Of a stretch of 64,000 bases of DNA, positions 1 to 64,000 are shown in pieces. Position 1 is the stretch's first letter, and each line of letters starts with the position of its first letter. The position numbers and the translations under genes were made by a program. The stretch is taken from positions 4,978 to 68,977 of the forward strand of contig JAFDHF010000015.1 of the NCBI GenBank assembly GCA_019308905.1, read 5' to 3'. A model generated the notes under the pieces. It worked only from the letters and a program-made list of their open reading frames with translations. It searched no databases and was not told the origin of the DNA. The DNA comes from Deltaproteobacteria bacterium. Lineage in GTDB: Bacteria > Desulfobacterota > BSN033 > WVXP01.

Positions 1-1247
1 ACGATCACCACCGAAAAGCCCTGAGGGAAAAGGCGTTGCTTGACCGTGAGGCTGATGTCTGCCAGGGTGACCTCTGAGATCCTCAAGGGATAGTTGGAAA
101 GGCTCTGAAGGCCCAGCCCGTACAGTTCGACCTCCAGAATCTCCCTGGCGATCTTGGCCGGGGTTTCGAATCTGAAGGGGTAGCTGCCGAGGTAGTAGTT
201 TTTCGCTCCCTCGAGTTCCTCCTGCCTTGCACCCTCCCGGACAAAGGCCTCGACCACCTCGAGAATCTCCAGCATCACGGCCCCTGTGTTTTCATTGGGC
301 GTGAAGGTCGAGATCACGAAAGGTCCCGGAGACCTCCTCGCCTTGAAACTGCTCGATATCCCGTAGGTATACCCCTTCTGGGAGCGGACCCTCTCCATGA
401 GGCGGGAGGAAAACCCACCCCCTCCCAGTATGTAGTTGGCCACCTGAAAACGGTGAAAGTCAGGGCTGGTCCTCTCGATGCCCGGATGGCCCATCCGGAT
501 CTGGCTCTGCGTAAGGTCCGGGCGGTGGATGATCCGGATCCTCCGCTGGGCTCTGTGGGGGACCTGGAAAGCCTTCCGCTCAGATGAGGCCTGACCGCTC
601 TCCATGGGACCCATGAACTCCTCGGTCCTCATGAAGGACTCCTCGAAGTCGATATCCCCCAGGATCATGAGCACACACTGGTCTGCCACGAAATGTCTGC
701 GGTGAAACCTTTCAAGGTCATCCAGAGCGAGCCTCCTCAGGGAATCGACCGTGCCCCGGCGTGGATGACCGTAAGGGGTCCCCTCAAAGACCAACTCGGT
801 GAATTGGTCGTCGGCGACGATCTCCGACTCGTCCTGATCCTGGATAAGACTCGCAATGCGCCTCTTCTTGAGCTGCTCGAACTCAGGCTCCGGGAACGTC
901 GGGTGGAGGACCAGATCCGAAATAATCTCAACCAAGGAGGGCAGATCCTCTGAGAGACCCTCGATCTCGACAAAACTCGCGTCCCAACCCGAGTAGAATG
1001 CGAGGTGCGCCCCCAGGGAGTCGACATCGAGGGCGATCTGCTGGCTCGTCCGCTTCTCCGTCCCGAGAGTCAGCATTTCCAGGGCGAGATCGGCCTGTCC
1101 TGCTCTGCCCTCCTCGTCCGCCTCAGCTCCCTTCTTGACCATCAAGACGAGAGTGACAAGGGGAAGCCTCCGGTCCCGTACGGCAAGCACCCGCATCCCG
1201 TTACCAAGGGTCTGACTCTGAATCTCAGGAAGCCTGACCGATTCCAT
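1..1247 (-). CDS. M16-family (insulinase-like) peptidase, probably the non-catalytic partner subunit. Partial: runs off the window start.
   Basis: Manual minus-strand translation gives MESVRLPEIQSQTLGNGMRVLAVRDRRLPLVTLVLMVKKGAEAD... with M16-like domain organisation and no HxxEH motif. ATG is at complement 1247-1245, immediately downstream of the catalytic M16 gene. Confidence 0.6.
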   Translation of the reverse strand, partial: MESVRLPEIQSQTLGNGMRVLAVRDRRLPLVTLVLMVKKGAEADEEGRAGQADLALEMLTLGTEKRTSQQIALDVDSLGAHLAFYSGWDASFVEIEGLSEDLPSLVEIISDLVLHPTFPEPEFEQLKKRRIASLIQDQDESEIVADDQFTELVFEGTPYGHPRRGTVDSLRRLALDDLERFHRRHFVADQCVLMILGDIDFEESFMRTEEFMGPMESGQASSERKAFQVPHRAQRRIRIIHRPDLTQSQIRMGHPGIERTSPDFHRFQVANYILGGGGFSSRLMERVRSQKGYTYGISSSFKARRSPGPFVISTFTPNENTGAVMLEILEVVEAFVREGARQEELEGAKNYYLGSYPFRFETPAKIAREILEVELYGLGLQSLSNYPLRISEVTLADISLTVKQRLFPQGFSVVI

Positions 1248-1330
1248 CACGCAAGCTCTCAGTCATCACGGATCCATGGGAGAGGTTCGGCAGCAAGGTT
1301 CCTTCAAGCATGGCCTGCACCTCGGCCTCA

Positions 1331-2644
1331 TCATTCGTATTCTCCCCACTTCTCACTCTCCCGGGGAGAAACAGGAACCAGGGTGACCACCGTCCGGTTG
1401 TCCTCGTGCAGGTACCGGTTCGCCACGTTCATTACATCCTCAGCCGTCACAGAGAGATAGGACGGCTCAACACGATTAATCCAGCTGTGATCCCCGGCCC
1501 GAATCCTGTAGATCCCAGCAGTAATTCCCTTGTAGAAGTGAGTCTGGAGGCTCATGAGATAGGATGACCGCAGCTTCTTCTTGCTCCTGTCAAGCTCCGC
1601 CTCGTCGACGGGGTCTCTCCTCACGGACTCTATCTCCTGCCAGACATCGCGTTCCAACATCTGGATATCCTCATCCGGCGAAGCCACAACGGCCGTGACA
1701 AGGAGCCCCGGGTCCATGGTGAGAAAGGGGGGCGGACCAAGCTCCACCTTGGCTTCCACAGCCCTCCCGGTCTTGATGAACCTCTGATAGAAGCGGGACG
1801 ACTTGCCGTGGCAGAGCAACGAGGTGAGAACCAGCAGGGGAAAAATATCCGGGTCGGTAACGGGAGGAACATGAAAACCCGCAAAAAAAGCAGGAGTCTG
1901 GGCAACCTTCTTATAGATCGTCCGCCTCTCTCCTCTCTGTGGATTCTCCCTGACCTGAAGGGGAACGGGAGGAGGCTGAGAGGGGATATGGCCGAAATGC
2001 TTCTCCATCATGGAAAAGGCCCTGTCGGGGTCGAGATCCCCCACCATGGCAACAACGGCGTTGTTGGGGGCATAGTGTACTCGATGATACTCCAGGCAGT
2101 CCTGGAGAGTGAGATTCCTTATGTCCTGGTCCCACCCGATCACGGGCCAGCGGTACGGATGGATGTGGAAGGCCACTGCAAAGAGCTCCTCCATGACCAG
2201 GCCGAAAGGGCTGTTGACGGTCCGATACTTCCTCTCGCTCCGGACCACCTCTCGTTCCGTGGTAAGGTTCTCTTCGGTGATCCTGAGGTTTTCGAGCCTC
2301 TCTGCCTCCAGGTGCATGGCCAGCTCTAGTTTCCCCGCAGGAAGATTCTCGAAGTACGAGGTGTTGTCAGTGGTCGTGAAGGCATTGGTGGTTCCTCCGT
2401 TTGCCTGAATTATTCTCGAAAACTCCTCAGGGCCGAGCTCTTTCGACCCTCTAAACATCATGTGCTCGAAAAGATGGCTGATACCGGTGATTCCCGGTCT
2501 CTCGTTCCGGGAGCCCGCGGCGAAATGAATCTGAAAACTCACCACAGGGACGGTCCTGTCGGGCAGGGCGAGCACACAGAGGCCATTGGGGAGAGTATGC
2601 TCCTCGAATCGGAAGGTAACGGTCTTTTGGGGCACTCTCTTCAT
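1331..2644 (-). CDS. M16-family zinc peptidase (PqqL/insulinase-like), catalytic subunit
   Basis: 437-aa ORF with the inverted zinc-binding motif HLFEHMMF (HxxEH) and typical M16 N- and C-domains. Confidence 0.8.
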   Translation of the reverse strand: MKRVPQKTVTFRFEEHTLPNGLCVLALPDRTVPVVSFQIHFAAGSRNERPGITGISHLFEHMMFRGSKELGPEEFSRIIQANGGTTNAFTTTDNTSYFENLPAGKLELAMHLEAERLENLRITEENLTTEREVVRSERKYRTVNSPFGLVMEELFAVAFHIHPYRWPVIGWDQDIRNLTLQDCLEYHRVHYAPNNAVVAMVGDLDPDRAFSMMEKHFGHIPSQPPPVPLQVRENPQRGERRTIYKKVAQTPAFFAGFHVPPVTDPDIFPLLVLTSLLCHGKSSRFYQRFIKTGRAVEAKVELGPPPFLTMDPGLLVTAVVASPDEDIQMLERDVWQEIESVRRDPVDEAELDRSKKKLRSSYLMSLQTHFYKGITAGIYRIRAGDHSWINRVEPSYLSVTAEDVMNVANRYLHEDNRTVVTLVPVSPRESEKWGEYE

Positions 2645-2699
2645 GTCATTCTGCAGGGGAGATCCTGGGCTCCAGGTCCAACCAGGAGACGGCCTTTTT

Positions 2700-3344
2700 C
2701 TATGAAGACTTCCCCTTACGGACCGGTCGCAGATCGTCGAAGAGAACCGGGATCCTTCGACAGAACTCTTCGAGCAAGGGGACCATGATCTGTCTCATCT
2801 GAGGATGTGCCTGAGGACCGGACCTCAGTGCCAGGATGTGCCGCCACTCCCGGATGTTACAGGTCATAACGATTTCCGACCTGAGAGAATTCGGAAGAAC
2901 GGCTCGTGCCTCCTGGGGCGTCGCCCCCTGTTCGAGGAGCCGCATGTAGTGAGCCTCGGCCGCCTTCATCGCCTCGTACCATTCCCTGTAAGCAGGAGAA
3001 TCCTCAGGCCAGAAAGGCGGCTTGATTACGGTGATCTCCCTTCCGAATCTATCCTTGCCGTAATTGGCGTAGCGGGTGCTCTCTTGACTAAAGGAGGCGA
3101 TACGATGCCGGACCAATTCATGGGTCACTCCCCTGTCACATGTAAACCTCACGGTGATGGAGACGTGCTCGAGCACGCTGTGGTGGCCTGCGGCTATAAG
3201 TCGCCTCACAAAAGCCGGAGCCGAGTCTGCACTTATCCGATCCTCTGACCTGTAGCAGGTTCTCCCGGCCTGCTCGATCTTGCGGAGAATCGAATCTCCG
3301 TCCAGTGGATCAAGAATCTCGAAACAGGGTTCTATAACCTTCAT
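2700..3344 (-). CDS. thyX: Flavin-dependent thymidylate synthase ThyX
   Basis: 214-aa ORF with the ThyX signature RHRIASFSQESTRY (RHRx7S) and length typical of ThyX. It lies directly downstream of nrdJ on the same strand. Confidence 0.85.
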   Translation of the reverse strand: MKVIEPCFEILDPLDGDSILRKIEQAGRTCYRSEDRISADSAPAFVRRLIAAGHHSVLEHVSITVRFTCDRGVTHELVRHRIASFSQESTRYANYGKDRFGREITVIKPPFWPEDSPAYREWYEAMKAAEAHYMRLLEQGATPQEARAVLPNSLRSEIVMTCNIREWRHILALRSGPQAHPQMRQIMVPLLEEFCRRIPVLFDDLRPVRKGKSS

Positions 3345-3392
3345 AAATTCCCGGAAGTCTCTGAATTAAACCGGAAGATCCATCCATTACGG

Positions 3393-6113
3393 CTACGAAC
3401 ACCCGCTGGTGGCACCACAGTTCAGGCACTTGTAACACGAGCCGTTCCGGACCATAATCGACCCGCATTCCGGGCAGGGGGGAGCGTCTTCCTGGGCAGC
3501 AAAGGCAAAACCCTTCTCCCTTTCCCTTTCTGCCTCCCCTTGCCGCCCCCCGGCCGGGGGATTGGCCAGGATCCCCACTTCCGCCTGCTCCTCCATGGTC
3601 AGGAATCTCGAGGCCAGCCAGCGGAAGATATAGTCGCTCAGGGATTTTGCAATGGGGATCTGAGGGTTCTTCGTGAATCCAGATGGTTCGAATCTCGTGT
3701 GGGCGAACTTGTTCACCAGTACCTTCAGGGGAACTCCGTACTGGAGGGCCAGGGAAACCGCTGTGGCGAAACAGTCCATCAGACCGGAAACCACGCTCCC
3801 TTCCTTGGCAATCACCACAAAGATCTCCCCTGGCGTCCCGTCGTCGTACATGCCCACCGTTATGTAGCCCTCGTGGTTCCCGATGCTGAACTTGTGGGTG
3901 AGTGCTCTCCTCTCGTCAGGAAGACGGCGGCGGTACGGAGCCCCCTTTCTCTCGAGGCTCTCCTTCTCTCTCTGGCTCAGGGGCTGGGTCCGTTTGGACC
4001 CGTCTCGATAGATGGCAACCGCTTTGAGGCCCAGCTCCCACGATCGAATATAGGCCTCCATGATCTCATCTACCGTGGTCTCATTCGGCACGTTTATGGT
4101 CTTGGATATGGCGCCTGAAATAAAAGGCTGGACAGCACCCATCATCTTTATATGGCCCATGTGGCTGATCGATCGACTCCCATTGAGGGGCTTGAAGGCG
4201 CAGTCGAAGATCGGCAGGTCCCTCTCCTTCAAATAGGGTGCCCCTTCGATAGTCTCCTTCCTGTCGAGGAATTCGAGGATCTCCTTCTTCTCGTCCTGAG
4301 AGTAACCCAGGCGATCGAGAGCGAGGGAGACGGTGCGGTTGACCATCTTGAGAACCCCTCCACCCACCAGCCTCTTGTATTTGACCAGAGAGATATCAGG
4401 CTCGACCCCCGTGGTGTCGCAGTCCATCATGAAGGCGATCGTTCCTGTCGGAGCCAGAACCGTGACCTGAGAATTTCGATACCCATGGGTCTCCCCCTCC
4501 TCTATCGCCTTCTCCCACACCTCGTGGACGGCCCCGAGAAACTCTAGGGGAACATAGGCGGAGTTTATCTTGGAAACCGCCCGGTGGTGTTTCCGAATCA
4601 CCTCGAGCATGGGCTTGCGATTCACCTCAAACCCTTCAAAGGGTCCGATTCTCCCCGCAATCTTGGCAGAGGTCAAATAGGCCTGCCCCGTCATAAGGGC
4701 GGTCACCGCCGCGGCATAGCTCCTTCCCGAGTCGCTGTCATAGGGAAGGCCCCGGGCCATCAGCAAGGCGCCCAGGTTGGCGTAGCCGAGTCCAAGAGGG
4801 CGGAAAACGCGGCTGTTTCTTGCGACCGCCTCGGTGGGGTAGCCGGCATTGTCCACGATGATCTCCTGGGCGAGGATCATGACCTCTACGGCGTGACAGA
4901 AGGCCTGCACGTCAAACTCCCCCGCCTCGTTCAGGAACTTCAGGAGGTTCAAGGAGGCCAGATTACAAGCCGAATCATCGAGAAACATATACTCGCTGCA
5001 GGGATTCGAGGCATTGATCCGCCCGCTGTTGGGGCAGGTGTGCCAGCCGTTTATCGTGGTATCGAACTGCATGCCGGGATCACCACACACATGGGTCCCC
5101 TCCGCGATAAGGCGGAGGACTTCCCTGGCCCGATAGGTCTCCATCACCTCCCCGGTGGTGACTGCACGGGTCTGCCAGGTGCCGTCCTCCACGACGGCCC
5201 TCATGAAATCGTCCGGAACCCTCACACTGTGGTTGGCGTTCTGAAAGAAGACGGAACCGTAAGCATCGCCGTTGAAGGAACCGTCGTACCCCGCGTCGAT
5301 AAGGGCCCATGCCTTCTTCTCTTCCTCCTTCTTTGCATTTATGAATTCTATGATATCGGGATGGTCTGCATTTAGGATCACCATCTTTGCAGCCCTTCGG
5401 GTCTTGCCTCCGGATTTGATAACGCCTGCAAAAGCATCATATCCCTTCATGAAGGAGACAGGACCCGAGGCCGTTCCACCTCCTGACAGATGTTCCCTTG
5501 AAGAGCGGAGGAAGGAGAGGTTTGTACCCGTGCCGGAACCGTGCTTGAACAGCATGCCTTCAACCTTGGCCAGTTCGAGGATGGAGGCCATCGAATCCTG
5601 GACCGAGTTGATAAAACACGCCGAGCACTGCGGTTTTTCTTCTATGCCGCAGTTGAACCAGACAGGGCTATTGAAGGAGGCCATCTGGTAAAGAAGGAGA
5701 TGAGAGAGTTCGTCCTGGAAGGCATCCCGGTCGTCACCGGATGTGAAGTATCCCTGTGATGCTCCCCAGCGTGTGATGGTCTCAACGACCCTCCCGATGA
5801 GTTGCCGGAGGCTGGATTCCCTTTCAGAAGTGCCCAGTATACCCCTGAAGTACTTGGAAGCCACCACGTTTACGGCCATCTGAGACCATGAAGAGGGAAA
5901 CTCCAGGTCTCTCTGCTCGAACACCTTTTCCCCCTTCTCGTTGGTGATGGCAGCGCTCCTCCGCTCCCACTCGAGGGTGTCAAAGGGAGAGACGCCCTTC
6001 TTCGTGAAATAGCGGCGGACGATTCCCCGCCTCCCCCTCTCCTCGGAAAGACCCGCATCCTGCTCGGGTTCCTCTCTTTGAGGATCTCGCTCCCCCATCT
6101 TCCCCTGACTCAT
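3393..6113 (-). CDS. nrdJ: Class II, adenosylcobalamin-dependent ribonucleoside-diphosphate/triphosphate reductase NrdJ
   Basis: 906-aa ORF with an RNR class II catalytic core (NSVQDSMASILE, active-site Cys-containing PCSEY, SGGGTASGP) and a C-terminal Zn-ribbon CPECG...CLNCG. Confidence 0.85.
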   Translation of the reverse strand: MSQGKMGERDPQREEPEQDAGLSEERGRRGIVRRYFTKKGVSPFDTLEWERRSAAITNEKGEKVFEQRDLEFPSSWSQMAVNVVASKYFRGILGTSERESSLRQLIGRVVETITRWGASQGYFTSGDDRDAFQDELSHLLLYQMASFNSPVWFNCGIEEKPQCSACFINSVQDSMASILELAKVEGMLFKHGSGTGTNLSFLRSSREHLSGGGTASGPVSFMKGYDAFAGVIKSGGKTRRAAKMVILNADHPDIIEFINAKKEEEKKAWALIDAGYDGSFNGDAYGSVFFQNANHSVRVPDDFMRAVVEDGTWQTRAVTTGEVMETYRAREVLRLIAEGTHVCGDPGMQFDTTINGWHTCPNSGRINASNPCSEYMFLDDSACNLASLNLLKFLNEAGEFDVQAFCHAVEVMILAQEIIVDNAGYPTEAVARNSRVFRPLGLGYANLGALLMARGLPYDSDSGRSYAAAVTALMTGQAYLTSAKIAGRIGPFEGFEVNRKPMLEVIRKHHRAVSKINSAYVPLEFLGAVHEVWEKAIEEGETHGYRNSQVTVLAPTGTIAFMMDCDTTGVEPDISLVKYKRLVGGGVLKMVNRTVSLALDRLGYSQDEKKEILEFLDRKETIEGAPYLKERDLPIFDCAFKPLNGSRSISHMGHIKMMGAVQPFISGAISKTINVPNETTVDEIMEAYIRSWELGLKAVAIYRDGSKRTQPLSQREKESLERKGAPYRRRLPDERRALTHKFSIGNHEGYITVGMYDDGTPGEIFVVIAKEGSVVSGLMDCFATAVSLALQYGVPLKVLVNKFAHTRFEPSGFTKNPQIPIAKSLSDYIFRWLASRFLTMEEQAEVGILANPPAGGRQGEAEREREKGFAFAAQEDAPPCPECGSIMVRNGSCYKCLNCGATSGCS

Positions 6114-6159
6114 TGGTCACCTCCTGATGGAATTCGACAAGGATCACCGGGAAACTCTC

Positions 6160-6197
6160 ATAGAATATAAGTAGCGCCATCCACCCCCCATGTCAAG
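6160..6197 (-). promoter_or_regulatory. Putative sigma70-type promoter for nrdJ-thyX (TTGACA then an AT-rich -10)
   Basis: Minus strand reads ttgacatggggggtggatggcgctacttatattct about 45-80 nt upstream of the nrdJ ATG. Confidence 0.3.
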
Positions 6198-6491
6198 CCA
6201 ATTTAACTAGATATTGTATTTTTTTCTGCGTCAGACACAAGATGTTGATTTTCCAGGCCCTTTGACCCTCGGCATGGCGCCTCCAAAATCGCGCGCTCAT
6301 CCAAGGGGGGCCGGCCAGGGCTGCGTCAACCTCGGAGGCGGCCTGTTGATTTTGCTCTGGGCGCCCCAGGGCAGATATCTCCTCCACTCGCACGTGACTC
6401 CAGTGTTATCCGACCTGGAGTTTCCTGACTTTTGGAGAACACCCTTGCCTCAGAGCGACATTGCGGAAGCGGTGGGGTACCCATCAAGGGT

Positions 6492-6601
6492 GAGCGGGGA
6501 GGGGAAAGGTCGTGTTCGTGATTCGTGAGTCGTGTTCGTGGGGAAGGGGCAGGAATTCCCCACCCGCGAACCTTGATAGGGTCACCGCGTGAGCTCAGGA
6601 G
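6492..6601. repeat. Intergenic repeat copy A, about 110 bp, containing a heptad tandem array (TCGTGNN)x4-5 at 6510-6540
   Basis: About 80% identical to the reverse complement of 26820-26934. Both share ggaaggggcaggaa, cgtgagctcagga and gtcgtgttcgtgattcgtgagtcgtg. Confidence 0.5.
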
Positions 6602-6703
6602 CGAGGGGACAAGGGTGTTCTCCTGCCAAAACAGAAAAAAAAACTCCAATTATCCGACCGATTGATCTGGTCAACACCTGTATAGTAAACTAAGGGTAGA
6701 GGT

Positions 6704-7321
6704 ATGTACATGAAGCTGACGCGCCGCCAGAGGGAGGTACTTGAATTCATCAAACAGTCAATCGCCAGACAGGGATTCCCCCCGTCGATAAGGGAGATAG
6801 GAGAGCATTTCGGCATCTACCCCCGTGCGGTTCTTGATCATGTGCGGGCCCTGGAAAGGAAGGGCTTTGTCAGGCGGAGGGCAGCAAAGAGCCGGGCTAT
6901 CGAAGTCGTCGATTTCCCGGAGAAACCTCTCCGGCCAGACACCCGAGAGGTGCCTCTCCTCAGAAGGGTGGCGGTTCGAAGACCCTTCCTCGTCGCAGAA
7001 GACGTCGAGGCCACGGTGGCCGTTGCCAGAGAGTGGACAGGGGACGGGGAAGTCTTCCTTTTCAGGGTTCGAGGGGGAAGCATGGCACCTTTCATCCTGG
7101 AGGGAGATCTGGTTTTGGTGAGCTCCCAAACCACCGTGGAGGGGGGAGACGTGGTGCTGGCCCTGGCCGGCCGGGAGGCTGTGGTGCGGCGCCTCCGGAG
7201 AGAGGATCGATTTATCCTCCTGGAACCCGAGAATCCTGCCTGGAAGAGCCTCCGCTTCGGGGAAGACTCTCCGGATCTCCGTATACTCGGTAGGGTGATC
7301 GGGATTTACAGGAGACTTTGA
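6704..7321 (+). CDS. lexA: LexA repressor (SOS regulon transcriptional repressor/autopeptidase)
   Basis: 205-aa ORF with an N-terminal winged HTH (LTRRQREVLEFIKQ...GFPPSIREIG) and C-terminal S24 peptidase motifs (GGSMAPFI, GDLVLV, RRL). The true start may be the ATG at 6710, which has a better RBS. Confidence 0.85.
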   Translation: MYMKLTRRQREVLEFIKQSIARQGFPPSIREIGEHFGIYPRAVLDHVRALERKGFVRRRAAKSRAIEVVDFPEKPLRPDTREVPLLRRVAVRRPFLVAEDVEATVAVAREWTGDGEVFLFRVRGGSMAPFILEGDLVLVSSQTTVEGGDVVLALAGREAVVRRLRREDRFILLEPENPAWKSLRFGEDSPDLRILGRVIGIYRRL

Positions 7322-7453
7322 ACGGGCCCAGACCGGCGGCGTCCCAGCGTCCTGGCTTAGAGATAACACCTTTCCCTCTCAAGAACCGTAGTGAGAATCC
7401 CGCTCGGACGTGCGGGAATCCGCTCGAATCGCGGAGACAGGAGAGAAACGGCC

Positions 7454-7481
7454 TTGACAGCCTTTTTTGTGGACCTATATA
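7454..7481 (+). promoter_or_regulatory. Sigma70-like promoter (TTGACA-16-TATATA) driving the riboswitch-exbB operon
   Basis: ccTTGACAgccttttttgtggaccTATATAc, directly upstream of the riboswitch. Confidence 0.45.
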
Positions 7482-7504
7482 CTTATTGATCTGAAACAGA
7501 CAGC

Positions 7505-7727
7505 GCACTGTCTCCAGGTGTTTCGAGGAGAAACCGAAAAGGGAAGACGGTGAGAATCCGTCGCGGACCCGCCGCTGTGATCCCCTCTCTTCCGTGATGA
7601 TTCGGGAGAGGGTGTTCCCTTTGCAAAACGCTCACCAAGGTAGGGAGAGTCACTGTCTCCGCTGGGGATGGGAAGGCCGGCAAAGGGACCTGGGAGAGCC
7701 AGAAGACCTGCCTGGAGATACTTCACG
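7505..7727 (+). ncRNA. Cobalamin (AdoCbl) riboswitch
   Basis: Conserved core AAAAGGGAAGACGGTGAGAATCCGTCGCGGACCCGCCGCTGTGA, a downstream GTCACTG...GGGAAGGCCGG, and a B12 box GAGCCAGAAGACCTGCC at about 7694-7711. It sits in the 5' leader of the exbB-exbD-tonB-btuFCD genes. Confidence 0.65.
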
Positions 7728-7817
7728 AATGTCTTCGAGGGGCAAGACAGTGAAGGGTTAAGTAACTCCTTGAGCCGGTCACCCTGCGTGGACCGGCTTG
7801 TTTGTGCGGAGGTGGTG

Positions 7818-8453
7818 ATGTTCAGCGTGATGTCCCGGGGGGGGCCGATCATGTATCCCCTTCTGGCATGCTCGATCGTGGCGGTTGCCATCATCTTCGA
7901 GCGCGCGGTCTTCTGGCTCAGGATCCAGCACAACAGCGACAGGAGGCTCGCCTTCAGAATCCTGGAGCTCGCCGAGAAGGAAATCTACGGCGAGGCTTAC
8001 AGCTTGGGAAAGAACTCGAAGGACTACGTGGTCAAGATGTTGATCAACGGTATCGCCCACAGGGAGTATTCCCTGCCGAGGGCCCTCGAAATGGCCGCGG
8101 ATGAAGCCCTGAAGCGGATGAGGCGCTATCTGGATGTTCTCGATACGATAGTCACCGTGGCCCCTCTGTTGGGCATCTTCGGCACGGTGTTGGGTATCAT
8201 CAATTCCTTCGACCTTCTGGGCCTTGCGCGGATCGCCCAACCCCAGGTCGTGACAAAGGGGATCGCCCAGGCCCTGATCACCACCGCTGCCGGGCTGGCC
8301 GTGGCCATCGTCACCCTCATCGCTCACAACTACTTTCTCTCCCGCATCGAGGGATTCTCAAAGGAGATGGAACTATTTGCGAGCAGTCTCGAGATAGCCT
8401 TTGAGAAGAACCAGAGCCGGAGACAGAACTGCGAGGCCGGAGGAGAGACCTAG
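7818..8453 (+). CDS. exbB: MotA/TolQ/ExbB-family proton channel (ExbB)
   Basis: Three TM helices and conserved MotA/ExbB C-terminal segments. The listed ORF starts at 7668, but that would overlap the riboswitch, so the likely start is ATG 7818 (MFSVMSRGGPIMYPLL). Confidence 0.75.
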   Translation: MFSVMSRGGPIMYPLLACSIVAVAIIFERAVFWLRIQHNSDRRLAFRILELAEKEIYGEAYSLGKNSKDYVVKMLINGIAHREYSLPRALEMAADEALKRMRRYLDVLDTIVTVAPLLGIFGTVLGIINSFDLLGLARIAQPQVVTKGIAQALITTAAGLAVAIVTLIAHNYFLSRIEGFSKEMELFASSLEIAFEKNQSRRQNCEAGGET

Positions 8454-8867
8454 ATGCGAATCAAGCGGAACGTGAGGAAGCGGGCACGGATCGAGATGAT
8501 TCCTCTCATCGATTCCATGTTCCTCCTTCTCGTCTTCTTCATCTATTCCATGCTTTCCATGACGGTCCACCGGGGAATCCAGGTCAATCTGCCTGAAGCC
8601 AGAACCGGGAAAATCGACAAGAGAGACTATGTGGCGATTACTATTACCGAAGACGAGAGGGTATTTCTGGGAAAGCGGGAGGTCTCTCTTCCAGATCTCC
8701 AGACCCGGCTCGAGAGAATAAAGAGGGCTCATCCCGGCCGGCCGGTCTTCATCAATGCGGATAGGAGGGTCCCTTACGAGGTGATCATTGCGGCCCTCGA
8801 CGCGGTACGCTCGGCAGGACTGAGCCGGGTCTCACTGGACACACAGGAAAAGCGTGATGGCACGTGA
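8454..8867 (+). CDS. exbD: ExbD/TolR biopolymer transport protein
   Basis: 137-aa ORF with a single N-terminal TM helix (IPLIDSMFLLLVFF) and an ExbD periplasmic domain. Translationally coupled to exbB. Confidence 0.75.
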   Translation: MRIKRNVRKRARIEMIPLIDSMFLLLVFFIYSMLSMTVHRGIQVNLPEARTGKIDKRDYVAITITEDERVFLGKREVSLPDLQTRLERIKRAHPGRPVFINADRRVPYEVIIAALDAVRSAGLSRVSLDTQEKRDGT

Positions 8868-9762
8868 TCTCTTCTCAGGGCTCCTGTTTTCCCTGCTGCT
8901 CCATCTGGGTTTCCTGTGGTATGCGGGTCATGCCGGCCACCGGGTTGTGTCCCCGGAACCTCTTCCCACCTCGCTGAGCCTCTATGTACAGGTATCCGCC
9001 GGCCCAGGAAAGCCTACCCCCAATAAGACTCCGAAAGTCTCAACTCGGGCGCAGAGGACCTTGCAGAGGGCTCTTCCCGGGCAGGAGAGACGAACCTACC
9101 AGACGGTCAAGACCGGGGCGGCAACGGAGGCCACACCGCCAGAGGAGAGGATCTCCTTCCCGGAGCCGATCCTGAGGACCCCGGAGATCCAAAGCAGCCT
9201 CCGGTCCGGACGCCTCATCCGGAAACAACCGCTCAGACCGAAACTACCCCCTACCCTGATAAAGAAGAGCGGTCCTCTTGATGTAGAAAGGCCTTTCCCT
9301 GACCCCATGAAACGGCCCACCCAGACGTCTCCTCCCCTGGCCGGGCCTGCCGGGAACGACCCGATTTTTCCACTGGAACGCATTCTCGCCACGAGGGCTA
9401 TTCCTCATGGCCGGGGGAAGGACCCTGAAAAAGAGAACAGGGCTCTCACATCCCGTGGGGAGGGAGCCCCCCTTGTAGAGGCAGCCCCTGACTACGCGGT
9501 CAACCCCAAGCCCCGGTATCCGAGCAAGGCTATCCAAAGGGGCTATGAGGGGACGGTAACCCTCCTGGTGGAGGTTCTCGAAGATGGTTCCGTCCGGGAG
9601 ATCAGGATTGTCGGATCCTCGGGACACGGGATACTCGACAGGTCGGCTCTGAGAACGGTTCGAAAGTGGAGGTTCATTCCCGGCAAGAGGGGGGAAAAGA
9701 CCGTTGCAATGAAGGTGAAGGTGCCGATAGTCTTCAGGCTGGGAAAGGGGAAGGATGGCTAG
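8854..9762 (+). CDS. TonB-family energy transducer (Pro-rich linker plus TonB C-terminal domain)
   Basis: N-terminal TM helix, Pro-rich spacer, and a C-terminal TonB_C domain (YPSKAIQRGYEGTVTLLVEVLEDGSVREIRIVGSSGHGILDRSALRTVRKWRFIP). Confidence 0.65.
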   Translation: MMARDLFSGLLFSLLLHLGFLWYAGHAGHRVVSPEPLPTSLSLYVQVSAGPGKPTPNKTPKVSTRAQRTLQRALPGQERRTYQTVKTGAATEATPPEERISFPEPILRTPEIQSSLRSGRLIRKQPLRPKLPPTLIKKSGPLDVERPFPDPMKRPTQTSPPLAGPAGNDPIFPLERILATRAIPHGRGKDPEKENRALTSRGEGAPLVEAAPDYAVNPKPRYPSKAIQRGYEGTVTLLVEVLEDGSVREIRIVGSSGHGILDRSALRTVRKWRFIPGKRGEKTVAMKVKVPIVFRLGKGKDG

Positions 9763-10774
9763 GAAAGGGGAAGGCCGGATCCGCGCAGGCGGGCTTTTCC
9801 TCGTCTTGGGGGCTCTGCTTTTTGGAGCGGCCCACGCGGCCGCCGGGACGCGGGTCTTCACGGACGCCCTTGGAAGGGCCGTGACCATCGCCTATCCGCC
9901 CGAACGGATCGTATCTCTCGCTCCTGCTATCACGGAGACTCTTTTCGCCCTGGGCCTGAAAGACGAGATCGCCGGGGTCACCCGTTTCAGCAACTTTCCA
10001 CCGGCTGCGGTGGAAAAGCCGAGGGTCGGCTCGTACGTGAATCTCAATATCGAGGCGATCGTAAGCCTGAAACCAGACCTCATTCTGGCCACTGCCGCCG
10101 GAAATCCTCAGATCCAGGCGAGAAAGCTCCAAGACATGGGGTTCCCTGTCTATGTCGTCTATCCCAAAGACACCGATGGGGTACTGGCAACCATCCGGCG
10201 TATCGCCGAGATCGTCGGGAGAAGCGAGAGGGGCGGGGCTATCGTCCGAGACATGAGGGAGAGGATCGAAAGGATCTCTCACCGGGTAAGAGGACTCAAC
10301 AGGCCGAGGGTCTTCTTCCAGATCGGCCGGGATCCCATCTTCACCGTATCCAGGGGAAGTTTCGCCGACAATCTCATATCCCTGGCCGGGGGAGACAACA
10401 TAGCCAAGGACGCCCGTATCCCCTACCCCAGCTACAACCTCGAGGAGGTCATCCTCAAGGCCCCCGAGGTCATTATCGTCAGTTCCATGTATGTCGACAC
10501 CGACCACTCCGGGTGGCTCGAAGAGTGGAAGAGGTGGGATGTCCTGCCAGCCGTGAAGGACAACCGGCTCTACACCATCGACTCGGACCTGGTCGACCGG
10601 CCGTCGGTGCGTATCGTGGTGGGATTGGAGAAGATGGCAAGGATGATCCATCCAGAGGCGTTTCCTCCAGAGCCGTCCGATCAGAACAAGACCAGCCGGC
10701 AATACCCGGGCTTCACTGCGACCGGAGAACCTCCCCTCCGGCCCGATGAAGGGAAAATCTTGGGAAGAGAATGA
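9755..10774 (+). CDS. ABC transporter periplasmic binding protein, cobalamin/iron-siderophore family (BtuF/FhuD-like)
   Basis: Signal peptide and the class III SBP fold motif (ERIVSLAPAITETLFALG...KPDLILA). Confidence 0.7.
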   Translation: MARKGEGRIRAGGLFLVLGALLFGAAHAAAGTRVFTDALGRAVTIAYPPERIVSLAPAITETLFALGLKDEIAGVTRFSNFPPAAVEKPRVGSYVNLNIEAIVSLKPDLILATAAGNPQIQARKLQDMGFPVYVVYPKDTDGVLATIRRIAEIVGRSERGGAIVRDMRERIERISHRVRGLNRPRVFFQIGRDPIFTVSRGSFADNLISLAGGDNIAKDARIPYPSYNLEEVILKAPEVIIVSSMYVDTDHSGWLEEWKRWDVLPAVKDNRLYTIDSDLVDRPSVRIVVGLEKMARMIHPEAFPPEPSDQNKTSRQYPGFTATGEPPLRPDEGKILGRE

Positions 10775-11781
10775 TCGTCACCCTGAGAAGGTCCATCTCT
10801 GTCACCCTTGTTCTCGGAGCCGCCCTCGCTCTCGTCATGACGGCCTCCCTGTGTTTCGGTACGATTCCCATCGACCCGGGCGAAATTCTCAGGGCCCTTG
10901 TATGGAACCTCACCGGCAGGGGAGAGTCTAGCATCCGCGATACCATCATCATCTCAATCCGGCTGCCCCGCGTGCTTCTCGCCGCACTTGTGGGCGGAGC
11001 CCTCTCCGTGGCCGGCTCGATCTTCCAGGCTCTCTTGAGAAACCCTCTGGCCGATCCGTACATTCTAGGGGTGTCGAGTGGGTCAGCAGTTGGGGCGGTC
11101 TTGGCGATGATGCTGGGCTTGGGCGCCATGTCATTGGGGCTCCCCCTGGCCTCTTTTGCAGGTGCACTTGGAACCGTGCTCCTCGTGTTCAACGTGGGCA
11201 GGATGGGCCGGCGGGTCCACACCAACACCCTGCTTCTCGCGGGAGTGATCATCAATGCCTTTTTCGGGGCCGTGCTCATGTTTCTCATCTCCATCTCCCG
11301 CCATGAAGCCCTCCACACGATAGTCTTCTGGCTCATGGGGGATTTCAGCTTTGCCGACTTTGCCGGCGTAACTCTGATCTTTCCTTATGTCGTAACAGGA
11401 ATCTCCCTGGCCTATCTGCTCGCCAGGCGACTCAATCTCCTGGTTGCAGGCGAAGACGAGGCGATCCAACTCGGCGTGGACGTGGAACGGGTGAAGAAGT
11501 CGGCCTACGTGCTGGGGTCTCTGATCACCGCCGCGGCTGTCTCTGTCTGCGGGTTGATCGGCTTTGTGGGTCTCATGATCCCTCACATGGTCAGATTGGT
11601 TCTCGGGCCTGATCACCGGCTCCTCATCCCCGCATCATGCCTCTGGGGTGCCGCCTTTCTGGTGATCTGCGACACATTGGCTCGGACGATTCTCGCTCCC
11701 ATAGAGCTTCCCGTAGGGGTGATCACCTCGGCCTTCGGCGCTCCTTTTTTCATATACCTCTTGAAGACTCGAAGCATCTGA
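10771..11781 (+). CDS. FecCD-family ABC permease (BtuC-like)
   Basis: 336-aa polytopic membrane protein of FecCD family 10-TM architecture. Overlaps its neighbours by 4 nt. Confidence 0.8.
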   Translation: MIVTLRRSISVTLVLGAALALVMTASLCFGTIPIDPGEILRALVWNLTGRGESSIRDTIIISIRLPRVLLAALVGGALSVAGSIFQALLRNPLADPYILGVSSGSAVGAVLAMMLGLGAMSLGLPLASFAGALGTVLLVFNVGRMGRRVHTNTLLLAGVIINAFFGAVLMFLISISRHEALHTIVFWLMGDFSFADFAGVTLIFPYVVTGISLAYLLARRLNLLVAGEDEAIQLGVDVERVKKSAYVLGSLITAAAVSVCGLIGFVGLMIPHMVRLVLGPDHRLLIPASCLWGAAFLVICDTLARTILAPIELPVGVITSAFGAPFFIYLLKTRSI

Positions 11782-11787
11782 TCGGCC

Positions 11788-12576
11788 ATGATTGAGGTGG
11801 AGAACGTCTCATACCGGTACAACGAGGATTGGGTACTGAGGAATCTCAGTTTCTCGGTCCAGAAGGGGGACTTCCTCGGGATCGTAGGCCCCAACGGCAC
11901 GGGCAAGACAACCCTGCTGAAGCTCCTTTACAGATTGATGCGGCCCCAGCAGGGAAGGGTGATCATCGACGGGGTCGATCTGGAAAGGATGGGAAGAAAG
12001 GAGATATCCAAGAAGGTCGCCGTCGTGAGTCAGGAAACGCAGATCAACTTCCCCTTCATGGCGCTTGAAGTGGTACTCATGGGGAGGTCTCCCCATCTGA
12101 AGGGGCTTCAATTCGAGAGCAAGAGGGATTTTGAGATCGCCACAAAGGCCATGGAGGCGACCGATACCATCCGTATCTCCGACAGGCCTTTCAACCAACT
12201 CAGCGGAGGTGAGAAACAGCGCCTCTTTATTGCCCGCGCCCTGGCCCAGCAGACAGACATCATCCTGTTCGACGAGCCCACCGCAAACATGGATATTCGC
12301 CACCAGATCGCCTTCTACGACTTGACAACCACCCTCAACCTGGAGAGAAGGATCACCGTCGTAATAGTGAGCCACGATATCAACCTTGCAGCAGAATTCT
12401 CCAAGACCGTGTTGCTCATCAACGAGGGGAGCATTTTCGCCCTTGGAAAGCCCGGAGAGGTAATCACAAAGGCAAACATAGAGGCGGTCTACGGAACCCC
12501 GGTCCTGGTGGATCAGAACCCGGTAACCGGTGCTCCTCGCGTGACACTCCTGAGGAAAGAGGCCCGCCGCCTGTAG
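11788..12576 (+). CDS. ABC transporter ATP-binding protein (BtuD/FepC-like)
   Basis: Walker A GPNGTGKTT, signature LSGGEKQR, Walker B ILFDEPT, H-loop SHD. Confidence 0.8.
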   Translation: MIEVENVSYRYNEDWVLRNLSFSVQKGDFLGIVGPNGTGKTTLLKLLYRLMRPQQGRVIIDGVDLERMGRKEISKKVAVVSQETQINFPFMALEVVLMGRSPHLKGLQFESKRDFEIATKAMEATDTIRISDRPFNQLSGGEKQRLFIARALAQQTDIILFDEPTANMDIRHQIAFYDLTTTLNLERRITVVIVSHDINLAAEFSKTVLLINEGSIFALGKPGEVITKANIEAVYGTPVLVDQNPVTGAPRVTLLRKEARRL

Positions 12577-12624
12577 GTAAATCCGAAGGAAAGTTTCGGC
12601 CCGGCGCTCGCGACTCGACATGAG

Positions 12625-12667
12625 TTGACAAAACCGGCGACGGGATTATAATGGTTTAACCATTATG
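12625..12667 (+). promoter_or_regulatory. Promoter (TTGACA-16-TATAAT) with a perfect 19-bp palindrome ATAATGGTTTAACCATTAT overlapping the -10 and the start codon; probable GntR autoregulatory operator
   Basis: Read directly from sequence: ttgacaaaaccggcgacgggattataatggtttaaccattatg. Confidence 0.45.
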
Positions 12668-13402
12668 AAACCGGCAGATCAGATCTTTCATCAGGCCAAG
12701 CAGAGTCGGGCCTTCCAAAACGTAATCGATCAGATCCAGGAAGCCATCCTCCAGGGCAAGCTCAAGGCCGGGGACAGGCTGCCAGGGGAGCGGGAACTGA
12801 AGGAGGCCTTCAAGACCAGCAGGGGGACCCTTCGGGAGGCCCTGCGGGTATTGGAGCAGAAAGGACTCATCACCATCAAGACCGGCGTCGGCGGCGGGCC
12901 CATCGTGAAGGCCGTAACCACCCGCCAGGTGACAGAAAGTCTGGCCCTACTGCTGAGATACCAGAAGGTCTCCCTTAGAGACCTCGCCGAATTTCGAGAG
13001 GGTGTGGAGGGAATCGTTACCGGCCTTGCCGCGGAAAGGGCCGAACAGAGAGACATAGAGCATCTGAGAGACCTGCTGGCAAAGGCAAAGGCCCACCTTG
13101 AGGGGGGAGTCTCCGAGTGGGATGAGTTTATCCAGGTCGACAATGCCCTGCACCTCGAGCTCGCCCGGATAGCCAGGAACCCGGTATACGAATCGGTCCT
13201 GCAGACGGTCCATGAGAATATCAACCAGTACTACGAACGCTACCTGCCAAAGAGCGAGAAGAACATGAAAGAGAACTACCAGGATCTATGTGAGATCGTT
13301 AAGGCTGTGGAAGAGAGGCAGGCGACAAAGGCCCGCCTTCTTGCCCAGGAGCACGTAAAACGGTTCAACAGATTCATGGAATCCGAGTCTCGCCCTTCCT
13401 GA
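12665..13402 (+). CDS. GntR-family transcriptional regulator, FadR/FCD subfamily
   Basis: N-terminal GntR wHTH (LPGERELKEAFKTSRGTLREALRVLEQKGLI) and a C-terminal all-helical FCD domain. Immediately upstream of the proline-catabolic genes. Confidence 0.8.
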   Translation: MKPADQIFHQAKQSRAFQNVIDQIQEAILQGKLKAGDRLPGERELKEAFKTSRGTLREALRVLEQKGLITIKTGVGGGPIVKAVTTRQVTESLALLLRYQKVSLRDLAEFREGVEGIVTGLAAERAEQRDIEHLRDLLAKAKAHLEGGVSEWDEFIQVDNALHLELARIARNPVYESVLQTVHENINQYYERYLPKSEKNMKENYQDLCEIVKAVEERQATKARLLAQEHVKRFNRFMESESRPS

Positions 13403-13479
13403 CTCTTGCCGGGAGGTTCGCCGGGAAGGAGCCGGAAGGCTCGACCCGGGTGTAAAGATTCCAGGGAAAGGAGCTTGCC

Positions 13480-15114
13480 ATGGCAAACGCGAAATACACC
13501 ATACCCATGCCGCCGAACGAGCCGGTTGGGACCTATGCTCCTGGCACGCCCGAACGGGAGGCGGTCAAGGCCGCACTGGCGCGACTAAGAAACCAGCACA
13601 TCGAGATTCCCCTCTTGATCGGAGGGAAGGAGGTGAGGACCGGGAGAGTGGCCGAATGCCTCCTCCCCCACGACCACAAGACCGTGATAGGAACCTTTCA
13701 TCAGGCAGGGCCGAAAGAGGTGGAGATGGCCATCGAGGCTGCCATCAAGGCCCGAAAGGATTGGGCGGCCATGGACTGGCACGATCGAATCGCCGTTTTT
13801 CTAAAAGCCGCCGACCTTCTTTCCGGGCCGTGGCGGGCGGTTCTCAACGCTGCGACCATGCTCGGCCAGAGCAAGACCGTCTTCCAGGCCGAGATCGACT
13901 CCGCCTGCGAACTGATCGACTTTTTCAGATTCAACGCTTACTATGCCATGCAGATCTTTGAAGAGCAGCCTCCATACTCTCCCCGGGAAATGTGGAACCG
14001 GATGGAATACCGCCCCTTGGAGGGATTCGTCTTCGCCGTGACCCCCTTCAACTTCGTGTCGATAGCAGGAAACCTTCCCTCTTCTCCCGCCATGGTCGGT
14101 AACGTCTCCCTTTGGAAGCCGGCTTCCAATGCCGTCTACCCCGCCTATCACCTCATGAGACTCTTCCAGGAAGCCGGACTCCCCGAAGGTGTGATAAACT
14201 TCATGCCAGGGCCCGGCAGCCAAGTCGGACCCCTTGTGCTCGCCTCGCCCCACCTGGCCGGAATCCACTTCACCGGCAGCACCGAGACCTTCCGGGCCAT
14301 GTGGAAGACGGTGGGAGAGAATATCAAGGGCTACAGATGCTATCCCAGAATCGTTGGAGAAACAGGAGGCAAGGACTTCGTTGTCGCCCACCCGAGCGCC
14401 GACGTGAAGGCCTTGGGCGTGGCACTCATTCGGGGTGCCTTCGAATACCAGGGCCAGAAGTGTTCTGCAGCCTCGAGGGCTTATATCCCCAGGAGCATCT
14501 GGGGGGATCTCAGGGACTTCATGGTCAGTGAGCTGAAGACCGTGAAGATGGGAGACGTGGAGGACTTCACCAACTTCATGACCGCAGTCATCGATCGCGG
14601 GGCTTTCGCCAAGATCAGCGGTTACATCGAGTCGATCAAGAAATCCAGCGAAGCCGATCTCGTCTTTGGAGGAGGCTGCGACGACAGCAGGGGATTCTTT
14701 ATCGAGCCCACTGTCGCGGTCACCACCAATCCCAGATTCCGCACCATGGAGGAGGAAATCTTCGGTCCCCTCCTCACTGTCTACGTCTACGAGGATGACA
14801 AGTACGAGGAGACCCTGCGTCTCTGTGACGAGACCTCGCCTTACGGTCTGACAGGAGCGGTCTTTTCTCAGGACCGCCGGGCCCTTGCAAAGGCCGAGAG
14901 GATCCTGGTGAACGCGGCAGGCAACTTCTACATCAACGACAAGCCGACGGCGGCCGTGGTCGGCCAGCAGCCTTTTGGAGGCAGCCGTGCAAGCGGGACC
15001 AATGACAAGGCCGGAAGCCTGTGGAACATGCTCCGGTGGGTGAGCCCGAGAGCCATAAAGGAGAATTTTGTTCCCCCCCTGGACTATCGCTACCCGTTCA
15101 TGGAGGAAAAGTAG
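13480..15114 (+). CDS. Delta-1-pyrroline-5-carboxylate (L-glutamate gamma-semialdehyde) dehydrogenase, ALDH4-type
   Basis: 544-aa ALDH superfamily protein with catalytic Cys and Glu motifs (FEYQGQKCSAASR, IVGETGGKDF). Length and motifs are typical of stand-alone P5CDH. Confidence 0.85.
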   Translation: MANAKYTIPMPPNEPVGTYAPGTPEREAVKAALARLRNQHIEIPLLIGGKEVRTGRVAECLLPHDHKTVIGTFHQAGPKEVEMAIEAAIKARKDWAAMDWHDRIAVFLKAADLLSGPWRAVLNAATMLGQSKTVFQAEIDSACELIDFFRFNAYYAMQIFEEQPPYSPREMWNRMEYRPLEGFVFAVTPFNFVSIAGNLPSSPAMVGNVSLWKPASNAVYPAYHLMRLFQEAGLPEGVINFMPGPGSQVGPLVLASPHLAGIHFTGSTETFRAMWKTVGENIKGYRCYPRIVGETGGKDFVVAHPSADVKALGVALIRGAFEYQGQKCSAASRAYIPRSIWGDLRDFMVSELKTVKMGDVEDFTNFMTAVIDRGAFAKISGYIESIKKSSEADLVFGGGCDDSRGFFIEPTVAVTTNPRFRTMEEEIFGPLLTVYVYEDDKYEETLRLCDETSPYGLTGAVFSQDRRALAKAERILVNAAGNFYINDKPTAAVVGQQPFGGSRASGTNDKAGSLWNMLRWVSPRAIKENFVPPLDYRYPFMEEK

Positions 15115-15200
15115 GCAGGCCGTTTCCACGGCACATGATCCGTGGCCGGCCCCATAACCGACGGTGAAACCCGATTCGGACCGTCAGGAAGCCTGACCGG

Positions 15201-17504
15201 ATGGGAGAATCGATCCGCATAAAGGGAGGAAAGCCTTTTCGAGTAGAGCCGATCAAGGCCTCTCCCTGTTCTGTGGAATGCCCCTTGGGAACCAACGTTA
15301 AGGCCTATGTATCCCTGATCGCCGCAGGACGGTTTGCCGAGGCCCTCGAAGTAGTACGCCGGACCAATCCTTTCCCGGGCATCTGCGGAAGGGTCTGCCC
15401 CCACCCCTGCGAGGACGAATGCCGCAGGAGAGAGATCGATGCACCGGTGTCGATCGCGGCCCTCAAACGATTCATAGCCGACTACGAGCTACGCCATGGC
15501 CTGCTGCCGCGGCTAAGGGCCCAGAAGAAAGACCGTGGCAGGGTCGGCGTGATAGGGGCCGGTCCGGCAGGGCTCACCTGTGCCGCGGACCTGGCAAGGG
15601 AGGGATACAGGGCGACCGTTTTTGAAGCCCTGCCCGTCGCCGGTGGTATGATGGCTGTAGGTATTCCACCCTATCGCCTCCCCAGGGAGATTCTTAGAAC
15701 CGAGATCGGGGCTATCGAAGCATTGGGAGTTGATCTCAGGTTGAACGAGCGGGTGGGCGAACGGGTCGGATTCGATGATATAGTCCGGGATTTTGATGCG
15801 GTGTTCATCGCAACAGGTGCCCAGAAACCGCGGGGGCTGGGCGTGCCAGGCGAGAGGGATGTCCGCCATGGGCTGGTGGACTGGCCTGCCCTGCTACGGG
15901 ACGTCTCCTTCGGGTGCGCAAAGAGGCCCGGGGAGAGACTGGTAGTTGTAGGCGGGGGAAATACCGCAGTGGACGCGGCACGGGTGGCCCTCCGTCTCGG
16001 TACCAGGGAGGTAAGGATCGTCTACCGCCGATCCCGCGATGAAATGCCCGCCTACAGAGAGGAGGTGGCCGATGCCCAAGCGGAAGGCATCGAGATCGAC
16101 TTCCTCGCGGCCCCGGTAAGGCTGGTGGTGGAGGGGGGACGGTTGAGGGGCGTCGAGTGTGTCCGGATGCGGCTCGGCAAGAGGGACGAGACCGGCCGCC
16201 CCCGGCCTGTACCGGTCAAGCACTCGGAGTTTGTCATCCCCTGCGATGCCCTCATCCCGGCGATCGGCCAGGAGTTCGACAGATCTTTCTTGGGCGTGAG
16301 GCATGGATTGAGAATCTCGGGGAAGAATCTCCTTGTGGCCGACCCTCTCACCATGGCCACCGACCGTGAAGGCGTCTTCGCGGGCGGCGATGCCATAACA
16401 GGCCCGGCCAGCGTGGTGGAGGCCATCGCCTCCGGCCACCGGGGGGCCCGCTCAATCGGCAGATACCTCCGGGGGCTTCCCCTCGAATCGCCTTCAGAGA
16501 GAATCTCCCCAGAGACGGAGGAACTGACCCTGGAGATTCCACCCCCGCCAAGGACCGTCCGAATCTCAGGATCCCGGCTCTCCCCCGAGGAGAGACGGAC
16601 CTCCTTTGAAGAGATAGAAAGGGGATTGACAGAGACAGAAGCGGTAGCCGAAGCCGAGCGGTGCATGCGGTGTGGGCTCTGCATGGAGTGTACGGAATGC
16701 CTGGCCCTCTGTGAGGGGAGACAGGCGATTCTCGAATCCACCCCTTTCGTCCCAACAGAGAGGCTGAAGCAGCCGGGAATACTCGTCCGGGTGCCACCGG
16801 GGCTGCACCGAGAACTTGCGACCCGGGGCAGTGTGCCCGTTCGATATCGAGCCCGGCCGCACGAGATGTCCGTCTTCACAGCCGTGGTCGATCCCGAACG
16901 GTGCAGGGGCTGCGGCTTGTGCGAAGAGACCTGCGGTTACCGGGCCGCACGGGTGCTCTACCAGGGCGGCGGGGTCTTCACCGCCAGGGTCGACCAGGAG
17001 ATGTGTCGCGGATGCGGGGCTTGCGTGGCCGTCTGCCCCTCCGGGGCGATGGGGCAAAACCTCTTCACCCCTGACCGAATCGATCGCCTGGTCCATGCCC
17101 AAATCGAGCAGAGCAAGGGGAGGCGGCCGGTCGTTGTGTTTGCGTGCCGGTGGAACCCGGCGCTCAGACTGGAACGTGCCAGACGGACGGCCGAAGTGAT
17201 CGAGGTCATGTGTACTGGAAGGATCACAGGGGGAGAAGTGCTGAGGGCATTCGAAAGGGGGAGCCAGGGTGTGTTGGTCATCGGTTGCACCGAGCAGGAC
17301 TGCCACTACGGGTTCGGCAGAGCCAGGGCAGAGGAGAACCTCCGGCGTGTCAGCCAGGTCCTGTCACTCCTGGGGATAGAGACCAGCCGCCTTCGTACCG
17401 TCCAGGCCCCGATCGAAGGAGCCCTGGATCTGGCCGAGCTCGTGGAGGATTTCATCTCTGAGATTTCGAGCCTGGGAACCAATCTCACGGGTGGATCGAA
17501 TTGA
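15201..17504 (+). CDS. Fusion of a GltD-like NAD(P)H-dependent FAD/Fe-S oxidoreductase, 2x[4Fe-4S] ferredoxin and an MvhD-like domain
   Basis: N-terminal Cys clusters (CPLGTN...CGRVCPHPCEDEC), a GxGxxG FAD/NAD domain (VIGAGPAGL, VVGGGNTAVD), ferredoxin motifs (CMRCGLCMECTEC, CRGCGLCEETC, CRGCGACVAVCP) and a C-terminal MvhD-like segment (VVFACRWN...GCTEQDCHY). Confidence 0.75.
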   Translation: MGESIRIKGGKPFRVEPIKASPCSVECPLGTNVKAYVSLIAAGRFAEALEVVRRTNPFPGICGRVCPHPCEDECRRREIDAPVSIAALKRFIADYELRHGLLPRLRAQKKDRGRVGVIGAGPAGLTCAADLAREGYRATVFEALPVAGGMMAVGIPPYRLPREILRTEIGAIEALGVDLRLNERVGERVGFDDIVRDFDAVFIATGAQKPRGLGVPGERDVRHGLVDWPALLRDVSFGCAKRPGERLVVVGGGNTAVDAARVALRLGTREVRIVYRRSRDEMPAYREEVADAQAEGIEIDFLAAPVRLVVEGGRLRGVECVRMRLGKRDETGRPRPVPVKHSEFVIPCDALIPAIGQEFDRSFLGVRHGLRISGKNLLVADPLTMATDREGVFAGGDAITGPASVVEAIASGHRGARSIGRYLRGLPLESPSERISPETEELTLEIPPPPRTVRISGSRLSPEERRTSFEEIERGLTETEAVAEAERCMRCGLCMECTECLALCEGRQAILESTPFVPTERLKQPGILVRVPPGLHRELATRGSVPVRYRARPHEMSVFTAVVDPERCRGCGLCEETCGYRAARVLYQGGGVFTARVDQEMCRGCGACVAVCPSGAMGQNLFTPDRIDRLVHAQIEQSKGRRPVVVFACRWNPALRLERARRTAEVIEVMCTGRITGGEVLRAFERGSQGVLVIGCTEQDCHYGFGRARAEENLRRVSQVLSLLGIETSRLRTVQAPIEGALDLAELVEDFISEISSLGTNLTGGSN

Positions 17505-18637
17505 CTAGTGTAGAGGACCTTGCCGGTCAGTGCAACATCCAGGCTGTAAGAAAAGACGCGGAGAAGCTGAACGCCGCCTGCCCCGTGGCCAGGGTCAATC
17601 CCGGATTTTCACCTGAGAGAATCGCCAACCTTTCGGAAAAGGACCCGCCGGGGCTTATCCGGAGCCCTCTTGTCTGGGAGTGCCTCACCTGTCACCTCTG
17701 CCGGGAGATCACGAGGGGGCAGGTGGACATGTCCCGGTTTGTACGTGATGTGCGGCAGATGGCAGTGAAGGCGGGATTTCGCGGGACAGAAACCCATGGG
17801 GGCATTCTCATCACCGCACAACGGTTGAACGCCAGAACCGGATTGAAACCCAGCCGGACCGACTGGATCGCCCCGCCCCTGAGGGTCAGGTCGAAGGGAG
17901 GGGAGTATCTCTATTGGGTGGGAGGCGCTCCCTTTTTCGCAGCAGTGATGCCGGACCTGAGACCAACACCGCTGGATTCTGCACGTGCGGCCATCGGCCT
18001 GCTCAACAGGGTGGGGATCGAGCCGATCGTCCTCGAAGACGAACGGTTTTCCGGACACGACCTCCTATGGACCGGCGAAGCCGAGCTGTTCCGGACCCTG
18101 GCGGAACAGAATCTCCAGGCCATCAAGCGGTCCGGGGCCAAGGTTGTGATCGTCTCCTCACCGGAGGACTACTACACCCTGGCCGAAAGCTACGGGGAGT
18201 ATTGCGGCGGGCTGGACTTCGAGGTGTTTCACATCACCGAGATCCTCGCGAGCCGCCTGTCAGGGCTGGAGTTTGGAGAATGGCAGGAGCGGGTGACCTA
18301 TCATGACCCCTGCCGGTTGGGCCGCGGCATGGGTGTCTACGAGCCACCCCGGCAGATCCTCTCTGCCGTGCCGGGCCTGGAACTCGTTGAAATGGAAAAC
18401 ACGAGGGAGTTTTCCCTCTGTTGCGGAACATCCTGCTGGACCAACTGCAGGGGGTATTCCAAACTGATTCAGGTCAACCGGCTCAGAGAGGCCGCTGCAG
18501 CCGGTGCTCAGTCCCTTGTCACGACCTGCTGGGAGTGTATCCTGCATTTCCGCTGTGCCACGCGTCCCGAGGCCTGGCGCCAGGTCTTTGTGGAGGTCAA
18601 GGATCTCCTTGGTCTCCTTGCGTCACGGCTGCATTGA
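17501..18637 (+). CDS. HdrD/GlcF-like Fe-S oxidoreductase with CCG domains
   Basis: CxxC...C motifs (CLTCHLC) and two Cys-rich CCG-type segments (HDPCRLGRG, SLCCGTSCW, TTCWECILHF). Confidence 0.7.
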   Translation: MTSVEDLAGQCNIQAVRKDAEKLNAACPVARVNPGFSPERIANLSEKDPPGLIRSPLVWECLTCHLCREITRGQVDMSRFVRDVRQMAVKAGFRGTETHGGILITAQRLNARTGLKPSRTDWIAPPLRVRSKGGEYLYWVGGAPFFAAVMPDLRPTPLDSARAAIGLLNRVGIEPIVLEDERFSGHDLLWTGEAELFRTLAEQNLQAIKRSGAKVVIVSSPEDYYTLAESYGEYCGGLDFEVFHITEILASRLSGLEFGEWQERVTYHDPCRLGRGMGVYEPPRQILSAVPGLELVEMENTREFSLCCGTSCWTNCRGYSKLIQVNRLREAAAAGAQSLVTTCWECILHFRCATRPEAWRQVFVEVKDLLGLLASRLH

Positions 18638-18642
18638 CAGGC

Positions 18643-20754
18643 ATGGGAAGGATAGAAAAACACCCGATTCTGCCGATTCCCGAGGGGAGGGACGTCCCAT
18701 TTGTGTTCGACGGGCGCCCCATCACGGCAAGACACGGCGAGGTCATCTCCTCGGCCCTGTTCGCCCATGGAATCCGGGTATTCGGCCGTCACCCCCGGGA
18801 CGGAGCGCCTCAGGGTATCTACTGTGCAAACGGGCAGTGCTCCCAGTGCATGGTCATCGCCGACGGATTGCCGGTCAAAGCCTGCATGACCGTGGTCAAA
18901 CCGGGAATGGTGGTCCAGAGGTGCGAGGGGAGTCCAGAGAACCCCCGGGACGACACGCTGCCGGAAATGGCCGATGTACCCACCGTGGAGGTGCCTGTCC
19001 TCATCGTCGGCGGCGGACCTGCCGGGCTTTCCGCCGCCATAGAACTCGCCAAATTCGGGGTCCCCGCCATCCTTGCAGACGACAAACAGAGACTGGGCGG
19101 AAAGCTCACCCTTCAGACCCACAACTTCTTCGGTTCCAGAAGGGATTGTTATGCAGGAACGCGGGGTATCGATATCTCCACCCTCCTCGCGGACCGGTTG
19201 AGTGAAGAAGGCCGAGATCTCGTGGAGGTCTGGCTCGACTCTCCGGTGGTGGGGGTCTTCTGTGATGGAAAGCTCGGTGTTGTGAAACAGGGCGAGTATG
19301 TCCTGGTCAAGCCGGAGGCCTTGCTCGTAACCGCAGGAGCACGGGAGAAAGCCCTGGCCTTTCCGGGTTGCGACCTGCCGGGAGTGTATGGGGCCGGTGC
19401 CTTTCAGACTCTTGTCAACCGGGATCTCGTCCGTCCCACCGACCGGCTCTTCATATGCGGCGGGGGGAACGTGGGCCTTATCGCAGGCTATCACGCCCTC
19501 CAGGCAGGTATCGACGTGGTAGGGCTGGTCGAGGCCCTCCCCCGGTGCGGGGGATACAAGGTCCACCTGGACAAATTGAAGAGGCTCGGCGTTCCCATCT
19601 TCACGTCCCACACGATCCTCCGGGCAGAAGGAGACGGAAAGGTCGAAAGGGTGACCATCTGCAGGATAGACGAGTCCTTTCGACCGATCGCCCAAACCGA
19701 GAGGTCTTTCCCGGTGGATACCCTCCTGATCGCCGTGGGTCTCTCACCCGTCAACGAGATCTACACCAAGGCAAAGGAGTATGGATACAGGGTATGGGCC
19801 GCCGGAGACGCGGAAGAGATCGCCGAGGCGAGTGCAGCCATGTTCAGCGGCCGGATCCAGGGAAGGAGAATCGCCAGGGAACTCGACAGGCCCTGTCTGA
19901 TCCCCAGGGAGTGGGATGAGATCCTCACCATCCTGCGGAGCAAACCGGGGGTGGAGAAGGAGTTGAAGATCCGCACCCTTCCAGGCTCGGTCTACCCGTT
20001 GATACGTTGCACCCAGGAGATACCGTGCAATCCCTGTACGGAGGCCTGTCCCAAACACGCCATCAGGATCGAGGAGGGAACACTTACAGGGGTCCCCTCA
20101 TTTACCGGTGACGCCTGCCTGGGATGTGCCCAGTGTGTTCTTGCGTGCCCGGGGTTGGCGATCGTCCTTGTGGACGAGCGTTACGACCCGGCTCGCAGAC
20201 GGGCCCTCCTAACCCTACCCTTTGAAATGCCCTCTGGAACCGTCAACGTGGAGGACGAGGTGAGGACCGTAGGGATGGAGGGGGAGCCCGTAGGGGCGGG
20301 AAGGGTCGTCGCCTTCCGGGACGCGCCCTCCCAGGATCGCAGGAGATTGATGCTTCTCGAGGTACCCTTTGAAGATCGCCTCAGGGTCGCAGGGGTTCGG
20401 CTCAGAGAAACGGTCGAACCCGAAAAGGCCGATCCCCCGGAACAAGAGGAAGATACCATTATCTGCCGGTGTGAAAGGGTGACCAAGGGGGAGATTCTCG
20501 CATTGATCCGGGCGGGGTATCGCGACATGAACCAGATCAAGGCCGCTCTCCGTACCGGAATGGGAGCCTGTGGCGGCAAGACGTGCACGGAACTTATCCT
20601 TCGACTCTTCCGCGAAGAGGGCATAGACTTGAAAGAGGTGACCCTGCCGGTCCACCGACCGCCTGAAACGGAAGTCCCCCTCGGGGTTTTTGCAGGAGTG
20701 AAGCTCAGATCGGAAAAAAGGGCGAACACCAGGAGAGAGAGAAACCAGGGGTGA
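18643..20754 (+). CDS. Sarcosine-oxidase-alpha / PdhA-like FAD-NAD(P) oxidoreductase with N-terminal [2Fe-2S], 2x[4Fe-4S] and a C-terminal BFD-like [2Fe-2S] domain; putative L-proline dehydrogenase large subunit
   Basis: The start was reassigned to ATG 18643, immediately after the upstream stop at 18637; the listed ORF start at 18421 is an in-frame overlap. Motifs: GQCSQCMV, two GGGxxG dinucleotide folds, CNPCTEACP, CLGCAQCVLACP and a BFD-like ICRCERV...GMGACGGKTC. Confidence 0.65.
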   Translation: MGRIEKHPILPIPEGRDVPFVFDGRPITARHGEVISSALFAHGIRVFGRHPRDGAPQGIYCANGQCSQCMVIADGLPVKACMTVVKPGMVVQRCEGSPENPRDDTLPEMADVPTVEVPVLIVGGGPAGLSAAIELAKFGVPAILADDKQRLGGKLTLQTHNFFGSRRDCYAGTRGIDISTLLADRLSEEGRDLVEVWLDSPVVGVFCDGKLGVVKQGEYVLVKPEALLVTAGAREKALAFPGCDLPGVYGAGAFQTLVNRDLVRPTDRLFICGGGNVGLIAGYHALQAGIDVVGLVEALPRCGGYKVHLDKLKRLGVPIFTSHTILRAEGDGKVERVTICRIDESFRPIAQTERSFPVDTLLIAVGLSPVNEIYTKAKEYGYRVWAAGDAEEIAEASAAMFSGRIQGRRIARELDRPCLIPREWDEILTILRSKPGVEKELKIRTLPGSVYPLIRCTQEIPCNPCTEACPKHAIRIEEGTLTGVPSFTGDACLGCAQCVLACPGLAIVLVDERYDPARRRALLTLPFEMPSGTVNVEDEVRTVGMEGEPVGAGRVVAFRDAPSQDRRRLMLLEVPFEDRLRVAGVRLRETVEPEKADPPEQEEDTIICRCERVTKGEILALIRAGYRDMNQIKAALRTGMGACGGKTCTELILRLFREEGIDLKEVTLPVHRPPETEVPLGVFAGVKLRSEKRANTRRERNQG

Positions 20755-21917
20755 ACAGGAACTACGACGCGATCATCATCGGCGGGGGAAGTGTAGGTGT
20801 TCCCGCAGCACTCTTTCTCACCTTTGAGGGCCTCAGGGTCCTGGTTGTCGAGGCGAACCCGTCGGTAGGCCAGGGGCAGAACAAGGCAGCCATTGGAGGA
20901 GTCCGGGCCACCCACTCGGATGCGGCAAAGATCCTTCTCTGCCAGGAGAGCCTCCGCATCTTTGGCGAGTGGGAGGAGACGTACGGCCACGATATAGGAT
21001 GGAAGAAAGGAGGATACTGTTTCCCCGCATACACCCACAAAGAGGAAAACACCCTCAAAGGCCTCCTCCCGATTCAGAAATCCTACGGCCTCAAAATCGA
21101 TTGGCTCGACCCGGAGGAGATCGAAGACGTCGTACCCGGTATCAGGGCAGAGGGACTGATGGGGGGTACCTTTTCACCTGACGACGCCCAGGTCTCGCCT
21201 CTTTTGGCGATAGACGCAATGTTCCGTTTGTCGAAAGAACGAGGGTGCGCCTATCGTTTCGGGGAGAGGGCGGTCGCCCTTGTGACCGAGAAGGGCCGGG
21301 TGAAGGGCATCACGACAGACAGGGAGACCTACAATGCCCCCGTTGTACTGAACGCGGCCGGGGCAAGTGCAATGGAGGTGGGGAAGCTGGCTGGAATCGA
21401 CGTTCCCGTCATGCCGGACAGTCACGAAGCAGGCATCTCTGCACCTATGGAACAGTTCTTAGGCCCCCTGGTCGTCGATCTCCGGCCAGGACCGGAAGGC
21501 AAAACCTCCAACTTCTATTTTGCACAGAATCATGAAGGGGTCCTGATCTTCTGCTACACTCCCATTGAACCCGTCTGTGGAACCAACCGGGAGCCGACCT
21601 CCGAGTTCCTGCCGGTGGTTGCCAGGCGGTTGATCGGTCTGCTGCCCCGCCTGAAGAACATGCTGGTACGCCGCGTATGGCGGGGACTCTATCCCATGAC
21701 GCCGGACGGCCTCCCAATATGCGACAAGGTGCGGGAACCGGAGGGCCTGTATCTTGCCGTGGGCATGTGCGGCCAGGGATTCATGATGGGCCCCGGCATA
21801 GGCCGAAACATGGCCCACCTCATCGTCCACGGAAGCCCGCTGATAGCAGAGGACACATTTGAAACTCTCAGCCTCTACCGCGATTTCTATGCTTCGAAGA
21901 AAGAGGCTCTCAAATAG
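20751..21917 (+). CDS. FAD-dependent oxidoreductase of the DadA/SoxB family; putative catalytic L-proline dehydrogenase beta subunit
   Basis: N-terminal DAIIIGGGSVGVPAALFL Rossmann motif in a 388-aa protein typical of sarcosine oxidase beta or archaeal PdhB. GTG start overlaps the upstream stop (GTGA). Confidence 0.7.
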   Translation: MNRNYDAIIIGGGSVGVPAALFLTFEGLRVLVVEANPSVGQGQNKAAIGGVRATHSDAAKILLCQESLRIFGEWEETYGHDIGWKKGGYCFPAYTHKEENTLKGLLPIQKSYGLKIDWLDPEEIEDVVPGIRAEGLMGGTFSPDDAQVSPLLAIDAMFRLSKERGCAYRFGERAVALVTEKGRVKGITTDRETYNAPVVLNAAGASAMEVGKLAGIDVPVMPDSHEAGISAPMEQFLGPLVVDLRPGPEGKTSNFYFAQNHEGVLIFCYTPIEPVCGTNREPTSEFLPVVARRLIGLLPRLKNMLVRRVWRGLYPMTPDGLPICDKVREPEGLYLAVGMCGQGFMMGPGIGRNMAHLIVHGSPLIAEDTFETLSLYRDFYASKKEALK

Positions 21918-22015
21918 TCCAACATGCTCCTCAGGGTGACTTTGGAGAGGGAGCCCTTCTTTTTCGCTCTGGTCAGGGGAGTAAGGCAGGCTGGGAAAGG
22001 CGCCCACGGGGGATC

Positions 22016-22942
22016 ATGGAAACTTCGGAAAAAGACGGGAATTCAGGAAAGAAGATCCTTGTCGTGGATGACGAACCGCTCGTCCGGCGCACCATCCGGG
22101 ATATCGTCGAATCGATGGGATACTCCTGCAGCGAAACCGATTCGGCCCGGGCCGCTCTCGAGCTTGTAGACCGAACCCACTTCCCCATCGTCATCCTCGA
22201 CATCGCCATGCCCGAGATGAACGGCCTGGAGCTGCTCGAGCTTATCAGGAGAGAGCATCCTGACACGGACGTCCTGATCATTACGGGGTACCAGGACAGA
22301 TATTCCCCTCTCAGGATCGTCCGGTCAGGAGCCAGTGATTACCTGGTCAAGCCCTTCACCGTGGAGCAGCTCGCCGCGAAGCTCTACAAGATCGAAAGGG
22401 AAAAGGCCTTGAAAGAGAAACTCTACCTCAGTTCCATCACCGACGAGTTGACGGGTCTCTACAACCGGAGGTTCTTCTACCAGAAGCTGAGACAGGAGAT
22501 GGAAAGGGCAAAGAGGCAGGGCCGCGTGCTCTCCTTGATCATGTTCGACGTGGATGGATTCAAGAGATTCAACGATCGATACGGCCATCTGAAGGGGGAT
22601 GTCCTTCTCCAGACCGTGGCCCGGGTTCTTCGATCCTCCCTCAGAGAACACGTGGACTCTCCCTGTCGGTACGGTGGAGACGAGTTCATCGTCATCCTCC
22701 CCGAGGCAGACGGGAAAATAGCCCGATCGATCGGGGACCGAATAAGGAGGAACTTCAAAGAGAAATCTCCGGGTGGGATGACCCTCAGCATGGGAGTCGC
22801 ACAGTTCCGGAAGGATTTCGACACAGAGGCCTTTGTCCGCCTGGTCGACCAGAGGATGTACAGGGACAAGAACAGATCGAGACAGCGCCGCTCCGAACCG
22901 AGAGGAGACAAGCCCGGCACGGACAAGGAAGGGGCTGCCTGA
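22016..22942 (+). CDS. Response-regulator receiver fused to a GGDEF diguanylate cyclase (PleD-like)
   Basis: REC domain (ILVVDDEP...D at ILDIAMP...K) and a GGDEF domain with YGGDEF and an RxxD I-site-like context. Confidence 0.85.
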   Translation: METSEKDGNSGKKILVVDDEPLVRRTIRDIVESMGYSCSETDSARAALELVDRTHFPIVILDIAMPEMNGLELLELIRREHPDTDVLIITGYQDRYSPLRIVRSGASDYLVKPFTVEQLAAKLYKIEREKALKEKLYLSSITDELTGLYNRRFFYQKLRQEMERAKRQGRVLSLIMFDVDGFKRFNDRYGHLKGDVLLQTVARVLRSSLREHVDSPCRYGGDEFIVILPEADGKIARSIGDRIRRNFKEKSPGGMTLSMGVAQFRKDFDTEAFVRLVDQRMYRDKNRSRQRRSEPRGDKPGTDKEGAA

Positions 22943-23002
22943 GAAGAAGACCATGAGAACCCTCTCCCCCCTTCTGTCGTACCCGGGGCCGGGCCGGACG
23001 AA

Positions 23003-23734
23003 CTACCTGTTTGCATACCGCCCGAACAGGGGCCCCGCTACCAGCAAGGTGCCGATCAAGAACCCCACCCCGGCTCCAACGGGTATCCATAGCGATTGAA
23101 AATACGACCGTCCCTCGATGCCGTACCGGAGGAGCTCCACCACGTAGGTGAGGGGTGAGGCCATGGCGACGGGTTGGACCCAGGCCGGCAGGAGATCCAG
23201 GGGCATGAAGACACCACTGATGAAGAGGATCGGGAATCTCAGGAAGTTCATCAGGGTCATCGCCTCAAAGACCTCCCTCACCATCACAGATGCGATGAGC
23301 CCCATGAGGGAGAATATCCCTGCTCCGAGGAGGAGGCCGGCGCCGAAGACCAGAGGATTGGCCACTCTCATGCCGAGCAGAAAGGCAAGCCCCCACGTGA
23401 TAACAAGAGAGGTGGCGACGCCATAGGCCGCCGCACTGGCAGCCTTGCCCAAGACGATAGTGCCGTTGGTGACGGGCGCCAGCAGGAGCCTCTGCAAGGT
23501 GCCGGACCGTTTCTCAAAGGTTACGACGATGGCTGCCATTGATGTATTTCCAAAAAGCAGGGTCATGGCGATAATTCCAGGGGCCACGGCCAGATACGTG
23601 GCCGGATCCTTTACGTAGACGGCAAACATCAGCACAGCCGGGAAAAGGAGCCCCCACGTGATCAGGGGTGGTTTGCCGTAGTAGCTCTCAATGTCCTTCA
23701 GGCTGATCGAGACGGCTTTGCTCAACTGATTCAC
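23003..23734 (-). CDS. ABC-2 type transporter permease
   Basis: 243-aa protein with 6 predicted TM helices of ABC-2 topology; translationally coupled to the upstream ATPase. Confidence 0.7.
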   Translation of the reverse strand: MNQLSKAVSISLKDIESYYGKPPLITWGLLFPAVLMFAVYVKDPATYLAVAPGIIAMTLLFGNTSMAAIVVTFEKRSGTLQRLLLAPVTNGTIVLGKAASAAAYGVATSLVITWGLAFLLGMRVANPLVFGAGLLLGAGIFSLMGLIASVMVREVFEAMTLMNFLRFPILFISGVFMPLDLLPAWVQPVAMASPLTYVVELLRYGIEGRSYFQSLWIPVGAGVGFLIGTLLVAGPLFGRYANR

Positions 23735-24699
23735 CGATTCGCCCCCCCTCCACTGGTACTCTCTTTCAGGATCCTCATGAAGACGTCCTCAAAGCTCGGC
23801 ACGCTCGATCCGATCTCCAGGATTCTGACCCCCTGCCGATCGGCAAAAGACACGACCTGGGCCACAGCGGCATGGATGTCGGCCACTTCAAGCCGCCACG
23901 AACCGTCCGTAAAGGAAGCCTCCTTGATCTCCGGGCATGCCTTGCGGAGTGAGGCTTCCTCGACAGGACCCGACAAGACCAGCGAGACCGCCTTGGTCCT
24001 TTCCACATGGCTCCGAATCTCGGCCGCAGTCCCTTCAGCCATGACCCGGCCCTTCACGAGAATAAGGACCCGGCTACAGAGGGATTCGGCCTCGGCCAGG
24101 TTGTGGGTGGTCAGGAATACCGTGGTCCCCTCTCTGTTGACCCTCTGAATAAGGGAGCGCAAGGCCCGGGCGCTTGGCACGTCGAGCCCCGCTGTCGGCT
24201 CGTCCAGGAAGATCACCTGGGGCCGATGGAGCAGGGCTGCAGCCACCGTCAAACGCCGCTTCATACCCCGGGATAAGGAGCGGAAAGGGATCGAGCCCTT
24301 GTCGGCGAGATCGAAGATCTCGAGCAAATCCCCGGCCCTTGTCCGCCGGGAGCTTCGCGAAAGCCCGTACAACTCGCCCAGGTACTCCAGGTTCCTCCGG
24401 CAGGAAAGCTCTGGGTAGAGATTGGATTCTTCGGGAACCACTCCGATGCGCTCCTTCACCTCCACAGGGTCACGTCGGATGTCGAGGCCGTAGATCCTCA
24501 CCTCCCCGGCGTCACGCTCGACAAGCCCGCACAGTATGTTGACGGTGGTCGTCTTACCCGCCCCGTTGGGACCGAGATACCCGAAAACCTCTCCTTTCCT
24601 CACCGCGAAGCCGACATCTTCCAGGGCACGGACCTCCCCGTACAGCTTGGACAAGCCCCTCACCTCGATGATACTCTCGTCTCTGTCTCCTACTTCCAT
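23731..24699 (-). CDS. ABC transporter ATP-binding protein (ABC-2/DrrA-like exporter ATPase)
   Basis: Walker A GPNGAGKTT, signature LSRGMKRR, Walker B IFLDEPT, H-loop TTHN. Confidence 0.85.
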   Translation of the reverse strand: MEVGDRDESIIEVRGLSKLYGEVRALEDVGFAVRKGEVFGYLGPNGAGKTTTVNILCGLVERDAGEVRIYGLDIRRDPVEVKERIGVVPEESNLYPELSCRRNLEYLGELYGLSRSSRRTRAGDLLEIFDLADKGSIPFRSLSRGMKRRLTVAAALLHRPQVIFLDEPTAGLDVPSARALRSLIQRVNREGTTVFLTTHNLAEAESLCSRVLILVKGRVMAEGTAAEIRSHVERTKAVSLVLSGPVEEASLRKACPEIKEASFTDGSWRLEVADIHAAVAQVVSFADRQGVRILEIGSSVPSFEDVFMRILKESTSGGGANR

Positions 24700-25049
24700 T
24701 TCTTCTCCATACCGGATCTCCGCTTCGATCCCCTCCGGGCCTCATGCAAAAAAGGAGGGCATGCCGTCTCCTCCTCCCCTTCGAGGAGCCGCTCAACCGC
24801 CTCTCTCCACCTGTAAAGGGCCTTCTTGTTCAAACGGTAATGGACGTAGTAGCCCCTCTTCTCAGGCAGAACCAGTCCCGCCTCCCGAAGCACCCTCAAG
24901 TGTTGGGAAACCGCTCCCTGGGTGACCTTCAATCTGGCCGAGAGCGCACCAACGCACAGGGCTCGCTCCCTCAGCAGAGCCACGATCCTGACCCTCGTGT
25001 CCACAGAGAGGGCCTTAAAGAGCCGAACGAGTTTCTCAACGTCCTTCAA
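24690..25049 (-). CDS. ArsR/SmtB-family transcriptional regulator
   Basis: 119-aa wHTH protein (LSVDTRVRIVALL...ALCVGAL...VSQHLRVLREAGLV). TTG start; overlaps the downstream ABC ATPase gene by 10 nt. Confidence 0.75.
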   Translation of the reverse strand: MKDVEKLVRLFKALSVDTRVRIVALLRERALCVGALSARLKVTQGAVSQHLRVLREAGLVLPEKRGYYVHYRLNKKALYRWREAVERLLEGEEETACPPFLHEARRGSKRRSGMEKKWK

Positions 25050-25064
25050 CTCCCGTCTCCTAAT

Positions 25065-25089
25065 TTAGTAATTACTAATATACTAATAT
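25065..25089. promoter_or_regulatory. Putative ArsR operator: AT-rich palindrome TAGTAATTACTA followed by ATATACTAATAT
   Basis: A perfect 12-bp palindrome 16-30 bp upstream of the arsR start, typical of SmtB/ArsR operators. Confidence 0.4.
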
Positions 25090-25508
25090 GGACCGGCCTG
25101 TCAATGGGCTCCGAGCCAGGAGCCCCATTCAGGGTAACTCGTTGAAAAGAAGCTGGGGTTGCCTCATCTGTTGATCGAGACTTCTTGCAACTAGCCAACC
25201 GTCGAGTCGTCTCTTTTTGACAGGAGACCCCTCCTCTGCCCTTCCCTTCGGCCGCGCTCAGGACGGCGTCCGCCGGCACTCGATAGGTACCCTGCGGCCT
25301 CGGCAAGGCCGCAGGTGAACAATGGGGTTCTCCGAAAGTGAGGAAGCTCCGTGAAAGGAACCTATTGACCCAGGAGACGGGATTGAATTAGTATCAATCA
25401 TCAAGACCGGAAAGCCGCGGGATTCGGAGCGGAGTCGAACAGGGCTGCAGGGCCGGTTGGTCGACCTGCCGGCAGGGCTGGGGCCTTTTCATTTCTGGAC
25501 GCTGGAGG

Positions 25509-26474
25509 ATGATGATGAGAATCAGGACCTTGGGGAAGACCGGTATCAGGGTGAGCGAGATCGGTTTCGGTTGCTGGGCCATAGGAGGACCCGCGGCCCT
25601 TGGCAAGACTCAGATCGGTTGGGGAAGAGTCGACGACGGGGATTCGCTTCGGGCTCTTCAGACCGCTTTTGACTCGGGGATCAACTTCTATGATACGGCC
25701 GACGCTTACGGGGGGGGACACAGTGAGGAACTCGTTGCAGAGGCTTTCGCGAAACGCAGATCGCAGGTGGTGATTGCCACCAAAGGCGGCAATATCACCG
25801 ACGCCAACGGAGAGTGGCGTAAAGACTTCCGTGGTGACTTCCTGGTTCGCAGATTCGAGGAGTCTCTCAGGCGGCTCCGAACCGACTATATCGATCTCTA
25901 CCAGCTCCACACCCCGCGCACGGACGATCAGCTCGAGCAGGCTCTCTCTGCTGCCCAGGCCCTGGACCGGCTGATCGAACAGGGGAAACTGCGGGCCTAC
26001 GGTATCTCGGTGGCTAAACCCGAGGACGGGTTGAAGCAGATCGAAGCCGGTTTCGGAGACTCGATCCAGACACACTACAACCTCCTGGAGCGGGAAGCAG
26101 AAAGAGAGCTCTTTCCCAGGGCCGTCCAGACCCGGGTGGCGATAATCTCGCGCGTGCCCCTCGCCTATGGATTCCTTACAGGGAAGTTCACGAAAGAGAC
26201 CCGTTTCGGCCGGGACGACCACCGCTCACACACCCTCTCCCCCGAAAAGATAGCCGAGTGGGTGGACAAGACGGACAGGCTCAAGCCGATCGCCGCCGAC
26301 CTCGGAATATCACTGGCTCAACTGGCTCTCCAATATATCCTGGCACAGGAGGCAGTGAGTGTTGCGATTCCCGGAGCAAAGACGGAGAACCAAGTGCGCC
26401 AGAACGCCGTCGCGGGCGAGGCTCCACCTCTTTCAGATGAAGTGATCAACAGAATACGGCGGGTAGTCGCCTGA
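25509..26474 (+). CDS. Aldo/keto reductase family oxidoreductase
   Basis: AKR motifs (LGKTGIRVSEIGFGCW, YDTADAYG, IATKGG) in a 321-aa protein. Confidence 0.85.
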   Translation: MMMRIRTLGKTGIRVSEIGFGCWAIGGPAALGKTQIGWGRVDDGDSLRALQTAFDSGINFYDTADAYGGGHSEELVAEAFAKRRSQVVIATKGGNITDANGEWRKDFRGDFLVRRFEESLRRLRTDYIDLYQLHTPRTDDQLEQALSAAQALDRLIEQGKLRAYGISVAKPEDGLKQIEAGFGDSIQTHYNLLEREAERELFPRAVQTRVAIISRVPLAYGFLTGKFTKETRFGRDDHRSHTLSPEKIAEWVDKTDRLKPIAADLGISLAQLALQYILAQEAVSVAIPGAKTENQVRQNAVAGEAPPLSDEVINRIRRVVA

Positions 26475-26558
26475 ATCCCTGGCAGAGCAGGCCTTCCCGT
26501 TCATGCCGGAGAAAAACGGGGGTTGCTGGTAAAACCCGCAACCCCCGTATCCACCTCA

Positions 26559-26630
26559 AGCCCCCGGACGGATTCGAACCGCCAACCTACTGATTACAAA
26601 TCAGTTGCTCTACCGTTGAGCTACGGAGGC
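26559..26630 (-). tRNA. tRNA-Thr (anticodon TGT)
   Basis: Hand-folded 72-nt cloverleaf: acceptor GCCTCCG/CGGGGGC, D-arm GCTC-AACGGTA-GAGC, anticodon arm ACTGA-TTTGTAA-TCAGT, T-arm GGCGG-TTCGAAT-CCGTC, discriminator T. No encoded CCA. A TTGTCT-17-TATAAG promoter lies upstream on the minus strand. Confidence 0.8.
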
Positions 26631-26819
26631 ACCGGCTCTCTCCCGGCAAGGCAAGACCCAATCAAGGGCCGACTCTTCATAATACTTATACAGGGTTTCG
26701 CACTACCAGACAAGGGGCCAAATACGCAGGGGTCCCCCCGCCTTTCGGGGCACATGTTCCAAGGTGTCTTGATTTCTGACGATATTTCTCGATTCTCAAG
26801 GGGAACCTCTTGTTTCCTA

Positions 26820-26934
26820 CCTCCTGAGCTCACGTGGTGGCCCCTCGGGTTTCGCGGGCCGGCAGTTCCTGCCCCTTCCTCGCGGACACGACTCACGAAT
26901 CACGAACACGACCTCTCCCCTTCCCGCTCGGCTC
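26820..26934. repeat. Intergenic repeat copy B, inverted relative to copy A, with a heptad array at 26887-26913
   Basis: The reverse complement aligns with 6492-6601 at roughly 80% identity. Located between the tRNA-Thr promoter and the cytochrome P460-like gene. Confidence 0.5.
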
Positions 26935-27168
26935 CCCCGTCCACGCCCGAGGCACCTCCGTGGCCCGCCACCCAAAGGGAGCAAATACACCCTTTCTACC
27001 ACACGAATACACTCTTCACCCCATTTACTCCTCCCTGCCGGAAAGCGATGCTAAACTAAGGCTCTTCGTAAGAGCCGAGGGACCCCTCGGGAGGAAGGGG
27101 AATATCGGAAAGATCGTCTCTGCCCGTATCGAGTACCAATGTCGATTCAAACCACAGGAGGTGGACCC

Positions 27169-27645
27169 ATGAAAAAGAGTCTCACGGCTGCCGTTCTGGT
27201 CTCTGTTGCCCTGGTTGCCTTTGCGGCGTTGTCGGGCGCAGGGGAGGAGTATGCTTCCAAATTCTGGACCCACATCACCGAGACCGATCCCTACGCGGGA
27301 TGGGGTTACTGGCCCGGCCATTACGGGATCTATCCGGGCAAGAGCCCTCACGGGGCGTATGTGAAAATCTATGCCAACGGCCCTGCCCTGAAGGCAGCCA
27401 GGGAGGGAAGGCCCATGCCGGACGGAGCCATCCTGGTCAAGGAGAACTACGGGAAGGACAAGAAGACCCTGATGGCCGTTACCCCCATGTTCAAGATGAA
27501 GGGATACAACTCCGAGGCGGGTGACTGGTGGTGGGCCAAGTACGGTCCCAAGGGCCAAGCCATGGCTTCCGGCAAGTTGAAAGGCTGCATCGATTGCCAT
27601 CGAGTGCAGCAGGGAAACGATTGGATCTTCACGCCCGCCCGGTAG
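27169..27645 (+). CDS. Cytochrome P460 / cytochrome c'-beta family protein (periplasmic mono-haem)
   Basis: Signal peptide (MKKSLTAAVLVSVALVAFAALSGA), about 135-aa mature size, and a single C-terminal CIDCH haem-binding motif, as in P460/c'-beta proteins. The listed ORF start at 27139 is probably an upstream in-frame extension. Confidence 0.6.
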   Translation: MKKSLTAAVLVSVALVAFAALSGAGEEYASKFWTHITETDPYAGWGYWPGHYGIYPGKSPHGAYVKIYANGPALKAAREGRPMPDGAILVKENYGKDKKTLMAVTPMFKMKGYNSEAGDWWWAKYGPKGQAMASGKLKGCIDCHRVQQGNDWIFTPAR

Positions 27646-27779
27646 CCTTTTCGTAAAGCCCCGAGGGCAGGGAGGAGAAGAGGCCCACGCCCCCCCTGCC
27701 TGCCCCCTGGGGGCATCCCTCCCATAGCCGGTCGAGAAAGACCCGGGAGAGGCTTACAACCTGCCGGGTTCGGACTCGA

Positions 27780-28199
27780 TCACTCTCCGATGATCTTGAC
27801 CAGCACTCGTTTTCTTCTGCCCCCGTCGAACTCGCCGTAGAAAATCTGTTCCCACGGTCCGAGATCGAGCCTCCCGTCCGTCACAGCCACCACAACCTCC
27901 CGTCCCATAATCTGACGCTTGAGGTGGGCATCGCCGTTATCCTCACCGCTCCGATTGTGCCGGTACCGCGAGGTGGGCTCATGGGGGGCCAGTTCTTCCA
28001 GCCATCGGTCGTAGTCGTGAATCAACCCGCTTTCCGCATCGTTGATGTATACAGAGGCGGTAATGTGCATCGCATTGACCAAACAGAGCCCATCTCTTAC
28101 ACCGCTTTTCTCAACGATCTTTTCCACCTTTGAGGTTATGTTGACGTAATCCCTCCTCGATGGAGTGTTGAACCACAGCTCTTCTCTCCAGGATTTCAT
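27780..28199 (-). CDS. YjbQ/UPF0047 family protein (secondary thiamine-phosphate synthase-like)
   Basis: About 139 aa starting [12 protein letters not shown], with the characteristic [23 protein letters not shown] and [20 protein letters not shown] motifs. The listed 172-aa ORF has an N-terminal extension that is unlikely to be translated. Confidence 0.7.
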
Positions 28200-28316
28200 C
28201 CTTCTCACCTCCTCTGCATTGATCCGCTCTTCCCGGTTCCATGAGATGATCCCGATGGTCAGGCATGGGCAAGGCGGATCGAAGACGGAAAGGAGCAAGA
28301 ACCGGATACCTTCACA

Positions 28317-29174
28317 CTAGTTGTCGAGAAACTTCCTGGCGAGGGCAGCCTCTTCTGTATCTGGGCGGAGTTCGACAAACCTCTTCCAGTGCGGCCTGGC
28401 TCGCATCTTGAGCTGCAATTTCTCATAGACAAGTGCCAGGTTGAAGTGGGCATCGGCAAAGAGGGGATCCGCGGAAAGGGCCTTTTCATAGTAGGAGACA
28501 GCCGGAAGCAGACTCCCCTCTTCTTCGAGGAGGTTGCCCAAATTGAAATTCGCCGCCACGTGGCCGGGATCGAGAAGGATCGCTTTCTGGTAACACTCCT
28601 TGGCCTTTTGGCTCTCTCCTTGATGGTAGTAAATGTTGCCGAGATTGGTCAGGGCATCGGGGAAATCGGGCCGAATCTCGAGAGCCTTCCTGTACGCTTC
28701 GATCGCCCGGTCCAGGGTTCCGGCAGACGAATCAAGGCTGCATCCCCTTTCGAACCAATGGCGTGGGCCCAAGCCGCGGGGGAAGGGCTTTATCTGCGGA
28801 CCACCTCTCTGATCCTGGTGACAGAAATCCAAGAGCATCTGTCCATCCGGCTCAAAGGTGACCCCTCTCTGGCTCACCACCAGTCCCCCCTTTCCATCGG
28901 GTCGAATCCTCAGGTGGGCAAGGGGTCGCTTTACAGAGGGGAGAATCCTTTCCAGGTTCTTCAGACCGGAGGTCACCCTCTTCAGAGAGATCCCCTCATC
29001 CAAAAGCTCCTTGGCTGTTCTGAAACAGACCAGATCCATAAAAGTATAGCAGTCGCGTCCGTTTCCGGCTCGGCCGCTCGGCCGGATAAGCCCGATCTTT
29101 TTCCAATAGCGAATCCTTCCCTGCTTGAGCCCGGTGAGTCTCTCGATGTCTCTTGTGCTGAAAAGCCTTTCCAT
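28317..29174 (-). CDS. MerR-family HTH regulator fused to a C-terminal TPR-repeat domain
   Basis: N-terminal MerR HTH (FSTRDIERLTGLKQGRIRYWKKIGLIRP) and at least 3 C-terminal TPR repeats (AIEAYRKALEIRPDFPDALTNLGNIYY..., AKECYQKAILLDPGHVAANFNLGNLL..., AVSYYEKALSADPLFADAHFNLALVY). Confidence 0.65.
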   Translation of the reverse strand: MERLFSTRDIERLTGLKQGRIRYWKKIGLIRPSGRAGNGRDCYTFMDLVCFRTAKELLDEGISLKRVTSGLKNLERILPSVKRPLAHLRIRPDGKGGLVVSQRGVTFEPDGQMLLDFCHQDQRGGPQIKPFPRGLGPRHWFERGCSLDSSAGTLDRAIEAYRKALEIRPDFPDALTNLGNIYYHQGESQKAKECYQKAILLDPGHVAANFNLGNLLEEEGSLLPAVSYYEKALSADPLFADAHFNLALVYEKLQLKMRARPHWKRFVELRPDTEEAALARKFLDN

Positions 29175-29468
29175 TCTCTGCCAGCCCCCTTCTCCGCCAT
29201 CCTATCCAGGAGTAGAGTATCACAGTCTCTCTCTCTGTCAAGACACCCTTCCCTTGCAAGAAATCCACCGAAAGAGGCACCAGGACATAATCGCAACCAG
29301 GCTTTCCAAATCGTCCTCCATGCCTCAGGCCGCCCGGTTCTCCAGGCCCGAAAAGAGACCGGCACACCTCTCCCCAGGAATACGTTCCCAGGGGGAAGGA
29401 GGCGACACCGCCCGAGGTCCGGCCCCCTGGAAACTTTGGCAGGGAAATTGCTTTTGTCTGGGTCTGCT

Positions 29469-29843
29469 ATGGCAGACAAACCGTACCAAGGGTCCGGCGA
29501 AAGGCGGCGACACCCCCGCTACGGCTTTTGCGTCCATGTCAACTACCGGAACGTGAATGCGGTCTTTTCAGCGGTGACACGGAACGTGAGCAGAGGAGGG
29601 TGTTTCATCCAGACCGACTCGCTTCTGCCAGAGGGAACACCAATCTGGTTGGAATTCTCTTTCACTGGAATCCCGGTCAAGCTAGGCAACATCCAGGGAA
29701 GGGTCGCATGGTCGACTCGGCCCGGAGACCCGAGTCAGGGCATGGGAATCGAATACGAAAACGTCCCGGATGTAGTCGAAGACCTCATGACCGAGTTCAT
29801 CGACTACGTCAAGAGGAACTCCCACAAAGCCGAGGCATCCTGA
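29469..29843 (+). CDS. PilZ-domain c-di-GMP binding protein (stand-alone)
   Basis: 124-aa protein with RRRHPR (RxxxR) and NVSRGG (D/NxSxGG) PilZ motifs. Only the 3' third of the listed 484-aa ORF is a credible gene; ATG 29469. Confidence 0.75.
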   Translation: MADKPYQGSGERRRHPRYGFCVHVNYRNVNAVFSAVTRNVSRGGCFIQTDSLLPEGTPIWLEFSFTGIPVKLGNIQGRVAWSTRPGDPSQGMGIEYENVPDVVEDLMTEFIDYVKRNSHKAEAS

Positions 29844-29883
29844 CACGATCGGGTCCCCGGCCGTGCTTTCGGGGCCCACTGCG

Positions 29884-30390
29884 TCACTCGTCGGTTTCAC
29901 GCCCAAGAAGGGGGAGAAGGGCTTGCTTCTGCCTGCGGGTCCCGGCCGGCCCCTGACTGTTTCGCCTCGTCAGTGCCAGTATCTCCGGTCTCGTACGGTT
30001 CTTGAAGAGATCGTAGTGGGTGCTGTAGTCTTCCAGTCCTGAGAGAAAGCCCCGGGCGACCAGAATCCTTTCGATGACCTGTTTGACCAGAAACCGGTGG
30101 CAGGGATATTCCTTTTCTTCCCCGACGAGCCAGACGTCCTTTCGGGCCGCCAACTCGGCAATCTCTGCGATAAGAGAGTTCGCCGCCTTGCTCTCCCTCA
30201 GCTCCTGGTAGTATCTCTCCACATAGACCTTCCACACGATTCTCCCGCTATTCCAGTCCTCCAGAAGCTCCCTGCTGGGCGCAAGAGGACTTACGCTTCC
30301 CTTCTCCTCTTCCAGCCGAGAGATATCGAATACCGTATCTCCCGGAGAGACTGCGTCTTTTACCGCTGCAAGGTAGGTTTCCCTGATCAC
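29884..30390 (-). CDS. DUF488-family protein
   Basis: 168-aa protein with the DUF488 hallmark DVWLVGEEKEYPCHR. Confidence 0.6.
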   Translation of the reverse strand: MIRETYLAAVKDAVSPGDTVFDISRLEEEKGSVSPLAPSRELLEDWNSGRIVWKVYVERYYQELRESKAANSLIAEIAELAARKDVWLVGEEKEYPCHRFLVKQVIERILVARGFLSGLEDYSTHYDLFKNRTRPEILALTRRNSQGPAGTRRQKQALLPLLGRETDE

Positions 30391-30705
30391 GGCACAAAAG
30401 CCTCCCCGGATTCCGTCCCCAGGTCGTCCCTCCCGAACCGGAGAGGAACAAGCAACGCCCGAGCCTACGCCCCCCGGCCGCCCTTTCAGATCCTCTCCCC
30501 GCGAAGGAGCGTAGAGCTCAAACCCTTCCGACAGATCCTGACTATATTATATGGCACAGACCGGGAGTGGTTTCAATCACCGGTGGCCGCCGGTGTCACG
30601 TGGCCGCAAACCTAATGGGCAGCGCCGAACTTGACAAAGAGGGAGAAAGATCCATAAACTTGAAGGCGGCAACAGGGATCTATCTCGACTCCAGCGGAGC
30701 CATTC

Positions 30706-31695
30706 ATGACCGATACAGAGAAAGCCCGGGAGGGACGGACAGAGGAGTGTTACTCGCCTTTTGAAACGTCCGAGAACTTCAAGGCCCGTCTTCCTCGAAT
30801 CGTCAGAGGGATCGTCGAAAGCTGTCAGGAGGAGGATACGATCGACCACATCGCTGCTGTGGCCATCCCGGACAAGTGGTCTGTAATCGAACTGATCGAC
30901 GACATAAGAGACCTCCTCTACCCGGGATACTTCGGCAACCAGGAAATCGATCGCGACTACCTCCCCTATCACATCGGAAGTGAACTGAACAGGATATTCG
31001 AAAAACTCTCCCACCAGATCGCCAGGGCCATCCGGCACGAGTGTCATAGAACCGACCTCATCTGTACCCATTGCCTGAACAGGAGTCAGGCTGAAGCTCT
31101 GCTGTTTCTGGAGAAGATCCCTGCTCTCAGGAAGACCCTTGCGAAGGATGTGAGGGCCGCCTACAACGGAGATCCTGCTGCGAAGAGCCTCGACGAAATC
31201 GTATTCAGCTATCCTGCTATCATGGCGATTACCACCTACCGAATCGCCCATGAACTCTATGTCCAGTCCATTCCTCTTCTTCCCAGGATCATGACCGAAT
31301 ACGCCCACAGCGTCACCGGAATCGACATCCACCCCGGGGCCGTCATCGGAGAACACTTCTTCATCGATCACGGCACCGGTGTAGTCATCGGAGAAACCAC
31401 CGAAATCGGCAACAACGTGCGGATCTACCAGGGAGTGACTCTCGGAGCCCACGGCTTCTTGAAAGAGCCGGACGGTTCCCTCAAGCGGGGATACAAGCGG
31501 CACCCCACCATTGAGGACAACGTCATCATCTATTCAGGGGCGACGATCCTTGGAGGCGATACGGTCATCGGAGCCGGATCGATCATCGGTGGAAACGTCT
31601 GGCTCACAAGTTCCGTCCCTCCGGGAAGTCATGTAACGATCGTAGAGCCCCAGCTCAAGATCATGACATGGGAGAAAGAAGAGATTGATCGCTAA
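30706..31695 (+). CDS. cysE: Serine O-acetyltransferase (CysE), long form with N-terminal extension
   Basis: SATase N-domain plus left-handed beta-helix hexapeptide repeats ([43 protein letters not shown]). Confidence 0.8.
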
Positions 31696-32269
31696 GGCGG
31701 CAACGAGATATCCCGTCCTCACGCTCCTGCTCACTATTCTTTCAGGGTACGGTACGGGCCTCTGCCAGGACGTCATCGTGAGCCATCCGGTTGTCAACGT
31801 ACGAAGCGGCCCCGGCACAGGGTACGAAATCGTGGCAAGGGTGAAGCAGGGGGATCGTTTCCCTGTCCTGAAGGTCAAGGGTCTCTGGGTCCAGGTGGAA
31901 ATCGGAAAGGAGACCCTCGAACGGGTCAGGATCCACAAAACCAAGGGAGGTGTGGATTCCGGCGTGAGCGAGACCTGGATCTTCAGAAATCTCCTCAAAT
32001 TCGTAGGTAAGCCACCCGATTTCGAGGAGAGGCAGATTGAATTCCAAAACTGGGCCCTCGATGAGATCCCGGTCACCTATATCGAGTTCAAGTCCGATTG
32101 GCAGATCTGGGTCCGCCTCCCGCCTGACAAATACGCCTCCAAGGAACGCGTCCGGAGAATCGCCCGAAAGATGGCTCAGGAGTATAAGAAGCAGACGGGA
32201 TTCATGGAGCGGAAGGTGGTCGTGAAGGTTCTGAAACGAGACAGGATCTACGCAACCGCATCGGATTGA
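31685..32269 (+). CDS. Secreted protein with bacterial SH3-like domain
   Basis: Signal peptide and an SH3b-like segment ([36 protein letters not shown]). Confidence 0.5.
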
Positions 32270-32302
32270 CAACCCAGAATACGAAAACAGAGCCGAATCG
32301 CG

Positions 32303-32788
32303 TCATGCAGGTCGGCCTGATGGTTTTTCCTCTCGAGAGCTTTCCTGCTGAGAGCTAAGAATCGCGTACTCGAATCCGTCGATCAGGGCCAGAAAGGAGG
32401 CCTTGTTGATATTCTCAGAAAATGCTGTCACCCGCCAGACTTCCCTGGTATCGCTGAATATGATCTCCACCTCCACCTTGGCTGCAGTACCCGTCTTGGA
32501 ATCAAAAATCCGTGACTTGTAATCAACGAGTCTGACCCGTTTGATGACCGGGAATATGCTCTTCAGCGATTTCTTCAGGACCTTAGCCAGAGCGTCAACC
32601 GGTCCTACGCCCGTGTCTGCTTCATGCATCTCCCTTCCCCGGGCTCGCAGCATCACGGTGGCCTCAGGGCAGTCCCCCGTGTCGATCAATCGATACCGGT
32701 CGATGATCTCGAAAGGAGGGGTGTAGCCCCTCTTGGACCTCAGAATGTTGAGTGTTTCCGTGGCATTCTTGATGTCGAGATTGATCAC
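32303..32788 (-). CDS. Stand-alone LeuA-allosteric (dimerisation/regulatory) domain-like protein
   Basis: 161-aa protein whose core (GTGVGPVDALAKVLKK...) resembles the C-terminal regulatory domain of 2-isopropylmalate/citramalate synthases. Confidence 0.45.
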   Translation of the reverse strand: MINLDIKNATETLNILRSKRGYTPPFEIIDRYRLIDTGDCPEATVMLRARGREMHEADTGVGPVDALAKVLKKSLKSIFPVIKRVRLVDYKSRIFDSKTGTAAKVEVEIIFSDTREVWRVTAFSENINKASFLALIDGFEYAILSSQQESSREEKPSGRPA

Positions 32789-32811
32789 GGCAAAGCTCCC
32801 GATGATAAGAG

Positions 32812-33387
32812 CTATTCCTTATCTCCCGGACCGCCCCCGCCCGGGTGGAGTGCACCAGCCACTGCGTCCCTCAGAGACGGATCAGGGGGGATCCCCAGAC
32901 GCTCCAACCGATCCAGATGGTCCCACGCCCTGTGGTACATTCTGGCAAGGTAGTATGCCAGCGCCAGGTTGTGGTGGGCCAGCCCGTAAGCTGGATCGAG
33001 CTTCACAGCCTCTTCGAGTTCATGAATCGCAGCGCTCAGCCGGCCCTGCCGCATGTAGATGTTCCCCAGGTTCATGTGAGCAGCCGCATCCCCTGGATTG
33101 ATCTCTATGGCTCTTGTATACGCCTCAGCTGCCTCTTGAAGCTGACCTTGGCCCAGATAGAGGATCCCCATATTGTAGTATGCATCGCCGTAATCCGGAT
33201 AGATGCGCACGGCCTTCTTCAAGAGTGAGAGAGCCTCTTCGGACCTCCCCTCTTTGCTGAGAGAAACGCCTTCTTTGTAATAGCCCACGGCCTCTTCAGA
33301 CGGCCCCAGATGACCGCTAGGGTGCGTGCCGGCGCACCCGAACAGCAGTCCCACACACAGGATCGTCAGCGCCCTTCTTATCTCCAT
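32812..33387 (-). CDS. TPR-repeat lipoprotein
   Basis: Start reassigned to ATG at complement 33387, which has a GGAGG RBS. Lipobox LLFGC, followed by 4 TPR repeats. Confidence 0.6.
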   Translation of the reverse strand: MEIRRALTILCVGLLFGCAGTHPSGHLGPSEEAVGYYKEGVSLSKEGRSEEALSLLKKAVRIYPDYGDAYYNMGILYLGQGQLQEAAEAYTRAIEINPGDAAAHMNLGNIYMRQGRLSAAIHELEEAVKLDPAYGLAHHNLALAYYLARMYHRAWDHLDRLERLGIPPDPSLRDAVAGALHPGGGGPGDKE

Positions 33388-33494
33388 CCCGCCTTTCTTG
33401 CCTCCCCATGAGCAGTGACTGGCTCTTTGCATATCCGATGCCATGTCTCCGCATCCATCAGGGGGAAAACCCGCAGATCCCGCTCCACCACCTG

Positions 33495-34412
33495 TCATGA
33501 GGCCCCGGGCCCTCTGGTGATGAAAATATCCGATATTCCCATCCTCTTCAGATCATCGGCGTAGCTCTGAGCTTCCTGGCGGGAAGAGAACCCACCTACC
33601 GACACCCGGTACCACCTGCCCTTCTGAGGTAGATCGACTTCCCAGTCGAAGGCATGGATGCCCTTCTTGTTAAGTTCCCTGACATAGCGCAGCGCGCTCT
33701 CTCTCTTTCTGAAAGAGGCTATGTTGATGGTGAAGGTACCTTCCGGCTTGGCCGCCTCCGGTGGGCCGGTCTCCTGTCTCACGCTGGCGACAACCGGTTT
33801 CTTTGGCTCGGACGGGAGGGCTTCGGTCTCCCCCGGGACCGGCTCCTCGGTGGAGATGCCGACACCCGGCTCTGCCTGCACAGAGGAGGAGAGGCTCGAT
33901 TCGGTCTCTCCCTGGCTCAATGATTCCGTTCCTTCCTCCTCCAGTCGAGCTCCAACGGGTTCGCCCTCAAGAGCCACATCCGTCTCGGCAATGGGCTCGC
34001 TCTTCTCGATCGTCGCGACTCCTCCTGATGGCTCCCTCTCCTTCCTGACCACCATGAAGGCCACAAGGGCAACAACCACAACCACGATGATGCTCGCCAG
34101 CATGGCGAATCGTGACGACCTTATCCAGCCTCTCTCTTCACGTTCGCCTTCTGGTTCCTCTCCCCCGGGCTCCTCCGGCTCCCCCAACTCCTCGATCCCT
34201 GCAGACCCCTCCTGGCCGGGCTCCAGGCCCCTGGAACCCTCCCCCGAGAGGTCGCCCGTTGTCTCCTTGGGACTCGGTGTCTCTTTCACCGGTATTTGAA
34301 CCACCCGCCCGCAGGCCGGGCACTGGCCCTCCATGCCGGCCTGCTCATCCGAGGCCATCAACACCCGGCCGCATTCACATCGAAATCTGATGGTCATTTC
34401 TATCCTCCTCAA
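33495..34412 (-). CDS. Zinc-ribbon / TM / SPOR-domain protein (septal peptidoglycan-binding, cell-division associated)
   Basis: N-terminal CxxC...CxxC zinc ribbon (CECG...CPACG), one TM helix, an acidic/Pro-rich linker and a C-terminal SPOR domain (FTINIASFRKRESALRYVRELNKKGIHAF...YRVSVGGFSSRQEAQSYADDLK). Confidence 0.7.
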   Translation of the reverse strand: MRRIEMTIRFRCECGRVLMASDEQAGMEGQCPACGRVVQIPVKETPSPKETTGDLSGEGSRGLEPGQEGSAGIEELGEPEEPGGEEPEGEREERGWIRSSRFAMLASIIVVVVVALVAFMVVRKEREPSGGVATIEKSEPIAETDVALEGEPVGARLEEEGTESLSQGETESSLSSSVQAEPGVGISTEEPVPGETEALPSEPKKPVVASVRQETGPPEAAKPEGTFTINIASFRKRESALRYVRELNKKGIHAFDWEVDLPQKGRWYRVSVGGFSSRQEAQSYADDLKRMGISDIFITRGPGAS

Positions 34413-34900
34413 AACCCCCCGAAATCGGCTCGCCGTCCATACCTTTCAGCCCAATATTAGCAAATTGCCTTGGCAAGTCAAGCCATTTTCAGGCGCTCCA
34501 GACACGGGCCAACCAACCGCTTCATTTCCAGCAATGGAGAAGCCCGGGGGAATCAACGGCGAATTTTCAAAATCCTCATTCTCAGCCGCCTCGAAACCAC
34601 TCTCATTGCACCGCGATTCGGATGCGGAACGTCTGGAGGAATCAAACGAAAAATGCGAATCCAGCCGAAAGTTCGTCGGAGATCAGTGTCTTTATCACCT
34701 TGGAGAGATAGAAATCAGCTGTAAGACAAAGTTTCGTCGCGGCATTCGCTGATATTGGAAAAAACAAAACGCTCTGGCATCCGTTCTTGTCACGTCCGGC
34801 GGAAGATAAGCCCATATCGCCATCCACTGGAGTTGACAATATATTATTTTTGATCAAATATATAAAATCGTCAAATAATCTAGAATGGATAGTGTCTCGA

Positions 34901-35629
34901 ATGCATCCCGATTTAGGCCGTCTCAATGTTCTAACCATAAATGAAACAGTCTACAAGGAACTGCTGAACGCCATTGTCTCGGCTAAACTGCCTCCGGGAG
35001 CGCAGATCACGACAACCCAGCTGGCCGAGCAATTTGGAGTGAGCCTAATGCCCGTTCGTGAAGCCTTGAAGAAGCTGCAGGCCGGCGGGTTTGTTTCTGT
35101 CCGCAAAAACCGACGAATCATGATAAATGAGCTTTCCGTAGCCGATCTGAGCGAACTCCTCGAGATTCGTCTGAAATTGGAGGGCATGGCAGCCACGAAG
35201 GCGGTCAAAAATTGCCCAGACGAAACAATAAGAGAACTTGAACAACTCATGGAAGGAGTGAAATCGGCAAAGAGCCCGGAAGAGTTCCTGGAAAAAAACA
35301 AACTTTTTCACCACACAATATATCAAAAGGCAAACATGCCGCTCCTTCAAGAGATCATTAACTCTCTCTGGAGAAGACTCAGCCCATATCTTCACATCTA
35401 TGTATCGGAAATGCCGAACTACAAGACCCTCAAAATTCATTACCATGAAGGAATATTGCAGGGTATGCGTGAAAGGGATCCGAAAAAGGTGACCAAGTGG
35501 CTCACACTTGACCTGAAGAAAGCTGCAGAACTTATCACCGATGTGCTTCGAGCCAAAGAAAAAAGTGCAGGCAAAACGGAGTTAGGACTTACAGATTTCA
35601 ACTCCCAAAGGGGGGAGGCCGAAAAATGA
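34901..35629 (+). CDS. GntR-family regulator (FadR/FCD subfamily); first gene of the lower-GC island
   Basis: wHTH (LPPGAQITTTQLAEQFGVSLMPVREALKKLQAGGFV) plus an FCD domain. Start moved to ATG 34901, because the listed TTG-started ORF adds about 38 aa unlikely to be translated. AT-rich promoter region upstream. Confidence 0.75.
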   Translation: MHPDLGRLNVLTINETVYKELLNAIVSAKLPPGAQITTTQLAEQFGVSLMPVREALKKLQAGGFVSVRKNRRIMINELSVADLSELLEIRLKLEGMAATKAVKNCPDETIRELEQLMEGVKSAKSPEEFLEKNKLFHHTIYQKANMPLLQEIINSLWRRLSPYLHIYVSEMPNYKTLKIHYHEGILQGMRERDPKKVTKWLTLDLKKAAELITDVLRAKEKSAGKTELGLTDFNSQRGEAEK

Positions 35630-36366
35630 TAAAAGAGATATCTTTTTTCGATTTTTCAAAGACGATACCCTATGAAGAAACCGATAGGTGGTTTTTTGAG
35701 CAGCACTCTCGATTGGCCAAGAAGCTGCCCCATCTGATCAAGTATGTGAGTTACCGAGCCCTCTATCTCCCTGAGAACGATTTCTTCCCTGCCCCTCAGT
35801 TTCAGCGTATGGAGGAGCTCTGGTGGCCGGATAGGAAATCTTTCGAAATAGCTCAGGCCTCTGACGAGAGAAGAGACCTGGCTGAAGACGTGAATGACCC
35901 AAAAAGGGGACCACGGATAGTCAATTTGAGGCGTGCCGTGCTCGAGAAAGAGATAAACGTACTGCATCCCGAAATGACCGGGAATTTTCAGATGACCATG
36001 AATGAGCTCAACGGGAAGCCGCATGTGAAGACTCTTTGGGCTTTTAACTACCTAAATGAGTTGGGCCTGGAGAAAGGTGAAGATTGGTATTTGAACCATC
36101 ATACCCTCGTTGCGGCCAGAAACTTCAACCTCGTGCGGTATGTTACCTGCACCCCGGCCGATGGCCTCGGATTAGATCACGGGTTCGTCCGTTTCACAGA
36201 ACTGTGCTGGCGAGATTGGGAAGCGACCCTAAATGATTTTGAATCTCCCAGAGGACGGGAAGTCCTGGAGGACAACAAGAACGAGAGGGGTATCTGGAGG
36301 TTGATAACCAAAACGGCTCTTCTAGGATACCCTCATGTCGTTGGCAACGAAGCGGTCTTTATTTGA
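35626..36366 (+). CDS. Tandem EthD-like (dimeric alpha/beta-barrel) domain protein, function unknown
   Basis: Two half-repeats, each with an EthD-like signature (ETDRWFFEQHSRLAKKLPHLIKY and GEDWYLNHHTLVAARNFNLVRY). ATGA overlap with the GntR gene. Confidence 0.45.
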   Translation: MIKEISFFDFSKTIPYEETDRWFFEQHSRLAKKLPHLIKYVSYRALYLPENDFFPAPQFQRMEELWWPDRKSFEIAQASDERRDLAEDVNDPKRGPRIVNLRRAVLEKEINVLHPEMTGNFQMTMNELNGKPHVKTLWAFNYLNELGLEKGEDWYLNHHTLVAARNFNLVRYVTCTPADGLGLDHGFVRFTELCWRDWEATLNDFESPRGREVLEDNKNERGIWRLITKTALLGYPHVVGNEAVFI

Positions 36367-36407
36367 AAAGGCTATAGGCCACTCCGGCAAACGAACAGGA
36401 GAAAGAG

Positions 36408-37307
36408 ATGGAGCGCGGCAATACCCGGCGATACGGTAAAGAACGGACACGTGGAAGGGAAAGCCTTATCAAAGTGGCGGCTATTCAAATGGAGCCACAT
36501 ATCGGGGACAAGGAATACAATATTCAAAAACAACTTGACCTTATCGAAAAGGCTGCAAAACAGGGTGCCCGCCTGATGGTTCTTCCCGAACTGGGAAACA
36601 CCGGCTACATATTCAACACCCGGGATGAGGTCAGCGAACTCGCCGAAGAGGTTCCCGACGGCCCCAGCTCTCACGCTTGGATCAAGGCATGCAAGGAGTT
36701 GGGCGTTTACATCTGTGCCGGTATTGCCGAACGTGAAGGCGGAAAATTTTACAACAGTGCTGCCCTCGTCGGGCCGGACGGTTTCATCGGCAAGTATCGA
36801 AAGCTCCATCTCTGGGACGAGGAAAAACTCTTTTTTGAACCAGGAGATCTGGGTATACCCGTTTTTCATCTTCCCTTTGGTCGTGTCGGGATCATGATCT
36901 GTTACGACGGGTGGCATCCGGAAGTCGCCCGCATCTTGGCGTTGCAAGGAGCTGACATTATCTGTGATCCAACATGCTGGGTTTTGGTTCCAGATATCGT
37001 AACCCCGGAAAACCCCGTCTCAGCGTACGTTCATATGGCCAGTGCCCACGTCAACGGGGTTTTCATGATCTGTGCAGACCGTTGCGGGACGGAACGTGAC
37101 TGTGTGTTCCTGGGGAACAGTTGCATTGCGGGGCCCGCCGGCTTTGTCTCCGGTCCTGCCGGTTTTGAAAAGGAGGAGGTTATCGTCGCAGAGATCAACG
37201 TCGTACAGGCCCGTTACCGGCACTGGACCAGTCTGGCAAGTCCGCTGGCCGACCGACGCACGGACGTCTACGATAGCCTCCTAGGTTACCGGCCCGCGGG
37301 AAAATAG
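36408..37307 (+). CDS. Carbon-nitrogen hydrolase (nitrilase superfamily) amidase/nitrilase
   Basis: Catalytic triad context E (VLPELG), K (YRKLHLW) and C (MICYDGW). AGGAGA RBS before ATG 36408. Confidence 0.8.
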   Translation: MERGNTRRYGKERTRGRESLIKVAAIQMEPHIGDKEYNIQKQLDLIEKAAKQGARLMVLPELGNTGYIFNTRDEVSELAEEVPDGPSSHAWIKACKELGVYICAGIAEREGGKFYNSAALVGPDGFIGKYRKLHLWDEEKLFFEPGDLGIPVFHLPFGRVGIMICYDGWHPEVARILALQGADIICDPTCWVLVPDIVTPENPVSAYVHMASAHVNGVFMICADRCGTERDCVFLGNSCIAGPAGFVSGPAGFEKEEVIVAEINVVQARYRHWTSLASPLADRRTDVYDSLLGYRPAGK

Positions 37308-37372
37308 GAATCTAGCCGCCCTCATTTGGAAGACACAAGAGATTCCAACCAAGATGAGGTGAATAATAAACA

Positions 37373-38404
37373 ATGAAGTTTTTCTTAAGCTATTTAAGGA
37401 GAAGAGCCCTTTTCCTGGTACCTCAGCTTTTTGGTGTCCTGCTCATCACCTTTATCGTTGTCCGGATGATTCCAGGCGACCCTGCAAGACTGATAGCGGG
37501 CGGTTTGGCACCGGAAGAGGGGGTAGAACAAATACGGCGCCGGATGGGTTTAACCGGGCCATTGTATCGTCAGTTCATCACGTACGTGACGAATGTCTGT
37601 AAGGGAAACTTAGGTAAGTCATGGTTCACGGGCAACAGGGTCATGGATGATATCAAACTGAGATTGCCGGCGACGCTTGAACTTATTGTCTTCGCTCTTC
37701 TGGTCACTTTCTTGGTGATGTTGCCAGTCGCTCTAAAGTCCGTTTCCGGTGGGAAGGGGCTGATACGCAACATTGCACAAAAGGGACTGTTCGGTTACGG
37801 CATGGCAGCCGGCGCCTTCCCGGATTTCTGGTTGGCTCTCATCCTGGTTTTCGTCTTTTATGCGGTTTTGAAGTGGGTTCCGCCCCCCACAGGCCGGCTG
37901 GACATAGCGATTCTTCCGCCTACGCGTATAACGGGGATGTACGTATTGGATAGTCTGGTCACGGGGAACTGGGTCGCTCTCGTCTCGAGTGTAAAACACC
38001 TGGTACTGCCGGTATTCGTGCTCGCCTTTGTGTACGGCGGGGCTATCCTAAAGGTGGCAATTGTCTCAGCTATGCAAGTCCAAAAATCAGAATTCGTCGA
38101 TTTTGCGAAAGTATGTGCCCTGCCCCCGGCCAAAATCCAGAAATATGTCCATAGAGCAGTCTATCCTTCTGTGGCTACGATGACGGCTGTTGTTTTCGGG
38201 TTTCTCCTGGGTGGGGCGGTGCTTGTCGAAACGGTATTCAGCTGGACAGGATTTGGACAGTATGCGGTTCAGTCAGTTGTCCAGTCAGACTATTTTGCGG
38301 TCCAAGGAGTCGTTTTGGTATCTGCCGTACTGAATCTGTTTATCTATATGCTCGTCGACATGGTCTATTTTTGGGTGGATCCTCGAATAAAGAGCCTTGG
38401 TTGA
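37373..38404 (+). CDS. ABC transporter permease, DppB/OppB-like
   Basis: Binding-protein-dependent transport inner-membrane component in a 343-aa, 6-TM protein. Confidence 0.8.
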   Translation: MKFFLSYLRRRALFLVPQLFGVLLITFIVVRMIPGDPARLIAGGLAPEEGVEQIRRRMGLTGPLYRQFITYVTNVCKGNLGKSWFTGNRVMDDIKLRLPATLELIVFALLVTFLVMLPVALKSVSGGKGLIRNIAQKGLFGYGMAAGAFPDFWLALILVFVFYAVLKWVPPPTGRLDIAILPPTRITGMYVLDSLVTGNWVALVSSVKHLVLPVFVLAFVYGGAILKVAIVSAMQVQKSEFVDFAKVCALPPAKIQKYVHRAVYPSVATMTAVVFGFLLGGAVLVETVFSWTGFGQYAVQSVVQSDYFAVQGVVLVSAVLNLFIYMLVDMVYFWVDPRIKSLG

Positions 38405-38440
38405 AGCCGAAAACGCACGGTCTGTGGAGGGAGGGAATGG

Positions 38441-39361
38441 ATGGATGTCGGGAGCATCTCCATATCTCGCGGATCCTTTGGGGATATTAGAAGGAGCTTC
38501 GTTCTAGTATATCTGAAGCATAACCGTCTACAGTTACTCGCAGCCGGCTATATGATCCTCTCGATCGTTCTCGCCTTGATCGGACCGATAGTTGTCCCCC
38601 ATTCGCCAACGACCCCGGATCCCCGTGCTCAATTACTTCCTCCCTCGTTCCGGTACTTGTTTGGAACAGACATAAACGGCATGTGCATTTTTTCGAGGAC
38701 CGTTTCTGCATTTCGCACGGATTTGTTCATATCGCTATGCGGCGCGCTGCTGGCTCTGGTGGTTGGAGCCCCACTGGGGGTACTCGCGGGTTTTTTCGAC
38801 GGGAGAAAAGGGGGGTATGGTGTTCTGAGTATGGTCATCCTTCGAATCATGGATATCATCCAGGCGTTTCCTATCTTCGTTTTGGGGCTGCTTCTCGTGG
38901 CCGGTTTCGGCCCGAACCCTCTGAACCTAATATTCTTGATCGGCATTACCAACCTCCCCCCTAACCTGCGGCTGGCCAGGTCTGAAGTACTCTCGCTGAG
39001 GGAGAAGTCTTTCGTCGAAGCGGCCAGGGCCGCGGGGAATAAAGAGCTCAGAGTCGCGTTCAGTCATGTAATGCCAAATGCGCTGACACCTGTCATCGCT
39101 TTGCTATCTCTGGTCATGGGGTTCGGCATTCTATTGACCGCAGGCTTGAGTTTCGTCGGCGCGGGGGTAAGGGTTCCGACACCAGAGTGGGGTTCGATGA
39201 TTGCTATAGGAGCGTCGTCGATGATAACCGGCCAATGGTGGCCTGCTTTCTTTCCCGGTCTCGTTATGGGACTCACGATCTTTGCATTTTCGATGATCGG
39301 ACAAGCCATCACCGCCTTACTCGATCCGTTAGAGCGGGTGAAACTCGGGTTTTCACGTTGA
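38441..39361 (+). CDS. ABC transporter permease, DppC/OppC-like
   Basis: 306-aa, 6-TM protein with an EAA-like loop (EAARAAGNKELRV). Confidence 0.8.
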   Translation: MDVGSISISRGSFGDIRRSFVLVYLKHNRLQLLAAGYMILSIVLALIGPIVVPHSPTTPDPRAQLLPPSFRYLFGTDINGMCIFSRTVSAFRTDLFISLCGALLALVVGAPLGVLAGFFDGRKGGYGVLSMVILRIMDIIQAFPIFVLGLLLVAGFGPNPLNLIFLIGITNLPPNLRLARSEVLSLREKSFVEAARAAGNKELRVAFSHVMPNALTPVIALLSLVMGFGILLTAGLSFVGAGVRVPTPEWGSMIAIGASSMITGQWWPAFFPGLVMGLTIFAFSMIGQAITALLDPLERVKLGFSR

Positions 39362-39611
39362 TGCGATTAGGGAGAAAAAACCGCCCGAGATTTGTCAGCG
39401 TGTTATTGAAAGAAAAACAGTTTTCAGAAAGGAGGTGGGCCGAAAGATTTCGAAGTCAATTATCCCCACGGACCATTGGTACGATGCAAGAGACATCAGT
39501 GGCCCATGAAGAAAGGAGGTGACGAGGAAGAAAATCCACGAGGACAAACAGGGATGCTTAGTCGTTTCCCGAAACAAGGGAAGAAATGAAACAAATATGG
39601 GAGGGCAAGAA

Positions 39612-41252
39612 ATGAGATCGAGATCGAAACTAACGAGATTCTTTTTCCTTGGAACGGCCCTTGCTTTGATAGCTGGCCTTACTCTATTACAGGGAGAGGC
39701 AAGAGCCAAGGATACTCTCATCATCGGTGTCCCATCAACACCGACTGGCATTGATCCTGACGTCAATGCCGAACCTGCGGGCTCCGATATCCAGGGAAAT
39801 CTCTACGATTGGGGGATAAGTCTGAAATTTACGCCATCGGCTCAAACCGGAATGGGGGATGTCATGGTCCCAGACTTCTACGCGGAATTACAGCCTGCGT
39901 TGATTGAGAGCTGGGAAGTGGCACCTGACTACAGCAGTTGCACGTTTCACCTGAGGAAAGGGGTGAAAAGTGCCTGGGGGAACGAGCTTACCACGGAAGA
40001 CATTCGCTGGAAGACGGAGAGAAACATCGCTTTGAAAGGTAACGGGGCGTTTATGCTAGGGGTCATCAACTGTGACAGCATGAACAATCTGGAGATAATC
40101 GATAAGTACACATTCAAAGTGACCCCGAACAGACCGGCCCACCTCATAGATGAAATGTGGAGCAACCTCTATTTCCCGATCTGGGATTCAACAGAGGCCA
40201 GGAAACACGCAACAGAGGAAGACCCGTGGGCTCATGACTGGGTCGCCACACATGGTGATGGATTTGGCACCTACTATATCACGGATTGGAAGGCGGGCCA
40301 GCACATAGTTCTAGAAGCCAATCCTCACGCGTGGCGAGGAAAGCCTGCTTTCAAGAAACTCATCTTCAAGGTTATCCCGGAGAGCTCCAGCCGCGTAGCC
40401 ATGGTCAAAGATGGTACCATTGATGTGGCAATGAAACTCTCTCCCAGGGAAATCGATGCGCTGAGAGATGCACCAGGTGTAAAGGTCATTAATCTCCAGG
40501 GCAACCTGGATCTGCATGTTATCACAAACCAGGCATTTGAGCCGTTCAAGAGCAAGCATGTGAGACAGGCTATCCAGTGGGCTATGCCTCAAGACGACAT
40601 CGTGAAACTCGCTTACTATGGACAGGCTATTCCATGGAAGGCCACCATTCCATCGATGTATCCCGGTGTCGATACCTCAGGCTTTCCATACTCCTACAAC
40701 TTGGAAAAAGCCAAAGAGTGCCTGAAGAAAGGTGGGTATCCCGAAGGATTCCAGGTAGATCTGTACTATAACGCCGACTTTGCAGCCCATGAGACGACCG
40801 CGGTGCTGATCAAGGATAGCCTCGCCAAAATTGGCGTCAAAGTCAATTTGCGAAAAACACCGGCCGGCTCCTTTAACGCCGGTGTCTTGGCCAGGAAGTT
40901 CCCCTTTTCCCTCTGGAACGACTATCCGTGCATCGCTGACCCCTTCTACTCCTACATACTCATGTATCTTAGTACCAACTATCACTGTTACGAGAATTAC
41001 AACAACCCTGAGGCCGACCGTATGATGCTGGAAGGCAATGACATCGTCGACACGGAGAAGAGATACGAGTATGCAAAGAAACTGGAAAGGCTGCTACTGG
41101 AGGATGTGCCGGTAGCTTGGGCTGTGGAACAGAACTATACCTGTGCGATAAGGGATAATATCAAGGGGTTCAATTGGGATGTCAGTAACAACGTGAGATA
41201 TGATTTTCTCTTTCCCGCTGCGCAACAGCCGAGTATAGAGATACCCCACTAA
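39612..41252 (+). CDS. ABC transporter substrate-binding protein, family 5 (peptide/opine/nickel type)
   Basis: Start reassigned to ATG 39612, which has a GGGAGGG RBS. Signal peptide plus an SBP_bac_5 fold of about 545 aa. Confidence 0.8.
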   Translation: MRSRSKLTRFFFLGTALALIAGLTLLQGEARAKDTLIIGVPSTPTGIDPDVNAEPAGSDIQGNLYDWGISLKFTPSAQTGMGDVMVPDFYAELQPALIESWEVAPDYSSCTFHLRKGVKSAWGNELTTEDIRWKTERNIALKGNGAFMLGVINCDSMNNLEIIDKYTFKVTPNRPAHLIDEMWSNLYFPIWDSTEARKHATEEDPWAHDWVATHGDGFGTYYITDWKAGQHIVLEANPHAWRGKPAFKKLIFKVIPESSSRVAMVKDGTIDVAMKLSPREIDALRDAPGVKVINLQGNLDLHVITNQAFEPFKSKHVRQAIQWAMPQDDIVKLAYYGQAIPWKATIPSMYPGVDTSGFPYSYNLEKAKECLKKGGYPEGFQVDLYYNADFAAHETTAVLIKDSLAKIGVKVNLRKTPAGSFNAGVLARKFPFSLWNDYPCIADPFYSYILMYLSTNYHCYENYNNPEADRMMLEGNDIVDTEKRYEYAKKLERLLLEDVPVAWAVEQNYTCAIRDNIKGFNWDVSNNVRYDFLFPAAQQPSIEIPH

Positions 41253-41452
41253 TCGCTTACTGCCAGGAGCCACTCATCCGTTCATGCGGGAGGGCACGGG
41301 AGCAACACGCGTTGCTCAAGGCTCTCCCGCAAAAACCGGCATGAGATGAGATTCTCTAACAGGAAGGATCACAAAAGCGCCGGGATCTGGAGTGGGGAAG
41401 CCCGGGGCTCCTATCAGCGTGGCAAGGATCTTCGACTAGGGAGACTGCAAAG

Positions 41453-41917
41453 ATGAGCGAGAACACATTCAAAAAGGAAGTCGTCCATGCAGCTCTGGAG
41501 AGTTTTACGAATTGGGGGAACTCCGGCGTCCAATATGTAGCAAAAGCGTATGGCGACAGGGCAGCCGTCGAGTATCTCCGGGAGTGCGGCTACGCCTTGG
41601 TCAGGCCGGTCGTTGAGAATGCAGGCAAAGAGGGAGAGAAAGTAATAGACGGGTTGGAGATGTTTCACCGTTTGATGGGTAGCCAAGTCAAGGTCGAGGA
41701 GGACGAGGAGAGCAAGCGGCTCGTGGTTGTAAATTGCGCGAGTGGTGACAGAATGAAACGTCAGGGCTTGATTACCCAGCGGAGGAAGGATAACACCCCC
41801 TATTACTGCTATCACTGCACGTTGTGGTGGGAGGAGATGTTGAAGGAAGCGGGTTTCAATTTTGCTTTTCATTATTCTGAAGATGGTCCGTGTATATATG
41901 AATACAAGAAGAGATAA
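41453..41917 (+). CDS. Hypothetical Cys-containing 154-aa protein inserted inside the ABC operon
   Basis: Good coding periodicity and spacing, with a YYCYHC motif. I do not recognise any family. Confidence 0.4.
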   Translation: MSENTFKKEVVHAALESFTNWGNSGVQYVAKAYGDRAAVEYLRECGYALVRPVVENAGKEGEKVIDGLEMFHRLMGSQVKVEEDEESKRLVVVNCASGDRMKRQGLITQRRKDNTPYYCYHCTLWWEEMLKEAGFNFAFHYSEDGPCIYEYKKR

Positions 41918-41991
41918 CATTGGCCATCCGGATAGTTGCCGGGCCGTACCCCTCTGATTTTGAGAGACAAAAGACGAAGGAAGGATAATTT

Positions 41992-42999
41992 GTGGATCAA
42001 GAAATCCTAATTGTGAAAAACCTCAATGCATTTTGTCCTTCTTCTCTCGGGAAAGGCGCACAAAGAATCCTCGACAATGTTAGTATCATCTTAAGCGAAA
42101 ATGATATCCTTGGACTGGTCGGCGAGACCGGTGCGGGAAAATCGGTCCTTATCGACGCAATCGGACGTAACCTAAAGCCCCCCTTGTGGTTCGAGGCGGA
42201 GACCCTATCCGTGAATCTCGACGGGCGCATGGAGAACCTCCTGGACAAAAACGAAGAACAAATGGCAAAGATCTGGGGGAAAGGAATAGCATTTATTCCT
42301 CCCAATGCCAGAGACAGGCTCAATCCCCTTCTGACGATCGGGGAGCAATTTTCCAACATCATTTGCGCTCATTCCCGCCTTTCCCCGAAGGAAGCTCGTG
42401 ATAAGGCGATCGAAACGTTCAGATTGGTTCAGATGCCCGACGCCGAACGAAACTTGGATAGCTATCCCCATGAACTGAGTGGAGGCATGGCACAGAGGGT
42501 TGTCATCTCTATAGCTCTATTCATGTTGCCCAAGGTCTTACTCGCCGACGAGCCCACCATGGGTCTCGACGTAACTATTCAAAAACAGGTTCTCGATTTG
42601 ATGGCAAGACTCCTTGTGGACCTTCAATCAAGCGCCATCATTGCGACACGTGACCTCGGCATCGTGGCTAACTACTGCAAAAGGGTTGCAGTCATGTGCA
42701 ATGGACAGGTCGTTGAACTGGCGCCGGTTCGGGAGTTTTTCAAAAACGCAGTCCATCCTTATAGCCACTACCTTTTGGAGGCCGCGTTCGCCTCTCATGG
42801 AATGACCGCTCGAATAGACTCGAAGAAAGTGGCGACCCGGAGCGAGATGGAAATGAGGAGTGAAAACAGCTGTCGTTTTGCGGGTCGATGCGCCCACGCG
42901 GAAGAGATGAAAGATCTCTGTTGGTCTGTCAACCCACCGGAAACATTCCTCAATCCAGATCACTTTGTGAGATGTCACAGAATTTCGGAGGGTAAATAG
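41992..42999 (+). CDS. ABC ATP-binding protein, DppD/OppD-like with C-terminal oligopeptide-ATPase extension; degenerate Q-loop and H-loop
   Basis: Walker A GETGAGKS, signature LSGGMAQRV, Walker B LLADEPT. The Q-loop position reads FIPPNARDRLNP (no Gln) and the H-loop reads ATRDL (Arg instead of His). Confidence 0.8.
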   Translation: MDQEILIVKNLNAFCPSSLGKGAQRILDNVSIILSENDILGLVGETGAGKSVLIDAIGRNLKPPLWFEAETLSVNLDGRMENLLDKNEEQMAKIWGKGIAFIPPNARDRLNPLLTIGEQFSNIICAHSRLSPKEARDKAIETFRLVQMPDAERNLDSYPHELSGGMAQRVVISIALFMLPKVLLADEPTMGLDVTIQKQVLDLMARLLVDLQSSAIIATRDLGIVANYCKRVAVMCNGQVVELAPVREFFKNAVHPYSHYLLEAAFASHGMTARIDSKKVATRSEMEMRSENSCRFAGRCAHAEEMKDLCWSVNPPETFLNPDHFVRCHRISEGK

Positions 43000-43000
43000 G

Positions 43001-43957
43001 TTGCCGGATATACTAAACGTGGAAAACCTACATAAGCGGTTCCCTCTTAAGAAAGGAGGGGCTGTTTGTGCGGTCAATGGTATCACATTTTCGATCCCCA
43101 AGGGGAAAACTCTCGGACTCGTTGGAGAAAGCGGCTGTGGTAAAACGACAACAGGCCGATGCATCGTTCGTTTGATCGAACCAACGGAGGGCAGGGTCAT
43201 TTATGACGGTAAGGACGTAACTCGAGTTTCCGAGCGTGAGTTTAGAAATCTGAGGTCCGAAATTCAAATTGTCTTTCAGGAGCCTTACGATGCCTTGAAT
43301 CCAAGAAAGAAGGTAAGACAGATACTGGAAGATCCGTTGATGGTGAGTGGGAGATTTGATAAGGTTGAACGTTTGGAAAGGGTGAGAGAAGCTTTGGAAA
43401 TGGTGGAACTGACCGACGACCGTCTGAATAAGTACCCTATTCAGTTAACTCAGGGCGAGCAACAGAGAATCGGAGTCGCCCGGGCTCTTATCACAAATCC
43501 AAAAGTCGTCGTCCTTGACGAACCTACATCATTGTTGGATATACGTTTCCGTGCAGAAATCGTGGTACTTCTGAAAAAATTACAAGAAAAACTAGGCATT
43601 TCTTATCTCTTCATCACCCACGACTTGGTTGTCATATCTGAGCTCAGCCACCGGGTGGCGATAATGTATCTGGGGAGAATCGTTGAAGAGGGACCAGCAC
43701 ACGCAGTTTTCGGATCTCCCCTACACCCCTACACACGTGCCTTACTCGCTGCAGGACTGCTGCCAGACCCAGACCAAGAAAAGGTGGAATTCGTATTGAA
43801 GGGAGAGGTACCGAGCCCTGTGAACCTGCCCGACAACAGATGCAATTTGGCTCCACGCTGTCCACTGGCAAAAACCCATTGTTATGAGTCACTTCCTAAA
43901 CTGCAGGAATTGGGAGAAGGCCACTTTGTTGCCTGCTTTGAAGCTACTCACCCGTAG
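43001..43957 (+). CDS. ABC ATP-binding protein, DppF/OppF-like; degenerate signature motif
   Basis: Walker A GESGCGKTT, Q-loop FQEPYDALNP, Walker B VVLDEPT, H-loop ITHD. The signature reads LTQGEQQR instead of LSGGQ. Confidence 0.8.
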   Translation: MPDILNVENLHKRFPLKKGGAVCAVNGITFSIPKGKTLGLVGESGCGKTTTGRCIVRLIEPTEGRVIYDGKDVTRVSEREFRNLRSEIQIVFQEPYDALNPRKKVRQILEDPLMVSGRFDKVERLERVREALEMVELTDDRLNKYPIQLTQGEQQRIGVARALITNPKVVVLDEPTSLLDIRFRAEIVVLLKKLQEKLGISYLFITHDLVVISELSHRVAIMYLGRIVEEGPAHAVFGSPLHPYTRALLAAGLLPDPDQEKVEFVLKGEVPSPVNLPDNRCNLAPRCPLAKTHCYESLPKLQELGEGHFVACFEATHP

Positions 43958-43987
43958 CAACCCATACCGTGGCGAACAGGAGGGAAC

Positions 43988-44974
43988 ATGAGTGAGATTC
44001 GGAAGATATCAGAAAGCCGCCTCCGAGAGTTGTACAAAAGGCTATTGATGGTTCGCCGATTCGAAGAAAAGGTGGACGAACTGTTCAGAAAGGGGAAAAT
44101 ATACGGGACGGTCCACGTTTCGGTCGGGCAGGAGGCTGTGGCGGTCGGGGTTGCTGAGGCATTACGCGCGGATGATCTCGTGATCGCCACCCATCGAGGC
44201 CACGGCCATTGTTTGATGAGGGGAGCCGATCCCAGGCTGATGATGGCTGAGCTTCTAGGAAAGGCTACGGGGCTGTGCGGGGGCAAGGGCGGATCGATGC
44301 ACATTGTGGATGCGAAGCGCGGAATGTTGGGCGCCATGGGGATTGTTGGTGAAGGGATGCCGATCGCGGCGGGAGTCGGCCTGGCACTCAAGATGCAGAA
44401 AAGGGAGCAGGTCTGTGTCTGTTTTTTTGGAGACAATGCGTCCAACGGGGGGCCATTTCATGAGTCCCTCAATGTATCGGCTTTGTGGAAGCTCCCGGTA
44501 GTCTTCGTCTGTGAGAACAACCTCTACGGTCTGTCGGTTCCGCTGAAAAAGACTTCAGCCGTCGAAGACATTGCCGTCCAGGCAAAAGCCTATGATATAC
44601 CAGGGATTGTAGTGGACGGCATGGATGTTTTGGCTGTATACGACGAAGCCAGGAAGGCTGTGAGAAGGGCCCGCCGTGGAAAGGGGCCGTCGCTTCTGGA
44701 GTGCAAGACGTATCGATTCCTGGGCCACTCAAGAGGCGATCCGGCCTACGGGCCATATCGCTCCAAGGAGGAACTGGTAGCGTGGAAGAAGAGAGACCCT
44801 CTGTTGGTCATTAACAAAGACGGCCGGCTGAGTCCTGAGGATGTTAAGGAAGTCGAAAAAGAAGTTTCCGAAATGATTGAGCAAGCCGTCCGCTATGCAG
44901 AGAAAAGTCCTGAGCCTGATGCCGGAACGGTACTCGAAGACATCTATGTCCAGGAAAGGTGTAGCCCGTCATGA
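43988..44974 (+). CDS. Thiamine-diphosphate dependent 2-oxoacid/acetoin dehydrogenase E1 alpha subunit
   Basis: TPP-binding motif (GGKGGSMHI...GDNASNGG) in a 328-aa protein typical of AcoA/PdhA. Confidence 0.85.
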   Translation: MSEIRKISESRLRELYKRLLMVRRFEEKVDELFRKGKIYGTVHVSVGQEAVAVGVAEALRADDLVIATHRGHGHCLMRGADPRLMMAELLGKATGLCGGKGGSMHIVDAKRGMLGAMGIVGEGMPIAAGVGLALKMQKREQVCVCFFGDNASNGGPFHESLNVSALWKLPVVFVCENNLYGLSVPLKKTSAVEDIAVQAKAYDIPGIVVDGMDVLAVYDEARKAVRRARRGKGPSLLECKTYRFLGHSRGDPAYGPYRSKEELVAWKKRDPLLVINKDGRLSPEDVKEVEKEVSEMIEQAVRYAEKSPEPDAGTVLEDIYVQERCSPS

Positions 44975-45945
44975 GAGAGATCAAATATGCAGAGGCGCTC
45001 CGTGAGGCCCTGGCCGAGGAAATGCGCAGGGATGAAAGGGTTTTCGTATTCGGAGAGGATGTTGAACTCGGCTATGCATTCACCGTGTGCAAGGGATTGA
45101 TCGACGAGTTTGGTCCCGAGCGGGTTTTTGACACACCGATTTGTGAACAGACGATTGTGGGCGTGGCTGTGGGATCCTCCATGATGGGCATGCGGCCGGT
45201 TCCCGAGATCCAGTTCTGTGACCTGCTTCCCCTGTGCATGGATCAGATATGTAATCAGGCGGCCAAGCTTCGTTACATGTCCGGAGGACAGGTCTCTTTC
45301 CCTCTGGTCGTCCGGAGCCCTGCCGGTCGATGGGGGGGATTTGCGGCCCAGCACTCACAGACACTCGATGCCTGGTTCATGAATGTTCCGGGGCTCAAGG
45401 TGGCTGTGCCGGCAACGCCGTACGATGCTAAGGGCCTCTTGAAGGCGGCTATTCGGGATGAAGATCCGGTATTGTTTATCGAACGAAAGCTCCTTTACCA
45501 GATTCCCGGGCCGGTTCCTGAAGAGGAGTACATTGTGTCTTTTGGGGAAGCGAGAACTCATCGGGAGGGTAGCGATCTGACTATTGTGGCTATCGGCCGC
45601 ATGGTGGGGATAGCCTTGGAGGCCTCCGAGGTACTCGAAAGAGAGGGAGTCACCGCGACGGTCCTGGATCCGAGAACCCTCATTCCCCTTGACAAAAAGG
45701 CCATCCTTGAATCGGTGACAAAAACCCATCGAGCCGTGATCGTTGAGGAAGGTCCCAAGACAGGGGGAGTGGGGGGGGAAATCGCTGCCTTGATTGCAGA
45801 AGAGGTCCTGGACTCTTTGGACGCGCCGATCCGCCGGATTGCAGCCTTGGATGCACCGATTCCTTTCAATTCGGCCTTAGAGGACTCTGTTTTCCCGAAC
45901 GCGCACAGAGTGGTCGAAGTCGTCAGGGACTTGATGTCGTTCTGA
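44971..45945 (+). CDS. 2-oxoacid/acetoin dehydrogenase E1 beta subunit
   Basis: Transketolase-like pyrimidine-binding and C-terminal domains; translationally coupled (ATGA) to E1 alpha. Confidence 0.85.
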   Translation: MREIKYAEALREALAEEMRRDERVFVFGEDVELGYAFTVCKGLIDEFGPERVFDTPICEQTIVGVAVGSSMMGMRPVPEIQFCDLLPLCMDQICNQAAKLRYMSGGQVSFPLVVRSPAGRWGGFAAQHSQTLDAWFMNVPGLKVAVPATPYDAKGLLKAAIRDEDPVLFIERKLLYQIPGPVPEEEYIVSFGEARTHREGSDLTIVAIGRMVGIALEASEVLEREGVTATVLDPRTLIPLDKKAILESVTKTHRAVIVEEGPKTGGVGGEIAALIAEEVLDSLDAPIRRIAALDAPIPFNSALEDSVFPNAHRVVEVVRDLMSF

Positions 45946-45995
45946 ACCAGAAGTTCGGTGGGATTGTCTACCAGGGCGGTTGGAAGGGGTACGCG

Positions 45996-47213
45996 ATGGC
46001 AACTGAGGTAACCATACCCAACCTGGGTTACACGATGACCGTAGCCAAGATATTGAGATGGCTGAAATCTGTTGGCGATACGGTGGAAGCCGGGGAAACC
46101 CTGCTGGAGATCGAGACAGATAAAGTGACCTATGGCATAGAGTCTCCAGCCACCGGGATCGTCAAGGCACTCGTTGTGAATGAGGGAGAGGAAGTGCCCG
46201 TGGGAGGCGTCGTGGCGATCGTCGGCGCGGCTGACGAAGAGATCGACGTTGGCCTCTACCGGAACGGTGAAAAGGAGAAGCCGGCCGTCGAGGTCGGCCG
46301 GGCTCGACTACCCCAGGGGGCTCCCCCGACCGCTCCGCGGCCAATGAGGAACGGCGTACCGGCCTCACCATTGGTTAGAAAGGTCGCCAGGGATAAGGGG
46401 ATTGACCTTTCGTTGATTAGGGGATCGGGCCGTTCGGGAAGAATTCGGATGGCCGATCTGGAGAAGTATCTTAGGGAGTTCAAGCAGGCCAGAGCCGGAG
46501 CACCCCCCACGAACGAGCCGGGCGAAATCGCAGAGATTATTCCCATGACACCCATTCGCCGGACCATTGCCCAGCGGCTCTCTCAGAGCTCTCATGACGC
46601 TCCTCATTTCAATCTGTTTACAGAAGTTGACATGGCCGAGGCCATAAAGCTGCGTGAAATCGTGAGAGAGAAGATCGAGTGGAAAACCGGTGTGAAGCTT
46701 TCTCTGAATGACATCTACATCAAGACGGTAGCCGCTGTGCTTGGAGACTATCCCCGTCTCAATGCCAGATTGGAGGGTGATCAGATCGAAGTGTTCAGAA
46801 ACATCAACATCGGTCTGGCGGTGGCTCTTGACGACGGGTTGATTGTCCCAGCCATCGAAAAGGCGGACCGGAAAAGCCTCTGGCAGATTGCCACTGAACG
46901 AAAGGATTTGGTGGAGCGGGCCCGCAACGGCCGTCTGTCCTTACACGAACTGGAGCGAGGAACGTTCACGATATCGAACCTAGGAATGTATGACATTGTC
47001 GCTTTTACCTCCATTCTCAACCCGCCCCAGACCGGTATCTTGTCTATTGGCAAGACCATGGACAGGCCCATTGTCAGAGATGGGTCGGTTGTCATCCGAC
47101 CCATGGTCGCGATGACCCTGGCCGTGGATCACCGGGTCGTTGACGGTGCGGTGGGAGCGCGGTTTCTTCGGGATCTCAAGAGTGCGCTTGAGAATCCCTA
47201 CCTGCTGTTCTGA
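45996..47213 (+). CDS. Dihydrolipoamide acyltransferase E2 (lipoyl, E3-binding and catalytic domains)
   Basis: Lipoyl-Lys motif (IETDKVTYGIESP), a PSBD region, and the catalytic DHRVVDGA. Confidence 0.85.
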   Translation: MATEVTIPNLGYTMTVAKILRWLKSVGDTVEAGETLLEIETDKVTYGIESPATGIVKALVVNEGEEVPVGGVVAIVGAADEEIDVGLYRNGEKEKPAVEVGRARLPQGAPPTAPRPMRNGVPASPLVRKVARDKGIDLSLIRGSGRSGRIRMADLEKYLREFKQARAGAPPTNEPGEIAEIIPMTPIRRTIAQRLSQSSHDAPHFNLFTEVDMAEAIKLREIVREKIEWKTGVKLSLNDIYIKTVAAVLGDYPRLNARLEGDQIEVFRNINIGLAVALDDGLIVPAIEKADRKSLWQIATERKDLVERARNGRLSLHELERGTFTISNLGMYDIVAFTSILNPPQTGILSIGKTMDRPIVRDGSVVIRPMVAMTLAVDHRVVDGAVGARFLRDLKSALENPYLLF

Positions 47214-47221
47214 TTGATTCC

Positions 47222-48616
47222 ATGGATGAGGCTTTGGAGATGAGCAAGAGAGTTGTGATCATCGGCGGCGGTCCGGGCGGATACCCCGCAGCCCTCTTAC
47301 TGGCGCAAAAAGGAGCGAAGGTTACCCTGATCGAGAGGGATAAGCTCGGGGGAACATGCGTGAACAGGGGGTGTATTCCCACCAAAGTTCTGCTTCATGC
47401 CGCAAATCTGATACGGGAAATCAGAAATGCCCAAGAATTCGGCATCACGGCTCGAGATGTAGGGCTGGACTTCAGCCGGTTGAGGAAGCGTAAGGATCAG
47501 GTAGTCGGCTCCCTCGTAAGTGGCGTCGAAAGACTGTGTGAAGCAAGGAAGATCCGGGTCATCAAAGGGACCGGCTTTTTTGAAACACCCCGGAGAGTCA
47601 GGGTCAGGGAGAGTGGCGAACTAATCGAGGGAGATGCGATTGTCGTTGCCACTGGATCGGTTCCAGCGACAGTACCCATCAAAGGAAGCGATGGTGTCGG
47701 TGTTATTGACAGCAACGAGGCGCTGTCAATCGAGAAGATTCCCCCTTCCATCGTGGTCATCGGGGCAGGGTACATCGGATTGGAGTTTGCCCAGATCTTC
47801 CACGCCTTGGGCTCCGGGGTCACGGTACTCGAGTTGTTGAATCAGGTGCTGCCAAACGAGGACGCCGACGTTTCCGGAGCATTGGCTCGGGCTCTCAACC
47901 AGGAGGGTATCAAGATTCGTACGGGAGCGACCGTAAGGGATATATCGGGGATTGAGGGGCACAAGACCGTTCATTACGCTGTTCAAGGAAAAGATTATTC
48001 CATAGAGACTTCTTGCGTATTGATGGCGGTCGGCCGCCGTTCCAATACCGAAGGGTTGGCTCTGGAAAAAGTCGGTCTTAAAACAGAGAATGGTCGGATC
48101 GTGGTCGATAATCAGATGAAGACAACAGTCCCTGGGATCTACGCGGTCGGTGATGTGACCGGAGGTTCAATGCTGGCCCATGTTGCCACGGCGGAGGGTT
48201 TGACTGCAGCGGAGAACATCCTGGGAAAGTCTCAGCCCATGAACTACACAGCGGTTCCTCGATGCATCTACACTTACCCGGAGGCTGCCTCAGTGGGGAT
48301 GACAGAGAGGGAGGCAAGGGAGGCGTACGGGGAGATTCTGATTGGACGTTTTCCTCTTCAAGCCACGGGAAAGGCCCGAATCCTGGGAGGGTTCGGGTTT
48401 GCAAAATTGATCTCCGAAAAGAAGTATAAAAGAATCGTAGGCGTTCATCTGGTGGGCCCGCGTGTCACCGACTTGATCGCGGAGGCCGGCCTTGCAATGA
48501 ATCTGGAGTGCACGGCTGAAGAGATGGCGTTTACGATGCATCCTCATCCAACCCTCAGTGAAATCCTCATGGAGTCAGCTATGCAGATCGAGGGTTACAG
48601 GATCCACAGTACCTGA
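47222..48616 (+). CDS. lpd: Dihydrolipoyl dehydrogenase E3
   Basis: FAD GGGPGGY fold, redox-active disulfide GGTCVNRGCIPTK, NAD fold (VIGAGYIGLE), and a C-terminal interface domain with the HPHPT motif. Confidence 0.85.
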   Translation: MDEALEMSKRVVIIGGGPGGYPAALLLAQKGAKVTLIERDKLGGTCVNRGCIPTKVLLHAANLIREIRNAQEFGITARDVGLDFSRLRKRKDQVVGSLVSGVERLCEARKIRVIKGTGFFETPRRVRVRESGELIEGDAIVVATGSVPATVPIKGSDGVGVIDSNEALSIEKIPPSIVVIGAGYIGLEFAQIFHALGSGVTVLELLNQVLPNEDADVSGALARALNQEGIKIRTGATVRDISGIEGHKTVHYAVQGKDYSIETSCVLMAVGRRSNTEGLALEKVGLKTENGRIVVDNQMKTTVPGIYAVGDVTGGSMLAHVATAEGLTAAENILGKSQPMNYTAVPRCIYTYPEAASVGMTEREAREAYGEILIGRFPLQATGKARILGGFGFAKLISEKKYKRIVGVHLVGPRVTDLIAEAGLAMNLECTAEEMAFTMHPHPTLSEILMESAMQIEGYRIHST

Positions 48617-48636
48617 CCCCTAAACCTTTGAGGTAG

Positions 48637-49578
48637 ATGGCCGTGATCTTGGGGCTGAGCCACATCGCTCTGACCGTCAGTGAGGTGGATGAATCCGTAA
48701 AGTACTACCAAGAGGCTTTTGGTTTCGACGTATTGAGCGATGCGGAAAGAAAAGGAGAGTGGATCGACAAGATCACCGGAATACCGGGTTTTCATACGCG
48801 AACAGTGTACCTGTCGGTGACACCGTACCAACATCTAGAGTTATTCGGGTTCTACCATCCAGAGGCGATTCCTGCGGAAAAAGAAACCGCCCCGCGGGTT
48901 GGAATCTGTTACGGAATCTTAATAACAGGGCGCCTGGAAAGGTTAGCTGGGCTTACAAAGACTGCAAGAGATCGGCCATCACCTGACGTGATCTTGGATA
49001 TTGGAGAAGAGCCCTATAGAGAATGTGAAGTTGTCACACTGCTCGATCCCAATGGGGTGATCCTGAGAGTCGTCGAGGCGGGCAAGGAGGAGACTGATAG
49101 ACAAGACTCGTCTGAAAGGGCACTGCTATACCCGGCGTTGATTGTTGACAACACGGAATCCTCGGTCAGGTTCTACCGGGACATACTGGGATTAAGAATA
49201 GCCAGCCAAGGAGCTCCTATCCCTGAAAGAGACGGCGTGCAGCCACGCAAGTCTGAGATTCCGGTGCGGTGGGTGTTACTGGAGTCCCCTGCCGGCATCT
49301 GTCTGAAGCTGATTCAACCCCTGAACACAGAAATTCTCCCGGCCCGTCCCTGGCAGATGGAACGCATTGGATTCACCCATGTGGCTTTCGCAGTCAAGAA
49401 CCTCGCAGGATACCAGGCAGAGCTGGCAACGAGAAACGTCAATTTCAAATCTCCTCCGCAATCCGTGACTGTTGGACCCCATAAAGGCGGAAAGGTCGTT
49501 TACCTGACCACACCTGAAGGAATAATCTTGGAATTGATCGATAGCCCTCTTACGCTCGAACAAGCCAGCAAGATCTGA
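48637..49578 (+). CDS. Tandem VOC (glyoxalase/bleomycin-resistance/dioxygenase) domain protein
   Basis: Two VOC-like modules (LSHIALTVSEVDESVKYYQEAFGF and FTHVAFAVKNLAGY). Confidence 0.6.
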   Translation: MAVILGLSHIALTVSEVDESVKYYQEAFGFDVLSDAERKGEWIDKITGIPGFHTRTVYLSVTPYQHLELFGFYHPEAIPAEKETAPRVGICYGILITGRLERLAGLTKTARDRPSPDVILDIGEEPYRECEVVTLLDPNGVILRVVEAGKEETDRQDSSERALLYPALIVDNTESSVRFYRDILGLRIASQGAPIPERDGVQPRKSEIPVRWVLLESPAGICLKLIQPLNTEILPARPWQMERIGFTHVAFAVKNLAGYQAELATRNVNFKSPPQSVTVGPHKGGKVVYLTTPEGIILELIDSPLTLEQASKI

Positions 49579-49732
49579 CCATTTGATCGAGAGACCAAAA
49601 AACGGTCACTCGGAAAGAATCGAGCAGCTAGAGCTAACGGGGGTTCAACCGCTCGTCTCGGTAAGAAAGTCGTTAGACCGGGAAGGGCCGAGAGAGAGCT
49701 ACCCAGGACTCACGAGAAAGGAGGCACCGGCG

Positions 49733-51295
49733 ATGGCTAAAGAGCTTTTGGGAAGAGCGGTCGGGAGCACAAGGCGCGGCATCATACCGCCCACGCTCGA
49801 GGAGTTGAGGAGCATTGCCCAGGAGTACCATATGACAATGAGCATTGAGGACCTGGAGGGCTTTGCCGCGGAAATCGAGGGAACCCTCGCATCATACCGG
49901 AGAGTTGGGCAACTCCCCGAGCCCAGGCCCGAGGTCAAGTACCCACGCGTGCCGGGCTATCGTCCCCCCCGAGACGAGAATCCTCTAAACGCATGGTGTT
50001 GGCGATGCTCCATCAAAGGAGCGTCAAGGGGGAAACTCGCAGGAAAGACGATTGCGATAAAGGACAACGTCTGCGTGGCTGGGGTTCCCATGATGAACGG
50101 CTCTGCCATTTTGGAAGGTTTTGTACCAGACGTGGACGCCACGATTGTGACCCGTATCCTCGATGCAGGCGGGGAGATCATCGGCAAGGCCGTCTGTGAA
50201 GACCTGTGCCTGACCGGTGGATCTCACACTTCGGTGACAGGCCCTGTTCTCAACCCCCATAATCCGAGGTACTCAGCAGGCGGGTCATCGAGCGGGAGCG
50301 CTGTTCTGGTGGTTAACGAAGATTGCGACATGGCTATAGGAGGCGATCAAGGGGGGTCTATCCGTATCCCCAGCGCCCTCTGCGGCGCCTATGGCTTGAA
50401 ACCAACCTATGGACTGGTCCCATACACGGGAATCTTCCCCATCGAGAATACCCTGGATCATACCGGCCCCATGGCCAGGACCGTTGAGGATGTTGCGCTC
50501 CTGTTGGAGGTCATCGCAGGCAGGGACCCGCTCGATCCCCGGCAGCGAGAAGAAATCAAGAAGATATCCTACACAAAGGCACTCACCGGAAGCGTAAGAG
50601 ACCTCTCTTTCGGGGTGGTCCGAGAAGGGTTTGGCTGGCCGGAAGGGTCGGGGCCGGATGTGGACCAGGCTGTCAAGGATGCCGCTTTCAGCTTTGAGAA
50701 GCTGGGAGCGAAGGTGAGGGAGCTTTCCATTCCTCTTCATAGAGATGGGATCCATATCTTTTCCCCCATCTTCGTAGAAGGTGCTGCCGCCCAGATGATC
50801 CGCGGCAACGGATTCGGCACAGGCTGGAAGGGTTACTATCCGACAGGTATGTTGAACTACTATGGAAAATCCCGAAAAATGTTGGCTGATAACTTCTCTA
50901 ATACTGTCAAACTGGTCATTCTCGTTGGCCATTACATGTTGACCCGGTATCACGGTCGATACTATGCCAAGGCCCAGAACCAGGTACGCCTGTTGCGAGA
51001 GGCTTATGACCAGGCCCTCCGGGAGGTGGATTTGCTCGTGATGCCGACGGTTGCTCCGGAGGGCAAGGCATTGCCCCTCGTGGAGAATCCAACGCCCGAG
51101 GAGTACTTCCGATTGGGCTGGAGGCACCACTGGAACTGCGCTCCCTTTAACATAACGGGACACCCGGCTATGAATGTACCGTGCGCAAAGTCAGACGGGC
51201 TTCCCATAGGAATGATGCTCATCGGGCGGCAGTTCGGTGATGCAACCGTACTTCGTGGCGCTCACGCTTTTCAGTCCTTGGGCCGGTACGGGTGA
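49733..51295 (+). CDS. Amidase-signature family amidase
   Basis: AS-family Ser-cisSer-Lys motifs (GGSSSGSAVLV, GGDQGGSIRIPSALCG). AGGAGG RBS before ATG 49733; the alternative TTG at 49583 would add 50 aa. Confidence 0.8.
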   Translation: MAKELLGRAVGSTRRGIIPPTLEELRSIAQEYHMTMSIEDLEGFAAEIEGTLASYRRVGQLPEPRPEVKYPRVPGYRPPRDENPLNAWCWRCSIKGASRGKLAGKTIAIKDNVCVAGVPMMNGSAILEGFVPDVDATIVTRILDAGGEIIGKAVCEDLCLTGGSHTSVTGPVLNPHNPRYSAGGSSSGSAVLVVNEDCDMAIGGDQGGSIRIPSALCGAYGLKPTYGLVPYTGIFPIENTLDHTGPMARTVEDVALLLEVIAGRDPLDPRQREEIKKISYTKALTGSVRDLSFGVVREGFGWPEGSGPDVDQAVKDAAFSFEKLGAKVRELSIPLHRDGIHIFSPIFVEGAAAQMIRGNGFGTGWKGYYPTGMLNYYGKSRKMLADNFSNTVKLVILVGHYMLTRYHGRYYAKAQNQVRLLREAYDQALREVDLLVMPTVAPEGKALPLVENPTPEEYFRLGWRHHWNCAPFNITGHPAMNVPCAKSDGLPIGMMLIGRQFGDATVLRGAHAFQSLGRYG

Positions 51296-51478
51296 CCCTG
51301 GTTTCACCCCAGGCATTGCTCCAGCCGGATTCCCCGGCATCCTTGCCGGGAAGGAATGGCTGCATCAACGTAACCCGGGATGGCAGAGGGCAAAAGAGGC
51401 GAGAAAAAGCTTGACAGCCGACCCGCTACTAGGGTAGCAGTAACTAGCGCCTTCGGATCGATTCAACGAGGGGATTCG

Positions 51479-51925
51479 TTGAAAGAGATCAAGAACATAC
51501 TGGTTCCCATCGACCTTTCGGACATATTGAGCCCCTGTGTGACTTACGGTCTGGAACTGGCACGGAGATTCGGCGCGAGGCTCCACCTGCTCTATGCAGT
51601 CCACGAGCCTGGAGAGGCCTCAGGCTTTTCCACGCCCCACGTGGCCATGGATAGGGTTCATGAAGAGGCCAAGAGACGTGCAGACAGGCAGCTTCGCCTT
51701 TACGCCGCCTCAAACCTGGGAGATTTCTCGGACTTCGTAACAGCCGTGAGAATCGGTTCTCCCCACTCTGTCATCAACCAGTACGCCGACAAGGAGGGCA
51801 TCGATCTCATCGTCATGGGGGTGAAACGCAGGGGAAGGCTCGCCCAGGCCCTCTCCCAAAAGACCACCAACAGGGTCCTGGAGAGCTCGGCCAAGCCCGT
51901 CCTCCGTCTGGTCATCTCAAGTTGA
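51479..51925 (+). CDS. Universal stress protein (UspA family)
   Basis: KNILVPIDLSD...GSPHSVI...DLIVMGVKRRGRL...VLESSAKPVLRL. TTG 51479 is the likely start; the listed ORF extends upstream to 51380. Confidence 0.6.
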   Translation: MKEIKNILVPIDLSDILSPCVTYGLELARRFGARLHLLYAVHEPGEASGFSTPHVAMDRVHEEAKRRADRQLRLYAASNLGDFSDFVTAVRIGSPHSVINQYADKEGIDLIVMGVKRRGRLAQALSQKTTNRVLESSAKPVLRLVISS

Positions 51926-52843
51926 GCCCTCCGGCTCACTCCCATCATGCAGCAGTGCAACATAGCTGCCCAGAGGAACACCGAGTGCTTCACTTATGGG
52001 ACGGCATTTGGCTTTTAGAAGATAGAAGACCTTCTTCTTGAGAGGAAGCTCGCCCAGACATTCGTAATTGGCCTGGCCTTTTGAAAAGACCAGATCACAT
52101 CCCTCGAGTTCTTTACGGAAGACCGCCGAAAGTGAAGGCAGATCCAACAGGGCCCCTGTGCCGGTCGACAGGGCACCGGGAATTTGTGGCAGCAAACCGT
52201 TTCTTTCGAGGTCAGCCCAGGTCAGATCATTGATAAAGGGGTTCTTTTTCACCCCGTAAACGACTCTCACTCCGAGAGAGGTGATTTTTTCCAGCAGAGG
52301 AATATCGAAGAACACCTCTCCAGCGTTATCCGCGAGAAAGAGGACGGTTCCATTTGCCGGCGAGCAGAGCAGAGCTCTGGTCCTCTCGATATGGTCGACG
52401 GCAAAGCTCAGGTGCCTGCCCTGCTCTTTGACCAGTGTGGCCTCGAGGTCCCGGACATCACGAAAAAAATCGAGGTTATTGCCCAACACGGCCAGTTCAA
52501 CACAGGATCTGAAATCATCCCCGTACAAGGGCCTGACTCTCTTGAAAATCTCCTCTGCCGCTGCCATCTCCTTCTGTCTGATATCCTCATAGGGATCTGA
52601 GTCGCCCGTCAGGCGAGCAACCTCCTCAAGTAGACGCGTGGCGAGCCACGGCGGGCACTTGTCCGGGCGAAAGGCTTCATGGAGCACGGCTAGCCCACGG
52701 CGCTTCACTTCGTCATTCAAAGCAGCATCCCGGCCGAGGTTTCTCGAAACCTGATCGAGTATCCTGGCCAGACAGGAAATGCAGTCTCTATGGAGTTTCA
52801 CAAAGGCTCTCCAATCCAGCACGGTCCGGCGGAAACCGTGCAC
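51917..52843 (-). CDS. DUF89 / ARMT1-like family protein (damage-control phosphatase family)
   Basis: 308-aa protein with DUF89-like conserved blocks (LFLADNAGEVFFD..., ...KGQANYE). Confidence 0.65.
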   Translation of the reverse strand: MHGFRRTVLDWRAFVKLHRDCISCLARILDQVSRNLGRDAALNDEVKRRGLAVLHEAFRPDKCPPWLATRLLEEVARLTGDSDPYEDIRQKEMAAAEEIFKRVRPLYGDDFRSCVELAVLGNNLDFFRDVRDLEATLVKEQGRHLSFAVDHIERTRALLCSPANGTVLFLADNAGEVFFDIPLLEKITSLGVRVVYGVKKNPFINDLTWADLERNGLLPQIPGALSTGTGALLDLPSLSAVFRKELEGCDLVFSKGQANYECLGELPLKKKVFYLLKAKCRPISEALGVPLGSYVALLHDGSEPEGST

Positions 52844-52920
52844 TCGGAACAGTCCTCGAGCGAACCTCGACGTCTAAGGAGAGGAGCGGAACCGTTGTTC
52901 TCCCTGGGTAGGGTACACCC

Positions 52921-54450
52921 CTATTTGCCGGGAACGGCCGACCGATGGATCAGCCTGCAGATGGGCTCGGCACCCGTAAGGAGTTCCGAGTAGATCGGTA
53001 TCATCTCCTGATAGACCGCGGTCTGCGCCGCGTTCGGCCTCCAATCCTCGTCTGCGACTACAAAACGCCTGATTGCGTCACCAGGACTCGAGATGGCCCC
53101 AACACCCAGTCCTGCTAGAAAGGCCGAACCAATGACCCCGCATTCTGAAGTCCTCAGGTTCTGATAGGGGAGATTCAACACACTGCTCTTGATCTGGTTC
53201 CACACAGGACTCCGGCTTCCACCTCCCACGCCCCGTACGGTGACCACCTTCAACTCCGGGTAGAGTCTTGCCACCTGGTTGAGATAGGTGGCATACTCGT
53301 AGGCAATCCCTTCCAGGATCGAACGGTAGAAGTGGGCCTTTTTGTGAGAAAAGCCAAAACCCTGCCAGAACCCCCGGTACTCCGGCGCCCCGGGGCAAGC
53401 CCTGCCCGCCAGATGAGGGAGAAAGAATAGACCCTCAGATCCCGCAGGGACCTCTTCGGCCTGCCGGTTGAGGGTTTCGAGATCTTCTTCCTGGCCCTGG
53501 AAATTCTCCCTGAACCAGTCGAGGCACATGCCGCCCCCGTTGATGTACGCATATGCGTAGTAGATGCCCGAGAACGCGGATCGTGATGTCATCAGCGTGC
53601 GGCTTAGGGTATCAGGCCTGAACGAGTCTACGCAGATGGAAAAGACCGAGGCCGTCCCGGCCACGTCAAACGCCTGGCCGGGCTCGATGACTCCGGCCCC
53701 TGTCATACTCGCGATGGTGTCTCCGCATCCGGCGATGATAGGAGTGCCTTCCAGAAGTCCGGTTTGGCGTGCAAACTCCCCGGACACAGTTCCGATCTGT
53801 TTCGTGGGGGATACAATCCGCGGGAGTTTCTCCACGGGGAAGGAGAAGACACCCGTCAGATCGGTATTCCACTCGGCCCTGTCCGTTCGCGCAAATCCCG
53901 AGAAATGCAGGTAGGTGTAATCGATAAATGCGCCCTCTCCGCTCAGACCCGCAAGCCGCCCCGCGACATAAGCCGACGGCTGGATGAACTTAAAGATCTT
54001 CTCGAACACGTCGGGATGCTCCTCTTTCCACCACAACATCTTGGGGCCGTGATTGATGCTCGGATAGCAACCCGTACTGGCCAATATCTCATCGCCGGCC
54101 CGCTCGGCCATCAACTGGACGTAAGGGGCGCACCTCGTGTCCAGCCAGGAATCATAGGGCGTGACCGGACGGAAGTCTCGATCGATGCCCAAAATCCCTG
54201 CCATCTGGCCGTCAAAGCCGATTCCAAGTATGGTTTCAGGTCTCACTCCGCTTCTCTCGAGCACCCTTTTGATGGTCTTCACGACAGAGGAGACCATCTC
54301 ATCCGGGTCCTGTTCCATGTGGTCTTTGGCGCGCGATATGAGCTTTGAAGGCTCACTCTCAACACCGAGCAGAGCGCCGGATAGGCTAACAATGCCGGCC
54401 CTGGTAGAGGTCGTGCCAACATCAACCCCGATCAGATTTCGGTCTTCCAT
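52921..54450 (-). CDS. FGGY-family carbohydrate kinase (xylulokinase/ribulokinase/glycerol-kinase-like)
   Basis: N-terminal IGVDVGTTSTRAGI, a central DVAGTAS-type motif, and a C-terminal GGGSRSPVWNQI. Confidence 0.8.
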   Translation of the reverse strand: MEDRNLIGVDVGTTSTRAGIVSLSGALLGVESEPSKLISRAKDHMEQDPDEMVSSVVKTIKRVLERSGVRPETILGIGFDGQMAGILGIDRDFRPVTPYDSWLDTRCAPYVQLMAERAGDEILASTGCYPSINHGPKMLWWKEEHPDVFEKIFKFIQPSAYVAGRLAGLSGEGAFIDYTYLHFSGFARTDRAEWNTDLTGVFSFPVEKLPRIVSPTKQIGTVSGEFARQTGLLEGTPIIAGCGDTIASMTGAGVIEPGQAFDVAGTASVFSICVDSFRPDTLSRTLMTSRSAFSGIYYAYAYINGGGMCLDWFRENFQGQEEDLETLNRQAEEVPAGSEGLFFLPHLAGRACPGAPEYRGFWQGFGFSHKKAHFYRSILEGIAYEYATYLNQVARLYPELKVVTVRGVGGGSRSPVWNQIKSSVLNLPYQNLRTSECGVIGSAFLAGLGVGAISSPGDAIRRFVVADEDWRPNAAQTAVYQEMIPIYSELLTGAEPICRLIHRSAVPGK

Positions 54451-54514
54451 TCCGGACTCTCCTCCGTCTACGGCCTGCGATCCCTGTCGCCGTGAGTTCC
54501 CTGTCGAGTCGGTC

Positions 54515-55564
54515 TCATCCGTGGGGTTTCAGAACTATTTTCATTGCATTTCCACTCAGGGCCTCCTCAAAAGCCTCATCGGCCCTGGAAAGGGGGTACT
54601 CTGCCGAGACGACCCTCATCAGGTCGACCCTTCTTGAAGCCAGGAGTTTCAGCCCGGTTCTGTAGTCGGAATTGGAGCCTCCGCTTACTCCGGTAACAAT
54701 CAGGTTCCGATAGTGGATGAGATTGGAGTTGACGGTGATCTTGGGCCGCTCAGGGGGGAGCCCTCCAAAAAAACAGATCCGCCCGAAACGGGCAGCCAAT
54801 TCGACAGACTCCTCCTGGACCGAATGGACCGGACAAGCCGTGATAATAACGTCCGCCCCCTGTCCACGTGTCAGGTCTAAGACGGCCTCCTTGAGGTCGC
54901 GCACCTGCGGATTCATCACATGGTCGGCTCCCAGTTGCCTTGCCTTCCCAAGCTTCTCATCGATCAAATCCGAAACCATCACGACACCGGCACCGGTAAG
55001 CCTGACCAGCATGAGGTGAAGAAGCCCGATGGGACCCGCCCCAAGAATCAAGACCGCATCCCCCAGGGCGATCCGGCAGGCCGTGACGCCGTTGATGACA
55101 CACGAGAGGGGTTCGTTCAAGGCGGCTTGCTCGAAGGGAACCCCGTCGGGCAGAACCATCACATTTCCCTGAGAAACCGCAGGGCCCGGTATCTTGACGA
55201 ACTCGGCATGGGAACCGTCCAGGTTGATGCCAAAGGCCGAATAATCCGGGCACATGTTGGCGCGCCCCTTGATGCACTGGTCGCAGTGGCCGCACCCGAT
55301 GTTCGGGGCTACCCCGACCCTCTCACCAACATGATAGTTCTTGACCCGTTTGCCCACAGCCTCAATCGTCCCGGAAAACTCATGGCCTAGAACGATCTTC
55401 TGTCCTGGTTTGAGCTTGTGATGGCCATGCCGTAGAATCCTGAGATCCGTACCACAGATGCTGGACGCCCGGACTCTTACCAGTATTTCGTCTTCTCCGA
55501 TCTCGGGAACGGGGATATCCTCTAACCGGAGCTTCCCGCCTTGAGTGTATGTTGCAGCTAGCAT
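54515..55564 (-). CDS. Zinc-dependent medium-chain alcohol/polyol dehydrogenase (sorbitol/threonine-DH-like)
   Basis: GHEFSG catalytic-Zn motif, structural-Zn CxxC...C (CGHCDQCIKGRANMC), and a GAGPIG NAD fold. Confidence 0.85.
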   Translation of the reverse strand: MLAATYTQGGKLRLEDIPVPEIGEDEILVRVRASSICGTDLRILRHGHHKLKPGQKIVLGHEFSGTIEAVGKRVKNYHVGERVGVAPNIGCGHCDQCIKGRANMCPDYSAFGINLDGSHAEFVKIPGPAVSQGNVMVLPDGVPFEQAALNEPLSCVINGVTACRIALGDAVLILGAGPIGLLHLMLVRLTGAGVVMVSDLIDEKLGKARQLGADHVMNPQVRDLKEAVLDLTRGQGADVIITACPVHSVQEESVELAARFGRICFFGGLPPERPKITVNSNLIHYRNLIVTGVSGGSNSDYRTGLKLLASRRVDLMRVVSAEYPLSRADEAFEEALSGNAMKIVLKPHG

Positions 55565-56631
55565 TCCATGTCCTTGACTTGACCGAGTCTCACGGGCCGA
55601 CCGGTCCGAATCGACTCGTTGGCGGCAATCACCGCCTCAACGGCCTTGATCCCGTCCTCTCCGGTCACGGCTGGCTCGCCATCCTTCACTATGGCTTCCA
55701 CAAAGTGCTCCATCTCCGCGAGGTACGCATCCTTGAACCGATCCCGCCAGCTTCTGAAAGCGGACCCAATGGACGTTCCATCTCTTCTAACCCAGGTCAT
55801 ACCCGACTCCTTGAAATCGCCAACCAGAAGCAGACCATGCTCGCACAGAATCTCCACACGCGCATCATAACCGTAACCTGCCGGGCAGGTTCCGTCGATA
55901 GAGCCGAGAGTACCGTCCTTGAGACGAAAATTGACGACGGCGTTGTCATAGAAACCGGGGTAATCCTTTCTCAGGCTATCACACTTGAAGTTTTCGGCCA
56001 GGGCATACACCTGATCGTAGTCACTTCCGACCAGCCACCTGACCGTATCGAAATCGTGGCTGTTGACCTCGGCCAACATCCCATTGCTTTGGGATAGATC
56101 ATAGGTCCAGGCGGGAGGAAGCCCGGGTCCCCTCCCTGTCGACTTGATAATCATGACCCGCCCCAACTCACCGGACTCTATGATCTCCTTTGCCCTAACA
56201 AAGGCCGGGTCAAACCGCCGCATGAAGCCCAATTGGAGTTTGACCCCGTTGTCTTTCACCGCAGCGTTTATGGCGGCGCACTCGTCCACCGTGATGGCCA
56301 TGGGCTTCTCCAACATGATATGTTTGCCCTGTTCGGCCGCATAACAGGCAATCTCGGCATGGGTAAATGTTGGGGTCACCACGACGACTGCATCAATGTC
56401 TTTCCCGCTCAACGCTTCCCTGTAGTCCGCATGTCTGCCGGTCACACCGAGGGCTTCACCACTCTCTTTCAGGGACCTTTCGTTTGAATCCACCAGAGCC
56501 ACCAACTCTGCATTCTTGATCCGACGGGTGATGTTGATCCCGTGGACCATCCCAGCCCGTCCTGTTCCCACCAGGCAGAAACGCACTCTGTCCATCTCTC
56601 TCTGACTCCCTCCCACTGGCGACTTCGGCAC
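55558..56631 (-). CDS. Gfo/Idh/MocA-family NAD(P)-dependent oxidoreductase
   Basis: N-terminal Rossmann fold (RFCLVGTGRAGMVH) and the family's C-terminal domain. Confidence 0.8.
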   Translation of the reverse strand: MPKSPVGGSQREMDRVRFCLVGTGRAGMVHGINITRRIKNAELVALVDSNERSLKESGEALGVTGRHADYREALSGKDIDAVVVVTPTFTHAEIACYAAEQGKHIMLEKPMAITVDECAAINAAVKDNGVKLQLGFMRRFDPAFVRAKEIIESGELGRVMIIKSTGRGPGLPPAWTYDLSQSNGMLAEVNSHDFDTVRWLVGSDYDQVYALAENFKCDSLRKDYPGFYDNAVVNFRLKDGTLGSIDGTCPAGYGYDARVEILCEHGLLLVGDFKESGMTWVRRDGTSIGSAFRSWRDRFKDAYLAEMEHFVEAIVKDGEPAVTGEDGIKAVEAVIAANESIRTGRPVRLGQVKDMEC

Positions 56632-56652
56632 GAGGACCGGAAGCGCTGTTCC

Positions 56653-58473
56653 CTATACGATACCGAGATCTGAGAGTGTTTCTTTCTTCGGTATGCCCTT
56701 TTCGTCCCAACCCCTGACCTGGTAATACTCGTCGAGCATTTCGTTGTACATTTCAGGAGTAATGACCTTCCCTTTTGCCATGCCTTCGGGCAGAGGCTCC
56801 TCCATGATCCGCCTGGGAAGCATGTCATCCTCTCTCGTGATCCCCTCCCGATTGAGGATCAACCTCTCGAGGGTATATATCCGGCTGCCGATGGTCATCA
56901 ACTCGGGATTGAAATCGTAACCGGTCACGTATTCCAGTACCTTTCCACTGGGATCGTCGGTAAACCCGAGAGCGCCCCTGACGACGGTACAGATGCCCAG
57001 GGAGTCGACATAGGCGCGATTGTCCTGGAGCTTCTTTACCAGATATCCCTTTCCCCTGGTAGCAAAACGGTCATAGGTTTTGGTCAATAGCTCATCCCGG
57101 ATCGTCCATCCCCCAACGTTGTGGCAGGCCCCGCGGCTCGAAGTGCCGAAACCGAGGCCGATTCCGTGAAAACCCCGCGGCTCGTAATGGGCAAAGGCCA
57201 GCCCCTTCACGTGCATCATGTAGTATTCCAGTTCGGGCCGTTTCTTCCTTATTCCGGAAAACCCCTCTGCCAAAAGTGCGCCCAGCCCTTCTTGCCTGGC
57301 GATTCGACGAACCATCTCCACCATGGCTTCGGCATTGCCGAAACGAAGATCGAGACCGTCTACCTCTTTCTTGGAGATCAGCCCCCGCTCAAAGCACTCC
57401 ATGGCAAAGGCGATGAGGACCCCGGTGGTCATCGTGTCGATGCCTTCCTCGTCACAGATCTGATTGGCCGCAATGATGGCTCCGAAATCACTCACCCCGC
57501 ACTGGCCTCCGAAGGCTCCGATGGTCTCGTATTCAGGGTCGCTTTGGGCTCCCTTGAAGGGCCCATCCTGAACCATACAGACCTTTCCACAACCCACAGG
57601 GCATCTATAGCAGGCCTTGTTTCGCACGAAATAGTGCCCTTTCATGTAGACCGAGCTGATTGTCTCTATCCCCTCAAAGACAGCGGTTTGAAAATTTCGC
57701 GTGGGATAGCACCCCAGCTCGTTTATGACCTCCGTGTACTGAGCCGTGCCGTGTGTGGTGTGAGTATGCTTGGATTGTCGAACGTTTGCCCGCGCCTGGG
57801 ACACGTAATCTTTGAGGGCTTCCGGTTTCGCAATATCGACTCCTCCCGTTCCACAGGCCACCAGGGCTTTGACGTTCTTTGCAGCCATGGCAGCACCGGC
57901 GCCTCCACGGCCAAAACTCCTCCCATCGACCTGAATACAGGCGACCCGGACGCCTCGTTCTGCCGCAGGACCGACCGAGACCACACCGATCTTCCTGCCT
58001 GGCATGACCTTCTTGAAGTACTCATCAACCTCGGTTGTTTTTCTACCCCACAGATGGGAGGCACCCTGGAACTCGAGTCCCGTATTCCCGATAAGGATGG
58101 AGACCGGGGAGGAAGCCTTCCCTTCCAGGATCAGCCCATCGTACCCGGCGAATTTCAGGTAAGGGCCGAAATTCCCACCGGAATTGGTACAGAGGTAGTG
58201 CCCGGTATCAGGGGATCGTGTCGCCAACTGCATCTTTGTGCTTGCCAGCACCGGCGTTCCTGTGAGCGGACCCGTCATCAAGAAGATCTTGTTCTCCCCG
58301 CTCAAAGGATCCACCCTTGAAGGCATCTCTTGATGGTAGAAATAGGCTGCCAACCCTCTTCCCCCAAGGTACTGTTCCTTGATATCCTCCGGATAGTCGA
58401 CCTCACTCACCCGAGCACGATCCAGATCAATCCTCAAGATCTTGCCAGCGTAACCTCCTCTAAACATAACCAT
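56653..58473 (-). CDS. Tungsten-containing aldehyde:ferredoxin oxidoreductase (AOR family)
   Basis: 606-aa protein with AOR N-domain and domains 2-3, and [4Fe-4S]/pterin ligand motifs (CYRCPVGCGK, ...GACHN...). Confidence 0.85.
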   Translation of the reverse strand: MVMFRGGYAGKILRIDLDRARVSEVDYPEDIKEQYLGGRGLAAYFYHQEMPSRVDPLSGENKIFLMTGPLTGTPVLASTKMQLATRSPDTGHYLCTNSGGNFGPYLKFAGYDGLILEGKASSPVSILIGNTGLEFQGASHLWGRKTTEVDEYFKKVMPGRKIGVVSVGPAAERGVRVACIQVDGRSFGRGGAGAAMAAKNVKALVACGTGGVDIAKPEALKDYVSQARANVRQSKHTHTTHGTAQYTEVINELGCYPTRNFQTAVFEGIETISSVYMKGHYFVRNKACYRCPVGCGKVCMVQDGPFKGAQSDPEYETIGAFGGQCGVSDFGAIIAANQICDEEGIDTMTTGVLIAFAMECFERGLISKKEVDGLDLRFGNAEAMVEMVRRIARQEGLGALLAEGFSGIRKKRPELEYYMMHVKGLAFAHYEPRGFHGIGLGFGTSSRGACHNVGGWTIRDELLTKTYDRFATRGKGYLVKKLQDNRAYVDSLGICTVVRGALGFTDDPSGKVLEYVTGYDFNPELMTIGSRIYTLERLILNREGITREDDMLPRRIMEEPLPEGMAKGKVITPEMYNEMLDEYYQVRGWDEKGIPKKETLSDLGIV

Positions 58474-58483
58474 CGTCCTTTCG

Positions 58484-59224
58484 TTAGATATGTTGGTGCC
58501 GAGTCAGCTTGAGATGATAGCGGTAGCGGGCCGCGTGATAGACCCCCCTGACATATTCTACCGGGTCCCCCCCGACCGAATAAGCAATCCGCCTGATTAC
58601 AAGGGTCGGAAAGGACGCGTTCAGCCCGAGCAGGTTGATCTCCTCCTTCGTCGACATGGCAGCCTCAATGATCTGATCGGCCTCTGAAAGGCGAATGCCG
58701 TTTTTTTCGAGGATCTGGTAGAGGGACTTGGAGTAATCTTCCTCGAGGCTGAGTTCATACCGCCCGGGCAAATAGGAATAGAGAATACCCAGAGGGCTTC
58801 CGTCCACGATCATCAATCTCTTCAAATAGAAAACCTGTTCGTCAGGGAAAAGGCCGAGGATCTCCTTGATCTTGGGAGAAGGTTTCATATACTCCGCAGT
58901 GATAACCCGCTTCCTGGCATCCCTCCCCATCATCTCTTCGGTGAAGCTCTTGAGCACCGGGAGATTCTCCTCGATGGCCGGCTTCTTCACGAAGGTGCCT
59001 TTTCCTCTCTTCTTTTCCAAGAATCCTTCGTTGACCAGGAGTTCCATCGTCCGCCTGACCGTGGCCCTGCTGACACCGTACATTCTCTGAAGGTCACTCT
59101 CAGAGGCAACGGGCTCTCCCTCCGCCCATTCTCCATTCTCGATCTTTTCCAGGAGTATCTCTTTGAGCTGGTAATAGAGAGGGATGACGCTCCTGTGATC
59201 GAGTCTACCAGGGTCTTGGTTCAT
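58484..59224 (-). CDS. GntR-family regulator, HutC subfamily (UTRA effector domain)
   Basis: wHTH (SESDLQRMYGVSRATVRRTMELLVNEGFL) plus UTRA. Paralogous to 63134-63856. Confidence 0.8.
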   Translation of the reverse strand: MNQDPGRLDHRSVIPLYYQLKEILLEKIENGEWAEGEPVASESDLQRMYGVSRATVRRTMELLVNEGFLEKKRGKGTFVKKPAIEENLPVLKSFTEEMMGRDARKRVITAEYMKPSPKIKEILGLFPDEQVFYLKRLMIVDGSPLGILYSYLPGRYELSLEEDYSKSLYQILEKNGIRLSEADQIIEAAMSTKEEINLLGLNASFPTLVIRRIAYSVGGDPVEYVRGVYHAARYRYHLKLTRHQHI

Positions 59225-59618
59225 GGGTCATACCTGCAAGCTGATCGTGAAAAGATCGTACCAGTCCTGTACGCAAACGCGTAGATTCTGGACCAACACA
59301 ATTATACACGAAATCCTTGTCTCCCTTGTTCCACCTTCCGCACCGGACTGTTCTACGGAGATGGCGTCCACTCCCAGAACGAGTCTGCGACATCACACGA
59401 AACCGCGAGTTGTAACGAAGTTGCGGAAGCAACCAAAAAAAATGTTGACAGAATACGATTCCTATGATATTGATCAGGACATCCTAATGTTAGTACAAGA
59501 AAATCCACTTTGTCAAGTAATAGATTAGCCCTGAACTCAGAATCTCCAAAAGACCACTTCGAAAATCATCCGGGGACTTGGATCCAAAAGCATATTTTCT
59601 CAAACAGGAGGCTTTTCC

Positions 59619-61028
59619 ATGAAAAGGAGAAAACTCGGTATCCTGACCTTTTCAGATGGACGCAAGCGCGTCCATGATGAACTTCTCCAGACCAATCAGG
59701 GATTCCTCGACCGGCTCGTCAAGACCTTGGAAGGAACGGGCGAGCTCGACCTGGTCGTGGGGAGCGAGATCATTCACACCCCGACCCAGGCCAAAGCCCA
59801 GGCCGAAGCTTTGAGATGTGCGGGAGTAGATGGGACCATCTTGAACTTCTCCATATGGTCTTTTCCTAATCTCCCGGTCATTGCCGCCGAAAACGGCAGG
59901 GGGCCCTATCTGCTCCTGTCCAACTTGAACCCTCAATCTCCGGGGCTGATCGCCATGCTGGCAGCCGGCGGCTGCCTCGATCAGGTCGGTATCCGCCACG
60001 ATCGTCTCTGGGGCGATGTGGAGGATGAAGAGGTACTCAGGAAAATATTGAGTTTCTCCCGGGCGGCTTCGGTGGTCAATCGATTGAAGGGGCAGACCTG
60101 CGGCCTGATCGGGGGCAGAAGCATGGGCATGTACATCGGGGCCGTTGATACGAGACAATGGCAGACTCAGTTCGGGGTGGACCTCGAGCACGTGGATCAA
60201 TTGGAGATCCTCATAAGAGCAGAGAAAATCCCGGAAACCACCGTGGAGAAGGCCTTTGAGTGGCTGTCCAGCCGAGTGGGAAAGATCGAGTACGACGGAA
60301 AAGGACTGTCCCCTGAGAAGCTGAAACAGCAGATCCGTTCCTACTATGCCACCAAGGAGATCATTGACGAAATGGGGTTTGACTTCCTGGCTATCAAATG
60401 CCAACCGGAACTGAGCGAACACTACGTCACCCAGTGCCTGAGCCAGGCCTTTCTCAATGATCCGTATGACATGGACGGTGAAAAGGAACCCGTTGCAACG
60501 GGTTGCGAGGCTGATCTGGATGGAGCCTTAACCATGCAGATCTTGAAGCTTCTGACCGATTCACCGGTTCTCTTCTTCGATCTGCGTCACTACGATCCCC
60601 AAGACGACGTCTTTGTGTTCAGCAACTGCGGTGCTCAAACAACCTATTTTGCGGGAAAATCCGACAGCCCGGAAGAAAATCTCAAGAACGTGACCTTCTA
60701 CCCCCAGACCCCCTTTTTCTACCGCGGTGGTGGCGCTACGGTCCAATACATGTGTGCGCCGGGCGAAATCACGATGGCCAGATTGGCGAGAAGGGACGGC
60801 AAATACTGGATGGCCATCATTCACGGAGAGTTTGTGTCGTACCCAGAGGAGAAGCTGCAAGAGACATCTCCAGAATGGCCGCAGGGTTTCACGAGACTGG
60901 CTGTTGCCGCTGACGACTTGATCAGGGGACTTGGTGGGAATCATCTTCACGCCGTGTACGGGAACCACGTGGACGAATTGAAGAAAGTCTGCGACATGTT
61001 GGATCTGGAGGCCAGGGTGTTCTCCTGA
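59619..61028 (+). CDS. L-fucose/L-arabinose isomerase-family sugar isomerase (short form)
   Basis: 469-aa protein with a FucI/AraA-like C-terminal catalytic region (GCEADLDGALTMQIL, FSNCGAQ). Confidence 0.6.
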   Translation: MKRRKLGILTFSDGRKRVHDELLQTNQGFLDRLVKTLEGTGELDLVVGSEIIHTPTQAKAQAEALRCAGVDGTILNFSIWSFPNLPVIAAENGRGPYLLLSNLNPQSPGLIAMLAAGGCLDQVGIRHDRLWGDVEDEEVLRKILSFSRAASVVNRLKGQTCGLIGGRSMGMYIGAVDTRQWQTQFGVDLEHVDQLEILIRAEKIPETTVEKAFEWLSSRVGKIEYDGKGLSPEKLKQQIRSYYATKEIIDEMGFDFLAIKCQPELSEHYVTQCLSQAFLNDPYDMDGEKEPVATGCEADLDGALTMQILKLLTDSPVLFFDLRHYDPQDDVFVFSNCGAQTTYFAGKSDSPEENLKNVTFYPQTPFFYRGGGATVQYMCAPGEITMARLARRDGKYWMAIIHGEFVSYPEEKLQETSPEWPQGFTRLAVAADDLIRGLGGNHLHAVYGNHVDELKKVCDMLDLEARVFS

Positions 61029-61121
61029 AAAGCGATCCAGGGATGTTTTTCAGAACACGGTCGTCATGTGTTAGGGGGAGAAATTCGATACACCCTGAGA
61101 GAATCGAGGGAGGAAGAGCTC

Positions 61122-61883
61122 ATGAGGTTAAGGGATAAAGTCTCTATTATTACCGGTGCGGGTGCCGGAATCGGCAGGGCGACAGCGCTGCGATTCGCCA
61201 GGGAAGGAGCCAAGGTCGTCGTGGCCGATTTGGATGACTCGGCGGGAGAGGATCTTGTCCGCGAAATAAAAGAGGCGGGAAAAGAGGCGGCTTTTGTCCA
61301 TACCGATGTTTCGTCATTCGAAGATTGCCGGCGCCTCATGGAAAGTACCCATCAGACCTTCGGACGGATCGACATCCTGGTCAACAATGCAGGGATCTAT
61401 ACCCAAGGAGATGTTACCTCTACAACCCAGGAGGACTGGAAGCGCATTCTTTCGGTCAACCTGGATGGTGTATTCTACTGTTCGCGCCATGCCGTGCCTT
61501 ACATGATCAAAGCCGGAGGGGGAAGCATCGTCCACGTGGCCTCTGAGGCCGGGATCGTCGGGATCAGGAACCAGGTGGCCTACAACGTCTCCAAGGCCGC
61601 TGTCATCATGATGGCCAAGAGCATGGCCATCGATCTCGCTCCCCACAATATTCGGGTCAATGCAGTCTGTCCCGGGACAACCGAGACCCCTCTGGTGAAG
61701 GCCGCCATCGAGCGGAGTCCCGATCCTGCCGAAGCGCGGAAGGCCTTGGAGAGCTGCCGCCCCGCCAACAGGCTCGGACGTCCTGAGGAGATTGCCTCAG
61801 CTATTCTATTCATCGCCTCCGACGAACCGGGATATGCCACGGGGTCCAGCCTGATCATAGACGGAGGCATGACCGCCTGGTAG
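61122..61883 (+). CDS. Short-chain dehydrogenase/reductase (SDR)
   Basis: TGAGAGIGRA cofactor motif, NNAG, and catalytic S...YxxxK (YNVSKAA). GGAGG RBS before ATG 61122. Confidence 0.8.
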   Translation: MRLRDKVSIITGAGAGIGRATALRFAREGAKVVVADLDDSAGEDLVREIKEAGKEAAFVHTDVSSFEDCRRLMESTHQTFGRIDILVNNAGIYTQGDVTSTTQEDWKRILSVNLDGVFYCSRHAVPYMIKAGGGSIVHVASEAGIVGIRNQVAYNVSKAAVIMMAKSMAIDLAPHNIRVNAVCPGTTETPLVKAAIERSPDPAEARKALESCRPANRLGRPEEIASAILFIASDEPGYATGSSLIIDGGMTAW

Positions 61884-61903
61884 GCCTTGAAAGGAACAGG
61901 GTC

Positions 61904-62928
61904 ATGGCACGACTATTTGGCAAAGAATACAGCCGCTCGGATCTGCTTCAAAGGGTGGGAGATATTTCTCAGGTTGCCGGGGTCAGACTCATGAGGCTTG
62001 AAGATGGCAGGGAAGAAGGGGTTCGGGTGATCGAAGCCCGCACCGGAACGGGCTTCCGCTTCAACGTCCTGCCGTCCCGGGGGATGGACGTCTCCTTTGC
62101 CGAGTACAAGGGTATTCCTCTCTCATGGCGATCCTGCACCGGCGATGTCTCTCCTGCCTTCTATGAGCCTGAAGGAGAAGGCTGGCATCGCATCTTCTAC
62201 GGCGGGATGGTCATAACCTGCGGCCTGACCAACGTGGGCGTGCCCTGCGACGACCAGGGTGAAAGGCTCGGGCGTCATGGAAGGATCTCCGCCACTCCGG
62301 CCGAATCCGTCTATGCAGAAGGCCGGTGGGAGGGGGAGGAGTACGAACTCGTTATTCGGGGAAGGATGAGACAGGCCGCATTTTGGGGAGAAAACCTCTC
62401 ACTCACCAGAAAGATCCATAGCCGGCTGGGGGCCTCCATGTTCCGGATCGAGGACGAAGTGGAGAACCACGACTTCAGTCCAACTCCCTTGATGTTGCTT
62501 TATCACGTCAACCTCGGGTTTCCCCTGCTCAGCGAGGAAAGCACCCTTTTGATTCCCACCGAGAAGGTGGAACCCATGGAGAACTCTGCGGACCCAGATG
62601 ATTTCAACCGCTTTCATCCCCCGACACCTGGGGCACCAAGCCAGGTCTTCTACCACAAGGTGGCTTCTGATCCCGAGGGAAGGGTTCTGGTGGCACTCAT
62701 CAATGAGAAACTCTCCATGGGAATCTACATTCAATACGAATCCACGTGCTGGGCATTGAACCGGCCAACTGCCATGTGGAAGGGCGCGCCCGGGAACGGG
62801 AAAAAGGGACTCTGGAGTTCCTTCAGCCCGGCGAAAAGAGAAATTTCTATTTGGAACTCGGCGTGCTCGAGTCCGGCTCAGAGCTGAGAGAGATCAAGGA
62901 GAAAATAGAATCACTGGTTTCTTCATAG
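61904..62928 (+). pseudogene. Galactose-mutarotase-like (DUF4432/aldose-1-epimerase-like) gene with an apparent frameshift near 62745-62755
   Basis: Frame 1 (61904-62887) ends in a low-complexity tail (WKGAPGNGKKGLWSSFSPAKREISIW...). The +1 frame from about 62746 encodes a family-like C-terminus (GIEPANCHVEGRAREREKGTLEFLQPGEKRNFYLELGVLES). Confidence 0.4.
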
Positions 62929-63133
62929 TGTGTTCCGACTCCCGCCTCCGCGGGAGTGACATCATCTTTCGGAAGAGACCTTGTCTTCCCCCCGCAAGGG
63001 TTTGCCGAGTCTCATCCTCCACTCAGGAAACCGTTCCGCTTGGGAGGGCCGGCCCCTAAGACCCACGCCGGCCACCAGGACGCAGAGTATTCTTGATCCG
63101 ACAAAGAGCCTCCGATACGCTCTCATCGAGGAT

Positions 63134-63856
63134 TCAGTATCTCGTCAGTTTCACACTGTATCGATATCGGGCTGCATGATAGACACCCTTGGTGAATTCA
63201 ACGGGTACGCCTTGCACGGAGTATGCGGTCCGGTTGATGACGAGTGTTGGAAACGGGGCCTTTGATCCCAGCAAGAGGATCTCTTCTCTCGTTGACATGG
63301 AAGCCTCGATAATCTGGTCCGCTTCCGAAAGCCGAATGCCGTTGGTTTCCAGGATGTCGTAAAGAGACCTGGAATAATCCTCTTCAAGGCTCAGTCCATA
63401 GCGGCCCGGGATATAGGAATAGAGAACGCCTAGAGGGCTTCCCTCCACGACCATCAATCTCTTCAGATGGAAAGCCTCCTCATCCGGAGATAGGCCCAGA
63501 ATCTTAGCGATTCCAGGAGTGGGTTTGGTGTATCCTACGAAAATGACCTCTTTTTTCGCTTCCCTCCCCCTCATCTCTTCCGTAAAGCTTGTCAGGCGAG
63601 GGAGTTGTTCCTCGATCTTGCGTTTCCTGACAAAGGTCCCCTTACCCTTCTGTTTCTCCAGGAAGCCCTCGTTGGCAAGGAGCTCTATCGCCCGTCTGAC
63701 GGTAATCCTGCTAATGCTGAACATCCTCTGGAAATCTTCTTCAGAAGGAATCAAGTGGCCCTCGTGCCATTCATCGCTCTCGATTTTTTCGAGAATAAAC
63801 TCTTTGAGCTGGTAGTAGAGGGGTATAAGGCTCGTATGGTCGAGTTGTCTCGTCAC
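63134..63856 (-). CDS. GntR-family regulator, HutC subfamily; paralogue of 58484-59224
   Basis: By eye about 65-70% identical to the other HutC regulator across its full length (IPLYYQLKE.ILEKIE..EW.EG...SE.D.QRM...SR.TVRR..ELL.NEGFLEK.KGKGTFV...). GTG start at 63856. Confidence 0.8.
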   Translation of the reverse strand: MTRQLDHTSLIPLYYQLKEFILEKIESDEWHEGHLIPSEEDFQRMFSISRITVRRAIELLANEGFLEKQKGKGTFVRKRKIEEQLPRLTSFTEEMRGREAKKEVIFVGYTKPTPGIAKILGLSPDEEAFHLKRLMVVEGSPLGVLYSYIPGRYGLSLEEDYSRSLYDILETNGIRLSEADQIIEASMSTREEILLLGSKAPFPTLVINRTAYSVQGVPVEFTKGVYHAARYRYSVKLTRY

Positions 63857-63880
63857 AGCAGGTTACCGATCTTGAAATTC

Positions 63881-63898
63881 ATTGCACAGATATGCAAT
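63881..63898. promoter_or_regulatory. Inverted repeat ATTGCA-N6-TGCAAT 25-42 bp upstream of the HutC-paralogue start; candidate operator
   Basis: Read from sequence: attgcacagatatgcaat. Confidence 0.35.
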
Positions 63899-64000
63899 GC
63901 CTGATGAGAACAATGTGCCACAAAAGGCCCCGTTTTGGAAGGCCCTTGCTCAACCCGTCGCAAGCGGGAACCGAAGGAACCAACGAAGGCCGGAGAAAAT

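Follow-up and report, generated by a model that had tools for sequence, protein, structure and literature searches.

What is the repeat that lies between the genes for a class II (B12-dependent) ribonucleotide reductase (nrdJ; 3393-6113, - strand) and LexA (6704/6710-7321, + strand), bears a run of TCGTG pentamers, and occurs a second time, inverted, between those for tRNA-Thr(tgt) (26559-26630, - strand) and a cytochrome P460 family protein (27139/27169-27645, + strand)? Both gene contexts, which had been predicted from the sequence of the 64-kb stretch of DNA analyzed here (the window), were confirmed. A repeat search across the window recovered the copy next to lexA (copy A) and the copy next to the tRNA gene (copy B) as two pairs of inverted arms, 6492-6570 with 26851-26929 (79 nt, 89% complementary) and 6579-6637 with 26785-26843 (59 nt, 71%), and blastn aligned them at 82.7% identity over 133 nt (E 5e-32). 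The core that they have in common thus occupies 6492-6637 (+) in copy A and 26785-26929 (-) in copy B and is ∼81–83% identical; the inverted orientation and the ∼80% identity of the original prediction stand, but on the extents of the repeat arms and the blastn alignment the shared length is ∼135–146 bp and not ∼110 bp. Two blocks within it, GGAAGGGGCAGGAA and CGTGAGCTCAGGAG, are the same in both copies. Neither pattern searches nor nhmmer gave a further copy in the window, as had been stated. Just 3′ of lexA the window also holds a cobalamin riboswitch (7499-7729, + strand, 89.8 bits), upstream of an ExbB/ExbD/TonB/periplasmic-binding/FecCD transporter cluster.

The array within the core had been described as four to five TCGTGNN units and is real, with a spacing that alternates between 6 and 7 nt. 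Copy A (6510-6540, +) has five pentamers, preceded by GG and separated by T, AT, AG, and T, giving start-to-start distances of 6, 7, 7, and 6 nt; copy B (26880-26911, -) has four pentamers, the same as the first four of copy A, and a degenerate fifth unit (TCCGCG). The window has exactly two occurrences of the three-unit pattern TCGTGNNTCGTGNNTCGTG, where 0.13 would be expected, and TCGTG/CACGA is the only pentamer that makes such arrays there. Scored as tandem repeats by TRF, the arrays of copies A and B are weak (37 and 36, with period 7 and 4.8 and 3.7 copies, respectively). Because the number of units in each copy is the same in independent assemblies of the species, with the same five in copy A of a second allele (L114), we have for now rejected a phase-variable repeat.

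The extent of copy A became clear from contigs of the same species, two of them from JGI (L114 and L115) and one from assembly GCA_019309355.1 (L124). In the undeleted allele (L114:7941-8218/9), copy A is a unit of 278–279 bp; each of its terminal inverted repeats adjoins one member of a perfect 10-bp direct repeat, TTATCCGACC. In the window the same unit measures 234 bp (6416-6649, +). Its left terminal inverted repeat, TGGAGTTTCCTGACTTTT (6416-6433, +), is complementary at 17 of 18 positions to the right one, AAAACTCAGGAAACTCCA (L114:8201-8218), while 60 shuffles of the region gave at best 12 to 15 matches in an inverted repeat of 18 nt. The left member of the direct repeat (6406-6415, +) directly abuts this terminal repeat, and the right member (6650-6659, +) ends 2 nt before TTGATC (6662-6667), which begins the conserved block upstream of lexA. 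A stretch of 45 bp, TCGTGAAGTCATATACTTGCAAGAATCCTCGGCCGAAAACTCAGG (L114:8161-8205), is present in L114 and L115 and missing from the window at 6640/6641; with it the window allele has lost most of the right terminal inverted repeat, and an A-run has come to lie beside the lexA upstream block. Because only AAACTCCA (6641-6648, +), immediately after this junction, is left of the right end, the window allele is a deletion derivative of copy A.

Folding agrees with a single unit. The 278 nt of copy A fold back on themselves as a single nested hairpin (-125.6 kcal/mol, z = -6.12; none of 200 shuffles was as good), and the opposite strand, folded as DNA, gave z = -6.38. The hairpin has the TCGTG array at its tip, and its left arm is a diverged copy of the right one in inverted orientation. 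At 234 bp, or 278–279 bp undeleted, and with no Pfam match at E≤0.1 for any ORF overlapping either copy, the element has the small, non-coding character of a MITE, and copy A has the target-site duplication as well.

The spacer between nrdJ and lexA in relatives shows what the locus looks like without the element. LexA of the window is 100% identical to that of a “Deltaproteobacteria bacterium” MAG, and the next relatives reach only 67%. Three lineages, whose LexA is 58–67% identical, keep the thyX-nrdJ/lexA order with spacers of 243–283 bp, compared with 596 bp in the window, and none has the element or a TCGTG array in that spacer. Taking out copy A, one copy of its duplication, and a further segment of 91 bp leaves 254 bp that are colinear with the relatives, including the conserved blocks upstream of nrdJ and of lexA. 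Copy A therefore entered the nrdJ-lexA spacer as one 278–279-bp unit, duplicating 10 bp (TTATCCGACC), and its insertion accounts for a spacer more than twice as long as that of the relatives. Within the species no empty-site allele was seen, all three assemblies that span the lexA locus (the window, L114, and L115) carrying copy A.

The 91-bp segment (6253-6343) is a second insertion candidate in its own right. It is G+C-rich, contains an internal hairpin, is single-copy in all sequence compared, and lies between two identical 10-bp direct repeats, TGTTGATTTT (6243-6252 and 6344-6353), the first of which falls in a block conserved with the relatives. On the nrdJ side, the blocks that relatives keep (∼6150-6255) are CATGTCAAG and the pair ACTAGATATTGTATTTTT and CACAAGATGTTGAT, the latter two of which we take to be NrdR-box-like. 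Before lexA, the block kept in relatives (6660-6690) reads TGA..GTCAACAC.TGTATAGTA and is a candidate promoter or LexA operator. We considered the possibility that the element belongs to the 5′ untranslated region of nrdJ and rejected it, as the conserved nrdJ blocks lie downstream of it in the nrdJ direction. The array should not be taken for an operator of either lexA or nrdJ.

Copy B is less complete. Its probable full extent is 26726-26974 (-), or 249 bp, and homology to copy A is confined to the core; compared with the full allele of copy A, identity is 35% in the left arm, 81% in the core, and 41% in the right tail. No terminal inverted repeats are recognizable, and copy B folds no better than shuffles (z = -0.59). 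It is flanked by 14-bp direct repeats, GTATTTGCTCCCTT on the left (26975-26988, -) and GTATTTGGCCCCTT on the right (26712-26725, -), which are imperfect (12 of 14) and, taken alone, at chance level. The right one overlaps the -35-like hexamer TTGTCT upstream of the tRNA-Thr gene (26713-26708) and aligns exactly with the position of the copy A duplication; judged from this alignment, the pair is probably a degraded target-site duplication. In L124, copy B is identical to that of the window save for a 1-bp indel outside the core.

A third core copy, 80–87% identical, sits at a different place, on a contig from a metagenome (L113), where its right end resembles that of copy A at an equal distance from the core and where the adjacent genes are convergent, with no promoter next to it. 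Beyond these, nhmmer over the window and all other collected loci gave no additional copy. A metagenome scan with two core blocks returned one extra contig and missed the element-bearing JGI contigs, so it carries little weight as to copy number. Two independent metagenome contigs (L113:1 and L115:1) start exactly after the TCGTG array; the assemblers thus broke there, in keeping with copies A and B being identical over a stretch of 29 nt, and the element may account for two independent assemblies breaking at this point. In a relative, a homologue of the 3′ module of the element (L121:2380-2474, - strand), 57–64% identical to the window and L113 copies and without a TCGTG array, lies between dnaJ and a response-regulator gene and is antisense to both.

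We conclude that the two repeats are probably diverged members of a small, non-coding, hairpin-forming insertion family of MITE-like character. In copy A, the 18-nt terminal repeats are the outermost part of an imperfect fold-back of ∼110 nt with the array as its unpaired tip, and the 45 bp of the right end were dropped from the window allele after insertion. Movement would have depended on a transposase acting in trans, which would bind the ends and cut the target with a stagger of ∼10 bp, repair leaving the duplication. Copy B may be an older or a subfamily copy that kept the core and lost recognizable terminal repeats, its degraded duplication being a probable trace. The heptad array is perhaps most simply seen as a short repeat of the slippage type that the hairpin loop tolerates, and the element would have no specific role in the host. 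A partner insertion sequence should carry the ends TGGAGTTTCCTGAC. We found no autonomous partner with copy A ends in the window, where the terminal repeat had no second match, or among plasmids, and on viral contigs the 18-mer end gave only isolated chance matches with no partner.

Bacterial MITEs such as Correia/NEMIS of Neisseria, ERIC/IRU of enterobacteria, and RUP of Streptococcus pneumoniae provide the closest comparison. Like them, copy A is non-coding and below 300 bp, has terminal inverted repeats and a target-site duplication, forms a long imperfect hairpin, and is intergenic, near promoters, and missing from the orthologous spacer of relatives; unlike them, it bears a pentamer array at its apex. 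A MITE-like repeat with a TCGTG array at its apex is an ordinary sort of bacterial intergenic repeat. The REP/MITE-like character that had been suggested for the pair is supported for copy A by its terminal repeats, 10-bp duplication, long hairpin, and absence from the relatives' spacer. Against a MITE, clear terminal repeats and a clear duplication, and with them the full signature, are seen in copy A only. In a typical MITE family the ends are the most conserved part; here the ends diverge between copies while the core is kept, an atypical pattern on the present alignments and the reverse of what such a family would show.

It is mainly because the core is better conserved than the ends that functional explanations stay alive. 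The conserved core could be a cis-acting protein-binding module, composed of the TCGTG array, GGAAGGGGCAGGAA, and TGAGCTCA, that lies upstream of promoters and modulates them, and by analogy with the way in which ribbon-helix-helix repressors read heptads the array might be read by a multimerizing DNA-binding protein; we consider this unlikely. The 7-bp period had been held to argue against protein binding, which is not a valid exclusion, because omega-type repressors read contiguous heptads: ribbon-helix-helix repressors, for example omega of inc18 plasmids, bind such units. The omega operators resemble the arrays in consisting of contiguous 7-bp units, direct and inverted, to which a small dimeric protein can bind co-operatively, and a 7-bp period is therefore compatible with protein binding. 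They differ in unit sequence and in that the window element is not at the promoter of a regulator's own operon; neither copy A nor copy B adjoins a candidate regulator or small repressor gene, ribbon-helix-helix genes included.

Apart from the contrast between core and flanks, the position of the core is what such a module would predict, since it ends 103 nt before the -35-like hexamer of lexA in full-length copy A and 107 nt before that of tRNA-Thr in copy B, with the same orientation in both. Against this, the relatives lack the element and yet express lexA from the conserved upstream block that they share with the window, the 45-bp loss in the window allele alters the spacing to the promoter, and the L113 copy precedes convergent genes rather than a promoter.

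The arrays of other genomes bear on the question from both sides. An exact scan for TCGTG-N-TCGTG-NN-TCGTG-NN-TCGTG, which covered one genome per species, gave 112 loci (L001-L112) in ∼75 genomes, the window's own not among them. These were mostly Desulfobacterota and other “delta” MAGs, Myxococcota, Binatia, Acidobacteriota, Planctomycetota, Gemmatimonadota, Chloroflexota, and Actinomycetota, and at least 62% of the loci were intergenic by a crude ORF call. The arrays are clustered within loci, and in the 826 kb of array loci there were 165 TCGTG arrays of at least four units, as compared with about a dozen for all other pentamers together. That ∼75 other genomes keep the TCGTG pentamers while the 1–2-nt spacers vary speaks for a protein-binding site, as does the lack of bias toward the coding strand of flanking co-directional genes (∼17:14), which fits recognition of DNA rather than RNA. 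On the other side, the arrays abut the 3′ ends of genes at least as often as the 5′ ends (74 vs. 58). The 50 genes neighboring the arrays matched 61 Pfam families, and none of the 25 that were listed was hit by more than one gene; with no common family among those listed for the genes downstream of the arrays, we rejected a regulon-type cis element.

Arrays of other pentamers stand before phage genes, which would also suit a protein-binding module. On viral contigs (L127-L131 and L134) we observed variable-spacer arrays of GTCTG (four to five units) and of TGCGT (four units, followed by AGCGTGAA units); the phage TGCGT arrays lie directly before a ribosome-binding site and start codon and resemble operator arrays. 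In the viral-contig controls TCGTG had one match, compared with four for GTCTG and five for TGCGT; TCGTG is no commoner there than the control pentamers and cannot therefore be claimed as special.

A broader form of the same idea is that TCGTG(N1-2) arrays are a recognition array for one conserved DNA- or RNA-binding factor across many phyla, and that the window element is a mobile carrier that places array and core ∼105 nt upstream of promoters. We hold this to be quite unlikely, although a mobile carrier would account for a core that is conserved between ends that are not. The arrays occur either as direct arrays or as hairpins of TCGTG array, loop, and CACGA array. The order TCGTG array, loop, CACGA array was found in 15–19 cases and the reverse order in two. 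Between paired arms, spacer length was equal in 19 of 47 pairs and spacer bases were complementary at 16 of the 36 compared; the arm spacers are not complementary, and it is therefore the pentamers that are kept and not the helix. An array at the tip of a palindrome, as in copy A, was rejected as a general rule, since among 119 direct arrays only copy A and one other locus showed it.

In some genomes the TCGTG arrays are embedded in repeats specific to that genome. An uncultured delta proteobacterium (MFD04944.bin.2.54; L096:380-6200) has four copies of a ∼270–330-bp repeat at distances of 1.3–2.5 kb, each with a TCGTG array of differing unit number, among genes for an IS256-family transposase, PIN-like and HepT-like (toxin-antitoxin-like) proteins, and an ArsR-type HTH protein; a 45-bp perfect palindrome also recurs there. 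In a Candidatus Acidiferrales MAG (L065:4960-6730), an ORF of 288 aa has TCGTG arrays on its left and CACGA arrays on its right, interleaved with a 65-bp G+C-rich hairpin unit (GCGGCCGATCGCGTAGGGTGGGTTGAGCGCAGCGAAACCCACC...) in a mosaic repeat architecture.

Our literature search found no paper on TCGTG or CACGA arrays, but comparable repeats have been described. Heptameric repeats are over-represented among bacterial simple-sequence repeats and are intergenic, include convergent pairs, and have no known function (PMC4692102, PMC4679880); examples are TAACTGA of Beggiatoaceae (PMC4679880) and GGGAATC of Xanthomonas and GGGGAYT of Nostoc (PMC4692102). The TCGTG arrays resemble such STRR-type repeats, including the cyanobacterial STRR, in a period of ∼7 nt, intergenic location, occurrence as direct arrays and convergent inverted pairs, neighboring genes with no common function, and a phyletically scattered distribution. 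In the window they differ in a period of alternately 6 and 7 nt, in which the pentamer is fixed and the spacers vary, and in that the arrays have four to five units, constant between assemblies, inside a longer repeat. The genome of Geobacter metallireducens has intergenic elements in many copies that contain four to five heptanucleotides in tandem, one family with GGACCGG ×4 in 49 copies and another with MTYCTGA ×5, mostly in opposite-strand pairs, for which the authors proposed regulator sites or RNA elements, the function being unproven (PMC2700814). As presented there, these too are dispersed non-coding repeats of a deltaproteobacterium with four to five units of 7 nt and some inverted pairs; their unit sequence is different, the families were defined genome-wide with tens of copies, and the passages on them describe neither terminal repeats nor target duplications (PMC2700814).

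We find it improbable that the core is a small RNA gene or element in at least two paralogous copies, with UCGUG repeats as seed or protein-titration motifs. One terminal-stem pair is G-C in copy A and G-T in copies B and L113, a single observation that counts for an RNA because only RNA of the TCGTG strand would tolerate the change. The 3′-module homologue in L121 stands alone in the dnaJ/response-regulator intergenic region, and in the predicted structure of the core UCGUGA is able to self-pair via G-U pairs. The structured small RNA that had been proposed was otherwise not supported. At gathering thresholds the only Rfam matches in the window were the cobalamin riboswitch and tRNA, both intergenic regions had none at E≤10, and eighteen array-bearing loci of other genomes likewise gave no match at gathering thresholds. 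The core alone folded on either strand no better than shuffles (z = -1.05 and -1.23), and neither strand had a promoter-like site upstream or an intrinsic terminator downstream. The folding and co-variation check that had been suggested came out weak: RNAalifold on four 3′-module homologues gave -7 kcal/mol with a positive, that is, unfavorable, covariation term. Finally, the lack of strand bias relative to genes among TCGTG arrays of other genomes, noted above, also weighs against an RNA.

We consider it very improbable that the element is a host-maintained, REP/BIME-like structural repeat that does not transpose, its loci linked by gene conversion or segmental copying and the repeats flanking copy A incidental. 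It is palindromic, extragenic, and G+C-rich, mosaics of TCGTG arrays and G+C-rich hairpin units do occur elsewhere (L065 and L096), and inverted TCGTG/CACGA arrays are often a few nucleotides from stop codons, including between convergent genes. However, it is very unlikely that a perfect 10-bp direct repeat would abut a 17-of-18 terminal inverted repeat incidentally. REP units are palindromic, 20–40 bp long, without target duplications, present in very many copies, and associated with a RAYT transposase; the present element, at 250–280 bp and with a 10-bp duplication, does not match them. The remaining suggestion, that the copies are relic ends of a mobilized 20-kb segment, was rejected, since nrdJ (outside the segment) and lexA (inside) are adjacent in all relatives examined, which puts its supposed end within conserved synteny, and the base composition of the interval is unremarkable.

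The MITE-like insertion that we favor is one more small mobile-element-like repeat in an uncultured deltaproteobacterial lineage, and its value is chiefly for annotation. The conservation of the core above the ends hints at selection on the core or at its concerted evolution. The pentamer array, in turn, turns up again in intergenic repeats that are specific to individual genomes of Desulfobacterota, Myxococcota, Binatia, Acidobacteriota, Planctomycetota, and other groups, and if this recurrence reflects a shared binding factor, the array would be a new cross-phylum cis element.

Follow-up and report, generated by a model that had tools for sequence, protein, structure and literature searches.

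A five-gene operon for a possible soluble, NADP(H)- and ferredoxin-coupled proline/P5C oxidoreductase

A conserved five-gene operon of an uncultured anaerobe, located in the window (the whole 64,000-nt stretch of DNA analysed here), encodes an L-glutamate γ-semialdehyde (P5C) dehydrogenase (P5CDH), a GltD-MvhD flavoprotein, a degenerate HdrD-like CCG protein, and an α/β pair that is nearest, in sequence as well as in predicted fold, to the L-proline dehydrogenase (PDH) of Pyrococcus horikoshii (1Y56). The operon would constitute a proline-to-glutamate pathway, with a soluble multi-flavin, multi-Fe-S complex as its first enzyme. We propose, tentatively and with slightly less than even confidence, that this complex is a soluble proline/P5C oxidoreductase coupled to NADP(H) and ferredoxin and working by confurcation or bifurcation; most likely, as judged from the sequence, reduced ferredoxin would help to drive the electrons of proline uphill to NAD(P)H. 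The initial annotation regarded the gene combination as new, and a full-text literature search indeed found no earlier description of it.

Table 1. Features of the proline operon and its control region
Feature	Position	Strand	Basis or remark
Sigma-70-type promoter, TTGACA-16 nt-TATAAT, ahead of regulator gene	12625..12652	+	12/12 matches
Palindromic candidate operator, core ATAATGGTTTAACCATTAT	12641..12673	+	Overlaps -10 box and regulator start codon
GntR/FCD-family transcription regulator	12665..13402	+	Pfam GntR 67 bits, FCD 72 bits
P5C dehydrogenase, ALDH4 type	13480..15114	+	NCBIfam TIGR01236 equivalog; Pfam Aldedh
NfnB/GltD-like NADPH-FAD protein with MvhD domain (GltD-MvhD), 767 aa	15201..17504	+	Pfam, NCBIfam, PDB sequence search, AF2/Foldseek
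GltD-MvhD domains	Residues: Fer4_20 19-99; Pyr_redox_2 114-412; six-Cys motif 488-504; 2x[4Fe-4S] 567-616; FlpD/MvhD 644-759		
Degenerate HdrD-like CCG protein	17501..18637	+	Pfam CCG at residues 265-351 only; best PDB match 9ojn_A
PDH-α-like flavo-Fe-S subunit, 703 aa	18643..20754	+	Pfam; 1y56_A by sequence and fold
PDH-β-like FAD dehydrogenase (DAO fold), presumed proline-oxidising subunit	20751..21917	+	Pfam DAO 207 bits

ORF and profile analysis placed the five genes and the regulator gene essentially where the initial annotation had them (Table 1), and the domains that it had assigned to the five products were recovered by Pfam and NCBIfam profile searches. The genes run in one direction, in the order regulator, P5CDH, GltD-MvhD, CCG, α and β, with gaps of 77, 86, -4, 5 and -4 nt. 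The two -4-nt gaps, a TTG start over a TGA stop (GltD-MvhD/CCG) and a GTGA (α/β), account for the two genes earlier said to overlap their neighbour's stop; likewise, the mechanical ORF of α begins at 18421, whereas the genuine start codon is the ATG at 18643, as annotated. No terminator-like site was found between the genes by a terminator scan of the operon, and the 12 such sites inside genes are no excess over the 9.3 expected from shuffles. The promoter is the sole perfect match within 12400-23200, and the candidate operator contains TGGTTTAACCA at 12652-12662. A TGGTnnnACCA palindrome recurs 16-43 nt 5′ of the GntR gene in seven of eight related loci (L001, L002, L007, L087, L089, L009 and L061) and is degenerate in the eighth (L010). 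The regulator has an orthologue (45-72% identity) at the same position in L001, L002, L007, L009, L010 and L061, and Pfam identifies a GntR/FCD gene there in L087 and L089. The GntR/FCD protein would govern the whole unit through the single promoter and operator. A TM check revealed no plausible transmembrane helix in any of the five products, which are predicted to be soluble and to include no quinone-reducing membrane subunit. The operon carries no ferredoxin gene, and no docking site for ferredoxin was recognised; a ferredoxin-dependent tungsten AOR is also encoded in the window.

P. horikoshii L-proline dehydrogenase is by a wide margin the nearest match to both α and β. β aligns with 1y56_B over nearly its full length (5e-48, residues 6-368) and keeps the Arg-X-Trp (FMN-site) motif as R-V-W, whereas DMGDH, SoxB and glycine oxidase match at 5e-20 or weaker; this DAO-fold FAD dehydrogenase has PH1364 as its nearest counterpart. 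α, encoded beside it, is a Pyr_redox_2-fold partner like PH1363, with a PDB sequence match of 9e-21 to 1y56_A, which is also the best Foldseek hit (E 2.5e-30, TMt 0.80) of its AF2 model (pLDDT 88). By Pfam, α comprises a [2Fe-2S] Fer2_4 domain, a two-Rossmann Pyr_redox_2 domain, 2x[4Fe-4S] and a BFD [2Fe-2S] domain; all 16 Fe-S cysteines are invariant in 44 homologues, and α also has a second, invariant GxGxxG...E dinucleotide fold. The two genes are adjacent in 69 of 80 loci, and a contig end cuts most of the remainder. Sarcosine oxidase SoxABDG was considered and rejected, as TIGR01372 scored 126 bits against a cut-off of 1164 and TIGR01373 87 bits against 529; an ORF and Pfam scan of the window found neither a GCV_T (folate-binding) domain in α nor soxD or soxG genes. 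The earlier assignment of this Sox-like pair to the kin of Thermococcales L-proline dehydrogenase, rather than to sarcosine oxidase, thus stands.

That α/β converts L-proline to P5C is presumed from sequence and context. P5CDH scores 791 bits against the TIGR01236 equivalog model (cut-off 613.6) and stands alone: Pfam/NCBIfam profile searches of the window gave no Pro_dh match, i.e., no PutA-type PF01619 PRODH. Among 80 species loci, P5CDH adjoins α/β in 17, and in the archaeal members of this group the two are divergently oriented; ProC lies near α/β in five of the 80, and in L002, and proline racemase in two. Other neighbours are a prolidase-type M24 peptidase (L087), an ornithine-aminotransferase-like gene with a glycyl-radical enzyme (L014, L020 and L002), and an SSF symporter with a Liv-type ABC system (L001). 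The P5CDH, ProC, racemase, prolidase, aminotransferase-like and glycyl-radical neighbours support proline/P5C as the substrate pair. It is conceivable that α/β oxidises another secondary amine instead (hydroxyproline, an opine, sarcosine or N-methyl amino acids, pipecolate), with P5CDH handling a related semialdehyde. The β subunits of PDH, opine dehydrogenase, D-hydroxyproline dehydrogenase and HCN synthase form one family with shifting specificities; identity to the sole solved PDH is only moderate; glycyl-radical enzymes adjoining some clusters may be hydroxyproline dehydratases; a subfamily near archaeal L-ProDH is inactive on proline (PMC4575208); and the type 2 opine dehydrogenase of Bradyrhizobium, closely related to the PDH-β subfamily, does not use proline (PMC4575208). 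We nevertheless consider such a substrate improbable, given that P5CDH exceeds its equivalog cut-off and recurs beside α/β in bacteria and archaea in differing arrangements, that proline racemase, ProC and prolidase are also neighbours, that the 1y56_B match is 28 orders of magnitude above that of any other solved DAO-family enzyme, and that Pfam and NCBIfam profile searches found no opine-, sarcosine- or folate-related genes or domains.

On the presumed electron-accepting side, the PDB sequence matches of GltD-MvhD are led by Csac NfnA (6e-128), with StnC, Thermotoga maritima NfnB (4ylf_B, 1.5e-94) and 5jca_L (2.8e-89) among them. Foldseek ranked NfnA/StnC first and NfnB next (TMt 0.81, 40% identity) for its AF2 model (pLDDT 89), and the GltD-like domain superposes on NfnB/NfnL with TMt of 0.80-0.81, rmsd of 2.1-2.4 Å and 39-40% identity (38-40% when the PDB sequence matches are included). 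The MvhD domain scores 87 bits as FlpD in Pfam and matches MvhD chains at 4e-12 (range 2e-12 to 3e-11) in the PDB search. The motifs of GltD-MvhD as a whole indicate two [4Fe-4S] clusters in Fer4_20, an extra six-Cys motif, 2x[4Fe-4S] and the MvhD [2Fe-2S]. In 43 homologues all Fe-S cysteines are invariant or at least 90% conserved: of the NfnB-type six Cys, four show no variation and two reach at least 90% conservation, and MvhD Cys 649, 671, 696 and 701 are invariant, as are YRR and G251 and G253 of the GGGNTA motif. The C-terminus (residues 555-760) matches the C-terminal part of HdrA2 at 140 bits (cut-off 1100). The kinship of the GltD-like domain to bifurcating NfnB/NfnL and to NfnA/StnC, the MvhD and HdrA2 C-terminus matches and the conserved cluster ligands support the presence of bifurcation-type parts.

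The annotated set of Hdr/MvhD/GltD-type bifurcation modules is, however, only partly there. The NfnB/L-like NADPH module and the MvhD domain are present; HdrA, the TrxR-fold bifurcating FAD subunit, is absent, since the HdrA2 match is limited to the C-terminal ferredoxin and MvhD part, and an ORF and Pfam scan found no gene for NfnA/S, the FNR-like FAD/[2Fe-2S] NAD(H) subunit, in or near the operon, and no BfuB/BfuC (NuoF/NuoE-like) FMN core in the operon and its immediate flanks. With HdrA and NfnA/S missing and the HdrD-like subunit degenerate, the canonical bifurcating architecture is incomplete in both of its kinds.

The HdrD/GlcF-like CCG protein of the initial annotation (best PDB match 9ojn_A, an iron-sulfur-binding reductase) proved to be such a protein in a degenerate form. 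It keeps one ferredoxin-type Cys set (C27, C61, C64 and C67) and an intact C-terminal CCG domain, the only one found by Pfam, whereas HdrB/HdrD have two CCG domains, each ligating a non-cubane [4Fe-4S]. Alignment A2 shows that in the proline-linked clade the ligand cysteines are gone from the whole of the first CCG domain and from one ferredoxin cluster. Homologues linked to 2-oxoacid:ferredoxin oxidoreductase keep the cysteines of the first domain, but the window, L001, L002 and L005 have VGGAP, ERFSGHD and SSPED in their place. Because of these losses the subunit is unlikely to be a disulfide reductase, and it probably acts solely as an electron wire. The CCG-like protein of L022 gives no Pfam match and is devoid of the conserved ligand cysteines, and the cluster is nonetheless retained.

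These features also bear on whether the module is coupled to α/β without any bifurcation, either as a downhill NADPH-driven P5C (imine) reductase or as a bifunctional proline/NAD(P)H dehydrogenase in which both donors feed a common acceptor; this could be sulfur, oxygen, a protein like ferredoxin or rubredoxin, or a thiol/disulfide at the CCG site that is left. The PDH complex of Thermococcus profundus reportedly has bifunctional proline/NADH dehydrogenase activity. Furthermore, the second GxGxxG...E fold of α could itself bind NAD(H), one CCG domain retains all its cysteines, and ProC, the glycyl-radical enzyme and the aminotransferase in L014 and L020 suggest P5C-consuming contexts. Among solved structures, moreover, the GltD-like domain scores best against NfnA of the Bfu-type NfnABC, a non-bifurcating module that takes in electrons from NADPH and is not itself the site of bifurcation (PMC11829005). 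Against a P5C reductase, however, the partner in the window, P5CDH, consumes P5C irreversibly, so that the operon looks catabolic for proline; besides, the small ProC already carries out the downhill NADPH:P5C reaction, and about 11 Fe-S clusters and three flavins would be hard to justify. Also counting against coupling without bifurcation are L022, whose cluster is kept although its CCG-like protein lacks the conserved Cys ligands, and the NuoEF-type clusters described below, from which the CCG gene is missing. On balance we regard coupling without bifurcation as unlikely, though deserving of some weight.

The initial annotation treated the five genes as one functional unit, and several lines of evidence bear this out: the gene order is kept in all close homologues that were examined, some of the genes are fused, the operator is conserved, and the type of module is inherited along with the α phylogeny. 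A search of other genomes for the same synteny, as the initial annotation had suggested, found that in all six other GltD-MvhD homologues of at least 50% identity whose context was read, as in the window, the order is GltD/MvhD-CCG-α-β, with P5CDH 5′ of the module wherever the contig extends that far; in one of the six (P0044) GltD-MvhD is fused to the CCG protein. A wider survey covered 80 species-level loci of the fused α gene, 68 of them evaluable for the module. An NAD(P)H-flavoprotein/MvhD module lies directly upstream of α in 32 of the 68 (12 GltD-type, 16 NuoEF/Bfu-type, 3 with both, and 1 with only the CCG gene at a contig end); the GltD and NuoEF kinds of module are unrelated to each other. 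A NuoF/NuoE-like core stands upstream of α in 19 related loci (e.g., L014 and L022), without a CCG gene in the NuoEF-type clusters; the alternative module of these lineages is the BfuBC-type NuoEF core (PMC9304861), likewise a bifurcation-type part. NuoE, NuoF, NuoG-like and GltD-like proteins are encoded together in L015, L022 and L028. The other 36 evaluable loci have no module within 10 kb, so that the core α/β enzyme works without it.

Adjacency might also arise without a joint complex, if GltD-MvhD/CCG were an independent, co-regulated redox balancer of the ferredoxin:NADP+ type and α/β used a separate carrier. Half of the α/β loci have no module at all, and the annotation's concern that the GltD-MvhD/HdrD-like pair might sit beside unrelated genes elsewhere is justified in part: at or above 50% identity every examined homologue is linked to α/β, but at 41-43% the homologues adjoin 2-oxoacid:ferredoxin oxidoreductases instead, and one Cloacimonetes contig, in the 41-44% range, has no recognisable redox partner nearby. 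The cassette is therefore portable and not proline-specific. Nevertheless, NuoG-like-MvhD-α exists as a single ORF of about 1300 aa in nine loci, translational coupling ties the module directly to α/β, the loss of Cys ligands is specific to the proline-linked CCG clade, and module type is congruent with the α tree; we thus find independent operation quite improbable.

Turning to the mechanism of the proposed proline/P5C oxidoreductase, we infer the following scheme, from substrate and complex formation to electron path, confurcation and direction. The FAD of β would oxidise L-proline to P5C. Electrons would then pass through α, probably by an interface FMN as in 1Y56 and then the [2Fe-2S] and [4Fe-4S] clusters and FAD, to the clusters that the HdrD-like protein retains and to the MvhD [2Fe-2S], ending at the NfnB-like flavoprotein, which would reduce NADP+. 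A second donor is needed, since proline/P5C (about -120 mV; the couple lies at about -123 mV) cannot alone reduce NAD(P)+ (-320 mV). Low-potential electrons of reduced ferredoxin may enter by one of the two 2x[4Fe-4S] ferredoxin-like domains and confurcate with those of proline at a flavin. This could be the FAD of the NfnB-like flavoprotein or else the TrxR-fold FAD of α, which would then substitute for HdrA. The overall reaction, proline + Fd(red) + 2 NADP+ -> P5C + Fd(ox) + 2 NADPH, would be reversible and near equilibrium, and P5CDH would pull it by irreversible oxidation to glutamate. At standard potentials confurcation is mildly endergonic, and it would depend on a well-reduced ferredoxin pool and a low level of P5C. 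Of the bifurcating and confurcating schemes first envisaged, only confurcation makes thermodynamic sense with proline as donor, the alternative being bifurcation in the P5C-reducing direction. For comparison, the heterodisulfide couple, the high-potential leg of Hdr-Mvh, lies at -140 mV (PMC9304861).

Several known systems invite comparison. First, the Thermococcales dye-linked L-proline dehydrogenases (P. horikoshii PDH1, α4β4, 1Y56; T. profundus αβγδ, PdhA/B/F/X), whose activity was assayed with dyes, share with the present enzyme a DAO-fold β with Arg-X-Trp, a two-Rossmann Pyr_redox_2 fold in α and the adjacency of the α and β genes. Here, α carries fused [2Fe-2S], 2x[4Fe-4S] and BFD domains, which we take to be counterparts of the separate small Fe-S subunits of the αβγδ type, and the enzyme is bacterial, mesophilic and encoded with P5CDH and an NADPH-flavoprotein/MvhD/CCG module. 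Proline racemase neighbours some of the loci, as in Thermococcus clusters (PMC4364671). Second, NfnAB (NfnSL) and the Bfu-type NfnABC/StnABC have in common with GltD-MvhD the NfnB/L-like NADPH-binding FAD domain and two [4Fe-4S], and the related loci L015, L022 and L028 group the same kinds of genes as Stn/NfnABC; the window, however, has neither an NfnA/S subunit nor a NuoEF core, MvhD and CCG domains lead to a proline dehydrogenase as partner, and proline/P5C would take the place of NAD(H) as third substrate. Third, HdrABC-MvhADG likewise combines an MvhD [2Fe-2S], 2x[4Fe-4S] like those of the HdrA2 C-terminus and an HdrC/HdrB-like (HdrD-type) CCG protein with a similar high-potential couple (heterodisulfide at -140 mV, P5C/proline at about -123 mV), but here HdrA is missing, ligands have been lost from one ferredoxin cluster site and from the first CCG domain, no hydrogenase or thiol cofactors are implied, and NADPH would be the mid-potential partner. 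Fourth, PutA, or a PutA-type PRODH with P5CDH, follows the same two-step route from proline via P5C to glutamate with an ALDH4-family P5CDH, whereas the present system has no PF01619 domain, no membrane or quinone link, and a separate P5CDH. Finally, the oxidation, aided by Fd(red), of a high-potential substrate that is too oxidising to reduce NAD+ has a precedent in the confurcating lactate dehydrogenase/EtfAB of Acetobacterium woodii; this enzyme embodies the same logic in a soluble flavoprotein complex of an anaerobe, although its proteins (Etf, GlcD-type dehydrogenase) are unrelated and its nucleotide is NAD+, here probably NADP+.

Profile searches bore out the gene set described in the initial annotation, in coordinates and strands as well as in domains. 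The six genes all lie on the forward strand, at intergenic distances of 77, 86, −4, 5 and −4 nt. For alpha, the PDH-alpha-like flavo-Fe-S subunit, a start at 18421 was dropped in favor of the ATG at 18643, because the homologues begin there and the stretch upstream of it overlaps the CCG gene. A perfect TTGACA-16-TATAAT promoter is present, and the inverted repeat that extends over its −10 box and over the start codon of the regulator has the core ATAATGGTTTAACCATTAT. A TGGTnnnACCA palindrome (AATGGT(N3)ACCATT) lies 5′ of the orthologous regulator, overlapping its promoter, in seven of eight related loci from other phyla and different samples (L001, L002, L007, L009, L061, L087 and L089), both Spirochaetales loci without the GltD/CCG module among them. 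This palindrome probably serves as operator for a family of GntR/FCD regulators of proline utilisation. No promoter or terminator signals above chance were found inside the operon, and Rfam and tRNA scans of the window returned nothing within it. Promoter, conserved palindrome and the lack of internal signals make the six genes look like a single autoregulated operon, of about 8.4 kb and with products predicted to be soluble. A membrane or quinone link was ruled out, since none of these products has a transmembrane or hydrophobic segment. The operon contains no ferredoxin gene, and no ferredoxin docking site was identified in it.

Features of the operon and of the remainder of the window
Feature	Position	Strand	Basis or content
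Class II (B12-dependent) ribonucleotide reductase	3393-6113	-	
Cobalamin riboswitch	7499-7729	+	Rfam RF00174, 89.8 bits; ahead of ExbB-ExbD-TonB
ExbB-ExbD-TonB	7668-9762		
BtuF/C/D-like ABC transporter	9755-12576		
Promoter	12625-12652		
Inverted repeat	12641-12673		
GntR/FCD regulator	12665-13402	+	domains
P5C dehydrogenase (P5CDH)	13480-15114	+	NCBIfam equivalog TIGR01236, 791 bits vs cut-off 613.6
767-aa GltD-MvhD protein	15201-17504	+	Fer4_20, GltD/NfnB-type FAD/NAD(P)H, six-Cys motif, 2x[4Fe-4S], FlpD/MvhD
378-aa CCG protein	17501-18637	+	CCG domain
703-aa alpha	18643-20754	+	Fer2_4, Pyr_redox_2, 2x[4Fe-4S], BFD
388-aa beta	20751-21917	+	DAO family
Response-regulator/GGDEF diguanylate cyclase	22016-22942	+	98 nt 3′ of beta
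tRNA-Thr (TGT)	26559-26630	-	sole tRNA of the window
PilZ-domain protein	28389-29843	+	
Low-G+C stretch	34000-44000		G+C ~0.50 vs 0.57-0.60 elsewhere in the window
Second GntR/FCD regulator	34787-35629		
CN-hydrolase	36408-37307		
2-oxoacid dehydrogenase complex E1ab/E2/E3	43988-48616		
Tungsten-type aldehyde:ferredoxin oxidoreductase	56653-58473	-	AFOR_N + AFOR_C

A B12 uptake locus lies immediately upstream of the operon. The GGDEF and PilZ genes show no sign of operon membership and are not conserved at the related loci. The tungsten enzyme is accompanied by GFO/IDH/MocA and zinc-ADH oxidoreductases and an FGGY kinase, with an L-fucose-isomerase-like gene downstream; together with the class II ribonucleotide reductase and ThyX it is consistent with a ferredoxin-using anaerobe. 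The low-G+C stretch also holds a peptide ABC transporter of the Opp/Dpp type and may have arrived by lateral transfer, as an island for amide or peptide utilisation; the 2-oxoacid dehydrogenase complex, a glyoxalase-family protein and an amidase come next.

The pair formerly described as Sox-like was taken to be kin of proline dehydrogenases and not orthologous to sarcosine oxidases, and here the NCBIfam scores and the PDB ranking agree. Beta matches the beta subunit of the P. horikoshii L-proline dehydrogenase (1y56_B) over nearly its full length with an E-value of 5e-48, dimethylglycine dehydrogenase, SoxB and glycine oxidase following at 5e-20 or weaker. For alpha, 1y56_A is the best match both in sequence (9e-21) and in fold, where the AlphaFold model (pLDDT 88.4) finds it ahead of SoxA (E 2.5e-30, TMt 0.80). 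On the NCBIfam SoxA and SoxB models the scores come to roughly a tenth and a sixth of the respective cut-offs, and an identity as sarcosine oxidase, glycine oxidase or D-amino-acid dehydrogenase was rejected on these low scores and the contrary PDB ranking. Among 44 homologues, alpha shows no variation at any of its 16 Fe-S cysteines or in either dinucleotide-fold glycine motif.

The substrate of alpha/beta is probably L-proline. Beta retains the Arg-X-Trp motif given for the PDH-beta family by Watanabe et al. (PMC4575208). The same study places an opine dehydrogenase subfamily, inactive on proline, near the archaeal L-ProDH beta subunits, so that action on another amine has to be considered; we find this quite improbable in view of the kinship with 1Y56 and of neighbor genes that are centered on P5C and proline. 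The latter come in part from searching a one-genome-per-species collection with the fused-alpha alignment, a search that gave at least 582 loci. The best 80, which were analyzed, range over Spirochaetota, Thermoplasmata, Syntrophomonadaceae, Myxococcota, Chloroflexota, Bipolaricaulota, Acidobacteriota and one Heimdallarchaeon; fused alpha is also encoded by thousands of metagenomic proteins. Among these best 80, beta lies 3′ of alpha in 69, a P5CDH that shares over 45% identity with that of the window adjoins the pair in 17 (the arrangement is divergent in Thermoplasmata), and ProC is present in five. A proline-racemase family gene stands directly upstream in two Bipolaricaulota loci. Other loci have a class-III (ornithine-aminotransferase-like) aminotransferase and a glycyl-radical enzyme (L014, L020), a glycyl-radical enzyme with hydantoinase A/B-type genes and proC-proA-proB (L002), a Creatinase_N/M24 prolidase-type peptidase 3′ of beta (L087), or an SSF symporter and a Liv-type ABC system upstream (L001).

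The proposed electron-acceptor side is built from different parts. For the GltD-like domain within the 767-aa protein, the top-scoring matches are NfnA/StnC, from the NfnABC and Stn bifurcating complexes, followed by T. maritima NfnB (1.5e-94) and P. furiosus NfnL, and the model (pLDDT 89.3) superposes on NfnB/NfnL at TMt 0.80-0.81 and 39-40% identity, as against 31-34% for GltD. Its GGGNTA and YRR motifs are of the NADPH type. In 43 homologues YRR and the GGGNTA glycines G251 and G253 are invariant, and each of the 28 cluster cysteines is either invariant or conserved to at least 90%; the C-terminus matches MvhD and the C-terminus of HdrA2. The CCG protein resembles HdrD-type proteins (9ojn_A, 6e-18; HdrC, 4e-4; TfrB by NCBIfam). 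In the window and in close orthologues three sets of its cysteines are gone: those of the first ferredoxin motif, of the CP in the second motif and of the entire first CCG domain. What it keeps is a single ligand set of the [4Fe-4S] type and a single CCG site; distant homologues beside 2-oxoacid:ferredoxin oxidoreductases retain all these cysteines. A true heterodisulfide reductase was ruled out by the lack of HdrA and the loss of the first CCG site. The degenerate protein is most likely a wire or scaffold, not a disulfide reductase.

Genomic context was examined for ten homologues of the 767-aa protein, and the claim that the GltD-MvhD and HdrD-like genes are tied to the proline pair stood in part. 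It holds at 50% identity or more, where all six homologues lie in the same cluster: P0003 (62%), P0023 (55%, on a Spirochaetaceae chromosome), P0040 (50%, Chitinivibrionales), P0042, P0044 and P0046. The order P5CDH, GltD/MvhD, CCG, alpha, beta is conserved, with GntR ahead where the contig permits; that of P0040 starts at the GltD/MvhD gene, and P0044 is a 1146-aa fusion of GltD-MvhD with the CCG protein. It fails at 41-43% identity, where all three homologues follow a four-subunit 2-oxoacid:ferredoxin oxidoreductase. These contexts argue that the GltD-MvhD cassette is portable and that its proline-linked form is an orthologous group of its own. The paralogous cassettes (L003:7005-13574, Fidelibacterota; L004:7105-15990; L090:5053-14188) carry an HdrD-like protein complete in all cysteines, and two of the three (L004, L090) a split HdrA-like FAD protein and Fer4/MvhD protein downstream; these might themselves form an as yet uncharacterised NADPH/ferredoxin complex of the Hdr type. 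In the remaining homologue, from Cloacimonetes, MvhD is encoded separately and nothing recognisable as a redox partner lies alongside.

Sufficient sequence upstream of alpha was available for 68 of the best 80 loci. The GltD-type module lies directly upstream in 12, a NuoE-NuoF fusion with a NuoG-like/MvhD protein in 16, both types in three and a CCG gene alone, at a contig end, in one. The other 36 have no module, which speaks for the module genes being co-regulated with alpha/beta and forming no complex. We consider this reading very improbable, since MvhD and alpha are fused in nine loci and every homologue examined at 50% identity or more is linked to alpha/beta. In these nine, of which seven are from Syntrophomonadaceae or other Bacillota and one (L038) is labelled Myxococcales, a NuoE-NuoF fusion of ~795 aa precedes one ORF of ~1300 aa with NuoG-like Fer2_4/Fer4 and MvhD domains and the entire PDH alpha; beta and often ProC follow (L014:5772-13241; L012, L020, L024, L036, L037, L038, L044, L051). 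Such clusters are a Bfu-type version of this arrangement, perhaps a bifurcating P5C reductase. The module types group as clades when alpha is placed in an NJ tree. Thus NAD(P)H-flavoprotein modules of two unrelated kinds have been recruited repeatedly, each via MvhD and at times by fusion to alpha, a comparison that gives strong evidence for MvhD docking on alpha and connecting it to a pyridine-nucleotide site. Clusters with both modules (L022:3450-13221; L015, L028) have eight genes, for NuoE, NuoF, a Fer2_4/Fer4 protein, GltD-Fd, MvhD, a CCG relic without Pfam match or cysteines, alpha and beta, and look in effect like a Stn/NfnABC-like set joined to a proline dehydrogenase. In three Chloroflexota loci (L058:9989-13417; L078, L081), alpha and beta are apparently fused in one ORF of ~1130 aa with no redox module nearby. 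Pfam searches of the neighbors of module-less L040, L058 and L060 found no third module type, only unrelated genes such as Lon, methylases, a glycosidase, transporters and an AMP-ligase.

The P5C/proline couple lies at about −123 mV, NAD(P)+/NAD(P)H at −320 mV and ferredoxin at −420 to −500 mV, so proline is unable to reduce NAD(P)+ or ferredoxin directly. With its regulator, irreversible P5CDH and soluble proteins, the window operon looks like one for proline catabolism, which would make confurcation the sensible coupling: proline + Fd(red) + 2 NADP+ -> P5C + Fd(ox) + 2 NADPH, with P5CDH pulling a reaction that is marginal at standard potentials. By the same logic, this would be Hdr-Mvh run backwards, P5C/proline replacing the heterodisulfide couple (−140 mV; PMC9304861) and NADPH replacing H2; ferredoxin-assisted oxidation by lactate dehydrogenase/Etf is a parallel. 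Clusters with ProC, a glycyl-radical enzyme and an aminotransferase, but no P5CDH, may run in the reverse direction as an energy-conserving P5C reductase.

Two flavins are candidates for the bifurcating site. The first is the NfnB-like FAD; among its solved relatives are NfnB/L, which bifurcate, and the NADPH entry domain of NfnA, which does not (PMC11829005). The latter relative would suit a system that couples to a common acceptor without bifurcation, or a downhill P5C reductase, a reading we regard as rather unlikely. The second is the FAD of alpha; it lies in a fold of the TrxR type that, with its inserted 2x[4Fe-4S] domain, recalls HdrA. Taken further, the fused alpha/beta core would itself be an unrecognised family of flavin-based bifurcating enzymes, which we think unlikely. 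Alpha would then act as HdrA, its FAD flanked by the inserted domain and two [2Fe-2S] clusters, with proline/P5C as the high-potential leg instead of heterodisulfide, and lineages would swap mid-potential NAD(P)H modules (NfnB-like or BfuBC-like) through MvhD. If so, anaerobic proline oxidation or energy-conserving P5C reduction would be a widespread and new form of ferredoxin-linked energy coupling in bacteria and archaea.

We know of no established answer to the question of where the high-potential electrons from proline oxidation go in strict anaerobes that have no PutA, quinones or external acceptors. Within open-access full text, no report was found that ties proline dehydrogenase or P5C to Hdr, MvhD, Nfn or Bfu modules or to bifurcation, in keeping with the earlier statement that this gene combination is undescribed as a functional unit; surveys of the Bfu family and of HdrA diversity do not mention proline. 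If proline oxidation is coupled as proposed, an amino-acid couple would join the short list of substrates of flavin-based bifurcation and confurcation, the 'dye-linked' archaeal proline dehydrogenases would gain a physiological electron acceptor, and NfnB-like and BfuBC-like modules would be cassettes swapped via MvhD adaptors. The alpha family is large and broad (Spirochaetota, Myxococcota, Syntrophomonadaceae, Thermoplasmata, Chloroflexota, Bipolaricaulota, Heimdallarchaeia). The annotation of many MAGs, which now calls alpha 'sarcosine oxidase' or 'FAD-dependent oxidoreductase', would change, as would models of syntrophy and of the fermentation of amino acids.

The modules are known, but the substrate couple and the wiring would be new; bifurcation or confurcation, complex formation and the electron route are so far inferential for the window system. 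Alpha/beta have the sequence and fold features of the heteromeric L-proline dehydrogenase family and lack those of sarcosine oxidase and PutA. The accessory proteins have the features of NfnB/L and MvhD and lack those of HdrA, HdrB (two CCG clusters), NfnA/S and BfuBC. Because of this combination, the system is a member of none of the Hdr-Mvh, NfnAB and Bfu complexes, but would work like them.

Follow-up and report, generated by a model that had tools for sequence, protein, structure and literature searches.

An Opp/Dpp-type ABC importer with one degenerate ATP site, conserved in a rare clade

Results

An ATPase pair within a catabolic operon

The window (the whole stretch of DNA analysed, 64,000 nucleotides) contains two adjacent genes, D-like and F-like, that encode the two ATPases of a binding-protein-dependent ABC importer of the Opp/Dpp family (PepT) and lie inside a catabolic operon (Table 1). 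The operon comprises, in order, a GntR regulator, an EthD-like protein, a C-N hydrolase, permeases B and C, a binding protein, a small four-cysteine protein and the two ATPases; a 2-oxo-acid/acetoin-type dehydrogenase complex, a glyoxalase-fold protein and an amidase follow the F-like gene. The D-like gene is preceded by a ribosome-binding site, GAAGGAAGGA, and the F-like start codon lies one base past the D-like stop codon. A promoter and terminator scan of 34.3–44.2 kb returned nothing over shuffled expectation.

Table 1. Transporter genes and ATPase motifs in the window, with positions counted from its first nucleotide.
Feature	Position	Strand	Remarks
Permease B (DppB/OppB-like)	37373..38404	+	Pfam BPD_transp_1_N and BPD_transp_1
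Permease C (DppC/OppC-like)	38441..39361	+	Pfam OppC_N and BPD_transp_1
Family-5 substrate-binding protein	39519..41252	+	Pfam SBP_bac_5
Small conserved 4-Cys + His protein	41453..41917	+	154 aa; accessory gene
D-like ATPase gene	41992..42999	+	335 aa; GTG start; intact ORF
D-like Walker A, GETGAGKS (aa 44–51, Lys50)	42121..42144	+	Intact
D-like remodelled Q-loop, FIPPNAR	42292..42312	+	Aligned to vFQDPMs of M. tuberculosis OppD
D-like ABC signature, LSGGMAQR (162–169)	42475..42498	+	Canonical; completes the consensus site
D-like Walker B and D-loop, VLLADEPTMGLD	42535..42570	+	Asp186 and catalytic Glu187 kept
D-like H-loop, IIATRDLG	42637..42660	+	Aligned to IITHDLG
F-like ATPase gene	43001..43957	+	318 aa; TTG start; intact ORF
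F-like Walker A, GESGCGKT	43124..43147	+	Canonical
F-like Q-loop, IVFQEPYDALNP (IVFQEP)	43268..43303	+	Gln93 present
F-like degenerate ABC signature, LTQGEQQR (149–156)	43445..43468	+	Aligned to FSGGQKQR; compare [LF]SGGQ
F-like Walker B and D-loop, VVVLDEPTSLLD	43505..43540	+	Glu174 present
F-like H-loop, LFITHDL	43607..43627	+	His207 present

Both ATPases match Pfam ABC_tran (PF00005) and oligo_HPY (PF08352) above the cut-offs. The closest PDB sequences to the D-like protein are M. tuberculosis OppD and E. coli DppD/OppD, and those to the F-like protein are the C-terminal half of M. tuberculosis OppD and E. coli DppF/OppF. An AF2 model of the D-like protein (pLDDT 89.2) has E. coli DppD and OppD (chain C) as its top PDB matches, with TM values of 0.85–0.89, and DppD/OppD chains outrank DppF/OppF chains. 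As modelled, the D-like protein is a well-folded DppD/OppD-type nucleotide-binding domain (NBD) with a C-terminal domain.

By analogy with E. coli, in which DppB pairs with DppD (PMC12136057), permease B should be the membrane partner for the D-like ATPase, and permease C that for the F-like ATPase. The coupling-helix region of permease B, SEFVDFAKVCALP, differs from the usual QDYIRTARAKGLS, while that of permease C (FVEAARAAG) is canonical. The same holds in a comparison across the clade described below, where permease B departs from the common consensus and permease C follows it. The variant helix of permease B is suggestive of a remodelled D–B interface, with which it fits, although several ordinary loci also carry short or variant B motifs. 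A B-type and a C-type BPD_transp_1 permease together with a family-5 binding protein are also found in the related loci L001, L002, L085, L086, L107, L108 and L109; in L004, Pfam lists BPD_transp_1 alone for both (short) permease calls.

The listed reading frame of the binding protein opens at 39519, and its true start is probably the ATG at 39612, judging from 546-aa homologues. Among solved structures it is weakly similar to its nearest relatives: AgaA (6hlx), which binds opines, HbpA, two unnamed binders of the peptide type and, further off, AccA. Gene neighbourhoods suggest non-peptide substrates, and the C-N hydrolase, amidase and 2-oxo-acid dehydrogenase genes point to amides, nitriles, opine-like and N-carbamoyl compounds as candidate ligands of the binding protein.

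The small gene between the binding protein and the D-like ATPase had been described as Cys-rich in the first-pass annotation. The gene exists, but with five cysteines in 154 aa the description was overstated. Cys95, Cys119, His121, Cys122 and Cys147 do not vary among its homologues; those in L086 and L085 are 93% and 82% identical, with dN/dS of 0.03–0.07. The protein forms five clusters in the whole protein collection and only the nearest relatives carry the gene, which lies outside the clade-wide module. It may adopt a V4R-like fold: the highest-TM natural-protein match of its AF2 model (pLDDT 78.9) is the MopR sensor domain. Under the bolder proposal made in the Discussion, it could in these closest relatives be a cytoplasmic partner of the D-like subunit.

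Three altered motifs meet in one composite site

Residue-by-residue alignment to solved OppD, DppD and DppF structures confirmed the motif registration of the first-pass annotation, which had reported that the D-like ATPase lacks the Q-loop glutamine and carries Arg in place of the H-loop histidine while its signature, Walker A and Walker B are intact, and that in the F-like ATPase the signature alone is degenerate. All of this was borne out. Registration was based on HMMER alignments against M. tuberculosis OppD (8j5q) and DppD (8wd9). Pro104 (42301–42303) occupies the Q-loop Gln position and Arg220 (codon CGT, 42649–42651) stands in for the H-loop His. The alignments to solved structures revealed no Gln or His at a shifted position that might take over either role. 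Gln119 was considered as an alternative Q-loop glutamine and rejected, because canonical proteins carry an aligned Gln there besides their Q-loop Gln.

These substitutions are shared by a clade of 91 D-like and 97 F-like protein clusters. Position 104 of the D-like ATPase is Pro in 50 of the 91 clusters, Ser in 30, Thr in 7, Cys in 2, Ala in 2 and Gln in none, and the neighbouring residues are nearly fixed (Asn105 in 88/91, Ala106 in 89/91, Arg or Lys107 in 89/91). Arg220 is present in 91/91 clusters, and the 29 more distant relatives in the same match list all have His. The remaining nucleotide-binding elements are maintained: Lys50 in all 89 members covering the position, Asp186 and Glu187 in 91/91 clusters, [LF]SGGM in 91/91 and an A-loop Tyr or Phe in 72 of 86 members. 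The Walker B and D-loop segment reads LLADEPTMGLD, with MGLD instead of the usual SALD (Met190 in 86/91, Gly191 in 91/91).

The F-like ATPase shows the complementary pattern. Its Walker A, Q-loop, Walker B and H-loop are canonical, Gln93, Glu174 and His207 each being present in 97/97 clusters. Its signature is LTQGE as against LSGGQ, and LT[QA]GE recurs in 97/97 clusters (by position, Thr150 in 95, Gln151 in 96, Gly152 in 97, Glu153 in 96). The Walker B and D-loop segment reads VVLDEPTSLLD, with SLLD rather than SALD; Leu178 of this D-loop is found in 90/97 clusters, and Ala in all 23 more distant matches outside the clade.

In the assembled pair, Walker A, Walker B, the Q-loop and the H-loop of the D-like subunit combine with the signature of the F-like subunit, so all three deviations share one composite site. 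The other site, built from the Walker A/B, Q-loop and H-loop of the F-like subunit and the LSGGM of the D-like subunit, has every consensus residue present. The expectation of one crippled and one competent site, drawn earlier from this geometry, is therefore upheld at the sequence level.

The substitutions are strictly paired and fixed in a rare clade

With clustering at 90% identity, the same substitutions are fixed in about 90–100 protein clusters, the most divergent being 47% (D) and 56% (F) identical, so they reflect neither chance nor sequencing error; for the latter point a comparison with homologues had been proposed. A survey for co-variation had been proposed as well, and it revealed strict pairing: in 25 of 25 readable loci, a D-like gene with Arg220 and without the Q-loop Gln lies directly upstream of an LTQGE F-like gene. 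The LTQGE partner was found in 9/9 loci picked through the D-like gene, and the Gln-less, Arg220 D-like gene in 16/16 readable loci picked solely by a DNA pattern for the F-like signature. One further locus, L094, was left out of the pair count. Its F-like gene encodes LTQGEQQR, but no D-like gene precedes it, and the copy is apparently rearranged or an orphan. Both genes are under purifying selection, with dN/dS of about 0.05–0.10 (0.07–0.08 for D-like, 0.05–0.10 for F-like).

The asymmetry is uncommon in Opp/Dpp importers, as had been supposed. Among 138 NBDs from 80 unrelated Opp/Dpp-type loci, neither an H-to-R substitution nor a real loss of the Q-loop Gln was seen. This background set came from a genome scan with conserved-peptide patterns, which also matched ordinary OppD genes. 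The best of the matches listed in that scan were 39–42% identical and had canonical motifs, and none of the matches listed was a clade member of cultured origin. A representative search at 50% clustering shows the clade to be small: it appeared as one representative (P0030), fused two-NBD proteins filled the top of the list, and no further members came to light. At least three other variants among PepT-family D/F pairs were glimpsed. Judged from these alignments, the degenerate arrangement is old and has become fixed in a rare clade, its replacement residues being conserved to the same degree as catalytic ones. We found no description of a degenerate site in Opp/Dpp importers in the literature covered, which did not extend to subscription-only papers. 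An Opp/Dpp importer with one such site is thus, as far as we found, undescribed, while the arrangement is well known in export pumps.

Discussion

A single hydrolytic site is the probable arrangement

From the sequence and from the engineered mutants HisP H211R and MalK H192R, which retain less than 2% of ATPase activity (PMC6222333), we infer a loss of catalysis at the degenerate site. The likely arrangement, in our assessment, is that this site binds ATP without fast hydrolysis and that the F-like site alone drives transport. ATP binding at the degenerate site is predicted because the site retains the Walker A Lys, both acidic Walker B residues (Asp and Glu) and, in most members, the aromatic residue of the A-loop. 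Hydrolysis there would be very slow or absent, so that the bound nucleotide would act as a long-lived ATP "glue" aiding closure of the NBD dimer, and each transport cycle would be reset by one hydrolysis event at the F-like site. The cost would be about one ATP per cycle as against two. In E. coli DppABCDF, ATP hydrolysis persists when the catalytic Glu of either DppD or DppF is mutated, meaning that one live site is enough for ATPase activity in this family (PMC12136057).

Some features of the site leave room around this picture. With its Walker B Glu in place, some remaining hydrolysis at the degenerate site is possible. The Q-loop Gln is a ligand of Mg2+ and the gamma-phosphate, and its loss could instead weaken ATP binding altogether.

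The strongest form of the latter idea is a D-like subunit that binds no nucleotide and acts as a structural partner, holding permease B and lending its LSGGM to the single working site, with protein contacts through Arg220 and Arg107 replacing the ATP "glue". The Gln that helps to hold Mg-ATP is indeed gone, and the near-invariant basic residues Arg107 and Arg220, facing the acidic Glu153 across the interface, could make nucleotide-independent contacts. However, the Walker A G-x4-GK[ST], the Walker B Asp-Glu and mostly the A-loop aromatic residue are conserved no less strictly than in working NBDs, which is hard to square with an empty D-like site, and we regard this reading as unlikely. The same conserved residues (Asp186 and Glu187 in 91/91 clusters, Lys50 in 89/89) might be taken to mean that both sites are catalytic, with Arg220 and Glu187 sustaining an altered chemistry, LTQGE clamping the gamma-phosphate and the asymmetry being cosmetic. 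Gly152, the second Gly in the signature, never varies, the Ser-to-Thr change is conservative, and some ABC proteins, such as Pdr5, can dispense with the H-loop His (PMC6222333, PMC7756269). Against this stand the drop in ATPase activity to below 2% that an H-to-R change causes in the type I importers HisP and MalK (PMC6222333), the fact that every member alters three motifs of one site together and leaves the other untouched, and a fused sister lineage (see below) that inactivates the same site by a Walker B E-to-D change. Two working catalytic sites are, on balance, rather improbable. An origin in sequencing or assembly error, in a decaying pseudogene or in a mis-registered alignment is conceivable in so far as His-to-Arg takes one base change (CAT to CGT), but it is refuted by the homologue survey, which, across many samples, found identical residues in 91 D-like and 97 F-like clusters that are independent of one another. 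It is further contradicted by the low dN/dS (0.05–0.10), the registration against solved structures and the confident structure model, and we give it next to no weight.

A simple "dead site" model does not account for the strict conservation of the replacement residues. Conservation of Asn105-Ala106-Arg107, Arg220, Thr150-Gln151-Glu153, MGLD and SLLD, as read from the alignments, points to a positive function. The first-pass annotation had raised the conjecture that the asymmetry could mark a regulatory ATP site. In Pdr5, function was lost when all its motifs were repaired. A bolder proposal, which we put forward tentatively and hold to be doubtful, is that the altered site is a purpose-built non-hydrolytic pocket and not a decayed remnant. 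The site might hold ATP in place, perhaps dispensing with the normal Mg2+ contact, or it might respond to a different ligand or to the ratio of ATP to ADP. The invariant residues of such a pocket are Asn105-Ala106-Arg107 and Arg220 on the D-like side and Thr150-Gln151-Glu153 on the F-like side, together with the matched D-loops MGLD and SLLD. If the proposal is true, the clade would provide a natural binding-protein-dependent importer whose cycle costs one ATP and whose gating follows the energy state of the cell.

How many ATP molecules a binding-protein-dependent import cycle consumes, and what role a second, non-hydrolysing site would play, are long-standing questions. To our knowledge, importers have so far been probed through engineered mutants, namely HisP H211R, MalK H192R and the E-to-Q variants of DppD/DppF. 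On present reading, the clade would be an example, arisen in nature and stable over evolution, of a single hydrolytic site in the Opp/Dpp family, whose structures are well described, with an unusual combination of a kept Walker B Glu, a lost Q-loop Gln and an H-loop Arg. It offers a defined system in which to ask whether one hydrolysis per cycle suffices for import, and would allow principles established for TAP, CFTR and TM287/288 to be checked in importers. It also illustrates how the label "oligopeptide/dipeptide ABC transporter ATP-binding protein" masks functionally distinct subfamilies tied to non-peptide catabolic clusters.

Comparison with known systems

Canonical Opp/Dpp pairs (E. coli DppD/DppF and OppD/OppF, 8z1v–8z21; M. 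tuberculosis OppD, 8j5q; the T. tengcongensis DppD NBD, 4fwi) have the same ABC_tran and oligo_HPY architecture, and their D-then-F order, two permeases and family-5 binding protein recur here. The cysteine spacing in each C-terminal domain resembles that of the [4Fe-4S] ligands of E. coli DppD (C284/290/297/315) and DppF (C293/299/306/323) (PMC12136057), and M. tuberculosis OppD also has the four-Cys [4Fe-4S] motif. The corresponding four cysteines here form a putative cluster motif: Cys294, Cys300, Cys310 and Cys328 of the D-like protein are invariant in 38 sequences, and the F-like domain has C-x5-C-x6-C-x17-C. In canonical pairs both sites follow the consensus, and ATP is hydrolysed by DppD as well as by DppF (PMC12136057), whereas one site is degenerate here. 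None of the named NCBIfam models for OppD, DppD, OppF, DppF, NikD/E, GsiA, YejF, SapD/F and CntD/F scored above its cut-off. Against the OppD subfamily model (cut-off 575) the D-like protein gained 189.6 bits, its best full-length score, and its top-ranked match, NF043079, reached 202.6 bits against 740 in a partial match only; the best F-like score was 336.3 against 408 (DppF subfamily). The pair thus has no ortholog among the named systems.

The heterodimeric exporters and channels TAP1/2, TM287/288, TmrAB, BmrCD, CFTR and MRP1 resemble the present importer in that one composite site follows the consensus and the other is degenerate, with changes in the H-loop as well as in the signature of the partner. 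In both cases the degenerate site is expected to bind ATP but not to hydrolyse it quickly (PMC7756269, PMC3971661). The likeness to TAP and CFTR, first drawn from the sequence, holds as a functional analogy but not as a one-to-one match. Proteins of the TAP/CFTR kind are type IV exporters or channels, and the present system is a binding-protein-dependent importer. Loss of the Walker B Glu has been called the hallmark of their degenerate sites (PMC7544095), and this replacement is absent here (Glu187 in 91/91 D-like clusters). Conversely, loss of the Q-loop Gln and a His-to-Arg exchange are not usual changes in heterodimeric exporters or channels.

Among bacterial importers, the CUT2-type RbsA and NupO resemble the present system in having one ATP site predicted by sequence to be dead (PMC11466899). 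They belong to another ABC subfamily, in which the two NBDs are fused and oligo_HPY is lacking, unlike the separate genes here, and their degenerate half is without the Walker A Lys, whereas Lys50 is kept in the D-like ATPase. HisP H211R and MalK H192R carry the same H-loop His-to-Arg exchange in a type I importer ATPase (PMC6222333). In those mutants a single change was engineered into a homodimer, whereas the exchange seen here is natural and fixed, affects one of the two subunits in a heterodimer and comes with further conserved substitutions.

In the fused Opp/Dpp-type proteins P0085, P0116 and P0118 (546–553 aa), the same site is degenerate as in the D-like/F-like pair. Their N-terminal half has no Q-loop Gln (LIGTNAK) and keeps LSGGMAQR and xGLD, and the signature of their C-terminal half is LTAGEQKR. 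Unlike the D-like ATPase, they retain the H-loop His and have the Walker B Glu replaced by Asp (LADDATLGLD). In a rough NJ tree these proteins adjoin the clade as its sister lineage.

Motif positions and the two composite ATP sites

The asymmetry lies entirely within two genes, 41992-42999 (D-like) and 43001-43957 (F-like). The motif positions of the D-like and F-like ATPases were fixed by phmmer alignment to solved structures, and the window coordinates of every motif were checked by translation. The D-like segment 'giafiPPnardrlnp' falls opposite M. tuberculosis OppD 'aigtvFQdpmsaltp', column by column, which places Pro104 in the position of the Q-loop Gln. Similarly, 'iiaTRDlgiva' pairs with 'liiTHDlgvva', so that Arg220 occupies the position of the H-loop His. 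Walker A (GETGAGKS), the signature (LSGGMAQR) and Walker B (LLADEPT) of this subunit are intact. In the F-like ATPase, 'ypiqLTQGEqqrigvaral' pairs with 'ypaeFSGGQkqrigiaral'; Walker A, the Q-loop (FQEP), Walker B (LDEPT) and the H-loop (THD) are canonical. Near the altered motifs, no substitute Gln or His was found in either ATPase. The alignments bear out the first-pass annotation, which had described a D-like subunit lacking the Q-loop Gln, with Arg for the H-loop His and the other three motifs intact, and an F-like subunit canonical except for a degenerate LTQGEQQR signature.

The AF2 model of the D-like ATPase, of high confidence (pLDDT 89.2), has its closest structural matches in DppD and OppD of E. 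coli (TM 0.85–0.89), C-terminal domain included. Both ATPases keep four C-terminal-domain cysteines with a spacing that resembles the [4Fe-4S] ligands of E. coli DppD/DppF and is invariant across the D-like clade. The importer complex is therefore probably redox- and oxygen-sensitive.

ABC ATP sites are composite: Walker A/B, Q-loop and H-loop come from one nucleotide-binding domain (NBD) and the signature from its partner (PMC7756269). The three altered motifs thus converge on a single site, where the D-like P-loop meets the F-like signature; the opposite site, in which the F-like P-loop faces the D-like signature, is wholly consensus. This asymmetry between the two D/F sites, shown at the level of sequence, together with the co-variation described below, supports the geometry of one degenerate and one consensus site proposed earlier; alignment and co-variation were the very checks suggested with that proposal.

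In the importers HisP and MalK, a His-to-Arg change in the H-loop leaves <2% of the ATPase activity (PMC6222333). In E. coli DppABCDF, ATPase activity persists when DppD or DppF has lost its catalytic Glu (PMC12136057), so that one live site is a viable arrangement in the Opp/Dpp family. Most likely, the degenerate site would bind ATP, given that it keeps its P-loop Lys, its Walker B acids and, usually, an A-loop aromatic, but would not turn it over at a useful rate; the F-like site would power the transport cycle.

Conservation and pairing of the altered motifs

Among the 120 best database matches, the D-like clade comprises 91 clusters at 90% identity, reaching down to 47% identity. None of these clusters departs from Arg220, the Walker A Lys, the Walker B Asp-Glu or LSGGM; residue 104 varies among Pro, Ser, Thr, Cys and Ala but is never Gln, and the Asn-Ala-Arg/Lys that follows is >96% conserved. 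The more distant matches of the same list have the H-loop His in 29/29 and the Q-loop FQ in 26/29 cases. On the F-like side, 97 clusters (down to 56% identity) carry L-T-[QA]-G-E, with Gln93, Glu174 and His207 invariant.

The D/F pairing was tested from both sides. An LTQGE gene lies directly downstream in 9/9 loci reached through D-like proteins. Conversely, a scan of a metagenome collection with a DNA pattern coding only for P-[IV]-[QE]-LTQGEQQR returned 19 loci, and the upstream gene was a Gln-less, Arg220 D-like ATPase in all 16 that were readable. The other three were two truncated loci and L094, probably a rearranged or orphan copy: its F-like gene encodes LTQGEQQR, yet the N-terminus is aberrant (Walker A GPSGSGKT) and the gene is not preceded by a D-like one. 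Relative to the nearest relative, L086, dN/dS is ~0.08 for the D-like and ~0.10 for the F-like gene.

The asymmetry had been called uncommon among Opp/Dpp importers, and the background agrees: of the 138 NBDs encoded in 80 unrelated Opp/Dpp-type loci from GTDB genomes, none has an H-loop Arg, and all have the Walker B Glu. Apparent Q-loop deviations in this set were alignment shifts, with FQ intact. The degenerate-motif pattern is real biology, and the combination of Pro/Ser104, Arg220 and LTQGE belongs to a single, small clade; after clustering at 50% identity, one representative of it remains among the 150 best of 1.8 billion proteins. We read the importer as an ABC transporter of the Opp/Dpp family with one degenerate site.

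Genomic context of the importer

Coordinates of the features discussed
Feature	Sequence	Position	Strand
Catabolic gene set around the transporter	window	34787-51295	+
Permease B	window	37373-38404	
Permease C	window	38441-39361	
Small ORF, 154 aa	window	41453-41917	+
Small ORF homologue	L085	9230-9697	
Small ORF homologue	L086	7775-8239	
Small ORF homologue	L106	2661-3167	
D-like ATPase gene	window	41992-42999	+
D-like four-Cys segment	window	42862-42999	
F-like ATPase gene	window	43001-43957	+
F-like four-Cys segment	window	43826-43957	
F-like gene, orphan copy	L094	2449-3495	-
F-like gene with LDGGR signature	L024	~11037-11981	

The 69-kb contig that contains the window belongs to the MAG of an uncultured deltaproteobacterium. 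From 34.8 to 51.3 kb of the window, plus-strand genes follow one another with short intergenic gaps, and a scan of 34.3–44.2 kb found no terminator-like signals above background in the importer region; the run looks like one operon or supra-operon. It encodes, in order, a GntR/FCD regulator, an EthD-like protein, a C-N hydrolase, permeases B and C, a family-5 binding protein, the 154-aa ORF, the D-like and F-like ATPases, E1-alpha, E1-beta, E2 and E3 of a 2-oxo-acid/acetoin-type dehydrogenase, a glyoxalase-fold protein and an amidase. The closest relatives (L085, L086, L001) share the catabolic set around the transporter: GntR/FCD, a 246-aa EthD-like protein, C-N hydrolase, the four dehydrogenase genes, glyoxalase-fold protein and amidase. 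Clusters of more distant clade members hold corrinoid methyltransferase/hydantoinase, CoA-transferase/acyl-CoA dehydrogenase or arginase/FGGY kinase genes.

The ATPase-transporter module thus occupies differing catabolic neighbourhoods, and the named clade members are MAGs labelled Deltaproteobacteria, Actinomycetota, Candidatus Poribacteria and Clostridiales. From the GntR gene through the F-like gene (window 34001-44000), GC is 0.49–0.53, against 0.56–0.63 on both flanks; the dehydrogenase genes downstream have a GC of 0.56. The spread of host labels, the varied neighbourhoods and the low GC together suggest that the module is mobile, and the GC contrast fits horizontal acquisition.

The longest ORF of the binding protein starts at GTG 39519 (577 aa); its homologues have 546 aa, and a signal-peptide-like sequence begins at ATG 39612 (MRSRSKLTRFFFLGTALALIAG...), probably the true start. 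Its best resemblances, all weak, are to the opine binder AgaA, two unnamed peptide-type binders and the heme/peptide binder HbpA, with AccA ranked lower. The transporter neighbours are amide- and nitrile-cleaving and 2-oxo-acid-oxidising enzymes. The substrate is likely a non-peptide organic nitrogen compound.

A small four-cysteine ORF upstream of the D-like gene

The extra small ORF noted between the binding-protein and ATPase genes is a real gene, with 93% and 82% identity in the two closest loci and dN/dS of 0.03–0.07. Homologues form only five clusters in a collection of 5.8 billion proteins, with Cys95, Cys119, His121, Cys122 and Cys147 invariant, and a metal site is probable. The ORF lies directly upstream of a degenerate D-like gene in 4/4 loci with known context, and is absent from more distant clade members such as L001; its candidate tie to this ATPase is one of gene position only.

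Pfam and NCBIfam returned no family match. The AF2 model (pLDDT 78.9) has only moderate PDB matches by Foldseek: de novo designed proteins gave the lowest E-values (TMq ~0.40), and the highest TM to natural proteins was with the zinc-containing MopR phenol-sensor domain (TMq 0.54–0.57); bet3/Trs31 proteins were also among the matches (TMq ~0.4). The V4R fold is common to bet3 and the MopR sensor. The model suggests a V4R-like small-molecule-binding fold and makes the protein a candidate small-molecule-binding accessory protein.

Other asymmetric Opp/Dpp-type ATPases and remodelling of the degenerate site

A rough neighbour-joining tree without support values places three fused two-NBD Opp/Dpp-type ATPases (P0085, P0116, P0118) as the sister lineage of the clade. 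They, too, are degenerate at this composite site, but through other changes: in the N-half, the Q-loop Gln is missing (LIGTNAK) and Asp stands for the Walker B Glu (LADDATLGLD), with the H-loop His kept, and the C-half signature is LTAGEQKR. Another fused protein, P0244, has an N-half without the Q-loop Gln (IAFIASNAK), with signature LSVGM and the His kept, and a C-half with LSAGQ; this protein may represent an intermediate or yet another variant of the asymmetry. In five ordinary loci (L011, L013, L014, L020 and L024), the F-like signature is LDGGRRQR in place of LSGGQ, beside a fully canonical D-like gene. This is a third, milder type of asymmetry, with one example in the cultured Eisenbergiella tayi DSM 26961 (L024). 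Given these fused proteins and LDGGR loci, asymmetric sites may be more widespread in the family than the literature suggests.

Just past the Q-loop Gln, Thr100, Ser101 and Asn103 of E. coli DppD touch the DppB coupling helix (PMC12136057). By hand alignment of the two Q-loop segments, D-like Asp/Glu108 and Arg/Lys109 occupy the corresponding positions. Permease B is the expected partner of the degenerate D-like subunit. The coupling-helix (EAA) region of permease B (aa ~240–266) reads SEFVDFAKVCALP versus the common QDYIRTARAKGLS, a departure seen clade-wide; that of permease C is canonical (FVEAARAAG). This weakly hints at co-evolution of the D–B interface.

The substituted residues of the clade are as invariant as the catalytic ones, and both D-loops are clade-specific (D-like MGLD, F-like SLLD; SALD in more distant relatives), which argues for a site remodelled under selection rather than decayed. 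Loss of the Walker B Glu is a described hallmark of degenerate ABC sites (PMC7544095). Unlike these textbook sites, the present clade keeps that Glu in 91/91 clusters and instead loses the H-loop His and, an unusual change, the Q-loop Gln.
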